40,155 nucleotides of DNA, taken from a virus. The stretch covers positions 1 to 40,155 of IMG/VR virus record IMGVR_UViG_3300010042_000007. The stretch is one strand, 5' to 3'. A program made the position numbers and the translations under genes. Under the pieces are notes generated by a model, which worked only from the letters and a program-made list of their open reading frames with translations, searched no databases and was not told where the DNA came from. This document shows, in pieces, positions 1 to 40,155 of the stretch; positions within the stretch are counted from its first letter, which is position 1; the number at the start of each line of letters is the position of its first letter.

Positions 1-123
1 GACCCATCCTCACCAAAGCGGTGAGTGATCCCAAGAAGTGCGATATGAAGTTCAAGTTCCTGCACTCGGTTCACCCGCGTGAGGATGAGGACCGTGACCC
101 GAGTAAGATGGATCCGGAGAACA
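1..123. repeat. terminal overlap copy 1 (identical to 40033-40155)
   Basis: Base-by-base comparison of both window ends. Confidence 0.95.
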
Positions 124-1106
124 AACCGATCGCATCCTGTTACGTCTCGGTGGACGACAAGTGCATGGTGTTGGAAACCGGATACGATGAGGACCCGCTG
201 GCTGTCAGTCGCTTCCTCAAATGGGGACAACAGCCCTACGGTTACAGCCCGTCGATCGAGGCGCTGCCAACGATCCGACAGGTGAACTTCATCGAGATGA
301 ACATGGACGCGCTGGCGGAGATTGCCGCGTTCCCGCGTATCTTGGTTCCCGACTCCATGGAGGGAGACATTGACCTTGCCTCGGGTGGTGCAACCACGTT
401 CGACCCGAACAACCCCAATGCGATGCCGAAAGAGTGGGGAACGAATGGCCGCTATGACATTGGCAAGGACCGCGTGGAGATGAAGGACAAGGCCATCAAT
501 GACGCCTTCCACGTCGAGTTCTTCCAGATGCTGCAGAACATCGAGCGCCAGATGACGGCCTACGAGGTGGCGCAACGCTTGGCGGAGAAGGTCACGGCAT
601 TCAGCCCCACCTTCTACCGCTTGCAAACCGAGGTCACGAATCCGCTCCTCCTCCGCGTGTTCAACATGCTGCACCGCGCCGGCAAGTTCCCCGAGCCTCC
701 CGAGTCGGTCCTTCGTCCCCGTAGCCAGAAGCCTGGCGATGTCGCGTTGGTCCTTCCCGAGGTGACACTGACCTCGAAGCTGGCGTTGGCCATTAAGGCG
801 GCAGAGAACCAATCCCTTGGTCAGGTCATGACGATCCTCGCCGGCCTCGCCCAAATCAGCCCAGGTGCGGCGGAACAGGCGGCGCAGAACTATGACTTCG
901 ACGTGATCGCCCGTGAGTCGGGCCGCAACGCCGGTCTGCCTGCAAGCTGGATCATGACCGAGGAAAAGCGCGATGCCATCCGTCAGGCACAAGCGCAGGC
1001 CGCGCAAGAGGCACAAGCTGCGGCGGCCGCACCCGGCATGGCAAAGGCCGCAAAGGACATCAGCGACTCTTCACCCAAGATCCAGAAGCAAGTCCTCGGA
1101 GGATAA
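1..1106 (+). CDS. portal / head-to-tail connector protein, C-terminal part (continues 39447..40155 across the circular junction; full ORF 563 aa)
   Basis: ORF track 21..1106 is in frame with the open frame from ATG 39447 once 1-123 is superimposed on 40033-40155. Size, N-terminal motif (RGTWDTLWQQIADYIQPRK) and position after the terminase block fit T7-type connector proteins. Confidence 0.85.
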   Translation, partial: PILTKAVSDPKKCDMKFKFLHSVHPREDEDRDPSKMDPENKPIASCYVSVDDKCMVLETGYDEDPLAVSRFLKWGQQPYGYSPSIEALPTIRQVNFIEMNMDALAEIAAFPRILVPDSMEGDIDLASGGATTFDPNNPNAMPKEWGTNGRYDIGKDRVEMKDKAINDAFHVEFFQMLQNIERQMTAYEVAQRLAEKVTAFSPTFYRLQTEVTNPLLLRVFNMLHRAGKFPEPPESVLRPRSQKPGDVALVLPEVTLTSKLALAIKAAENQSLGQVMTILAGLAQISPGAAEQAAQNYDFDVIARESGRNAGLPASWIMTEEKRDAIRQAQAQAAQEAQAAAAAPGMAKAAKDISDSSPKIQKQVLGG

Positions 1107-1109
1107 CCC

Positions 1110-1421
1110 ATGAGCGACGAACAAAAGCCCAAGGAGGCAACGGCACAGGAAAAGCTGATCCTCGCTTACGGGATGGTCTTCGGACGCGACGAAGATCATC
1201 GGACGGAGGCACAGCGCATGGTGTGGGAAGACATGCAGCGCCGTGGTTACTTCCTCCGGTCAACCGCCGTGGCTCTCACCGATGGCTCGGTCCAGTCGAA
1301 CAAGATGGAAATCGCCGAGGGATGCCGCATCTTCTTCCTCGATACCAACACTCTCGTGTCCCGCGCAAAGACGCTCGGGACCAAGAAACAGAAACCCAAC
1401 GTTAAAATCAAAAAGTCATGA
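1110..1421 (+). CDS. hypothetical protein (small post-portal protein)
   Basis: 103-aa ORF. Its ATG lies 3 nt after the portal stop, and a GGAGGA lies about 9 nt upstream. Lys-rich C-terminus. No family recognised with confidence. Confidence 0.6.
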   Translation: MSDEQKPKEATAQEKLILAYGMVFGRDEDHRTEAQRMVWEDMQRRGYFLRSTAVALTDGSVQSNKMEIAEGCRIFFLDTNTLVSRAKTLGTKKQKPNVKIKKS

Positions 1422-1969
1422 GCACTCCCGCAGCAACTCCCGCCACGGCGGCCAAAGAACAGAAAGCGCCCGTTGTTGATTACAACCTCGCCCCCAACGG
1501 CGACGTCACCCGCACCGACAAGGAAGGCACGATCACTGTCGGTAACCTGAATGACGGCAAGCTGGTCCTCGATCCCAAGTGGACGAAGTTCCGCGCCCCC
1601 GCCGTCGCCTTCCTCAACGAGTCGGGCAACGGCCCCAAGTCGATCGTCCTCGCCGGTGATGAGAATGTCCCCGAGAAGAAGAACATCCCCGCTTGCCCCA
1701 AGAAGGAAATGCGCTTCGGCGACAAGACCCCCGCGGTGGTCGAGTGGTATCGCAAATACAAGCCCGAGGAATACAAAGCCCGCTATGGTATCAAGGGCCA
1801 GGGCACGGTGACGAAGACCCGCAAGGTCTTGAATCAGGAGACCGGTCAACCCAGCACGGAGCAATACGAGGTCGAAGCGACGATCGCCGAACGTAAGATC
1901 GCCGGCACCGAGAAGGTCGAGGCGGCCAACACATCGGTCGGCGGCGACGAGTCCGAATACTCGAAGTAA
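1418..1969 (+). CDS. hypothetical protein (head-module)
   Basis: 183-aa ORF with ATGA start/stop overlap with the upstream gene. Codon third positions are GC-rich, like neighbouring genes. Confidence 0.6.
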   Translation: MSTPAATPATAAKEQKAPVVDYNLAPNGDVTRTDKEGTITVGNLNDGKLVLDPKWTKFRAPAVAFLNESGNGPKSIVLAGDENVPEKKNIPACPKKEMRFGDKTPAVVEWYRKYKPEEYKARYGIKGQGTVTKTRKVLNQETGQPSTEQYEVEATIAERKIAGTEKVEAANTSVGGDESEYSK

Positions 1970-1997
1970 GGTTTCATCCAACTAACAACAGAACCCA

Positions 1998-3026
1998 ATG
2001 AAACTTAACTTTCGACTTTATGAAGAAGCTGGCGCTGGTGGATCAGGCGGTGGCGGCGGTGGCAATCCTCCGGCCGGCGCTCCTTCTGGTAGCCCTAGCC
2101 TCCTTGCCCCCGCGAGTGGTGGAGGAAATGACCCGCCTCCGGCTGGCAATCAGCCATCAGCGGCAAATCCTCCGGTAAATCAACCGGCCGGAGGTGATCA
2201 GTGGCACGTCGGGCTTTACGACGCTACCGGCAAGATCAATGCCGCCAAGTTCGACGCCCTTCCCGAGCATCTGAAGGGCCACAAGGAACTGTTCGCCCGT
2301 TACCAGACGGTCGAGGCGCTGATGGGAGGGCTGGCCAACATGTCCAGTCTCGCCGGCAAGAAGGCGCTCGCCCCGCTCCCCGCCAATGCTTCGCCCGAGG
2401 CAAAGGCAGAACAGCGCAAGTTGATCGGTCAGTTGAACGGCGCCCCCGAGAAGCCCGAGGGCTACGGCTTCAAGAAACCCGACGGCGTTCCCGATGAACA
2501 GTGGAACGGCAAATACATGGAGGGCGTGCAAGCAATCCTGCACAAGCACGGCATTGGCATGGAGGCGGCAAAGGAACTGTTCGAGTTCGACAAGGCGCAG
2601 GCTGGCGAAATCACCACGGGCTCCAAGGCCGCTCAGGAGAAGGCACAAACCGAATACGCCGCGGCCCAGTCCAAGGCGCTTGATACGGCCTTCGGTGCGG
2701 ACAAGGCGAAGAACGTGGACCTCGCTGTTCGTGCAATCAAGACCGCCGGCCTGGACCCGCTGGATCCGATGTTCCGCAATGCCCAAGCGGTCATCCTCGC
2801 CGCCAAGTTCGGAGCGATGATCAGCGAGGACAAACTGATCAGTGGCGAGACCAACGCCAACGCGGGCATGGATGACCGAGCCAAGGCGCTGGACATCGTG
2901 AACAACCCGAGCAACTCGCTCTATAAGGCGTTCCACGAACCCGATCACCCGCAGCACGAACAGGCCGTCCAAGCCCGTTCCCAGCTTAACAAGGCGTATC
3001 ACCAAAAGAGCCAACCGAAGAACTAA
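1998..3026 (+). CDS. putative scaffolding protein
   Basis: 342 aa, located between portal and major capsid. Gly/Pro/Ala/Gln-rich disordered N-terminus followed by a charged helical region. The call is made by position only. Confidence 0.5.
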   Translation: MKLNFRLYEEAGAGGSGGGGGGNPPAGAPSGSPSLLAPASGGGNDPPPAGNQPSAANPPVNQPAGGDQWHVGLYDATGKINAAKFDALPEHLKGHKELFARYQTVEALMGGLANMSSLAGKKALAPLPANASPEAKAEQRKLIGQLNGAPEKPEGYGFKKPDGVPDEQWNGKYMEGVQAILHKHGIGMEAAKELFEFDKAQAGEITTGSKAAQEKAQTEYAAAQSKALDTAFGADKAKNVDLAVRAIKTAGLDPLDPMFRNAQAVILAAKFGAMISEDKLISGETNANAGMDDRAKALDIVNNPSNSLYKAFHEPDHPQHEQAVQARSQLNKAYHQKSQPKN

Positions 3027-3039
3027 GTTAGTCACCTGC

Positions 3040-3072
3040 AAATCCCCCCGCTTCACCGTTGGGGGATTTTTC
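3040..3072 (+). terminator. intrinsic terminator-like hairpin after the scaffold gene
   Basis: AAATCCCCC (3040-3048) pairs with GGGGGATTT (3061-3069) around a 12-nt loop. The stem runs into a T tract (3067-3071). Confidence 0.5.
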
Positions 3073-3275
3073 GTGCCTTGACATCAGAGAACGTGCGGGT
3101 GCATACCCGACACAGAGAGCACGGCGGAGACCTCGCGCAAGCGACACCAACCGGCCTCGGATTCGTCCGAAGCGTTGGCACCGTGCAAGCGGATACCCTG
3201 ACGCGATGACCAGCGCACGCCTGTAGCGTGAGTTTTCATCTCAATCTCGCCCGGATACGTCCGGCACTCTCCGTC

Positions 3276-4181
3276 ATGGCAATTCTTACTCAGCTTCCTG
3301 AACACTATCAGACCGATTTCGCTGACAACTGGGACTTCCTGGTTCAGCAGAAGGACTCCCGCCTCGAAAACAAGGTGATGCGCTACACCGTGAAGGGCAA
3401 AGAACGCACCTTCTCGCAGCTTGGTAAATCCAAGATGCGCCTCATCACCACCCGCAACGGCACCACGATCCCGTCCGACACGGTCATGGCCAAGCGTTGG
3501 TTGCGCCCCAAGGGTTACGACGAGGTCACGTGGATCGATCAACTCGACCCCGTTGCCCTCGGCGAGCTCCCCGCTCCCGAGTCCGAGCACGTCGTCCAGC
3601 ACGCCCGCGCCGCCAAGCGCACGATGGACGAAGTCATCATCGCCGCCCTCGAAGGCACTGCCTACATCGGCGTGGATGGCACCACCGCCGTCGACGTTCC
3701 CGCTTCCCAGAAGGTTGCCGTCGACTACGTCATCAGCGGCGGCGCCGTTAACTCCGGCATGACCCTCGCCAAGTGGACCCGCGCCAAATACATCCTCGAC
3801 AAAAACGAGGTTGAGGCGGAAGGCCGCTACTTCGTCCACTCGGCGAAGCAGCTTCAGGACCTCCTGACCAACGTCATCGAAATCAAGTCCTCGGACTACA
3901 ACAACGTGAAGTCCCTCGTGGACGGCACGGTGAACAAGTTCCTCGGCTTCGAGTGCGTTATGACCGAGCTCCTGACGCTCGACGTCGCCACGGACATCCG
4001 CACCTGTATCGCCTACCAGAAGGAAGGCATCGCCCTCGGCATCGGTTTGGAGAAGACCGTCAAGATCGACATCCTCCCGACGCAGAACCACACGGTCCAG
4101 ATCCGCACGGTCATCATGATCGGCGCCACCCGCAAAGAAGAGGAGCGCGTTGTCCTCGTTTATTGCGACGAATCGCCTTGA
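3276..4181 (+). CDS. major capsid protein
   Basis: ORF track 3228..4181 starts at a GTG; I prefer the internal ATG at 3276 (MAILTQLPEHYQ...). About 300 aa, in the canonical position after the scaffold. Very high GC3 (57 of 71 hand-counted codons), suggesting high expression. Confidence 0.7.
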   Translation: MAILTQLPEHYQTDFADNWDFLVQQKDSRLENKVMRYTVKGKERTFSQLGKSKMRLITTRNGTTIPSDTVMAKRWLRPKGYDEVTWIDQLDPVALGELPAPESEHVVQHARAAKRTMDEVIIAALEGTAYIGVDGTTAVDVPASQKVAVDYVISGGAVNSGMTLAKWTRAKYILDKNEVEAEGRYFVHSAKQLQDLLTNVIEIKSSDYNNVKSLVDGTVNKFLGFECVMTELLTLDVATDIRTCIAYQKEGIALGIGLEKTVKIDILPTQNHTVQIRTVIMIGATRKEEERVVLVYCDESP

Positions 4182-4231
4182 GCACTGGCGTTTTACATCA
4201 CTCTAACTTCCTCAAATAAGGACTCACTCAC

Positions 4232-4702
4232 ATGGCTACTTTTAATTCAGACGTTTACGCAAAGCAGGCGAACCCGATCATGGGCAATCGCAATCCGGGC
4301 ATCATCGAGAATGGCGCCCTTCGTTTCCTTGTCGCCAAATACATCATGCTCGGCACTGAGGTGGCGGGCGACAAGATCAACATCGGCCGCCTCCCACAGG
4401 GCTCCATCGTTGATCCATCCCACTCCACGGTTGTCACTGACGGCATCGCCGGCACTGCCACCTTGGACGTGGGTGACAACGATGTCCTCGGCGTTGGCTC
4501 GGTTGCTGACGTTGACCGCTACGCCGATGGCTTGAACGTGGCGGGTGCCGGCGCTACTCGCTTCGATTCCATCGCTGCGGCCGCTCGCCTGACGCCCTAC
4601 GCCCTCGGCGAAGACTCGATCATCATCGGCACGCTGGTCACGTTGGTGACGCCGGTTGCCGGCCGCATCCTGACCTTCCGCATCGGTTACTTGGCCTTCT
4701 AA
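4232..4702 (+). CDS. putative capsid decoration / cement protein
   Basis: 156-aa ORF directly after the capsid gene and followed by a terminator. Gly/Ala/Val-rich, beta-like sequence. The call is positional. Confidence 0.4.
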   Translation: MATFNSDVYAKQANPIMGNRNPGIIENGALRFLVAKYIMLGTEVAGDKINIGRLPQGSIVDPSHSTVVTDGIAGTATLDVGDNDVLGVGSVADVDRYADGLNVAGAGATRFDSIAAAARLTPYALGEDSIIIGTLVTLVTPVAGRILTFRIGYLAF

Positions 4703-4732
4703 ACAAAGGCCCGTTGGGTTCTGTTGTTACTG

Positions 4733-4770
4733 GGCCTCCTTCGCTCTTTCGAGTGGGGGAGGCCTTTTCT
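4733..4770 (+). terminator. intrinsic terminator after the capsid genes
   Basis: GGCCTCC (4733-4739) pairs with GGAGGCC (4758-4764) and is followed by TTTTCTCTTT. This is analogous to the post-capsid terminator of T7-like phages. Confidence 0.6.
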
Positions 4771-4788
4771 CTTTAATCACTCCCCGTC

Positions 4789-5397
4789 ATGGCTCTCACG
4801 AAAACGAACATCTGCAATCAGGCCCTTGGGCGCATCGGCTCGCCCCACATCATGGACATCGAGGACGCGAACTCGAAGTCCGCCCGCGTCTGCAAGGAGA
4901 CGTTTGAAATCGCGGTGCGTGAGGTAGCCCGCGCCGGTGAGTTCAACTGCATGAAGAAGCGCATCGAGCTCGGTCGCCTGACCGAAGCGCCGGCCTTTGG
5001 ATGGCCTTACCAGTTCCAGCTTCCCGCCAACTTCATCAGCATGGTGGAGCTCAATGGAGTGTTTGTTTCCGGTGTGCGCGGCGAGAACTGGGAAATCGAG
5101 GGAGACAAGCTGATGACCCGGGCTGAGTCGGCAAAAGTGCAGTTCATCGGATACGATGAGAACACGCAGAACTGGGACCCGTTGTTCGTGAATGCGATCG
5201 TGGTCCTTCTGGCGTCGAAGATCGCGCTGCCTGTGCGCCAAGATGATGCCTTGGCGCAGGCGCTCCTGACGGAATACGAGCGCGTTGCCTTGCCCAAGGC
5301 CCGCATGAAGGACGGTAACGAGCGTAAGAAGCGTCCGTTTGCTCCGTGGGAAACTTCCCGCTTTGTCCAGTCCCGCCGGTATTCAACGAACGGATAA
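4789..5397 (+). CDS. head-tail adaptor (T7 gp11-like tail tubular protein A)
   Basis: 202 aa. The N-terminus MALTKTNICNQALGRIGSPHIMDIED matches the characteristic gp11-family start. It immediately precedes the nozzle gene. Confidence 0.7.
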   Translation: MALTKTNICNQALGRIGSPHIMDIEDANSKSARVCKETFEIAVREVARAGEFNCMKKRIELGRLTEAPAFGWPYQFQLPANFISMVELNGVFVSGVRGENWEIEGDKLMTRAESAKVQFIGYDENTQNWDPLFVNAIVVLLASKIALPVRQDDALAQALLTEYERVALPKARMKDGNERKKRPFAPWETSRFVQSRRYSTNG

Positions 5398-5400
5398 GTC

Positions 5401-8379
5401 ATGGCAAATCCACGCAACAAGAAGAATCTGGTCAGCTTCAACGCCGGCGAACTCTCGCCGAAGTTGGATGCACGGGTGGACACCGAGAAGTATGCGGCTG
5501 GATGTCGCCAGTGTCAGAACATGATACCGATGCCTCACGGCGGGGTGACGCGGCGCAAGGGGTTCGAGTTTATTGCCAGCGCCAAGTTTGGCCCGCAAGA
5601 GCAGGCGGCTCCGTGCAAGCTGATCGACTTCCAGTTCAGCCGTGACGTGGCGTTCATGTTGGAGCTCGGGGAGCTCTACATGCGGTTCTTCTACCTTGGC
5701 CAGCCGATCATGGACGGGATGGTTCCTTACGAGATTGAAACCCCGTTCACGGCCGCCGAGTGCGCGGCACTGCAATACGTCCAGATCAATGACGTGGTTT
5801 ATCTGACGCACCCGGCGCATCCGGTGCAAAAGCTGTCACGGCTGGCAAATGACAGTTGGACGATTGAAGCCGTGGATTTCGACCGGCCGCCGTTCCTTGA
5901 TGAGAACATCACCGCCACCACGATCACGGCATCCGCAACGTCTGGCACGGGGATCACTCTGACGGCCAGCACGGCGATCTTTAACGCTGGCAACGTCGGC
6001 GGGTATTTCGAAATCGGCCACCGTCGCCAGGCGACGAGCGTGAACAAGACCATCACCTCCACCGGAACCTCGGCTTCGATCCTTGTGCTCGGGAAGGCGT
6101 TCTTCCGCACAACTGGCATCTGGACTGCCACGGTGACGGTGGAGCGGTCGGAGGATGGCGCCACGGACTGGGAGGCAGTCCGGACTTACACGGGCACGAA
6201 TGACCGCAACATCGACGTGGAGATTGATGAAGAGGATCAGGCTTACTATCGGATCAACGTGACGTCGTGGACGTCGGGAAGCTCTTCCCCGAATGCGATC
6301 TTCGAGGTGGCCGATGCGTTCGTGCGTGGCGTGGTCCAGATCACGGCGGTGGCGTCCGGCACATCGGCGACCGCGGACGTCAAGCGTCCCCTGTTCGCCA
6401 CCACGGCAACGAAGTATTGGTCAGAGGGTGCGTGGTCGATCCGCCGTGGATTCCCCGCAGCCTGCGCGTTCTTCGAAAACCGGATGTTCTTCGCCGGTTC
6501 AACCTTCCAGCCACAAACCCTCTGGGGCTCGATCGTGGATGATTACGAGGACTTCACCAAGGGCACGGCCGATGATGACTCTGTGGCCTTCACCCTGTCC
6601 TCCACTGAGCGCCAGCAAGTGCTCTGGATGGTGTCTCAAAGCCGGCTGGTCATCGGAACCACCTCGGGCGAGTGGACGGCCTCCGGCGGGGATTTGGACA
6701 TCTCGATTACCCCGACGAAGATCAAGGTCAGGCAACAGTCGAACTTCGGTAGCCAGCAAGGGCGGGCGCTCTTGGTGAATGACACGATTCTGTTTGTGCA
6801 GCGGTCAGGCCGAAAGCTCCGTGAAGCCGTTTATGATTCGATTCGTGAAGGCTATCAGTCGAACGACGTGACGATCCTTTCGGACCACATTACCGCCGGC
6901 GGCATCACTTCGCCATGCTACCAGTCAGACCGAGACTCGATCTTCTGGGCCATCGCCAACGGCAACCTGATTGGCATGACCTACGAGAAGGAACAGAGCG
7001 TCATTGCTTGGCACCGGCACAAGACCATTGGCGTGATTGAGTCGGTGGAAACGATCTACGGCACGCTCGATGATGAGGTGTGGATTTCAGTGATCCGCGT
7101 GATTGGCGGCGTGAAGAAGCGTTTTATTGAACGCATGACCGGATATTACAACCCGAGCGTGGACGTGTATAAGGTCCTGAACGAATACGGTCCTTGGTCA
7201 TCGGTCTCGGCAAATGTCCTGAGCTACAACGACGCAACCTTTGCCCCCGATGTGGTGAATCCAGTTGGCACGGTTGGCGGAGTAACCGTCACCGCCTGTC
7301 CTGTTTTCAATGGGCAAACGATTGAGATTCTGGGGCCCTCGTATCCTGAACTTACGGGAAGTCCTTCATCGCCATTGTCGATCGGAACCTTTCCCGACTA
7401 TTTCACGATCACGGGCACATTGATTCCGGCATCCCCGCCTCTCACGACTCAAGCCCTTTACGGGGATCAGACTGGTGAGGGCGGCATTGGGCCAACCTGT
7501 CTCCACTTCTCTGAAGATGTCGCGGCTGTTTCGATAAAGACTTATAGCAATCAGGTCGCCCGGGTTTGGTTTGAGGCATACAGACGGGACGGATCACGCA
7601 TTGAGTTCTTCAATGCCGCCGGCGGGTCCATTGGCTTTCGTCAATACACTACCGCTGATGGCATTCAAAACTTCACGCTGTATTCGAGGGCTGTAGATAT
7701 TGCGGGTATTGCGGTGAGCAACGGTTCGGTGTCGGGCGGGGCCCCATGTATCGTGTCACTGGATTTCCTGACCTCTTCGCAGGTGCAAGGCGCAACATAC
7801 GAAGAGACGGGAATCCCTTCGTCATTCAGCGGGCGCGACACGGAAAAGACATTCGTTGATTCGTGCTTGGTCTATGTCGGGATCCCGACGACTACCGTTG
7901 ATGGATTGGATCACTTGGAAGGTGAGACGGTGGACATCCTGGCCGATGGCGCGGTTCACCCTTCCCGAGTTGTCACAGGTGGTCAGGTGGTCCTCGAGTA
8001 TGCGGCCGGGGTGGTTCACGTCGGGCTCCCTTACGACTCGATCATCCAGCCGATGCGCTTGGACATGGATGATGTGGCGGGCAACACACAGGGCGCGGTA
8101 AAGCAAATCCGAGGTGTCACCCTTCGCCTGATGGACACGCTCGGGCTCAAGGTTTCGGACATCCTAACTGATGCCGAAAACGCGGTGTTCCGTGAGTTGG
8201 AGTTCAGGACTACGGAGGACAACATGGATTCGGCTCCGCCAATATTTACCGGTGAAAAATACCACGAAGTGGAATCGGAGTTCGATAACGACGCCACGAT
8301 TGTCCTGAAACAGGATCAACCACTTCCTTGGACCTTGCTGGGGATGGTGGTTCACTACCAAGTAACGGGACAACCATGA
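5401..8379 (+). CDS. tail nozzle (T7 gp12-like tail tubular protein B)
   Basis: 992 aa. The N-terminus NLVSFNAGELSPKLDARVDTEKYAAGCRQCQNMIPMPHGGVTRRKGFEF is typical of podovirus gp12-type proteins. Confidence 0.75.
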   Translation: MANPRNKKNLVSFNAGELSPKLDARVDTEKYAAGCRQCQNMIPMPHGGVTRRKGFEFIASAKFGPQEQAAPCKLIDFQFSRDVAFMLELGELYMRFFYLGQPIMDGMVPYEIETPFTAAECAALQYVQINDVVYLTHPAHPVQKLSRLANDSWTIEAVDFDRPPFLDENITATTITASATSGTGITLTASTAIFNAGNVGGYFEIGHRRQATSVNKTITSTGTSASILVLGKAFFRTTGIWTATVTVERSEDGATDWEAVRTYTGTNDRNIDVEIDEEDQAYYRINVTSWTSGSSSPNAIFEVADAFVRGVVQITAVASGTSATADVKRPLFATTATKYWSEGAWSIRRGFPAACAFFENRMFFAGSTFQPQTLWGSIVDDYEDFTKGTADDDSVAFTLSSTERQQVLWMVSQSRLVIGTTSGEWTASGGDLDISITPTKIKVRQQSNFGSQQGRALLVNDTILFVQRSGRKLREAVYDSIREGYQSNDVTILSDHITAGGITSPCYQSDRDSIFWAIANGNLIGMTYEKEQSVIAWHRHKTIGVIESVETIYGTLDDEVWISVIRVIGGVKKRFIERMTGYYNPSVDVYKVLNEYGPWSSVSANVLSYNDATFAPDVVNPVGTVGGVTVTACPVFNGQTIEILGPSYPELTGSPSSPLSIGTFPDYFTITGTLIPASPPLTTQALYGDQTGEGGIGPTCLHFSEDVAAVSIKTYSNQVARVWFEAYRRDGSRIEFFNAAGGSIGFRQYTTADGIQNFTLYSRAVDIAGIAVSNGSVSGGAPCIVSLDFLTSSQVQGATYEETGIPSSFSGRDTEKTFVDSCLVYVGIPTTTVDGLDHLEGETVDILADGAVHPSRVVTGGQVVLEYAAGVVHVGLPYDSIIQPMRLDMDDVAGNTQGAVKQIRGVTLRLMDTLGLKVSDILTDAENAVFRELEFRTTEDNMDSAPPIFTGEKYHEVESEFDNDATIVLKQDQPLPWTLLGMVVHYQVTGQP

Positions 8380-8780
8380 GTCTTCAAATTCGCCCCTACG
8401 TCGCAGAGGATTACGAAACGCTCGCATCGTGGTGGAAGAGCCATGGATGGGAGCCGGTGCGGGCGGACATCCTGCCACGTCTCGGCGTGGTGGCTGAACT
8501 GGATGGCAAGGCGATCGGTGCCGCATTCCTCTACATGGACAACAGCGTGGGGGTTTGCTGGATGGAGTGGCTGGTGACAGCACCACAAGCGGGGCTCACC
8601 GGTATCAGGGCAATCCGCGCCATCACCGATTTCCTAAGTGCCGAGGCAAAGCGCCGAGACTACGGCGTGATGATCACCTCATGCCGACAGGAGGCCCTTG
8701 TGCGCGTTTACGAAAAGGCCGGCTTTATCAAAACAGATGTGGGCGTGACTCACTTAATCAAAATCACCGGAGGCAATTAA
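8376..8780 (+). CDS. GNAT-like N-acetyltransferase in the gp13 slot
   Basis: ATG 8376 forms an ATGA overlap with the nozzle stop. 134 aa with a GNAT-like layout (IRPYVAEDYETL ... GVVAELDGKAIGAAFLY ... VYEKAGF). No clear Q/RxxGxG motif. Confidence 0.5.
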   Translation: MSLQIRPYVAEDYETLASWWKSHGWEPVRADILPRLGVVAELDGKAIGAAFLYMDNSVGVCWMEWLVTAPQAGLTGIRAIRAITDFLSAEAKRRDYGVMITSCRQEALVRVYEKAGFIKTDVGVTHLIKITGGN

Positions 8781-8781
8781 C

Positions 8782-9279
8782 ATGGCTGTAATTTCATCAA
8801 CAGTTCTCGCCGCGGCCGCTATTGCATCGGCCGTGATCGGCACAGGCGTCGCCGTTTACGGGCAGGTCCAAGCGGCGAAGACCGCCAAGGAAATGGGCGA
8901 GTATAACGCCAAGCTGGCGGAGAATCAGGCTCAACAGGTGGATATGGATGCCCGTGAGTCGGTGAAGCGTCGACGTGAGCAGAACCGCCGTTTCCAAGGA
9001 ATGCAGCGCACGGCCTTTGCCAAGTCGGGTGTATCCATCGAAGGGTCACCGCTTGAGGTGATGGCAGAGACCGCGGGGATCCTTGAGCTCGAGGCCTTGG
9101 ATGCCAGCCGTCAGGCAAGCCAGCAAACGTCGGCACTGCGGGCGCAGGGCGCTTACGATCGCCGCGTTGGTTCAACTCAGGCACGTGCGGCCTACATAGG
9201 CGCCGGTGCGTCGCTGCTTGCCGGTGCGTCGAACATCGCCGGATCGTCCGCAACCTATCGCTCGCAAGGAATCATTTAA
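8782..9279 (+). CDS. internal virion protein (gp14-like)
   Basis: 165 aa with an N-terminal hydrophobic helix (VLAAAAIASAVIGTGVAVYG) followed by a helical region. Located between the nozzle and the large core proteins. Confidence 0.5.
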   Translation: MAVISSTVLAAAAIASAVIGTGVAVYGQVQAAKTAKEMGEYNAKLAENQAQQVDMDARESVKRRREQNRRFQGMQRTAFAKSGVSIEGSPLEVMAETAGILELEALDASRQASQQTSALRAQGAYDRRVGSTQARAAYIGAGASLLAGASNIAGSSATYRSQGII

Positions 9280-9280
9280 A

Positions 9281-10915
9281 ATGGCCATCCCAACCGTATC
9301 ACTTTCAGACCTGCCCGCATCTCCCCAGCTTGGTCCCCGTCGCGGGAACGAACTGCAGGCGGCAAACATGGCGCTGGCTAACGCCGGCGGCGCGGTGCAA
9401 GACGCGGGTTCGATCCTCGGACGCTTCGCCATCCAGAAACAGGAACAGGTCAATCGTGGTTTTCTCGCATCAGAGGAGACGATTCGCATGGAGACCGCGG
9501 CACAGGTCGAAGCCTTCGCGATGTCGAATCAGGACAAGCCGGAAACGTGGGATAAATTCCGGCAAGATACGTGGAAGGCGTATGAGAACGGCAAGGGCTC
9601 GCGCATCAAGGAACAGAAGTGGGGGCCGGCGGTGGTGGCTCAGGACAAGCAACTGACCACGACTTACCTCGCGGAAACCGGCATTCGGTTCAAGGCACAG
9701 ACGGACGGTGCATTGATCCGCCAGAGCAATTCCCGCCTGATGGCAAACGCACAGGCGAAGCTCCGCGGCGGCGATTATGACGGGTATGTGGCGACGGTGG
9801 ACAACATGAACGTCCAGCCGGATCAGAAGGAGGAGATGGTTCGGCGTGGTCTTGAGGAGGGTCTTTACAAGACGGCATCGAACCAGCTGGACGCGATCCG
9901 AGAGCTCCCGCCGGCACAGCGCGTCACGGCCTTCGGAGAATACAACAAGGCACTGACGGAAAAGGATAAGTCGGGCGCGTTTACGAACTACGAGTTCGAG
10001 CGTGGCGGGCTTTCCATTGGCGGGCGCGTCAATCTTGAGAGTATGGCCAATGCTCGCGTGCGTGAGGCACAGCGGGAAATGGATGTCACCGGCCGGCAAG
10101 CGGTGGCGCAGTTGCGTCTCGGTCGTCCCGTGGACATCCCCGCACTGGTGAAGTCTGGTGAGTTGGATGAGGAGACAGCGCGGGCGATCGCTCCGGACGT
10201 CGTCCTCGCACAGCAAGAGCGAGCCGGCAAAGACGCGGCGAAGGCTCAAGAAAAGGCGCAGCAACAAGCGGCGAAGGCTGACCGCATCCGAGACAAAGCG
10301 GTAACGCCAGGTCGGCAAGGCGATGTCGGTCTTCGTGACATCGAGCAACAGCTTGCCCTTGGTGAAATCTCCGCAGCGCAGGCGGATCAACTGAAGTCCG
10401 AGCTCACGCAGGCTTCCCGCTCTGAACTCGCTTCAGCCGATGGCGACGCGACGCGGATCGGTAAGAAGATCAAGGGAGGATTCAGCGCCAAGATGTTCGG
10501 ACGTCAGCCGTCTGATTCGGAATACCGAGACCTTCAAAACGAAATTAATTCGGCGAAGGTGACGAAGGAGACGCGGTTGAACCTGATGGACCAACTCTTC
10601 AGTCTGAAACTGGCGGACATCGAAGACCTGCAGGAAGAAGGAGGCCAGTGGATGGACCGAGACATCGGTGTTCCAGAGCGTGCGCTTCGCCGTGACATGA
10701 TCGGTGAATACCGCCGGCTTCTTCCCGCCCTTGGCGACGTGCTGGCCGGTGATTTGCTGATGAATCAAGAGAACAAGATTCGCACGTTCTTTGATTCCTC
10801 CAAAGACGGGAACCGATCACCCGATGAAGTGAAGCGGTTTCTCCGTGAGGATTTGATGCCAGAGGCACAAAAGGCTGCTGGCTTTGAGGCTATTAAAGAC
10901 GCATTTGGATTCTGA
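9281..10915 (+). CDS. internal virion / core protein (gp15-like)
   Basis: I prefer ATG 9281, 1 nt after the upstream stop, over track start 9206. 544 aa, highly helical and charged. Positional call. Confidence 0.5.
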   Translation: MAIPTVSLSDLPASPQLGPRRGNELQAANMALANAGGAVQDAGSILGRFAIQKQEQVNRGFLASEETIRMETAAQVEAFAMSNQDKPETWDKFRQDTWKAYENGKGSRIKEQKWGPAVVAQDKQLTTTYLAETGIRFKAQTDGALIRQSNSRLMANAQAKLRGGDYDGYVATVDNMNVQPDQKEEMVRRGLEEGLYKTASNQLDAIRELPPAQRVTAFGEYNKALTEKDKSGAFTNYEFERGGLSIGGRVNLESMANARVREAQREMDVTGRQAVAQLRLGRPVDIPALVKSGELDEETARAIAPDVVLAQQERAGKDAAKAQEKAQQQAAKADRIRDKAVTPGRQGDVGLRDIEQQLALGEISAAQADQLKSELTQASRSELASADGDATRIGKKIKGGFSAKMFGRQPSDSEYRDLQNEINSAKVTKETRLNLMDQLFSLKLADIEDLQEEGGQWMDRDIGVPERALRRDMIGEYRRLLPALGDVLAGDLLMNQENKIRTFFDSSKDGNRSPDEVKRFLREDLMPEAQKAAGFEAIKDAFGF

Positions 10916-13900
10916 TGAATACCGACGAACTTGCTCCGCTTTTCGAGTCCCGTGAAACCCGCGTTGGCCGTTTGCCTGAAGAGGCTCGAGCGAAGCTGAC
11001 GACGGCAGCGGATTCGGCACGGTCCATGGGCCAGACGGACTTCGAAGATCAGCAATTCGTTTCCTTGTGGTTGTCACGTCGCACGGGTCTCCCGCGCAAG
11101 GACGTGCTCGCCAACTTTGGTAACATCTCCGGCCGGTTCTTTGGTGAAGGCGCGACGGCCGCCACCGCTTACGATAAGATTTCCAAGTCCTACCAAGGAG
11201 AGAAGACTGAAGCGCCCAAGACCGAGACGGAGAACCCCGAGCAGTTTTCTGGCACGGAGGGACTGGCGAAGCTTGGCAAGGGTGCCTTGATGGTGAACAC
11301 GGATCAATCGGTCCGTTCGGCCGCCGGTGGGTTTACAGGGTTTTCTCAGCAGATTCCCGCCGGTATCTACTCCCAGGCTGCAACGGTGATGGCATCGCCC
11401 GGGCGCGTTAAGTCTCCTTTTGAAAACCGGACATATCTCGAATTGAACCGAGAGCGATCGGAGCTTTTGAATCCCCCATTCCAGCCGAAGGATACGGAGG
11501 TTGTGCTGAACGATGGCCAGAAGGCACGGTTGGCAAAGATCGATTCGGACATGGCCACCCTCCGCAGTCGCACTGATGAAGAGAATCGGGTTCGCGTTAA
11601 GGAGTTCGCGGATTCGACCGGAAAGGACGTATCGGAGGAATACCGTCGTCTGTCTAAATTCTGGTATGAGTTGAGCGGTGAAGCCATGGGTAAGGCTGGG
11701 GTGAATCCCGACTTCCAGAAGTCTACGCTCGGTCAATTCATGGCCAGCGTGGGAAGTGTGCCGGCGACGGCCGCGCTTGCGGCGCTTGGTCCAGTCGGTG
11801 CGTTCGGCATGGAAAGTTCGTTCTTTGCTCAAGTTGAAGACGAAAGGCAGAAAGCCCAAGGCGAGGCGTATGATCCTGAAAAGGCGTTCGGTGCCAACTT
11901 GGCATCCGCTGGCCCCCAGATGGTTCTCGAGCGTGCATTCGGTATGGAGCGCCTGATGGACAAGGTCATTGGCGACATCCCGAAAATTGCCGGTAAGGTA
12001 TCGCTCGGTGACTTCGTGAAACAGTTCGTCCGCCAAGGACTGACTGCCGGTGTCGAGGAAGGCCTGACGGAGCCGGCGCAAAACTTCTGGAACGATTTCG
12101 TCGCATCACAGACGTATGACGAGAAGCGTGAACTCTTCACGGCCGCCGCGGCCAAGCAACGGTTGGTCGAGTCCGTGTCGGCATTCACCCTTGGCTTTTT
12201 CTTTGCCGGAGGCGTCACGGGCCTGCAGGCGGTGGACACGAACATGGAGGTCTCAAAGGGTGAAAAGTATCTGACGACGAAAGAAGGACAGGTCTTCACC
12301 CCTGCGGACTTTGCGGTTCTTCGTCAGGTGAAGACCGATGCGGACCTAATGGCGACGGCGCCCAATCCCGAAACGGGCCGCATCCTTGTCGCCGCGGCGA
12401 ATGGTGATGAGGCGGCGATGGCAAAATATAATGACGTGGTCCTTCGTGAGAAGTTCGTGTCTGCGGATGGCCTTGAGGTAGACGGCTGGAAGATCGGTAT
12501 GATCGACGGCGTCCCCGTGGTGGAGAACACCGAGCTCGGCACGTTCTCTCCGGTGGACGTAAACAACCCCGAGGAACGTCAATTTCTCGACACGCTCAAA
12601 CAGCGGGCGGTGGCCGAACAAGCGACGAAGGAAACCCTCGCCGGCCTACAGGAACGCTTCGGGGAAACCCTGAGTGTGGAGCGCCAAGCCATTCCGGAAA
12701 CCCTGATGGATCGAGTGAACAAAGGCCTGATGACCGAGGCACAAGCACGGAGCGCCTTGGACGTGGCGAAGCTGGTCAATGGACTGGCAAAGGAGACGAC
12801 GCTTGAAACCGCCCGCGTCCAGGGCGCTGCGGATGTACGGGAGACCGCGGACGGCGTGTTCCAGATGGTGGCAACGGTGGCACAGGCGGCCGATCCCACG
12901 GTTGCGATCGAGGAGGTTTCCGAGGCCTACATCAAAAAGGCGTATCGTGAGCAAAATCTCCGCCCCGAGGAACTGAACGAAGTGCGGGCAAAGTGGCATG
13001 CGGACAACCGAGAGGCAGACATGGCTTCGGGGCTGGACGGTGAAGACCTGAGCCGCGCAAACATCGAATGGTTCTCGAAGCGGGTGGTCGATTACGCGCT
13101 GGCCCGTCGCAAGGTCACGCTCCCGGGCGGATGGGGCAAATGGCTGCGGACCCTCGGTGAACGGCTGAAGACGGTCATCCGAGGCGCGGCAAAGATGAAG
13201 AAGCTCCTCCGTGAGGGGAAGCTGGATGCCGACTTGGAGGCGCTGATGAAGGGCGCACTGGGCGAGGTTTCGACTGATGAGGCAACGGCGGGGTTTGCCG
13301 AACGCCGCACTGGCCAACCCAATCAGATCCCGATGGGGGCACAGGATGGCGGCTTGATGAGCACGTTCAGCTTAAAGGAGGAAACACGGGAGGCCTTTAT
13401 GGAGCAGGTGAACCGCCAGCGCACAGGCCTGACTATTGATGCCCGTTCGAGGCAGGACTTTGTTGACGGAGCTCAAGGTTTAGAAACCGCGCCGATTGAG
13501 GTTTATGGTCGGCCACCCGAGCAAGTAGTGAAAAAGGAAAGGGATGGGGTTTCTCACTTTGCAGAATCGAAATACGAGGATGGCTACAAGGGACACCGCT
13601 TTGTGAGGTCAGTAGAAGGCAAGGGAGTGGCTTACCTCACCGTCCAAGAAATTGCCGGCAATCAGGATCGAGGCCGTCCTGTATCCTTTGTAATTCATAA
13701 AGCCTACACCAAGACCAGCAGTCGAAACAGCGGGCATATGCGGTCGCTGATAGCGGAAGCGGATGCGACGTTCCCTGCTGCGCTTGAGCCTGACTATCGA
13801 AACACGGAGGAAATGCTAGGATTGATGCGGTCCATGGCCGAGCAGTCGCCCACGTTCAGCCTAGCACCCGCCACGGACACCCCTGCGTTCAAAGCGTGGT

Positions 13901-16362
13901 TTGGTGACAGCAAGGTGGTGGACGCACAGGGCAATCCGCTGGTGGTTTATCATGGGACGCGAAGCCCAGAGTTCAGCGAGTTCCGTGCGCCTTCATTTTT
14001 CACTTCTGATCCAAACTCGGCGGGCAAGTATGCGGAAAAGTATGCTGAGCCGGTTGATGTGGTGGCAGAGGGTGGGCGCACAATTCCAGTTTATCTTTCA
14101 ATCAAGAACCCGAAACGCATCAGCCAATTTGAGATGATGGGGCTTGATGCCCAAGAAATCTCGAAGCTGAAGGACGCCGGTTTTGACGGCGCAATGTTCA
14201 CGCGCGACGATGGCGTGACCGTGGCGATGGCATTCAGCCCCACCCAAATAAAGAGCGCCATCGGCAACCGCGGCACGTTCGACCCGAACAACCCCGACAT
14301 CACCTTCGCCACGACGGGCATCCCCCAGAACGCGAAGCAATCGTTGCAGGCTCAGGCGATGGCGATTCAGGCAAAGCGCCTGGCGGCGGCCGGCCAACTC
14401 CTTTCCCGCCTGAACAGCGGCCAACCGTTGCCGGCGCGGGCCAAGGCGGTTCGCAAGTCCACAGAGGCGTCACTGATGGCAAAGCTATTCGTCCCGCTTA
14501 CATCCCGACTTCAGGCTATCAGCGAGAAGGCGAACCTCGGGCAACGTCTCCGCCGGCTGGACTTCGACATCGGGCGGGCGCTCAAGGCAGACTTCGAAGC
14601 GGTGAAGCCGTGGATGGTGGCGTTTGAAAACCTGCGCGAGCGGGACGCACGCATCCTCGACCTCGCGCTGAAGAACGGTGACACGAACTCACGGGACGCG
14701 GTTTTGAACGCTTACGGTATGGTTGGCACGTTCGCCCGCGTGGAACAGGTCCTTGCGGAAACGCGGGCCCGGGCAATCGCTGCGGGGTATGACGTGGGAG
14801 AGATTGAAAACTACTTCCCGCGCAAGGTGAATGACCTCGATGGCCTGCTCGTCCATTACTACGGACAGCCCGAAGCCGGCCGCATCGAGAAAGCACTTCA
14901 GGAAGCCTCCGTCAAAGCACAGGCACAGGGGCGGGTGTTGAGCCGTGAGGAACGCATTGAAATCGTGAACACGGTCCTGCGTGGCGGGCGCCGCGGTGAA
15001 TCCAAGCCGAGCAACTTGAAGTCCCGCAAGACCGACGTGGTGACGGTGGACGCGGATCAGTTCTATGCGGACAGCGTGGAAGCTCTGGTCTCCTACGTGG
15101 ATAGCCTGAATCAGGCGATCGAGAAGCGCCGGTTCTTCGGTAAGTTCGCGGTGCCGGTCGCCGGTGCTCCTGGCGCGGTCTCCTCACAGCTTGCGCTTGA
15201 AGCATCGATCGGATCCTACGTGGAAGATCTGATTGCGACGGGGGACATCAGCTATCAGCAACAGGCAGAGGTTCAGTCGATCCTCGAAGCACGGTTCCAG
15301 CGCGGGGTTCAAAACACGTTCGTGAAGAACTTCAAAACCCTGTCCTACATCACGACGATGGGACACATCACGTCTGCCATGTCACAAGTCACCGACGTGG
15401 CATTCAGTCTCTACGAGAACGGGGTTTTCGACACGATGGTTGCCGGCGGTCAGGCGGTGGCCCGGAAGTCCAAGATCACAATCACGGACCTCGGGTTAAC
15501 CCAAATTGCGGAGGAGTTCAGGGACGCCGGCAAGATGCACGCGGCACTTGATCGGACCTTCAAACTGGTGGGCATCCACTACCTCGACATGATCGGCAAG
15601 GAGACGCTGGTGAACGCGAAGTTCCGCCGGATGGAGCGCGAGGCCGCGGCGGGCAACCTGTCGGGCCGGAGCCGTGCCTTGATCGAGCGGGCCTTTGATC
15701 CATCCAAGGCCGCGCAAGTCATTACCGACTTGGCAGCAGGGAAGAAGACCGAGGACACGCTGTTCGCCGTTTACACGGTGCTGGCGGACTACCAGCCCCT
15801 CACGCAATCGGAGTATCCCGAGTATTACCTTCGCCACCCGAACGGGCGAATCTTCTACATGCTGAAGAGCTTCACGCTGAAACAATTTGATGCCTTCCGC
15901 CGTGAGGGTATCACGAAGATCATGAACGGGAATGCGGCGCAAAAGCTCGAGGGCGCCCGCAACCTGATTCACCTTGCCGGCCTGCTGTTCCTTGTCGGCT
16001 GTCCCGTCGACTGGCTGAAGGATTGGATCATGGGGCGTAAGCCGGTGATGGATGACATCATGGTCGACAACGTATTCAAGCTAGTGGGCGTCAACCGGTG
16101 GAGTCTTTACCAGTTCCGCGAACGAAAGAACCCCGTGGAGTCCGCGCTGATGCTGGTGGCCCCGCCCGCGCCGTTCCTGATTTATCCCCTTCAGGACATC
16201 GCCAAGTCCGCGGAGGAGATCAGCGAAGGTGACGACATCGATCCTTCGAAGTTCGAATCATGGAGAATGCTACCCTTCGTAGGTTCCCCTGTTTACTGGT
16301 GGCTCGGAGGCGGCAAAGATAAGATTGAAAAAAAAGAGCGTAAGGGCATTTCCACGCGCTGA
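10915..16362 (+). CDS. large internal virion / DNA-ejection protein (gp16-like) with embedded ADP-ribosyltransferase-like module
   Basis: 1815 aa with a TGATG start/stop overlap. Size and position match the podovirus ejectosome protein. Residues about 985-1130 read FKAWFGDSKVVDAQGNPLVVYHGTRSPEFSEF...FFTSDPNSAGKYA, which I recognise as the ART domain of phage polyvalent proteins. Confidence 0.7.
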   Translation: MNTDELAPLFESRETRVGRLPEEARAKLTTAADSARSMGQTDFEDQQFVSLWLSRRTGLPRKDVLANFGNISGRFFGEGATAATAYDKISKSYQGEKTEAPKTETENPEQFSGTEGLAKLGKGALMVNTDQSVRSAAGGFTGFSQQIPAGIYSQAATVMASPGRVKSPFENRTYLELNRERSELLNPPFQPKDTEVVLNDGQKARLAKIDSDMATLRSRTDEENRVRVKEFADSTGKDVSEEYRRLSKFWYELSGEAMGKAGVNPDFQKSTLGQFMASVGSVPATAALAALGPVGAFGMESSFFAQVEDERQKAQGEAYDPEKAFGANLASAGPQMVLERAFGMERLMDKVIGDIPKIAGKVSLGDFVKQFVRQGLTAGVEEGLTEPAQNFWNDFVASQTYDEKRELFTAAAAKQRLVESVSAFTLGFFFAGGVTGLQAVDTNMEVSKGEKYLTTKEGQVFTPADFAVLRQVKTDADLMATAPNPETGRILVAAANGDEAAMAKYNDVVLREKFVSADGLEVDGWKIGMIDGVPVVENTELGTFSPVDVNNPEERQFLDTLKQRAVAEQATKETLAGLQERFGETLSVERQAIPETLMDRVNKGLMTEAQARSALDVAKLVNGLAKETTLETARVQGAADVRETADGVFQMVATVAQAADPTVAIEEVSEAYIKKAYREQNLRPEELNEVRAKWHADNREADMASGLDGEDLSRANIEWFSKRVVDYALARRKVTLPGGWGKWLRTLGERLKTVIRGAAKMKKLLREGKLDADLEALMKGALGEVSTDEATAGFAERRTGQPNQIPMGAQDGGLMSTFSLKEETREAFMEQVNRQRTGLTIDARSRQDFVDGAQGLETAPIEVYGRPPEQVVKKERDGVSHFAESKYEDGYKGHRFVRSVEGKGVAYLTVQEIAGNQDRGRPVSFVIHKAYTKTSSRNSGHMRSLIAEADATFPAALEPDYRNTEEMLGLMRSMAEQSPTFSLAPATDTPAFKAWFGDSKVVDAQGNPLVVYHGTRSPEFSEFRAPSFFTSDPNSAGKYAEKYAEPVDVVAEGGRTIPVYLSIKNPKRISQFEMMGLDAQEISKLKDAGFDGAMFTRDDGVTVAMAFSPTQIKSAIGNRGTFDPNNPDITFATTGIPQNAKQSLQAQAMAIQAKRLAAAGQLLSRLNSGQPLPARAKAVRKSTEASLMAKLFVPLTSRLQAISEKANLGQRLRRLDFDIGRALKADFEAVKPWMVAFENLRERDARILDLALKNGDTNSRDAVLNAYGMVGTFARVEQVLAETRARAIAAGYDVGEIENYFPRKVNDLDGLLVHYYGQPEAGRIEKALQEASVKAQAQGRVLSREERIEIVNTVLRGGRRGESKPSNLKSRKTDVVTVDADQFYADSVEALVSYVDSLNQAIEKRRFFGKFAVPVAGAPGAVSSQLALEASIGSYVEDLIATGDISYQQQAEVQSILEARFQRGVQNTFVKNFKTLSYITTMGHITSAMSQVTDVAFSLYENGVFDTMVAGGQAVARKSKITITDLGLTQIAEEFRDAGKMHAALDRTFKLVGIHYLDMIGKETLVNAKFRRMEREAAAGNLSGRSRALIERAFDPSKAAQVITDLAAGKKTEDTLFAVYTVLADYQPLTQSEYPEYYLRHPNGRIFYMLKSFTLKQFDAFRREGITKIMNGNAAQKLEGARNLIHLAGLLFLVGCPVDWLKDWIMGRKPVMDDIMVDNVFKLVGVNRWSLYQFRERKNPVESALMLVAPPAPFLIYPLQDIAKSAEEISEGDDIDPSKFESWRMLPFVGSPVYWWLGGGKDKIEKKERKGISTR

Positions 16363-16379
16363 AATAATTTCCCATTAAC

Positions 16380-17114
16380 ATGAGTGTCACAACTACCACA
16401 TCACGCATCGACTACACGTTGACCCTTGCCACCCAAACGGTGGCGGTCCCGTTCTTCTTCCTTCAGGAGGAATTCCTCACGGTCATCCGCACACGGGCGG
16501 GCGTCAAAACGACGCTGGCACTTGGCGCTGATTACTCGACCACCGGAGAGAACGGTGAGGCCGGAGGATCGGTGATCTTCACCGGAGCATCCACGGCCAT
16601 TGATGACGAAATCCGGATCGATCGAAACACGCCGATCAACCAACTGGTGGACTTTTCCTACAACGGCCGCTTCCCCTCTGAGGTCATTGAACGGGCACTG
16701 GACCGCCTGACCATGATCGCACAGGAAGCCAATCGAGACGGGACCGACCTTGCGACGATCCTTGCCGGCATCGACGTGGATGCGATTGCCCAATACGCGG
16801 CGGATGCACAGGCGGCGGCGGTGAGTGCGGCGGCCAGTGCGGTCCTTGCGTCGAGCTTTGCCGGCATCGCCAAGACCGCCACGACAGGAGGCACGCCGAA
16901 CGCATTGGATGGTATCGTCACGGCGGGCGGGGCAATCCCCACCAACTTCTGTGTGCGCGTGCTATCCGGTTCACTTGGCGGCGGAGACTTGTCCTCTACC
17001 AACTGGGTGCTGGTAGCGGGCACTAATGCAGAGGATCCATCGGGCGGCATCGTTCGTCCTGATGACTATAATGGCGTGACCAACGCTCGGGTGTGGGTGA
17101 GCATCGGTGGGTAA
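16380..17114 (+). CDS. tail fibre adaptor (T7 gp17 N-terminal-domain-like)
   Basis: 244 aa. The N-terminal region IDYTLTLATQTVAVPFFFLQEEFLTVIRT...IRIDRNTPINQLVDFSYNGRFPSEVIERALDRLTMIAQE resembles the tail-attachment domain of T7-type fibres. Confidence 0.6.
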   Translation: MSVTTTTSRIDYTLTLATQTVAVPFFFLQEEFLTVIRTRAGVKTTLALGADYSTTGENGEAGGSVIFTGASTAIDDEIRIDRNTPINQLVDFSYNGRFPSEVIERALDRLTMIAQEANRDGTDLATILAGIDVDAIAQYAADAQAAAVSAAASAVLASSFAGIAKTATTGGTPNALDGIVTAGGAIPTNFCVRVLSGSLGGGDLSSTNWVLVAGTNAEDPSGGIVRPDDYNGVTNARVWVSIGG

Positions 17115-17136
17115 TTAATTTCAGATAAAACTAAAT

Positions 17137-19080
17137 ATGAAAAAATCATTCAATATCTTCACGCTGTTCCTGCTCATGGCAGGCATGGCATTCGGGCAGA
17201 CGGCCAATGTTCAAAAGGGCTCGGGTTCGAATGACATCACGGCGGACTTAAACGTTGGCAGTGGACGGACGGTAACCGTTAAATCTGGTGGAACTCTTAA
17301 TGTGAGTTCTGGCGCACTAGGGTTATCCGATGGCCAAATTCCAGCGGTTAAGGTTAACGGGGTTCTTTCGTCTATTAAGACGGTATTTCAAACCGAGAAC
17401 GCCACGTCTTCTCTGATCGGTGAAGCAAATGGAAATATCTTGATTCTCGGTGATAGTATTACTGATGGGTTTGGGGCTACTTCTTATTCTAAATGCTACG
17501 CTTCGTTGGTTCAGAACTCTATCTGGAACGCGGTGCGTCGGGGGTTTAAGGATGAGCCTCCCTTTAACTATGCCTGCATTGCCCGTGGTCAGAATCTTAT
17601 TCAAGACACTGGAGTAACCACTAATGGGGCTGTCGGTCCTTATGGTATTTTCGGCGGTCAGGTAATTCTTGAGCCAGGCCAAAGTGTCTCGATCACAAGC
17701 AGAGAGATTACATATGTGCAGGCGTGGTATGATGCTTCTAACAGCACTGGGTCTCTTATTTTTTCCTTAAATGGTGTCGACTACCTTACAGCGACTCCTT
17801 CAGGAGCGGGTCTCCAAATTACGCCACTTACGGCCCTGCCCTCAACCACTCGAACGACTGATGTGGTAAGTATTCGTGCGTCTGGTGGAACCTTCCGGCT
17901 CTGTGGACTAAGTGCGGTTCATGCCTCGAATGCTTCTCCGGGTGTTTTCGTGTGCTCTCAGTCAGGAACTGCGATTCAGGACTATACAGGGGCTCAGGCA
18001 ATTTCAGATCTAACCACCTACATGCAATGGTTAGGAAGAACGGAGAACTCAATCATCTGCACGCTTGGATCTAATAGCATAACCAACCCAACTAAGGCCC
18101 TTTCTCCTTCTGCCATGGTTGCTGAAATGGCTAATTTTGTTAGCCTAATCAGGGTTGCTCTTCCTCATACTAAATTCTGGTTTACCGTTCCACCTCGGGC
18201 TAATTATGCGTCATGGCCTATTGTTCTGGATTTCACATATGACCAGTATGTATCGGCAATAATTGAGTTTTGTGCAGCCAACAACCATGGGTGTTTGCGT
18301 GGAGATATGCTCGACACTCTTCATGATAATACTGCTGATGGTCTGCATCCCAACGATTACGGTCATCGCATGTGGGCAGAGATGATTACTCGATCCTTAC
18401 AGATTCCTTGTAATGGGTATAAGCGGACTATCGGACCCGCAAACGTAGACATGGGTAACCTTCTCGTAAATGGAACTGCGAGTTTTCTTAATTCTACGGA
18501 AACTCCGCTGGCTATAGTTTCAGGGAGTATTCCTCTAGTGAAAATCGTTAATACCAACGGTGGTTTAGACGCTAAACGATTTCAAGTGCTTGGGCTAGCC
18601 AGTGGAGTTAACCGAAGCATATATTTTAGCTTCCTCAAGGACGATGAATCGGCGTCAAACGCTGCGTTTGAGTTAACCAGCAATGGCGCAACCCCAACGG
18701 GCGCAAACTTCTATGCGCGCGCCAACTTTGTCGGGGGTATTGGCGGGCTTTCGGGTCTGATAAAAGGTAATGGGACCACTTTCCCCAGTGCAGCAGTAGC
18801 CGGAACCGACTATGTTATCCCAGCAGGAAACGTTGCGACAGCAACGGCGCTAGCAACGCCGCGCACGATCAACGGCGTGAGCTTTGACGGCACGGGGAAT
18901 GTTACGGTTCCGTCTGTTAAGTTGAATCAATACACCGTGGCAGGCTTACCAACGGGCGCACAGGGCGATGTTGCTTTGGTTACCGATGCAGCGACCAGTT
19001 TGCGCGGGTCGGCCCCTTCAGGTGGCGGCTCCACTAAGTGGCCGGTCTTCCACAACGGAACGGCTTGGGTCTGCTATTAA
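17137..19080 (+). CDS. tail fibre/spike with SGNH (GDSL) esterase domain
   Basis: 647 aa. SGNH blocks are present: ILILGDSITDGFG (I), TLGSNSI (III) and DGLHPNDYGH (V). A C-terminal fibre repeat is present (TPRTINGVSFDGTGNVTV). The N-terminus looks like a Sec signal peptide. The 5-prime two-thirds is low-GC. Confidence 0.7.
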   Translation: MKKSFNIFTLFLLMAGMAFGQTANVQKGSGSNDITADLNVGSGRTVTVKSGGTLNVSSGALGLSDGQIPAVKVNGVLSSIKTVFQTENATSSLIGEANGNILILGDSITDGFGATSYSKCYASLVQNSIWNAVRRGFKDEPPFNYACIARGQNLIQDTGVTTNGAVGPYGIFGGQVILEPGQSVSITSREITYVQAWYDASNSTGSLIFSLNGVDYLTATPSGAGLQITPLTALPSTTRTTDVVSIRASGGTFRLCGLSAVHASNASPGVFVCSQSGTAIQDYTGAQAISDLTTYMQWLGRTENSIICTLGSNSITNPTKALSPSAMVAEMANFVSLIRVALPHTKFWFTVPPRANYASWPIVLDFTYDQYVSAIIEFCAANNHGCLRGDMLDTLHDNTADGLHPNDYGHRMWAEMITRSLQIPCNGYKRTIGPANVDMGNLLVNGTASFLNSTETPLAIVSGSIPLVKIVNTNGGLDAKRFQVLGLASGVNRSIYFSFLKDDESASNAAFELTSNGATPTGANFYARANFVGGIGGLSGLIKGNGTTFPSAAVAGTDYVIPAGNVATATALATPRTINGVSFDGTGNVTVPSVKLNQYTVAGLPTGAQGDVALVTDAATSLRGSAPSGGGSTKWPVFHNGTAWVCY

Positions 19081-19089
19081 TTTCCCGCT

Positions 19090-20232
19090 ATGAAAAAACT
19101 GATATTCCTCACAGTCGCACTTATTGCAGGGGCAAGCCTTTGGGCTGCTCCTCGTCCATTGGACACGTATAGCACAGCCTACACGGATGGAACCTATGCC
19201 ATTCAGCAGATTCGTCTCGATCCCATAACGCACTATGTGATTTCGGCTGACACCGAGCTTATCGAAGCCCCATGGAACGGGAGTGCCTATGGCTCGGGGC
19301 TCTACGTTTACGATCCGATTACCCGCAACATGACGGGAGCGGCGTTGGACACCGGTAGCGGTATCGTCCTGACCTACCACTCGACGGACGATTACTACAC
19401 GGTAAACATTGGCATCAACTCTGCCACGCAGACGGCGCTGGATGGAAAGTCCACCACGGCGCAAGGAGCGAAGGCGGACAGCGCGGTGCAGCCTGCGGCG
19501 ATGACCTCGGCTCTGGGTAGCTACGCGACAACGGCGGCAATGACCTCGGGGCTTGGCGCCAAGTTCAACACGCCCACCGGTTCCACCTCGCAATACCTGC
19601 GCGGTGATGGATCGGTGGCGACGTTCCCCAGCATTCCGGCGGCACAGGTTCAAAGCGACTGGAACGCGGTCAGCGGCTTGGGCGTTGTGCTCAACAAGCC
19701 AATCATCCCAGCGGCCAGCACGGTTGCGGTTAATGCCCCGCTCATCAACGCAGGGACCACCACCGCGGCCAACCTGAGCATCAGCGCGGCGACCACGTCG
19801 ACGGCCGGCAGCATGAGTGCGGCAGACAAGCTCAAGCTGGACGGCCTGCCCGTTGCCCGATCCTTCGCCGCTCCCGCCCGCAGTGTTGTCACCAGCACCG
19901 CGTCAACCGGCTGGCAGATCGACAGCACGCGGGATGCGGAAGCGTCTTACGACATCGACCTGTCTTCCACCGCCTCGATCGCTGGTAACGCCACGGTCAT
20001 CGTTTACTTGGAGACGGCCAACACTCCTAGCACCACGCCGTCCGATTGGACGATCGTGGGAAAGGTTTCAAACGGCCAGGCCCTCAGCTTGGCCATCACC
20101 CTGCAATCGATCCAGACAACCACTGTCCCGTTGGTGAAGATGATTCCCGCTGGAAAGTATGTGCGGGTTCGCTCAGTGATCACGGGAACGGCAACGGCCA
20201 CCATCGCCTACGCACAGGAAGTTAAACTGTAA
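19090..20232 (+). CDS. tail fibre protein
   Basis: 380 aa with fibre-type motifs STSQYLRGDGS, QSDWNAVSGLGVVLNKP and GSMSAADKLKLDGL. N-terminal signal-peptide-like segment MKKLIFLTVALIAGASLWA. Confidence 0.6.
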   Translation: MKKLIFLTVALIAGASLWAAPRPLDTYSTAYTDGTYAIQQIRLDPITHYVISADTELIEAPWNGSAYGSGLYVYDPITRNMTGAALDTGSGIVLTYHSTDDYYTVNIGINSATQTALDGKSTTAQGAKADSAVQPAAMTSALGSYATTAAMTSGLGAKFNTPTGSTSQYLRGDGSVATFPSIPAAQVQSDWNAVSGLGVVLNKPIIPAASTVAVNAPLINAGTTTAANLSISAATTSTAGSMSAADKLKLDGLPVARSFAAPARSVVTSTASTGWQIDSTRDAEASYDIDLSSTASIAGNATVIVYLETANTPSTTPSDWTIVGKVSNGQALSLAITLQSIQTTTVPLVKMIPAGKYVRVRSVITGTATATIAYAQEVKL

Positions 20233-20238
20233 ACCGCC

Positions 20239-20721
20239 ATGCCACTCCCTCCTGAATTCCCGTTCCCGCTTGATCTTCACGGCCTGATTGTGGAGGGACG
20301 GCGCGTTCCTCGTCGGGGCATCGTCTCTTCTCCATTCGCCTTCATCTCGAAAGAGGTGGGGCCGGTGGATGTGGAGGTTGGTTTTGACACCGACTTTGCC
20401 AGCGTCCCCCGTGGGCTCTGGAACCTTTACCCGCCTGATGGTGAATACACCGAGGCGGCGGTAATCCACGACGCGCTCTACTGGCATCAGGCGACGGCGG
20501 AGAAGGACGGCAAGCCCGTCACGCGCCCGCAGGCTGACGCGGTGTTCCTTGAGGCGATGAAGGCCCTCGGCATCGGTTGGCTGACCCGCACCATCCTTTA
20601 CCGTGCCGTGCGCCTTGGCGGGCAATCCGCATGGGACAGCAACGCGCTTGAGAAGTCCGGTCTTGCCCGCACTGATAACCCTCCTTCATCAACCCCGCCG
20701 ATGCGCGGCTTCACGAAATGA
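20239..20721 (+). CDS. DUF1353-family protein
   Basis: 160 aa. The core FDTDFASVPRGLWNLYPPDGEYTEAAVIHDALY matches the DUF1353 signature as I remember it. Confidence 0.6.
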   Translation: MPLPPEFPFPLDLHGLIVEGRRVPRRGIVSSPFAFISKEVGPVDVEVGFDTDFASVPRGLWNLYPPDGEYTEAAVIHDALYWHQATAEKDGKPVTRPQADAVFLEAMKALGIGWLTRTILYRAVRLGGQSAWDSNALEKSGLARTDNPPSSTPPMRGFTK

Positions 20722-21005
20722 AACACCTGATTAAATTCATCATGCTCACCTGCCTTTTATCATTCCTTTCCGGCTGTGTCGGGAAGATCAAACTGCCGGA
20801 GATAAACGCCGACCGCGTGGAGTATAAACGGAGTGACCCGTGGGGCGGCTCCACCATCACGATCACCGGTCTATCGGTGACGAAGGAGGAAGTGAAATGC
20901 GAAGAATACACACGCGTTACCGGATACCCGTCGTTCAACCAATCCATCCGCGTCATCAACTATTCCCGTCCGCGCAGTCGGCCGGTCGATGGGGGTGGAA
21001 ATTGA
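20718..21005 (+). CDS. lipoprotein (possible o-spanin or exclusion lipoprotein)
   Basis: ATGA overlap with the upstream stop. Signal peptide plus lipobox: MKHLIKFIMLTCLLSFLSGC. Confidence 0.6.
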   Translation: MKHLIKFIMLTCLLSFLSGCVGKIKLPEINADRVEYKRSDPWGGSTITITGLSVTKEEVKCEEYTRVTGYPSFNQSIRVINYSRPRSRPVDGGGN

Positions 21006-21013
21006 GCACCCAG

Positions 21014-21271
21014 ATGAGAGCACGGCTTGAAACCCTCGCTGTCGTTGTTGCCCTGCTGGCCGCGCTGTTCAGCGGTGTGAAGGCGTGGGTCTTGATTCCC
21101 GATCGCCAGGATCGTGCGGAAGTGCGGATGGCTGAAATCGAGAAGAGCGCAAACGAGGCGAACACGAAGCGGGAGGCTGACCGTGAAATCCTCCTCCGGA
21201 TGTCGTGGAATTACGAACAGGTCACAAAGGACGTGGCCTCGATCAATAAGAAGTTGGACTCCAGGCCCTAG
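21014..21271 (+). CDS. small membrane protein with coiled-coil tail (holin or i-spanin candidate)
   Basis: I prefer ATG 21014 within track ORF 20840..21271. 85 aa with an N-terminal TM helix (LETLAVVVALLAALFSGVKAWVLI) followed by a charged helix. Last gene of the late operon. Confidence 0.5.
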   Translation: MRARLETLAVVVALLAALFSGVKAWVLIPDRQDRAEVRMAEIEKSANEANTKREADREILLRMSWNYEQVTKDVASINKKLDSRP

Positions 21272-21486
21272 CTTTTGCTGAAGGCTGGCACGTAAAGCCG
21301 GACCGCTCCGCACTTGGAGCATCCGGCTTTTTTGTGTCCTGACGGGTAGCGTTCAATCGTCCGCCACCGGTGACAGCAAAGGCGGAGACCGCGGGGCCTG
21401 GGGTGGGCGATGCGCCAAAGGGCGGCGGTCCAGATGAGGGCGAGGGTGAAGGAGGCGGCGAAGACCAGCTTGGCAAGGGTGGTCAC
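21268..21486 (-). CDS. small membrane protein with Cys-rich tail (last early-operon ORF)
   Basis: GTG 21486 forms a GTGA overlap with the HNH-like stop. 72 aa with a TM-like N-terminus (TTLAKLVFAASFTLALIWTAALW) in very GC3-rich codons, then CCH...CSKC. It runs through the plus-strand terminator, so it is uncertain. Confidence 0.35.
   Translation of the reverse strand: MTTLAKLVFAASFTLALIWTAALWRIAHPRPRGLRLCCHRWRTIERYPSGHKKAGCSKCGAVRLYVPAFSKS
21295..21333 (+). terminator. intrinsic terminator ending the late operon
   Basis: Two-tier hairpin. AAGCCGGA (21295-21302) pairs with TCCGGCTT (21322-21329), enclosing GCTCC/GGAGC. It runs into TTTTTT (21328-21333), 24 nt after the stop codon. Confidence 0.65.
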
Positions 21487-21830
21487 GCGAGGAACCCGTT
21501 GGCGCGGGCCCACGAAGGATTCGAGTGAATGCGGTGGTGAGCCTCTGAAGAAACCGCGAGCCAAGTGGAGACGTTGAGGTAGTTCTTCCCCCTGCCTTCG
21601 CGGTGGTGGCATTCCTTGCTTCGTGGGGCGCCGATGGAAAGCAGTTGGATGACAGCGAGGGTGTGCGATCCTTTGCGGTAGAATCCAACGGTGATTTCGG
21701 TGTATCCGTTTTCACTCAGCCATACCTCACACACGGGGCGCTCTACCATGAACCCGGTGCGGAGCCGGGCGTATTCCTTCATCTCTCGGGCACGCTTCAC
21801 GGATACGCGGCGGATGGGAGTGCGCTTCAT
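21483..21830 (-). CDS. HNH-family nuclease-like protein
   Basis: I prefer the internal Met (MKRTPIRRVSVKRAREMKEYARLR...), which forms an ATGA overlap with the upstream gene. The C-terminus ECHHREGRGKNYL...AHHRIHSNPSWARANG resembles phage HNH proteins. Confidence 0.5.
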   Translation of the reverse strand: MKRTPIRRVSVKRAREMKEYARLRTGFMVERPVCEVWLSENGYTEITVGFYRKGSHTLAVIQLLSIGAPRSKECHHREGRGKNYLNVSTWLAVSSEAHHRIHSNPSWARANGFLA

Positions 21831-22135
21831 GAAAGGATGGCGTCGTCGCCCGGTGTGTTGGCAGGGAGGTCGGTGAAGTGGATGCGGATGAAGTCGCCGG
21901 ACCAGCCGGCAATCGGGCACTCGCCGATGTCGATCGAGGTCACGGTGAACAGGCTGGTGGTTTTGGTGTAGCCTCGGGCGAAGCGCACCTTGGCGATCAG
22001 GTGGCGGTTCTCGTAGATGTCCCGCATCCACTTCGGGGACATCTTGCGGTATTCGATGCGCTTCGGATCGGTGGCCTTAGCGGTCTCGTCGTACCAGTGG
22101 AAGGTCAGGACGAGGTGGAGGGTGTCGGTGGACAT
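21827..22135 (-). CDS. hypothetical protein (possible ASCH/PUA-like fold)
   Basis: 102-aa ORF. The pattern LHLVLTFHWYDETAKATDPKRIEYRK...IAKVRFARGY is reminiscent of ASCH-type domains. The fold call is weak. Confidence 0.5.
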   Translation of the reverse strand: MSTDTLHLVLTFHWYDETAKATDPKRIEYRKMSPKWMRDIYENRHLIAKVRFARGYTKTTSLFTVTSIDIGECPIAGWSGDFIRIHFTDLPANTPGDDAILS

Positions 22136-22557
22136 TGGATTATGATTTCGATTTCCGTGCGCTCTTCGCTTTTTTCTCCAACCTTTTCTTGGCTTGTTTC
22201 AATTCGCGCTCTCTCTGGCGCATCGTCTGGTAGGATTCCAGCGTAGCGGAGGGAATCGACGTGCCACTTTGGAACCAGGTTGTCGGTATCAATGAGGCGC
22301 TTTCTGAAGCTTTTAACGCGGACAATGTAGAATCTTGAATCGCCCGCTTCAGCTTTGCTCTTTGCCAGTGCCCCATTCCGAGGACGGCGTTTAGGCTTGG
22401 CAGAGGGTGGGCAATCGAGAGCCGGAAGATCAGGGGTGTGCTGGCCTGTTGGGGCGGGGATAGAGGCAAAGCCGTTGAGCCGGAGGAAGGCGGCGCTGGC
22501 TTGGGGGAATCGCTGGGAAAGGTCAATTGACCGGCTGGGTGTGACTGGCTTGGGCAT
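22105..22557 (-). CDS. RusA-like Holliday-junction resolvase (frame ambiguity, see findings)
   Basis: The C-terminal half FYIVRVKSFRKRLIDTDNLVPKWHVDSLRYAGILPDDAPERARIE...ERTEIEI carries the RusA D-x-DN...K...D...DD pattern. It overlaps the next gene by 31 nt. An alternative frame (22140..22562) carries an N-terminal RusA-like motif. Confidence 0.45.
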   Translation of the reverse strand: MPKPVTPSRSIDLSQRFPQASAAFLRLNGFASIPAPTGQHTPDLPALDCPPSAKPKRRPRNGALAKSKAEAGDSRFYIVRVKSFRKRLIDTDNLVPKWHVDSLRYAGILPDDAPERARIETSQEKVGEKSEERTEIEIIIQCPPTPSTSS

Positions 22558-22558
22558 G

Positions 22559-23008
22559 TCATGATTGGTTGAAGAGGGGCATCGTCAGGTTTTTCAGGGC
22601 GTTCTCGCACTTCTCTCTGATTGCATGGAATTCCTTGGAGAATTTGGGATCAGAGCTGATTCGGTTGGTGATGGACTTCGATGCGTGAAGCACGGTCCCG
22701 TGGTCACGGTTGAAGCATGTGCCGATGTCGGTGATCGCGTGCTTGGTGAGCTCACGGCAAAGGACCATCGCCACCTGACGGGGCAGGGCATAGCTGTTGG
22801 TCCTGATTTGTGAGGACATGGCGGCCGCTGGGACTGCGTATGCCTCGCACACGATTTGTTGAATCGTCTCCACGTTTATGAGGGCCACCGCGTGGGGCGT
22901 CACAATTTCAGCGTCCAACTGGCGCATGATGGCCTTGGCGGTGGTCATGAAAGCGCGGAACTGCTGGCGGAGTAGGCGCTGGTTTTCCTGAAGGGTGAGG
23001 TGGCTCAT
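22559..23008 (-). CDS. DnaA domain IV (C-terminal DNA-binding domain)-only protein
   Basis: I prefer the internal Met at 23008, which forms an ATGA overlap with the upstream stop. In 149 aa, LPRQVAMVLCRELTKHAITDIGTCFNRDHGTVLHASKSI matches the DnaA C-terminal helix-turn-helix signature. No AAA+ region. Confidence 0.7.
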   Translation of the reverse strand: MSHLTLQENQRLLRQQFRAFMTTAKAIMRQLDAEIVTPHAVALINVETIQQIVCEAYAVPAAAMSSQIRTNSYALPRQVAMVLCRELTKHAITDIGTCFNRDHGTVLHASKSITNRISSDPKFSKEFHAIREKCENALKNLTMPLFNQS

Positions 23009-23268
23009 ATGTCGTCGGCTGCTCGTTTCCACGAATCGTGGATCGTCGCGTAGTTGAGGGTCATTGAAATCGTGAGGGTCTTTCCTGTCTTGCCCCGCAC
23101 GGTGAGGCTGAAGTCTGGAATCTTTCCTTTGCCCACAGGCGGGGCATCGGCGGAGGCAATTACTTGCCCGTGGTAGCGGGTGGTGTTGGGCTGGCGGACC
23201 CCGCGAATGACCGCATCCTTGGTGGGGAAGAACGCACAGACCTTGCCCACAAAGTCCTCGGCCTTCAT
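23005..23268 (-). CDS. hypothetical protein
   Basis: 87-aa ORF, translationally coupled at both ends (ATGA overlaps). Confidence 0.55.
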   Translation of the reverse strand: MKAEDFVGKVCAFFPTKDAVIRGVRQPNTTRYHGQVIASADAPPVGKGKIPDFSLTVRGKTGKTLTISMTLNYATIHDSWKRAADDI

Positions 23269-23594
23269 GAGCCGTCACCGGCGCGGTGCTGCTTGGACAA
23301 CCCTTGAAGGATTTCCTTGAGGAAGTATTTCCGGGCAACGTGCACATGACGACATTCTTGGCGGGCGGGGTCGGGCTTCTTCGCCGTGCCGTAGGGGATG
23401 AAGGCGTTGGGCGCCGCCTTCTGGTTCGGCCGGCACCTCGTTGTCCAGTCCTTGCAGCTACAGGCACCCTGGCCGGCGTGCGCCAGAAGATCAACCTGGT
23501 GGGGTTGGTCGGGGTGCTCGAAGCTCTCGACCAAGAACCGGCCAATCTCTCCATGCACGGGCCTTACTTTGATCAATCCGTTGGCGGCGCTCAT
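23265..23594 (-). CDS. SWIM zinc-finger protein
   Basis: 109 aa with the CxC...CxH pattern: GACSCKDW...ECRHVHVARKY. Confidence 0.55.
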   Translation of the reverse strand: MSAANGLIKVRPVHGEIGRFLVESFEHPDQPHQVDLLAHAGQGACSCKDWTTRCRPNQKAAPNAFIPYGTAKKPDPARQECRHVHVARKYFLKEILQGLSKQHRAGDGS

Positions 23595-24709
23595 TCGGTG
23601 AGGAGGTAGGCACTCACGAAGAGCGCGGCGGTTTGCGGTACGATGGCGTTGCCGTAACCGCGCAGGCGCACCACGCGGGCGGGAACCCCATGAGCCAACG
23701 GGAATGTGCCGGATTCAACGCGCCTCGCTTTTCCGTCTGTGCAGGGGAGAAGGTCGAAGGAATCCCAAGCGCCGCCTGCCTCGGGAGATCCCGAGGATTC
23801 GTCCCGTTGCCCGGTGAGTTCTTGCAATCCCGAACAACCGGCGTGTGCCACCCTGCCGTCCTCGCCGCCGAGGTCAGCGTGTCCGCTCGCCCGTGGTGTG
23901 CTCCCGTGCTCTCGCTGTCCTCCGCTCTGGGTGTCGGCCAACCGGCCAATTTCGGGCCGTTCTTCGTTTCTCGAATCCCCGTCAACGCGTCCACCGTCCG
24001 CTCGTAGTCGGTCGAGCCCGCTGCGTTGTAGTTCTCTGTGCTCGGTGTTCCCGCTTGCGGCGTGGGCCAGCCCGCAAGCTGTGCCGCCGAGTGAAGCGCC
24101 ATCCCGCCCTGTCTGCCCGGAGGTATCGTGTCCCCGTTCGTGTCCGATGTGCGGGGCGTGGGCCATCCAGTAGAGTCGCTGTCTGATGTGGGGCGAGCCG
24201 ACGCTGTGTGCGCCCAAAACTGCCGCCCCTGTGGTGTAACCCGCAGATTCCAGGTCTGCCGATACTCCATCGAACCACACAGGTCCGTCCTCATCTTTAT
24301 GACCGCCGCCAACTTTTCCGACAACGAGGGAGGAAGCGACTTGTTCACCGAAGAGGGTGAATGCCCACTGTTGTCCGAGGTCGCGGCATTTAACGATGAG
24401 GGCGAAGAAGACGGGCCACAGGTGGCGAGCGTCGGCGGTGCCGTCTTGGCTACCCGCTGCGCTGAAGGGCTGGCAGGGGCAACTTCCAGTCCCAACAGGT
24501 CGAGTTGCAGGCCAGCGAGCAAGGGAGAGGGCGTGGGACCATCCGCCGATTCCGGCAAAGAAGTGACATTGGGTGTATCCGGTGAGTTCATGCGGTTTGA
24601 TTTCGGTGATGCTGCGTTCGTCCACGTCTCCGGCTGGAATGAGTCCAGCCTTGATGAGTTCGCGGAGCCAGGCAGCGGCTTTGGGATCGTGCTCGTTGTA
24701 GAAGTTCAT
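23591..24709 (-). CDS. DNA (cytosine-5)-methyltransferase
   Basis: Motif I FFAGIGGW, motif IV SCPCQPFS, motif VI FGEQV, motif VIII GSPHIRQRLYW, motif X YGNAIVPQTAA. Confidence 0.85.
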   Translation of the reverse strand: MNFYNEHDPKAAAWLRELIKAGLIPAGDVDERSITEIKPHELTGYTQCHFFAGIGGWSHALSLARWPATRPVGTGSCPCQPFSAAGSQDGTADARHLWPVFFALIVKCRDLGQQWAFTLFGEQVASSLVVGKVGGGHKDEDGPVWFDGVSADLESAGYTTGAAVLGAHSVGSPHIRQRLYWMAHAPHIGHERGHDTSGQTGRDGASLGGTACGLAHAASGNTEHRELQRSGLDRLRADGGRVDGDSRNEERPEIGRLADTQSGGQREHGSTPRASGHADLGGEDGRVAHAGCSGLQELTGQRDESSGSPEAGGAWDSFDLLPCTDGKARRVESGTFPLAHGVPARVVRLRGYGNAIVPQTAALFVSAYLLTE

Positions 24710-26001
24710 GGAGCGGTGGTGACGGCCTGTTCGTAGAACCGAACTGCGTCGGGGTGGGCTTTGATCGAGGCTTTGGAACCGGAGGCGATGAACAAACCGT
24801 CTTTCGTCTTCGCCCGGGATAGGGCAACGTAGGCCTGCCCGAATTCGAAGGCGCGTCCAAGATGGACTTCCACCTTCTCAAGGGTCATCCCCTGCGATTT
24901 GTGGACGGTGATGGCCCAAGCGAGGCGGAGCGGGACCTGCACGCGGCTCCCGATCTTCTGTTCGTTCTCACGGATCGTCCATTCCCACGTCTCGATGTCT
25001 TGGGTGATACCGTTCTGGAACTTCACCACGGGGATCACGCCGCGCATGAACGGTGTGAAGGAAACGACTTCGCCGATCGAGCCGTTCACCAGCCCACGCT
25101 CTTGGTCGAGGTTGACGCAGAGCATGACCTGGGCACCCACCTTTAACTCGAGGCTGGCGGGCATCAGGCACTTCTCGAGGACCTTGATCGCCCGTGCCGT
25201 GCCTTCGTCCTTGGCGGTGTAGCCGTGCATCTGGGATTCGATCAGTGCCAGCCGGCGGCCGTTGATCGTCTCTGCGTCCTTGTTGTGCGTGGTGAGGATC
25301 ACCGGCGGGAGTTCGGGGTGCGGGTCTTTCTTCCGGTAGCAGGAATTGAGGAGCGCCGAAACCTCGGGGGATTCGAGGTGGTCGCCGACGCGGACCTTGT
25401 TGAGTGCCGCGGCGAACTCCGCGTCCGCCTGACGATAGACCTTGGTGAGCATGTGCGTCTTGATCTTCGCGGCCTTCCACGCCTCGGACTGGAAAGCAAA
25501 CTTCTCGGGGTTGGCGTTGTCGGTGGAGACGGGCGGGAGTTGGAGGAAATCCCCGAAAAGGATCAGTTGCATCCCGCCGAATGGCTTGTCGTTTTCCCGC
25601 ACAAGCTGGAAAATCTTGTCCACCTTATCGAACAGGGAGGCGGGGATCATGGAGACCTCATCGAGGGCGAGGTGGTTCGTGCCTCGGATGTTGTCGTAGG
25701 CGCGGCGGTTGTCGCCGTGGATGATCCGGTTGGCGATGGTGGAGGCGGCACCGTCACCCATGCCGAGGCCGGCCCAAGTGTGGAGCGTGAGGCCGCCGAC
25801 GTTGACGGCCGCAATGCCGGTGGACCCGCACACGGCGAGGCGCAGGTAGGATTCGGACATGTGCCGGCGGAGCTCCTTCAGGATCGTGCTCTTGCCCGTG
25901 CCGGCGGAACCCGAGATGCAGACGTTCTCAAGTTGGATGATGTCCTTGAATGGACGGTATTGCTCCTCAGAGAGGGCGGGGGTGGTGACTGGATCGTTCA
26001 T
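24706..26001 (-). CDS. PIF1/RecD-family helicase
   Basis: I prefer Met 26001 because track start 26037 would overlap the dam gene. Walker A SGSAGTGKST, Walker B LALDEVSM, GDFLQLPPV, and the C-terminal ITVHKSQG...YVALSRA signature. Confidence 0.8.
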   Translation of the reverse strand: MNDPVTTPALSEEQYRPFKDIIQLENVCISGSAGTGKSTILKELRRHMSESYLRLAVCGSTGIAAVNVGGLTLHTWAGLGMGDGAASTIANRIIHGDNRRAYDNIRGTNHLALDEVSMIPASLFDKVDKIFQLVRENDKPFGGMQLILFGDFLQLPPVSTDNANPEKFAFQSEAWKAAKIKTHMLTKVYRQADAEFAAALNKVRVGDHLESPEVSALLNSCYRKKDPHPELPPVILTTHNKDAETINGRRLALIESQMHGYTAKDEGTARAIKVLEKCLMPASLELKVGAQVMLCVNLDQERGLVNGSIGEVVSFTPFMRGVIPVVKFQNGITQDIETWEWTIRENEQKIGSRVQVPLRLAWAITVHKSQGMTLEKVEVHLGRAFEFGQAYVALSRAKTKDGLFIASGSKASIKAHPDAVRFYEQAVTTAP

Positions 26002-26006
26002 GTGGA

Positions 26007-26507
26007 TTACGAGCGGGTGAAAATAAGGAGACAGCAACCAAAGGGGGGGCGTGAGTTCGGTTTAACATCGGTCTCGCCGGGGTTCAGGAATCTCATGCGG
26101 CCTGGCAGAAACTCCAAGGTGAGCGGTGAACCACATCGGTCTCGCCGGGGTTCAACGTATTTCTGCCACCAGTTTTGTTCTGTCCGGTTTGCGGGCAGAA
26201 GCATGACGATGAGTGGAGCGGATGTTTCAGCCCATGCCTTTTCAACCCATGGCGTGATGTCGCTGAACGGAGGATTGCAATAAACCCGCTCTCCGGACCA
26301 TGAAGCATTCAGGCCGGAATTTTCCATGGAGTAAAAGCGATCGAGCTTTCGATTATGTGCCGCGGCCGCCACATCGATCGTGAAGTTGAATCTTTCGTTG
26401 AGCTTGGCGAAGTCCGCTTCAGGAAGAGCGCGGTCATCGACTTCGTTTTTTACGCCAGCGAGAAAGGTCTGCTGCGGGTGGTTTTGTGCTTTGAATCCTA
26501 AGAGCAT
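26007..26507 (-). CDS. dam: phage-type N6-adenine DNA methyltransferase (Dam-like)
   Basis: 166 aa. FTIDVAAAAHNRKLDRFYS...VYCNPPFSDITPWVEKA...VMLLPANRTEQNWW matches the phage N-6-adenine methyltransferase family (NPPF catalytic motif). Confidence 0.75.
   Translation of the reverse strand: MLLGFKAQNHPQQTFLAGVKNEVDDRALPEADFAKLNERFNFTIDVAAAAHNRKLDRFYSMENSGLNASWSGERVYCNPPFSDITPWVEKAWAETSAPLIVMLLPANRTEQNWWQKYVEPRRDRCGSPLTLEFLPGRMRFLNPGETDVKPNSRPPFGCCLLIFTRS
26065..26086. repeat. 22-bp exact direct repeat, copy 1 (ACATCGGTCTCGCCGGGGTTCA)
   Basis: Identical to 26133-26154. Imperfect similarity extends about 14 bp further upstream on the plus strand. Lies inside the dam 3-prime end. Confidence 0.9.
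26133..26154. repeat. 22-bp exact direct repeat, copy 2
   Basis: Identical to 26065-26086, offset 68 bp (not a multiple of 3). Confidence 0.9.
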
Positions 26508-26509
26508 AA

Positions 26510-28351
26510 TTAAAAGGGAAGGTCGGTTTCGGTTGGCTGTGCTGCGGTCTCTATCGTTGCGGGCGGTGAATCGTTGGGTGAAAGGGCGAAAACTCGGGCG
26601 GCTTTGCTGAACCAGAGTTTCCGGCGGGGCCAGTCACCGGTCAGGCGCTGTTTCCACACGATGAACATGCCATCGTGGAGAGCCTTGGCCTTCTCATCGT
26701 CGGGGTTTTCTTCCAGTGCCTCGCCCTTGGCCGCGTGGCGCCAGATGGTGATGCCATTGTCCACCGGCTTGATGATCCCGCCCGATCCTTCCACGTCCCC
26801 CATGGCGGGGATTTCCTTGTTCCCCTTTTTCCCGAGGGAGTGACAGACCACGGCGGAATGCACGTTCTTCAGCGTGTCGAACTCACAGACCGCCCGCATG
26901 AACTCGTCCTGCCCCTGATAGTCCTCCTTCTCGACAAGGAAATGGAGGGAATCGATGACGAAGCGGGACACGTTCCAACGGGCCTGTGCATACTCGAAAT
27001 CCGCCAGCAACTCCTTGCCCGTGGTCTTCTCCTTTGGGCAGAACCAGAACAAGCGCTCGTCCAGCCAATCAAGGCCGCGGTCCATATCTTCCTCGCTGGT
27101 GATTTCATGGCCGATCAACTGCCAGATGATGATCTCAAGCATCCGCTGGGGCGGGATTTCAAAGGAGGCGATGCAGACCTTGCGCCCGCATTTCATCTCC
27201 GAGAGGTGGGACTGATAGAGGAAATCGCTTTTTCCGTGCCCTGGCAGGCCTGAGATGATCGTAGTTTCCCCGTCGCGGTAGGCGAAGGGGACGGAGGGGA
27301 ACAAGAAATCGTTGGTGTTGCCCTTGGTCTGCCGCTGGCGGAGGGAGTCGGCCAACTCACGGCGGAAGGACCGGCATGAGCGGAGGGTGGGTGGGTCGTA
27401 AGAGGTGGCGGCGGCGAACCACGCCACCACGTCAAGGGACTCGTCGGTGCATTCGGTGAGGAACTGGTTCGCGTCCTTGAACGGCGAGGGCGGCTTGATG
27501 CGGAAGCACCGGGCCTGGCCGAGGCGCTTCGCCATCTCCACGGCACACTTCTCGCCGGCATCGTCGGCATCGGTGCAGATGTAAATTTTCTCGAAGCGTT
27601 GGAGGGTGTCGAAATCGTTCTCGATCCAAGTGAGATTTGAGGAGCCGGCGGGGAGGGAGAGGACGGGGAACCCCGGGTTCAACTGATGCACGCTCATGGC
27701 GTCGTATTCGCCTTCCGTGATGACGATCGCACGGTCTGACGGCTGCACGGTCCACCATCCCCAGAGCGTGTAATAGGGGGCGGTGGTCCATGTATCCTTC
27801 TTCCCGTCCGCATTGGTCTTGATCCCCGTGGACTTCAGCATCACCGGATCGCCGGCCGGACAATCGAACTGGAAGGCAACGAAGTCGGTGTTGTGCTCGG
27901 ACGGGCGCTTGTGCGACCGGATGCGGTAGGTCTTCAGCGTGTCCTTGGTCAGGGCGCGGCCGGTGAGGTAGTCGAGGACCGGTTTGGAAATGCGGCCATC
28001 TGCGGACATGCCCGAGGTGTCGGGCGCCGGCGGCTTCTGCTTGGGCTTCGGGCGCTCGATCTGGGTGACGCCGAGCCACTGGCAGATGTTGGGGAAGGCG
28101 TCCTTGAAGGTCTCGCCCTTCACCCGACACCAGAGCTCGATCAGGTCGCCCTTGTCGCCCGTGGATGCATAATCCTGCCAGAGCCCCGCCGACGATCCCC
28201 GCAACGCCACGGAAAGGCTCTTGCCGGCCTCCCCGTTGATGGAGCCAACCCGAAACTCGGGTCCGATCACCTTGCCCGCTGGGAGCAAATAGTGACAGAA
28301 GGCTTCAACTTGGGCGATCAGGCGGGGTTTGATGTCGGCGGCGTTAATCAT
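26510..28351 (-). CDS. bifunctional DNA primase/helicase (Toprim plus DnaB/gp4-like)
   Basis: I prefer Met 28351 (MINAADIKPRL). Toprim motif AIVITEGEYDAMS, Walker A SGLPGHGKSD, Walker B RFVIDSLHFL. Confidence 0.8.
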   Translation of the reverse strand: MINAADIKPRLIAQVEAFCHYLLPAGKVIGPEFRVGSINGEAGKSLSVALRGSSAGLWQDYASTGDKGDLIELWCRVKGETFKDAFPNICQWLGVTQIERPKPKQKPPAPDTSGMSADGRISKPVLDYLTGRALTKDTLKTYRIRSHKRPSEHNTDFVAFQFDCPAGDPVMLKSTGIKTNADGKKDTWTTAPYYTLWGWWTVQPSDRAIVITEGEYDAMSVHQLNPGFPVLSLPAGSSNLTWIENDFDTLQRFEKIYICTDADDAGEKCAVEMAKRLGQARCFRIKPPSPFKDANQFLTECTDESLDVVAWFAAATSYDPPTLRSCRSFRRELADSLRQRQTKGNTNDFLFPSVPFAYRDGETTIISGLPGHGKSDFLYQSHLSEMKCGRKVCIASFEIPPQRMLEIIIWQLIGHEITSEEDMDRGLDWLDERLFWFCPKEKTTGKELLADFEYAQARWNVSRFVIDSLHFLVEKEDYQGQDEFMRAVCEFDTLKNVHSAVVCHSLGKKGNKEIPAMGDVEGSGGIIKPVDNGITIWRHAAKGEALEENPDDEKAKALHDGMFIVWKQRLTGDWPRRKLWFSKAARVFALSPNDSPPATIETAAQPTETDLPF

Positions 28352-28412
28352 GGACGTGACTGGAAAAAAGGGTTGCCCCGCTATTACGCGAACGAGGCGG
28401 CGCGGTTGCGGG

Positions 28413-28952
28413 TTAACCTTCGGTGCCGGGAAGCTGTTCCTGTTTGCCGTCCTCGGGCTCGGAACGCTTCTGTTCCTCGGATTCGAGGGGAAGCGTGCCT
28501 TGGGCGCGTTCGCCACGGAGGTATTTCTCAGCCTCCTCAAGGACTTCCTCGATCAGGGCGATGTGTTTGTCCGAGTAGGGGACGGAAACCGCGCCTTCCT
28601 TGGTGGGCGGGTCCATGTAACGGGCCGGCACGGTGATGTTGAACGGCGCTGGCGTGTCGATGGTCTTGACCGCGGTGATCATCGCCAGGCGGGACTCGCC
28701 TTTGACAGTGATGTAGAGGCCGGTGATGCGGAGCGGGAAACCCGGCTCCTTGTCGCCCTCGGTCGGCTTCTTGCCGGCGTAGGACTTGGGAAGCTGAAGG
28801 GTTTCGAGGACCAGCGGGATCAGCGCGTCCATCGCCTTGTAGAGCGAGGGGAGCGGCTTGTCGTCGTGGTCGAGGGTGGCATCACCGAGTTCTTTCGTGT
28901 GATAGCCGATGCCAACGCTGGTGCGTGACACTTTGACGGATTTGATGGGCAT
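28413..28952 (-). CDS. hypothetical protein (acidic C-terminus; possible recombination partner of the adjacent nuclease)
   Basis: 179-aa ORF between the nuclease and the primase. No family recognised. Confidence 0.55.
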   Translation of the reverse strand: MPIKSVKVSRTSVGIGYHTKELGDATLDHDDKPLPSLYKAMDALIPLVLETLQLPKSYAGKKPTEGDKEPGFPLRITGLYITVKGESRLAMITAVKTIDTPAPFNITVPARYMDPPTKEGAVSVPYSDKHIALIEEVLEEAEKYLRGERAQGTLPLESEEQKRSEPEDGKQEQLPGTEG

Positions 28953-28992
28953 GTTGGGTGGATGTTTTGGATTCTGCCTTGATGGCGGAAAG

Positions 28993-29874
28993 TTAAGCGG
29001 CGGCCGTGGGGTTGTAGCCCTTCACGAACTGCCACACTTTGCAGAGCGAGGCGAAAGCCGTGTAAGCGGCTGCGATTTCTTCGGGTGAATACCACACGGC
29101 ATCGATGCGTCCGGGCTCCGTGGTGGAGATGAACAGATTGAAGCCTGCGGTCTGGCCCGTGACTCCCGTGGCGCTGAAGTGAGCGCCGTGATAGGCGGCA
29201 ATCTGCATCACCTGAGTATCATAGGCCTTCACGGGTTTGCCCGGTTTGGTCTTGCGGGTCTTCCAGTCACCGAAACCCCGCCCCCTCGGGCATTCCATCG
29301 GAAGGTCGCCGGTGCCGGCATACCCGTGCTTCATGCAGGTCAGGCGAACCTCATGCCCCAGCGGGACAATCTTGTTCTCCTTCACGAACTGCTCGATCGG
29401 GGAAATGAAGCACGAAAGCGGGAAGGTCGCCTTCAATTCGGGGAGGAACACGGGTTGATCGTGGTCGTAGTTGAGCCCCTGAAGCGCGAGCTCCGCGCCT
29501 TTGTGGATCAACTCGCCGGCATCGGCCGCGTGTTCGACCTGCATCATCGACTTCTCAACGAGGTCATCGTGGAGGGCGTCGGGATCGGTGCCGAGGATGT
29601 CCTTGATCGCGTGGGCAATGTCGGCATCCGAGCGGGTGGGGGCGTTGATGATTTCGAGGCGGTGGCGGAATTCCTTGGTGAGTTGTTCCAGCTTCCAGTC
29701 GGTCAACTGGGGCTTGTCCAAGATTCCGAGGATGCCCGTCACCGATGGCAACAGGTTGAGCTTGCGGGCGTCGGCGAGGGTGGTCGGGCGCGTGTCGCCG
29801 GGACGGGATTTGACGGGCTGGGTGTGGCACGATTTGCCGTCGCGCTGATACCAGTGCCCTGATTCTTTAGCCAT
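28993..29874 (-). CDS. PD-(D/E)XK family exonuclease (RecB/Cas4-like fold)
   Basis: I prefer Met 29874 (MAKESGHWYQ). HGYAGTGDL ... FGDWKTRK resembles the D...(D/E)xK active-site arrangement. Confidence 0.6.
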   Translation of the reverse strand: MAKESGHWYQRDGKSCHTQPVKSRPGDTRPTTLADARKLNLLPSVTGILGILDKPQLTDWKLEQLTKEFRHRLEIINAPTRSDADIAHAIKDILGTDPDALHDDLVEKSMMQVEHAADAGELIHKGAELALQGLNYDHDQPVFLPELKATFPLSCFISPIEQFVKENKIVPLGHEVRLTCMKHGYAGTGDLPMECPRGRGFGDWKTRKTKPGKPVKAYDTQVMQIAAYHGAHFSATGVTGQTAGFNLFISTTEPGRIDAVWYSPEEIAAAYTAFASLCKVWQFVKGYNPTAAA

Positions 29875-29893
29875 GGGATGGGTGTTTGGTGGG

Positions 29894-30328
29894 TTACTGA
29901 CCTGCGAGCTTCTTCCAGTGAGCAATCACGTCAGGATGTGCGCTGTGGGTTTCGGCGAGTTTGAGGGCGGCCTGTTCAGCGAGGAATGGCTTCCAGCTTT
30001 CCAGTGCTTCGTTCAGCCGGCCGGGAAGATCGTATTGGGGATAAAGCGCATCCTCGCCTTTCAGGAGGATGAACGGGCCCTTGATCATTCGAGTCCGGCG
30101 GAGAATATCGAGGTCGGCACAGGAGGCTTGAAAGCCGGTGACGCCTTGCTTCGACGCGACGAAGTTGAACGCAGCGGTGGCGACCATGCTCATAGCATAA
30201 ACGCAAGTGCCGTAGTCGTGTTCCCGTTCGGTCAAAGAGCTGATGTATTCGATCAACTCGGCAATGGTCTGGGGCGATGGAACGGTTTCCTCGCGCATTT
30301 CCTTTTCTGTGGTAGCAGTGGATTTCAT
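29894..30328 (-). CDS. hypothetical protein
   Basis: 144-aa ORF in the operon. No motif recognised. Confidence 0.55.
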   Translation of the reverse strand: MKSTATTEKEMREETVPSPQTIAELIEYISSLTEREHDYGTCVYAMSMVATAAFNFVASKQGVTGFQASCADLDILRRTRMIKGPFILLKGEDALYPQYDLPGRLNEALESWKPFLAEQAALKLAETHSAHPDVIAHWKKLAGQ

Positions 30329-30366
30329 TTTGGTGATTCTTTAATTTGTGAATTTGCAGGTGCGGA

Positions 30367-31092
30367 TCAGAATGGCACGTCCTCATCAAGTGGTCCTTCA
30401 GTGGAGAAGGCTTGGCCGTTATCTCCACCCGTGTTGCGAGTCGGCTCAGGCTCAGGTTCAGGCTCGGGAGCCGGTTCCGGCTGGCGCTTGGTGGAAGGCT
30501 CGGCAAGGTTGCCGGCTTCGAGGTAGGCGGAGACGCGGATGATGTCGGACGCCAGCGTGTGCAGGTCCTTGCCAAACTCGGGCGTCGAGAAATACGAAAT
30601 GGGGTTGTCGTATTCTTTGATGATCCCGATGGCCTGATTGATCGCCATGCCAACGGTGGCGCCGTTGATGGGCTTCTTGGCGCCAGTCGCGGCGGGACGC
30701 TGTTGCTGGCCGGCGGCGGGGCGTTGCTGTTGACCAGCGGGCTTGCCAGCACCGGCGGCGGGCGCGGCGCCGACGACGTTGATCGTGGCTTTGTCGCCCA
30801 CAGTCAGCTTCAGGTTGCCCTTGTATTCTTCCAGCTTCATGCCCTGGCCGGAGAACCGGCAGACTTTGCCTTGCTTGGCGGGGATTCCGTTCATCCAGAA
30901 CGTGGCATCCAGCGTGATGTTGCTGGCGTGCGGGTCTTGGAGGGTGGCGATGAAGTAGGCCTTGTTGGTCTTGGTGGTCTTGGCTTGGACGTTGGTGACG
31001 ATGGCTTCAAAGTCCTCGTTGATCCAGGTGGGGTTGTCTTTGTCGCCGGCGGTCATCTCGGTGATTTGTCCGAGGGTGATGATGTTGCTCAT
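30367..31092 (-). CDS. single-stranded DNA-binding protein-like
   Basis: 241 aa with an OB-like N-terminal half, a Gln/Pro/Ala linker with duplicated PAAGQQQR, a (PE)n tract, and the C-terminal tip LDEDVPF, which resembles the bacterial SSB acidic tail (DDDIPF). Confidence 0.6.
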   Translation of the reverse strand: MSNIITLGQITEMTAGDKDNPTWINEDFEAIVTNVQAKTTKTNKAYFIATLQDPHASNITLDATFWMNGIPAKQGKVCRFSGQGMKLEEYKGNLKLTVGDKATINVVGAAPAAGAGKPAGQQQRPAAGQQQRPAATGAKKPINGATVGMAINQAIGIIKEYDNPISYFSTPEFGKDLHTLASDIIRVSAYLEAGNLAEPSTKRQPEPAPEPEPEPEPTRNTGGDNGQAFSTEGPLDEDVPF

Positions 31093-31189
31093 GATGTGTC
31101 TCTGATGGGTGTTGATTTACTGAGGGAAATGTATCTGTCTTCGAACGGACTCCGTGACTGGAATCCAATCGTGGTCCGCTCTCGCGCCT

Positions 31190-31489
31190 TTATCGGCGGG
31201 GAGCGGTCTTTTTTTGGGCAAGACCGGCCTTCTGGCTTTTGGTCTGTTTGTGGTAAGTGCGGGTCACGGGATCATATCCGGCTTCAACGGCCATTGTGAC
31301 CAGTCGGTCAAGCAAGACGCCGTAGCTGATGTTTTTCCCGTGCCACTCTGCCAATTGGGCGAGGGTATGCGCGTCAACGAATGGGCCGTTGCAGAGGCGC
31401 AGGCGCTTTTCATCCCCCATTTGGCGGTTGTGTTGCTTCACCGGAGGAGCGGGAAGCGGCGCGTTGATAGGATTCTCTGTGGAGCTCAT
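31190..31489 (-). CDS. hypothetical protein
   Basis: 99-aa ORF with an ATGA overlap with the small ORF upstream. Confidence 0.5.
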   Translation of the reverse strand: MSSTENPINAPLPAPPVKQHNRQMGDEKRLRLCNGPFVDAHTLAQLAEWHGKNISYGVLLDRLVTMAVEAGYDPVTRTYHKQTKSQKAGLAQKKTAPRR

Positions 31490-31659
31490 TCGATTCGATA
31501 TTTGGATTTGAGGGCGGAAAGGGAGTCCTTGTCCTTGCGGGTGAAGGAACGAAGGAGGGAGAGGCGGGTGGCCTCGGTCTTGTCGGCGCGGTTCAGCTTG
31601 GCGTTTCCGGCAAGGGCCGTGGCATCGCCGGCAAGGTCGAAGTGGGTGACGGGTTTCAA
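31486..31659 (-). CDS. small hypothetical protein (57 aa, TTG start)
   Basis: Not in the ORF track (under 60 aa). TTG 31659 overlaps the upstream stop (TTGA), and its own stop overlaps the next ATG (ATGA). Translation reads LKPVTHFDLAGDATALAGNAKLNRADKTEATRLSLLRSFTRKDKDSLSALKSKYRIE. Confidence 0.35.
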   Translation of the reverse strand: MKPVTHFDLAGDATALAGNAKLNRADKTEATRLSLLRSFTRKDKDSLSALKSKYRIE

Positions 31660-31862
31660 GCGGGTTTGCCCTCCTCGCCCTCGGCGGGGCAGAACTGGCG
31701 GTGAGCGTCGGTCAGGATCGCCTCGATCGGCGTTACCATGGCGGCGAAGTGGGTGGCGGGCTCTTCGTGGACACCGGCGGCGGTGTGCTCGGAGTGGAAG
31801 ATTCGCGTGCCGTCAGGCAGTTGAACCGATGCGGTGATTGTGATTTTGGTCTTGGTGGACAT
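31656..31862 (-). CDS. small hypothetical protein
   Basis: I prefer the internal Met 31862 (MSTKTKITITASVQLPDG...), 1 nt after the upstream stop. 68 aa. Confidence 0.45.
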   Translation of the reverse strand: MSTKTKITITASVQLPDGTRIFHSEHTAAGVHEEPATHFAAMVTPIEAILTDAHRQFCPAEGEEGKPA

Positions 31863-31863
31863 G

Positions 31864-32007
31864 TTAGCGGGAAATGAAGTGGTTGATGACGGCAAGGCGG
31901 ACGGCCTTGGTTTGGGAACGGCGCTCGCGTTGGAGGCGGAGCCACCGGCAATGATCGCGGAAGGCAATGATGCCCTCGAAGAAGTCCATGAAGTGGGGAG
32001 GGTTCAT
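31864..32007 (-). CDS. small hypothetical protein
   Basis: I prefer the internal Met 32007 (MNPPHFMDFFEGIIAFRDHCRW...), which forms an ATGA overlap with the upstream mini-gene. 47 aa. Confidence 0.4.
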   Translation of the reverse strand: MNPPHFMDFFEGIIAFRDHCRWLRLQRERRSQTKAVRLAVINHFISR

Positions 32008-32162
32008 GAGGTTCGATTTAAGGCCCGCAAGAGGATGGCGGTGATTAAGCATTGGAAGCAGAGGTAAAGTGCGGTCCAATCCTCGTTGACGGCGGCAATT
32101 CCAAAGTGAGCGCCGGCCAAGAATGATAAGACCCATGTAAATGCGGTGAGGAGGGTTTTCAT
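32004..32162 (-). CDS. small two-TM membrane protein (52 aa)
   Basis: Not in the ORF track. ATG 32162 forms an ATGA overlap with the upstream stop. Translation MKTLLTAFTWVLSFLAGAHFGIAAVNEDWTALYLCFQCLITAILLRALNRTS has two hydrophobic helices. Confidence 0.45.
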   Translation of the reverse strand: MKTLLTAFTWVLSFLAGAHFGIAAVNEDWTALYLCFQCLITAILLRALNRTS

Positions 32163-33058
32163 CGGACGGAGGTTTTAGCTTCCTTCCAGTGGCGGACGCC
32201 AGGGAGGGACTGACCCTCGGGGAGCGTCTTCAACTGGGCTTTGATGGCGGCGGTGTTCGGCTGAAGGAGTACCATCCCCGGGAATGCCTCGTAAAGTTTC
32301 TGGATGTCCGTGACCTCGAACTTCACCTCCGAGCGGAGGGCGAGACCGTCCAGCTTGGGAGCGGTAGCCAAGGACACGGCGGTGTTTTGCGCAGCCATGT
32401 CCTTCTGTGCCTGGGCGCGTTCACGATCCGACTTCTCCTGTGCCAGCTTGCGGGCTTCTTCAGCGGCAGCGGCTTCTTTCTCGGCCTGAGCACGGCGTTC
32501 ATCGGCTTCCTTCTGAAGCTGTGCCTGACGTTCGGCGGAACGGGCGCGATTGGCCTTGGCCTCGAGCTCCGCGGCTTCACGGGCGGCCTTCTCCTGTGCC
32601 TCGCGGGCTTTGCGGGCCTCGGCTTCAGCGGCCTCACGGGCAAGGCGCTCTTTCTCTTCGGCCTCCTTGCGAATACGCTCCTGTTCCTCGAAGGCCTTGC
32701 GGCGCGTCTCTTCTTCGATCCGGCGCTGTTCAGCCTGGAAGGTGGCAATCAGGCCGCCGATGCGGGTCTCTTCCGCTTGAAGCTCTTTGACCAGTTCAGC
32801 GGCGACCGCATCAACACGCTTCCCGAGGTCCAGAACCGGCGCCTTCACAGACGCACGGGTGGATTCGATCAGGCGGGTGAAGGTTTTGATTTCCTTCAGG
32901 ATTTCGCCGGCCGCCTGGGCAGAGGCAGCACCGGCGATGGAAGTGCCGCGGCGGGCACGGACGAGGAGGCCGTCACGATGGACGATAGCGGCTTCCGATG
33001 GGGTGATCTTGGCGGCATCAAGGCCGGCAAGGACGAGCAGTTCGGTTGTGGTGGACAT
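32159..33058 (-). CDS. coiled-coil protein
   Basis: 299 aa with a central 110-aa Glu/Arg/Lys/Ala-rich coiled coil and a C-terminal beta-like domain (EVKFEVTDIQKLYEAFPGMVLL). Confidence 0.6.
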   Translation of the reverse strand: MSTTTELLVLAGLDAAKITPSEAAIVHRDGLLVRARRGTSIAGAASAQAAGEILKEIKTFTRLIESTRASVKAPVLDLGKRVDAVAAELVKELQAEETRIGGLIATFQAEQRRIEEETRRKAFEEQERIRKEAEEKERLAREAAEAEARKAREAQEKAAREAAELEAKANRARSAERQAQLQKEADERRAQAEKEAAAAEEARKLAQEKSDRERAQAQKDMAAQNTAVSLATAPKLDGLALRSEVKFEVTDIQKLYEAFPGMVLLQPNTAAIKAQLKTLPEGQSLPGVRHWKEAKTSVR

Positions 33059-33061
33059 GGC

Positions 33062-33688
<627 letters not shown>

Positions 33689-33698
33689 TGGAGGGAAA

Positions 33699-33953
33699 TT
33701 ATTTGGAGCGGAGCGCCCATTCGCGGGCACGGGCAATGGCCTTGGAGAGTTCGTCGTCGTTGAGGGCAGAGGCGCCGATACCGCCGAGGAGGTGGAACAG
33801 CATGGAGCTCGCTTCGGATTCGGTGAGGCGGGCGGCAAGCGTGGTGGAGACTTGTTCTTCGATTTTGAGATTTGCGGGCATGGGAGTGGAGGGATGGGTG
33901 AGGAGGTGGCCGGCGCGGATCGCTTCAGCGAACGGCTGGAACAGGGAGGACAT
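33699..33953 (-). CDS. hypothetical early protein
   Basis: 84-aa ORF, second gene of the leftward operon. Confidence 0.5.
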   Translation of the reverse strand: MSSLFQPFAEAIRAGHLLTHPSTPMPANLKIEEQVSTTLAARLTESEASSMLFHLLGGIGASALNDDELSKAIARAREWALRSK

Positions 33954-33959
33954 GGCCGT

Positions 33960-34244
33960 TCAGTCGGTCGCTTTGGCGATGGCGGCGCGGGCTGACATGA
34001 TGGGTTGGGATGCCCCATTGATACCGCATGATGTGAGTAGCTCCTCACATGATTTGAGCGCGGCCAGCAACTCAGGCGCGGCGGCAATCAGGCGGGCATC
34101 TTGATCGGACGGGCAGAATGGGGCCTCAACCGCCGTCATGACGTGCTCGCTGTGATTAGAACGGCAAGCGAGTAGCTGACGGCCTTCCCATTGCCATGGG
34201 CCGGATGTGTGCGCTGCGATAGCAGGCGCGGAAGGATTGGACAT
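33960..34244 (-). CDS. hypothetical early protein
   Basis: I prefer the internal Met 34244 (MSNPSAPAIAAHTSGPWQWEG...DARLIAAAPELLAALKSCEELL). 94 aa, first gene of the leftward operon. Confidence 0.55.
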   Translation of the reverse strand: MSNPSAPAIAAHTSGPWQWEGRQLLACRSNHSEHVMTAVEAPFCPSDQDARLIAAAPELLAALKSCEELLTSCGINGASQPIMSARAAIAKATD

Positions 34245-34411
34245 AGGTTGTGACTGGAATCGTGGTTGAAACTGACATCGGACCGAGTTCGTGACGCTCG
34301 CCGATGGAGAAGGAGATGGGGTCAAGCGCAGGCGTCTGCAAGGATAAAGCGCAGGCGGTTGAAAAATAGTTTCTACTTCCCTCTGAAAACAGGCCGTGCA
34401 TGGTGGCTGAC
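34245..34411. promoter_or_regulatory. divergent control region (early leftward promoter and promoter of the tRNA-like gene expected here)
   Basis: Non-coding gap between divergent units. It contains an AT-rich patch TTGAAAAATAGTTTCTACTT (34359-34378), with TTGAAA as a possible -35. I could not find a convincing -10. Confidence 0.35.
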
Positions 34412-34494
34412 GCGGCATTACCTCAGATGGTTAGAGGGGAGTTTGGTGAGCAATCACGGGGCTCAAGTCGGGGGTTCGAGTCCCTCATGCTGCA
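34412..34494 (+). ncRNA. tRNA-like RNA with alanine identity marks and no anticodon loop
   Basis: 7-bp acceptor stem GCGGCAU/AUGCUGC with a G3:U70 wobble. U8. D arm CCUC-AGAUGGUUA-GAGG. G26. 26-nt helix capped by GCAA (34439-34464). Variable loop AAGUC. T arm GGGGG-UUCGAGU-CCCUC. Discriminator A. No CCA encoded. Confidence 0.6.
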
Positions 34495-34541
34495 ACTTTT
34501 TCCTTGAACCCGCGCACGGGGTTTGCAGAGTGATCCCATCC

Positions 34542-34589
34542 GAGCGGGTGGAACTGCAAGGAGACTTGCACTAGACCCGCTCACTTTTT
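34542..34589 (+). terminator. intrinsic terminator 1 downstream of the tRNA-like gene
   Basis: GAGCGGGT (34542-49) pairs with ACCCGCTC (34575-82). The inner stem TGCAAG/CTTGCA is capped by GAGA. TTTTT follows at 34585-89. Confidence 0.6.
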
Positions 34590-34590
34590 A

Positions 34591-34627
34591 GCCCGTCGAA
34601 TTCTCCACCCATTCGGCGGGCTTTTTT
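34591..34627 (+). terminator. intrinsic terminator 2
   Basis: 11-bp stem GCCCGTCGAAT/ATTCGGCGGGC with a 9-nt loop, followed by TTTTTT (34622-27). Confidence 0.75.
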
Positions 34628-34906
34628 GTGTCACCACAAACCGGCCCGCGTAGGGTTCCGGCCACGTATCAGCTCTCAAGGGCACCGGACGCGACAAGAC
34701 GCGAACGCATCAGAGGCTAGGACTCGGCAAAAGTCCTCACATTCCAACTTCGGGAGATTCGAGGGTGTGGGGCATGGAAGGACACCAAACTTAGGACAGG
34801 GGCAGACGCCGATCCGAACACCGCAAGGAGCCAAAGCGACCGAAAGAGAACCATTGCGAGCCCCGCCATGGAATCTCCCATCCTTGGACGGGGCAGACTT
34901 TATCCC

Positions 34907-35146
34907 ATGAGATCATTTAAAATATCACGTAAGAAGAAAAAGAAGCTGACACCGGAACAAGAGAACGCGTGGAGAGGCAGGATGGTGGAATCCATCAACG
35001 CCGCACACGGGTATTCGATCGCTTCTCTTCAGGCAATGGAGACAACGAAGCTGGTGGCACTGAGGAACCGCATAGGCTCTCACATCGCCCCAGCCAGGAC
35101 CGGAAAGCTGCCGGTCAACGTCCACACGGCAAAACTGATGGGGTAA
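34907..35146 (+). CDS. hypothetical protein
   Basis: I prefer the internal ATG 34907 (MRSFKISRKKKKKLTPEQ...) over track start 34868. 79 aa, first ORF after the terminators. Confidence 0.45.
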   Translation: MRSFKISRKKKKKLTPEQENAWRGRMVESINAAHGYSIASLQAMETTKLVALRNRIGSHIAPARTGKLPVNVHTAKLMG

Positions 35147-35206
35147 AACCCCGCCAGAGCTTCAGAGACAACTTTCCCCGCCAGATAAACCAACCAATCC
35201 AGTCAC

Positions 35207-35452
35207 ATGAAAAACAACACAAAGAACATGGTCATCGCTCTGATGACTCCGACAGTCGAAACGATGCGTAAAGCTGGCATCTCAAGGATGACCATCGCAG
35301 TCCCCAACGTGGTTATCCAAATGCAGGATGGTGAGGTCATCGATTTCGAGGTGAAAGACCCCGTAAAGGACACGCTCGAAACCTTGATCGCATGGTCGGC
35401 AAACGAGCTTGGTCACAAGAACGCCACGGATTTGATCGAACGCCTAAAATAA
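35207..35452 (+). CDS. hypothetical protein
   Basis: 81-aa ORF. Confidence 0.55.
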   Translation: MKNNTKNMVIALMTPTVETMRKAGISRMTIAVPNVVIQMQDGEVIDFEVKDPVKDTLETLIAWSANELGHKNATDLIERLK

Positions 35453-35460
35453 ACCCCGCC

Positions 35461-35772
35461 ATGAAGAAGAAAAATCCATACGGTCAGAGCAAGGGCGCCA
35501 CAAAAGGGTTGGAGGCCATCAAGACCTGCAACAGAATCGTCCTCGCCCAGATGAAGATCACCGAGCGCAAAGCAACGTGGACCAAGCGTTACACCAGGGC
35601 GATTGCCCGAGCCATCAAGAGCGGCGACTTCAAGGACATCATCGAGTCCTTGGCAGACCGCGCAATCGGCTTGGTGCTTCTCCGTGAGAAGGGGTATGCC
35701 CCAGAAGGCGCGTCCCTCGAATACACGGTTGCCCACGTTCCTCGGATGGCTCCACGGCACAGCGTAAAATAG
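35461..35772 (+). CDS. hypothetical protein
   Basis: I prefer ATG 35461 (MKKKNPYGQSKG...), 8 nt after the upstream stop. 103 aa. Confidence 0.55.
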   Translation: MKKKNPYGQSKGATKGLEAIKTCNRIVLAQMKITERKATWTKRYTRAIARAIKSGDFKDIIESLADRAIGLVLLREKGYAPEGASLEYTVAHVPRMAPRHSVK

Positions 35773-35901
35773 GACTCTCCCCCTTCTCCCTTTCCTCCGA
35801 TCCTTCAGAGGGAAGGTCCCTGCCCTAGTAAAGGGAGACGACTAGGGAGAAACAGCGTTTATCGTTGCCCTCCTTTCTCCCCTTCTCCCCTGTGTTTCCC
35901 C

Positions 35902-36264
35902 ATGATCACCCTCAACGAATCCACCATCAAGCGGACGTGGGCCACCTGGCACAAGGACCAGAACGTAAACAGAGAGCAGGCAAAGCGCCTGGCCGATGAC
36001 GTGAAGGCGACACAGCAGAAGCTCTCACTGGAAGCGATCGAGGCGCGGTTTGGGCGCGAGGCCATCACCTCGGGGCTCTACAAGACCCGCATGGAGCTCC
36101 GCAAGCAGGGGAACTACCGCTGGTGGCTGGTCTGGCATGAGGATGATGCTAAGCAGGGCCGTGGAACCGCGCTGGCGGTGTTCACCATGCCGGTGACGCG
36201 CATCGACAAGTTCCGGCTGGTCTGTGAATTCCACTGGGCAACGCTGGCGGTTGGGCAAAACTGA
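35902..36264 (+). CDS. hypothetical protein
   Basis: 120-aa ORF preceded by a pyrimidine-rich leader. Confidence 0.55.
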   Translation: MITLNESTIKRTWATWHKDQNVNREQAKRLADDVKATQQKLSLEAIEARFGREAITSGLYKTRMELRKQGNYRWWLVWHEDDAKQGRGTALAVFTMPVTRIDKFRLVCEFHWATLAVGQN

Positions 36265-36268
36265 GCCG

Positions 36269-36460
36269 ATGAAGCGGGCGACAAAGATGTGTGCGACTTG
36301 CCCATTGAGGGGGAAGCAAACGCCGGAGGATGTTTCGGAGGCCATCAGTATAAAGCCCGAGGATTTCCCGTGCCATGATGAACAGTATAACGCGGGCAGG
36401 GATGACATCCAGTGCCGCGGGCATTGGGAACTGCTGAAGGGGGCCAAGCATGAAACCTGA
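36269..36460 (+). CDS. small Cys/His-rich (zinc-binding-like) protein
   Basis: I prefer ATG 36269. In 63 aa, the pattern is CATCP...FPCHDE...CRGH. Confidence 0.5.
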   Translation: MKRATKMCATCPLRGKQTPEDVSEAISIKPEDFPCHDEQYNAGRDDIQCRGHWELLKGAKHET

Positions 36461-36917
36461 GCAATGGGTTTACGTCCGCGCCAGGATCGCGGGCAAATCC
36501 CCGCAAGCGGCCTTCGATGAGGCCAAGCCCGAGGCTTCCTCGCACATGCGGAAGAAGACGCCCTACATGTGGGAGAGGAACAAAGAGATTCGTGAGCAGC
36601 TTCAACTCAGCGAGGCCCGACGAATGCCCGAGCTCAAGGCAGAGGTGCGCGGCCTGATCGCTGACGTGAAGGAGGCCGGTTTGACGCGCCAGCGTAAGCG
36701 GGAAATCCTCAAGGGCATAGCCAACGATCCCCGCAAGAACCCGATGGCCCGAATCGCGGCCATCAAGACCGACAACGAAATGACGGGCGACAACAGCCCG
36801 ATCCGCATCGAGGGCGAAATCACCCTGCACACCATCTTCTCCTCACTCGGTGGGACCACGGGGCTACCTTCATCCGATGAGGTCCACGAAATCCAAACCA
36901 TCCAGTCTCCACCATGA
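36450..36917 (+). CDS. terS: terminase small subunit
   Basis: 155 aa upstream of the large terminase (one small gene intervenes). The N-terminal segment WVYVRARIAGKSPQAAFDEA is like the HTH of small terminases. Confidence 0.6.
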   Translation: MKPEQWVYVRARIAGKSPQAAFDEAKPEASSHMRKKTPYMWERNKEIREQLQLSEARRMPELKAEVRGLIADVKEAGLTRQRKREILKGIANDPRKNPMARIAAIKTDNEMTGDNSPIRIEGEITLHTIFSSLGGTTGLPSSDEVHEIQTIQSPP

Positions 36918-37210
36918 GCACAAAACCCGCCCTCCTTGCCTCCCAAGTAGCACTTCAATCGACGCACCACGGTGAACCCGTGCCGGCCGGTCACTTCGAA
37001 GACCCGCTGACGGCCAAGCGTAAGCGCGAGGCGTTCATCAACGCGGCCTTCACCCGGGAGCAACAGCAGGCCATCGGCATGATCCTCGAACGCTGGTGGT
37101 CCCAGAAGATGGCCGGCATCGACACGCAGAAGGTGATTGAGGCCACCGTGGACATGCCGCGACAGATTGCAGAGCTGCGTGAAAAGCTGAGGATTCTCAC
37201 AGGGCTATGA
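36914..37210 (+). CDS. hypothetical protein
   Basis: 98-aa ORF with ATGA overlaps at both ends. Confidence 0.55.
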   Translation: MSTKPALLASQVALQSTHHGEPVPAGHFEDPLTAKRKREAFINAAFTREQQQAIGMILERWWSQKMAGIDTQKVIEATVDMPRQIAELREKLRILTGL

Positions 37211-38838
37211 ACGCAGAAGAACAGTTCATCGCGGGCAAGGTCGCAAACCGCGCATGGAGGCTGGGAAACCTCTACTGGATCGAGGATGAGAACGGCAAGA
37301 AGGTGAAGTTCCGTCTGAACTGGGCCCAGCGTGCGTTCTTCTCCTCCATGTGGTGGCTGAACACGATCCTCAAGGCCCGACAGCTTGGCCTCTCCACGTT
37401 CATCATGATCCTCGAGCTCGACCGGAGCCTGTTCAACTCGAACCAAACGTGCGGCATCATCGACAAGACCCAGCCGGACGCATCAAAGAAACTCGCCCGC
37501 ATCGCCTTTGCCTATGATCACCTCGATGATCCTGATGACCCGACAACCGCCCACCTCGGCGCCGCGGTGAAGCAAGCGGTGGGGCTCGCCAAGGCCAACA
37601 CAAAGGAGCTTGAGTTCACCAACGGATCCAAAATCTGGTGTGGCACGTCCCTGCGCGGCGGCACGGTGCAGTTCCTCTGGATCTCAGAGCTCGGTTACAT
37701 CGCCTTCTTCGACCCGAAGCGAGCGGCCGAAATCAAGGCCGGCGCACTCAACACCGTTCACGCGGGCAACATCGTGGTGATCGAGTCCACGCATGAGGGC
37801 GGGAAATACGGGCTCAACTACGAGATGATCAAGGTGGCCCAAGCCGCCCCACCACCGGAGAAGATGACAACGTTGGACTGGCGCTTCCACTTCTACGCGT
37901 GGCACAAAAACCCGAACTACATCCTGCCCCTCGTCGGTCCGCTCGAGCTCAAGAAGGAGGAAGTGGATTACTTCAGGGACCTCGAAAAGAACGAGGGCAT
38001 CGGCCTGACCGCTGAACAAAAGCACTGGTATGTGAAGAAGGAACGGGTCCAGGGTGATGCGATGAAGAAGGAACACCCTAGCACGCCCGAGGAAGCACTC
38101 AACGCCGTCGTCACCGGTGCCATCTACGGCAAGATCGTCAGCAAGCTCCGCCGAGAGCGCCGCATCGTGGACTTTGTGCATTCATCCGAGGTGCCCCTGT
38201 ATTCGTTCTTCGACATCGGTTACTCCGACTTTGGCACTGTCTGGCTGATTCAGATGGTGGGGCGGGACATCCTGGCGCTGGATTACTACTCGGCGCACAA
38301 CGAAAACGCCGCCCACTTCGCAAACAAGCTGGTGGAGTGGGAACGGGAGTACGGCCAGCCCATCGTCTGCGACTACCTGCCCCACGATGCGGACCACAAG
38401 GAGAAGGGGAGCGGCAAGAGCTTCCTCGACTTCTTCAAGGAGGCCGGCCGCAAGACGACGAAGATCGTGCCCCGCGTGCCTGACCTATGGGTGGGCATCA
38501 ACGCCCTCCGTGCGCTCCTCCCCCGCTTCATGTTCCACCTGACCAAGACCGCCGTGGAGTTCAAAGGCGTGGACGTGGTTATGCCCTCGGGGATCACCTG
38601 CGTCGAAGCGTATCACACGAAGGTGGACGACTCCGGCGCCACGATCCAAGAGGCACCAGTGCATGACGCCTACTCCCACGGAGCCTCCGCCCTCCGCACG
38701 TTCGCAGAGGCCCACATGCGCGGGATGCTTGAAGGCACGTCGACCACCGCCCGGGAAACCCGCACAGGGGAGCGCAAGGTCATCACCGGCCTGTCAACCC
38801 ACCGGCCAATCACACGCGGCTTCCGCGTCATCAGGTGA
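37207..38838 (+). CDS. terL: terminase large subunit
   Basis: 543 aa. LNWAQRAFFSSMWWLNTILKARQLGLSTF is the typical TerL ATPase N-terminal signature. A nuclease half follows, with FFDIGYSDFGTVWLIQ...LPHDADH. Confidence 0.85.
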   Translation: MNAEEQFIAGKVANRAWRLGNLYWIEDENGKKVKFRLNWAQRAFFSSMWWLNTILKARQLGLSTFIMILELDRSLFNSNQTCGIIDKTQPDASKKLARIAFAYDHLDDPDDPTTAHLGAAVKQAVGLAKANTKELEFTNGSKIWCGTSLRGGTVQFLWISELGYIAFFDPKRAAEIKAGALNTVHAGNIVVIESTHEGGKYGLNYEMIKVAQAAPPPEKMTTLDWRFHFYAWHKNPNYILPLVGPLELKKEEVDYFRDLEKNEGIGLTAEQKHWYVKKERVQGDAMKKEHPSTPEEALNAVVTGAIYGKIVSKLRRERRIVDFVHSSEVPLYSFFDIGYSDFGTVWLIQMVGRDILALDYYSAHNENAAHFANKLVEWEREYGQPIVCDYLPHDADHKEKGSGKSFLDFFKEAGRKTTKIVPRVPDLWVGINALRALLPRFMFHLTKTAVEFKGVDVVMPSGITCVEAYHTKVDDSGATIQEAPVHDAYSHGASALRTFAEAHMRGMLEGTSTTARETRTGERKVITGLSTHRPITRGFRVIR

Positions 38839-39194
38839 CACCCTACGAACTCGCACAGCGGGTTTACCATTGGGAGCCATGCGCCAGGACCTTCGAGCAT
38901 GATCGTGACTGGCACCTGATGCATGGATTCGTGTTCTCCACGCCTGAGTTCTTTGCCATGGGCAGGCCAGTGGTCCAGTCGGCACCGGATGCGGTGATCG
39001 TCGGACTGAACCGATTCCCCGCCACCGTTTGCGATGCGTGGCACATCTATCTCGTCGCTGGTGATATGTCCAAAGCGTGGGGCATTCTACCATGGGATTT
39101 GCCCTTCGTGACCATCGAACGGAGGAACGTCTTGAAAAGATATAGACTTGACTCCATTCGTCGCCTATCGGGCGCTCGCCCCATCCTCCCATGA
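38835..39194 (+). CDS. hypothetical protein
   Basis: 119-aa ORF with a GTG start in a GTGA overlap with the terL stop. Confidence 0.55.
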   Translation: MTPYELAQRVYHWEPCARTFEHDRDWHLMHGFVFSTPEFFAMGRPVVQSAPDAVIVGLNRFPATVCDAWHIYLVAGDMSKAWGILPWDLPFVTIERRNVLKRYRLDSIRRLSGARPILP

Positions 39195-39442
39195 AAAACC
39201 ACGCTCTACAGCATCAAGGCAGTCCGCGGGCATCGCTCCCGCTTCAACGTCAATACAAGGGCGGCAGTGCTCCCAAGCCGCCCGCGCCCATTCCTCCCGT
39301 CTCCCAGAGCTCAACCGAGGTCGGAGACGCTGAACGCCAGCAACGCCTCGCCCAAGCCAACCGCAAGGGAATGAAATCCACGCTCCTTGCCGGCGGTAAT
39401 GCCAATGCGGCCACCACCGGCCCCAAGTCCCTCCTCGGTTAA
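39191..39442 (+). CDS. hypothetical protein (small pre-portal protein)
   Basis: 83-aa ORF with an ATGA overlap. Ends in ...KSTLLAGGNANAATTGPKSLLG. Confidence 0.55.
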   Translation: MKNHALQHQGSPRASLPLQRQYKGGSAPKPPAPIPPVSQSSTEVGDAERQQRLAQANRKGMKSTLLAGGNANAATTGPKSLLG

Positions 39443-39446
39443 TCCC

Positions 39447-40155
39447 ATGAAAACCCCGCGCATCAAAGGCACGCAGCACAACGAGGCTCTGGAGATCATC
39501 CAGCGATATGATCGGCTGAAGGCTGACCGCGGGACATGGGACACGCTCTGGCAACAGATTGCCGACTACATCCAGCCCCGAAAGAGCGCCATCAACACGC
39601 GCAAGACCGAGGGTGTGGATGGTTACACCGACAACCTGTTCAACCTCACGGCAGTGCGGGCCAACCAAATCCTTGCCAGTGGTCAGATGGATTACCTGTT
39701 TAGCGGAAACTGGTTCTCCTACAGCCCGCCCTCTGAAATCACTGATGACGATGCCAAGACGTATTATCAGACGTGCACCGAGACGGCGAAGCGGGAACTC
39801 CTCCGGTCAAACTGGAACCTCGAGGTGCATGAGATGCTCCTGGACCGCGGTTGCTTTGGAACGGCCGCCCTCCTCCTTGAGGAAGGCAAGCGCGGTGGTC
39901 TGGTGTTCCACAAGTTCGACGTCGGCACGTTCGCCATTGTCGAAGACCACGAAGGCCGCGTTGATACGTTGATCCGTGAGTTCGAGCTCACTGCCCGCCA
40001 AGCAAAGCAGAAGTTCGGAGCGGACAACCTTGGACCCATCCTCACCAAAGCGGTGAGTGATCCCAAGAAGTGCGATATGAAGTTCAAGTTCCTGCACTCG
40101 GTTCACCCGCGTGAGGATGAGGACCGTGACCCGAGTAAGATGGATCCGGAGAACA
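39447..40155 (+). CDS. portal / head-to-tail connector protein, N-terminal part (runs off the window; continues at base 124 of the window via the terminal overlap)
   Basis: I translated by hand from ATG 39447 to the window end and found no stop. It is absent from the ORF track because it has no stop in the window. The last 123 nt duplicate 1-123. Confidence 0.85.
   Translation, partial: MKTPRIKGTQHNEALEIIQRYDRLKADRGTWDTLWQQIADYIQPRKSAINTRKTEGVDGYTDNLFNLTAVRANQILASGQMDYLFSGNWFSYSPPSEITDDDAKTYYQTCTETAKRELLRSNWNLEVHEMLLDRGCFGTAALLLEEGKRGGLVFHKFDVGTFAIVEDHEGRVDTLIREFELTARQAKQKFGADNLGPILTKAVSDPKKCDMKFKFLHSVHPREDEDRDPSKMDPEN
40033..40155. repeat. terminal overlap copy 2 (identical to 1-123)
   Basis: Base-by-base comparison of both window ends. 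Confidence 0.95.

What the first reader, a model, noticed from the sequence alone, without database searches (positions are those of the whole stretch)
34412..34494. Anticodon-less tRNA mimic with alanine identity elements
The 83-nt segment has every conserved element of the tRNA L-shape. The acceptor stem is 7 bp (g34412-t34418 with a34487-c34493). U8 is present. The 4-bp D stem carries the loop AGAUGGUUA (A14, G15, G18, G19, A21). G26 is present. The 5-nt variable loop AAGUC supplies A44, G46 and C48, which can pair with G15. The T arm supplies G53, T54, Psi55, C56, A58 and C61. The 26 nt where the 17-nt anticodon arm should be (34439-34464) instead form a 10-bp helix with one G-G mismatch, capped by a GCAA tetraloop: GAGUUU(G)GUGA-GCAA-UCAC(G)GGGCUC. 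I tried every register and found no 5-bp stem with a 7-nt loop. The acceptor stem has a G3:U70 wobble (g34414:t34491) and discriminator A73. These are the main AlaRS determinants, and AlaRS ignores the anticodon, as with tmRNA and minihelices. The RNA could therefore be processed, CCA-tailed and alanylated but cannot decode. Possible roles, all speculative: a mini-tmRNA-like ribosome ligand, an Ala donor for a non-ribosomal aminoacyl transferase, an AlaRS/EF-Tu/SmpB sink, or an RNase P-dependent processing handle for the late transcript.
Basis: partly seen in the sequence, partly recalled or inferred. Interest (0 to 1): 0.85.

Follow-up and report, generated by a model that had tools for sequence, protein, structure and literature searches.

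The report
Phage tRNA look-alike without an anticodon
This phage carries an intact tRNA-shaped RNA gene whose anticodon arm is replaced by a long capped hairpin, so it cannot read codons; similar genes recur in many uncultured phages and appear to be an undescribed kind of non-decoding tRNA mimic.

Summary
Window 34412-34494 (+) is a full tRNA cloverleaf (Rfam tRNA 43.5 bits, gathering score 29). Its 26-nt anticodon arm folds as a 10-bp helix with a G·G mismatch and a GCAA loop. No register gives a 5-bp stem with a 7-nt loop.

It is not a one-off. Pattern scans found at least 22 distinct phage or metagenome tRNA-like genes with the same unusual D arm (CCUC/GAGG). All have arms of 22-50 nt in place of 17 nt. 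Their acceptor and T stems covary strongly (96% paired). Three sub-lineages, one of them the window with L038, keep homologous long arms through compensatory changes. Simple pseudogene decay is therefore unlikely.

Close relatives of this phage lack the element. It sits in a variable, gene-free region between the early and late operons, followed by a structured trailer and a terminator.

The alanine reading is only partly supported. This copy has G3·U70, A73 and G4-C69, but C2-G71 and U20. G3·U70 occurs in 3 of 22 members and is lost in the phage lineage of the nearest homologue. A different subgroup has the histidine-type G-1:C73 (7 of 7 members with C73).

Best reading: a functional tRNA mimic that is processed like a tRNA but cannot decode. 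Its role is unknown: a trans-acting decoy or carrier, or an RNA-processing module.

The parts
34412..34494 (+). tRNA-like RNA gene, 83 nt, CCA not encoded: a full cloverleaf with the anticodon arm replaced by a long hairpin
   Evidence: ARAGORN and Rfam RF00005 give the same coordinates. The minimum-free-energy fold is the cloverleaf, z -3.3. The family model R1 scores 66.9 bits.
34412..34418 (+). Acceptor stem, 5' strand GCGGCAU (G3 = 34414)
   Evidence: Pairs with 34487-34493. All 7 acceptor pairs covary across 20 family members and 99.3% of cells are paired.
34421..34437 (+). D arm CCUC-AGAUGGUUA-GAGG, with the unusual C10:G25 and C11:G24 pairs, plus G18 and G19
   Evidence: Read from the sequence. 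This D arm is the shared signature of the family.
34439..34464 (+). Extended 'anticodon' arm: a 10-bp helix (3 U·G pairs and one G·G mismatch) capped by GCAA at 34450-34453, with no 7-nt loop
   Evidence: It is homologous to the arm of L038, with two compensatory pair changes and a conserved UUU/GGG wobble run.
34465..34469 (+). Variable loop AAGUC (A44, G46, C48)
   Evidence: Read from the sequence. AAGUC is shared by 12 of the 20 parsed members.
34470..34486 (+). T arm GGGGG-UUCGAGU-CCCUC
   Evidence: The T stem covaries and 100% of its cells are paired.
34487..34494 (+). Acceptor stem, 3' strand AUGCUGC (U70 = 34491), and discriminator A73 (34494)
34495..34628 (+). Structured 3' trailer, probably co-transcribed: hairpins at 34507-34523 and 34542-34582, then hairpin 34590-34622 followed by a U run (an intrinsic terminator with the C-rich loop UCUCCACCC)
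   Evidence: RNAfold -53 kcal/mol, z -4.1. Only weak, sub-threshold Rfam resemblances to ar14 and sX13, E 0.06-0.16. The simple terminator scan found nothing here, probably because its loop limit is 3-8 nt and this loop is 9 nt.
33954..34867 (.). Gene-free region of about 900 nt at the switch between the minus-strand early/replication genes and the plus-strand late genes. It is an accessory region not shared with relatives.
   Evidence: Gene calls on the identical contig L014. tblastn synteny with L001, L015 and L016. No DNA similarity to relatives.

Best explanation
This is an intact, expressed, non-decoding tRNA-shaped RNA. It belongs to a sporadically distributed and so far undescribed set of phage tRNA-like genes. 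In these genes the acceptor stem, D arm, variable loop and T arm keep every tRNA feature, while the anticodon arm is replaced by a longer hairpin.

Proposed working; the only parts shown are the structure and its conservation in related copies:
1. It is transcribed as a short unit that ends at the hairpin/U-run terminator at 34590-34628 (inferred).
2. RNase P removes the 5' leader, the 3' trailer is removed, and CCA is added, because CCA is not encoded (inferred from the intact 7-bp acceptor stem, T arm and D/T-loop elbow, which are what these enzymes read).
3. It folds into the L shape. The arm has 10 bp and a GNRA cap where a tRNA has 5 bp and a 7-nt loop, so it is too long and has no anticodon. 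It therefore cannot decode on the ribosome (inferred from the confirmed structure).
4. It therefore acts through its 'top half', as a tRNA mimic for factors that read the acceptor stem, T arm and elbow.

This copy could be charged by AlaRS (G3·U70, A73, G4-C69). Another subgroup carries the His-type G-1:C73. Some members may therefore be chargeable without an anticodon.

The biological role is not established. It could be a decoy or sink for a host factor or defence that targets tRNA, or an aminoacyl carrier.
For: - Cloverleaf and scores.
- No canonical anticodon arm in any register.
- Family: 11 distinct extended members among 28 IMG/VR loci with this D arm; more from metagenomes; one from a MAG; L091; L181.
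- Arms are 22-50 nt and fold as hairpins beyond chance (mean z -2.9; 15 of 22 have z below -2). Their caps vary: GCAA, UUCG, CCAG, AAU and 7-nt loops.
- Core covariation: 96.3% of cells paired against 65% in shuffles; covariation score 0.81 against 0.17; all 7 acceptor pairs change on both sides.
- The long arm is old, in three sub-lineages:
  - Window and L038 share the lower helix and have 2 compensatory pairs, although 5 of 7 acceptor pairs differ.
  - L020, L036 and L091 share a two-tier arm with covarying helices.
  - L032 and L037 differ at 1 of 82 nt, although their TerL proteins are 56% identical and their upstream DNA is unrelated.
- G-1 accompanies C73 in 7 of 7 members and in 0 of 15 others (Fisher p 5.9e-6). 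This is the HisRS determinant that works on microhelices (PMC9976931).
- Sigma-70-like promoters can be read directly upstream of solitary members L025, L032, L036 and L038.
- Many members lie inside phage tRNA arrays, e.g. L062, L048, L059, L031, L067 and L017.
Against: - No expression, processing or charging data exist for any member.
- The element is absent from all TerL relatives examined (at most 88% identity), so it is dispensable for this phage type.
- G3·U70 is not conserved.
- No partner protein is conserved next to the elements.
- The family was collected with patterns that required an intact D arm and T loop. Decay elsewhere in the molecule would therefore not have been seen. Only the acceptor stems and the arms were free to vary.
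- Aligning different tRNA isoacceptors also gives stem covariation. The core covariation therefore shows 'tRNA-shaped and maintained', not orthology.
- No sigma-70 consensus promoter was found upstream in the window.
Confidence: 0.55

Rival explanations
1. It is a cis-acting processing or stability module. The tRNA shape exists only so that RNase P and the 3' tRNA-processing nuclease (RNase Z or RNase E) cut the primary transcript at defined points. This would release or stabilise the co-transcribed downstream RNA, which in the window is the structured trailer 34495-34628. The anticodon arm is blunted so that the excised piece cannot interfere with translation.
For: - In L041, the nearest homologue, the element sits exactly between a TTGACT-17-TAAACT promoter and a conserved structured leader of the scaffold/capsid operon. 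Relatives at 92-97% portal identity (L179, L189) have the same promoter and leader without the element.
- L032 and L037 conserve the element together with about 150 nt of downstream structured RNA that has a compensatory helix.
- The window element is followed after 12 nt by a strongly structured trailer.
- Solitary members are on the same strand as nearby late genes.
- Only the parts that RNase P reads are conserved.
Against: - Many members lie inside tRNA arrays, where no extra processing signal is needed.
- In the window a terminator separates the element from the late genes.
- This reading does not explain G-1:C73 in all 7 members with C73.
- It does not explain the conservation of arm sequence (L032/L037 differ at 1 of 82 nt) or the maintained long helices.
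- An ordinary tRNA would serve equally well as a processing signal.
Confidence: 0.2
2. It is a dead tRNA gene. A phage tRNA, for example tRNA-Val(CAC), would have suffered a 9-nt slippage or template-switch insertion in its anticodon arm. Such an event creates a perfect hairpin in one step, and the gene would now be drifting towards loss.
For: - ARAGORN in intron mode recovers tRNA-Val(CAC) after removing GGUGAGCAA.
- GAG occurs twice, and GAGCA-AUCACGG-GGCUC gives 4 of 5 pairs.
- The inserted GGUGA is nearly the reverse complement of UCAC(G).
- The element is absent from relatives and lies in a variable region.
- The equivalent accessory slot in the L041 lineage holds tRNA-likes with different anticodon lesions: extended in L041 and L181, shortened to a 4-6-nt loop in L184 and L185.
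- Phage tRNA arrays contain other damaged-looking tRNAs.
Against: - All four other helices are intact and every tertiary-interaction nucleotide is present.
- The long arm is shared, with two compensatory changes, with L038, whose acceptor and T stems have diverged. The insertion is therefore old, yet the rest has not decayed.
- Two other sub-lineages also maintain their long arms.
- Acceptor stems, which the search patterns did not constrain, are 99% paired.
Confidence: 0.15
3. The RNA is alanylated by AlaRS. It then acts as an alanine-charged non-decoding tRNA: a mini-tmRNA-like ribosome ligand, an Ala donor for a transferase, or a sink for AlaRS or EF-Tu.
For: - G3·U70, A73 and G4-C69 are present.
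- G3·U70 is the major AlaRS determinant and works in minihelices (PMC9976931).
- L038, which has the homologous arm, also has G3·U70 and A73 although 5 of the other 6 acceptor pairs differ.
- Several long-arm tRNA-likes with a canonical D arm carry GGGG...-type Ala acceptor stems.
Against: - C2-G71 and U20 depart from the bacterial Ala identity set.
- G3·U70 is present in only 3 of 22 members.
- The orthologue pair L184 (G3·U70) and L185 (A3-U70), and L181 (C3-G70), show that it is not maintained.
- There are no tmRNA features.
- No aminoacyl-transferase or similar domain turned up among the roughly 40 window ORFs scanned against Pfam.
Confidence: 0.15
4. It is a genuine decoding tRNA whose extra 9 nt are a short intron removed after transcription.
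For: - ARAGORN with introns of 0-30 nt calls tRNA-Val(CAC).
- The arm can be drawn as a relaxed helix-bulge form: GAGUU-UGGU-GAGCA-AUCA-CGG-GGCUC (own reading).
Against: - The intron position 33/34 is non-canonical.
- The bulge-helix-bulge drawing would give anticodon GUG with G33 instead of U33.
- Homologues such as L038, L059 and L033 have continuous helices with no bulges, so no single excision restores a 5-bp stem and 7-nt loop.
- The gene content is that of a bacterial phage: a DnaA C-terminal HTH domain, Dam, and a T7-type portal.
- Known bacterial tRNA introns are group I introns of more than 200 nt (own knowledge).
Confidence: 0.03

Closest known systems
YrlA, the bacterial and phage Y RNAs with a tRNA-like domain (Chen et al. 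2014, PMC4201824)
   Same: A non-coding RNA with a genuine tRNA-like acceptor stem, D arm and T arm, in which a long helix stands where the anticodon arm would be. It is found in bacteria and phages. The M. smegmatis YrlA is cut by RNase P and receives CCA.
   Different: - YrlA is circularly permuted relative to tRNA. Its 5' and 3' ends lie in the long Ro60-binding helix, and its 'acceptor' stem is closed by a loop.
- YrlA is encoded next to rsr (Ro60).
- Here the ends are at the acceptor stem, as in a tRNA.
- No Rfam family other than tRNA reaches its gathering score.
- No TROVE/Ro60 domain was seen among the roughly 40 window ORFs scanned.
tRNA-like domain of tmRNA
   Same: A tRNA mimic that lacks an anticodon, has G3·U70, is charged by AlaRS and is processed by RNase P (PMC9976931 and PMC3985003 abstract; own knowledge).
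   Different: - tmRNA has a reduced D arm, pseudoknots and a tag reading frame, and it needs SmpB.
- This RNA is 83 nt with a full D arm and a closed hairpin.
- ARAGORN and Rfam find no tmRNA.
Eukaryotic-virus and cellular tRNA-like processing modules: the MHV68 tRNA-miRNA units and MALAT1 mascRNA (own knowledge; mascRNA is named in a search result)
   Same: Non-decoding, non-aminoacylated tRNA shapes used to recruit RNase P or RNase Z, so that a linked RNA is cut out. This resembles the arrangement of a tRNA-like element followed by a structured RNA seen in the window and in L032/L037.
   Different: They belong to different domains of life and use different enzymes. mascRNA has a shortened anticodon arm, not a lengthened one. 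No processing data exist here.
Engineered 'tRNA scaffold' for recombinant RNA expression (Ponchon and Dardel; PMC3753655, found)
   Same: A tRNA in which the anticodon stem-loop is replaced by an arbitrary helix. In E. coli it is still processed and accumulates stably. This shows that the architecture is compatible with the tRNA maturation machinery.
   Different: It is artificial. It shows feasibility only and says nothing about natural function.
Phage tRNA genes and tRNA pseudogenes in tRNA arrays
   Same: They share the same D-arm and T-arm sequences as ordinary phage tRNAs, and many family members lie inside such arrays.
   Different: Ordinary phage tRNAs have a 17-nt anticodon arm and a readable anticodon. 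Pseudogenes are expected to lose stem pairing generally, which is not seen here.

Membership tests
Canonical tRNA (Rfam RF00005) | Score at or above the family gathering score, with a 7-bp acceptor stem, D arm and T arm | tested here: met
   43.5 bits against a gathering score of 29. All three arms align with high posterior probability.
Canonical tRNA (Rfam RF00005) | 5-bp anticodon stem closing a 7-nt loop with U33 and a readable anticodon | tested here: not met
   The arm is 26 nt. The best register gives 4 of 5 pairs. The covariance model skips 20 nt. ARAGORN's calls need mismatched stems or a 9-nt 'intron'.
tmRNA | tRNA-like domain together with pseudoknots and a tag-peptide reading frame | tested here: not met
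   ARAGORN -m finds no tmRNA. There is no Rfam tmRNA hit even at E up to 5 in 34100-34800.
YrlA / bacterial Y RNA | Permuted tRNA-like domain with the RNA ends in a Ro60-binding helix, and a gene next to rsr | tested here: not met
   The topology is that of a tRNA, with the ends at the acceptor stem. No Rfam family other than tRNA matches. No TROVE domain in the scanned ORFs. The definition is from PMC4201824.
Bacterial tRNA-Ala identity set (A73, G2-C71, G3·U70, G4-C69, G20; PMC9976931) | G3·U70 wobble pair and A73 | tested here: met
   g34414:t34491 and a34494.
Bacterial tRNA-Ala identity set | G2-C71 and G20 | tested here: not met
   The window has C2-G71 and U20 (identity set).
Bacterial tRNA-Ala identity set | Actual aminoacylation by AlaRS | not testable with these tools
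   This needs an in vitro charging assay or acid-urea Northern blots.
Intron-containing tRNA (group I or bulge-helix-bulge) | A self-splicing group I intron core, or a bulge-helix-bulge motif at the exon-intron junctions that homologues conserve | tested here: not met
   The insert is 9 nt. Only a relaxed one-bulge drawing is possible, and it would give G33. Homologous arms (L038, L059, L033) are continuous helices.
tRNA-gene fragment at a phage attachment site (attP) | An adjacent integrase, and sequence identity to the 3' part of a host tRNA gene | tested here: not met
   No integrase domain was found among the roughly 40 ORFs scanned against Pfam or the 10 scanned against PHROGs, which include the neighbouring ORFs. 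In IMG/VR the 3' 22-mer matches only an unrelated phage tRNA-Arg. The one genome-collection scan used a family pattern, not the 3' half, so the host side was only weakly tested.
Proposed family: phage long-arm tRNA-like RNAs (this work) | tRNA core with a CCUC/GAGG-type D stem, a 5-nt variable loop (mostly AAGUC), a GGUUCGANUCC T loop, and an 'anticodon' arm longer than 17 nt that folds as a hairpin | tested here: met
   The window matches the defining pattern. It scores 66.9 bits on model R1. Its arm is homologous to that of L038. Caveats: R1 does not separate this family from ordinary tRNAs, and the window's core sequence was used to build it.

The most novel reading that the evidence does not exclude
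Phages carry a widespread, unrecognised class of 'anticodon-less' tRNAs. These keep exactly the identity elements that synthetases can read without an anticodon: G3·U70/A73 for AlaRS and G-1:C73 for HisRS. They would be charged but shut out of decoding. During infection they would act as decoys or sinks for host factors or defences that target tRNA, or as aminoacyl carriers. Their hypervariable arm would reflect an arms race.
Probability: 0.2. Interest if true: 0.85.

Novelty: new variant of a known kind. Interest (0 to 1): 0.62.

Why it matters
Phage tRNA genes are usually explained by codon usage or, more recently, by escape from host nucleases that cut tRNA. A recurrent, maintained class of phage tRNAs that cannot decode does not fit either view. 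It points to a function that depends only on the tRNA body: processing, charging, or binding by a tRNA-directed factor.

These genes are currently mis-called by tRNA finders as Thr, Val, Arg, Leu, Phe or '???', or are left unannotated. They therefore distort phage tRNA inventories.

If the Ala-type and His-type acceptor ends mean that the RNAs are charged, this would be a natural case of aminoacyl-tRNA mimics kept out of translation, and it could be tested directly with standard tRNA biochemistry.

Tried and rejected
- **Relatives of this phage, found by TerL.** I examined 12 IMG/VR loci and Logan contigs at 88% and 73% identity. None has a tRNA-like element or any DNA similarity to 34100-34700. 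Direct orthologue covariation was therefore impossible.
- **L014.** This ENA contig is identical to the window and is not independent evidence.
- **INPHARED phage records.** No match to the region, to the element, or to the L041 and L032 modules.
- **Exact 26-nt arm in IMG/VR.** No match.
- **Sub-family pattern for the window/L038 arm.** It found only L038 and L041.
- **Family covariance model R1.** It is not specific, because it scores ordinary tRNAs equally well. It was useful only for locating tRNA-like genes.
- **Variable loop plus T arm motif (AAGUCGUUGGUUCGAGUCCAAC).** It is generic in phage tRNAs and is not a family marker.
- **Conserved neighbouring protein.** None was found. The adjacent 341-aa ORF has no informative Pfam or PDB match.
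- **Other readings.** The tmRNA, YrlA, short-intron and attP readings were each rejected on tested features (see the membership table).
- **Shared GCAAUCAC 8-mer with the Ala-type L172 arm.** About 0.4 such matches are expected by chance, so I did not use it.
- **Literature searches**. They found no description of this class.
Full report
**1.

ARAGORN and the Rfam tRNA model both place a tRNA at 34412-34494 on the + strand.

- RNAfold returns the cloverleaf as the minimum-free-energy and centroid structure: -34.5 kcal/mol, z -3.3, with no shuffle out of 200 folding as well.
- The 26-nt arm folds as GAGUUU(G)GUGA-GCAA-UCAC(G)GGGCUC. On its own it has z -3.5.
- The Rfam model scores 43.5 bits against a gathering score of 29. 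It can only do so by skipping 20 nt where 11 model positions belong.
- Listing all registers gives no 5-bp stem with a 7-nt loop; the best has 4 of 5 pairs.
- ARAGORN's default call, tRNA-Thr(GGU), uses mismatched stems and an invented variable arm. With short introns allowed it instead calls tRNA-Val(CAC) with a 9-nt 'intron' at position 33/34. No tmRNA is found.

**2. Context**

The window is a complete, circularly permuted phage genome of about 40 kb. Its ends overlap by 123 nt, and an ENA contig is identical over the overlapping 15.5 kb.

- The plus-strand genes are structural: T7-type portal, capsid, TerL, and a 1815-aa virion protein.
- The minus-strand genes from about 21 to 34 kb are for replication: primase/helicase, Dda-like helicase, exonucleases, methyltransferases, and a protein with a DnaA C-terminal domain.
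- I found no integrase, RNA ligase, Ro60 or aminoacyl-transferase domain among the roughly 40 ORFs scanned against Pfam and the 10 scanned against PHROGs.

The element lies in a gene-free stretch of about 900 nt (33954-34867) where the two transcription directions diverge. Twelve nucleotides after A73 begins a strongly structured 134-nt trailer (-53 kcal/mol, z -4.1). It ends in a 12-bp hairpin followed by U6. CCA is not encoded.

Synteny with relatives shows that 33062-35900 is specific to this phage. Relatives go directly from the homologue of 32159-33058 to the homologue of 35902-36264, with different fillers, for example an HNH endonuclease and 1.1 kb of non-coding DNA in L016. None of 14 TerL relatives (33-88% identity) has a tRNA-like gene or any DNA similarity here.

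**3. It is one of a family**

A pattern built from the unusual D arm and the T loop found two IMG/VR loci whose anticodon arm is also replaced by a longer, unrelated hairpin. A relaxed pattern gave 28 IMG/VR loci. About 12 of these are normal-length tRNAs with readable anticodons. The other 16 (11 distinct sequences) have extended middles. The metagenome scan added more.

The scan of 185,579 species genomes gave four matches. Only one, L048, is a true family member. It lies on a 24.8-kb MAG contig inside a tRNA cluster. This is consistent with the family being essentially phage-borne.

With L091 and L181 there are 22 distinct members. All of the extra length is in the anticodon arm, which measures 22-50 nt. 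The arms fold as hairpins well beyond chance: mean z -2.9, and 15 of 22 have z below -2. Their sequences and caps differ: GCAA, UUCG, CCAG, AAU, and 7-nt loops such as UUAAAGC.

On a core alignment, in which I replaced each arm by its three closing pairs and GAAA, 96.3% of cells are paired against 65% in shuffles. The covariation score is 0.81 against 0.17, and every acceptor pair changes on both sides. There are two caveats. First, the patterns fixed the D arm and T loop. Second, different tRNA isoacceptors would also covary. This result therefore shows 'maintained tRNA shape', not orthology.

**4. The long arm is maintained, not a fresh lesion**

Three sub-lineages show this.

- The window and L038 have homologous arms. 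Reading pairs from the base, window then L038:
  - pair 1: G-C and G-C
  - pair 2: A-U and A-U
  - pair 3: G-C and U-G
  - pairs 4-6: U-G in both
  - pair 7: G·G and G-C
  - pair 8: G-C and G-C
  - pair 9: U-A and A-U
  - pair 10: G-C and G-C

  That is two compensatory changes and a conserved run of wobble pairs. Over the same divergence, 5 of 7 acceptor pairs and 3 of 5 T-stem pairs differ.
- L020, L036 and L091 share a two-tier arm. The outer and inner helices covary around a conserved internal loop (CGC or CGA opposite AAC).
- L032 and L037 come from phages whose TerL proteins are 56% identical and whose upstream DNA is unrelated. Their elements differ at 1 of 82 nt, a change that turns a G·U pair into G-C.

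This argues against the rival that each copy is a young pseudogene made by one slippage or template-switch event. That mechanism may still be how the arms first arose. Examples are the GAG...GAG repeat in the window, the duplicated GCGGAU in L018, and the duplication in L045.

**5. Identity elements**

G3·U70 with A73 occurs in 3 of 22 members: the window, L038 and L031. Against the published bacterial Ala set (A73, G2-C71, G3·U70, G4-C69, G20; PMC9976931), the window has three elements and lacks two (C2-G71 and U20).

I tested conservation in the lineage of L038/L041, using graded portal relatives at 72-97% identity.

- The slot between the portal and scaffold genes is an accessory hotspot.
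- L041 has the 84-nt long-arm element inside the late leader.
- L181 has a different 106-nt tRNA-like with a 50-nt arm and C3-G70.
- L184 and L185 have an orthologous 71-nt tRNA-like whose anticodon loop is cut down to 4-6 nt. L184 has G3·U70 and L185 has A3-U70.
- L185 also has a PhdYeFM/YoeB pair in this slot.
- L179, L180, L183, L187 and L189 have no tRNA-like gene.

G3·U70 is therefore not maintained, and alanylation is not a family function.

Unexpectedly, all seven members with C73 have G at -1, and none of the other 15 does (Fisher p 5.9e-6). L032 and L037 are near-duplicates, so this amounts to about six independent cases. G-1:C73 is the major bacterial HisRS determinant and is sufficient in microhelices. 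This is the best hint that at least some members are built to be charged without an anticodon. It could also simply reflect descent from tRNA-His genes.

**6. How it probably works**

Shown: a complete, maintained tRNA body with a long capped helix in place of the anticodon stem-loop.

Inferred from what is established about tRNA maturation:
- The 7-bp acceptor stem, T arm and D/T-loop elbow are what RNase P, the 3' processing nucleases and the CCA-adding enzyme read.
- tRNAs whose anticodon arm has been replaced by another helix are processed and stable in E. coli (the tRNA scaffold, PMC3753655).
- A tRNA-like Y RNA is cut by RNase P and receives CCA (PMC4201824).

The RNA should therefore mature like a tRNA. 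With five extra base pairs and a GNRA cap it cannot present an anticodon at the right distance from the acceptor end, so it should not decode.

What it does beyond that is open. I favour a trans-acting tRNA mimic for three reasons: members sit in tRNA arrays, the acceptor-end signatures exist, and arm sequence is conserved. I give this about 0.55.

The main rival, at about 0.2, is a cis-acting processing module. It is supported by the placement of L041 between promoter and leader, by the conserved downstream structured RNA in L032/L037, and by the window's trailer.

Pseudogene decay keeps about 0.15. The elements are sporadic and dispensable, and the same slot holds several kinds of anticodon lesion.

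**7. Breadth**

A control scan with the canonical D arm (GCUCAG.UGG.UAGAGC) found 56 further distinct phage tRNA-likes with aberrant middles. Six have textbook GGGG... Ala-type acceptor stems with G3·U70 and A73.

A cultured phage, Vibrio phage nt-1, has unannotated tRNA-like genes with 45-70-nt inserts in the anticodon arm.

Disabled or replaced anticodon arms are thus a broader feature of phage tRNA-like genes, and the window element is one clean example.

**8. Comparison and novelty**

Functionally, the closest known analogues are YrlA Y RNAs, the tmRNA tRNA-like domain, and the tRNA-like processing modules of eukaryotic viruses and cells. The element fails tested defining features of each: permutation and Ro60 linkage; tag frame and pseudoknots; domain of life and arm length. 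It also fails the anticodon-arm criterion of a true tRNA.

Nine full-text searches found no description of non-permuted, long-arm, anticodon-less tRNA-like genes in phages.

I rate it a new variant of a known kind (tRNA mimicry). Interest is 0.62: the class is real and recurrent and can be tested with standard biochemistry, but there is no functional evidence yet.

Noticed in passing
window 34495-34628 (+): A structured RNA of about 134 nt begins right after the tRNA-like gene. It has three hairpins, and the last is a terminator with the C-rich loop UCUCCACCC. RNAfold gives z -4.1. The only database resemblances are weak and below threshold (alphaproteobacterial ar14 and Xanthomonas sX13, E 0.06-0.16). 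It may be a phage small RNA with an anti-Shine-Dalgarno-like loop.
   Followed up: partly
window 10915-16362 (+): The 1815-aa virion protein carries an ADP-ribosyltransferase domain of the 'polyvalent protein' type (PF18760, E 2.4e-19) at residues 1003-1122. This suggests an enzyme injected into the host along with the phage DNA.
   Followed up: no
window 1-123 and 40033-40155: The window's two ends overlap by 123 nt. An identical ENA contig runs across the junction. The window is therefore a complete circular or terminally redundant phage genome of about 40.0 kb.
   Followed up: yes
window 17137-19080 (+): There is a low-GC island (0.49 against about 0.59 for the genome). It holds a 647-aa protein with a GDSL lipase/esterase domain, probably a recently exchanged tail-spike or receptor-modifying module.
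   Followed up: no
L032 1923-2075 (+) and the homologous stretch of L037 (about 5150-5000, - strand): About 150 nt of conserved non-coding RNA lies directly downstream of the long-arm tRNA-like gene. It has a closing helix (GACAAGUG/CACUUGUC) and a compensatory inner helix (GCGAAGU/ACUUCGC against AGGGAGU/ACUCCCU). No Rfam family matches.
   Followed up: partly
L118, L120, L134, L158 (IMG/VR loci; coordinates): These are tRNA-Ile(UAU)-like genes whose long variable arm is itself a second anticodon-stem-loop look-alike, with the loop CUGAUAA (a GAU anticodon).
   Followed up: no
L060 7016-7161, 9040-9126, 9172-9254 (- strand): In one phage tRNA array, a tRNA-Phe(GAA) and a tRNA-Lys(UUU) have perfect anticodon arms but carry hairpin insertions in the D loop. 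The same array has a 146-nt tRNA with an insert of about 72 nt in the anticodon loop.
   Followed up: no
L041, L179-L189 (slot between the P22-type portal and scaffold genes): This slot is an accessory hotspot. Depending on the relative it holds a long-arm tRNA-like (L041, L181), a tRNA-like with a shortened 4-6-nt anticodon loop (L184, L185), a PhdYeFM/YoeB toxin-antitoxin pair (L185), or nothing. The late promoter and the structured leader stay conserved throughout.
   Followed up: partly
L190 (Vibrio phage nt-1, HQ317393.2 98855-103948, reverse complement), locus positions about 1950-2090, 2355-2476 and 2494-2601: A cultured T4-like vibriophage has three unannotated tRNA-like genes with 45-70-nt inserts in the anticodon arm. 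They lie next to an annotated-looking tRNA-Met. This makes it a possible experimental system.
   Followed up: partly
L007 10607-10685 (+): ARAGORN calls a 79-nt tRNA-Arg(ACG) in a TerL relative. Neither the Rfam tRNA model nor model R1 supports it, and the fold is not a cloverleaf. It is probably a false positive.
   Followed up: partly
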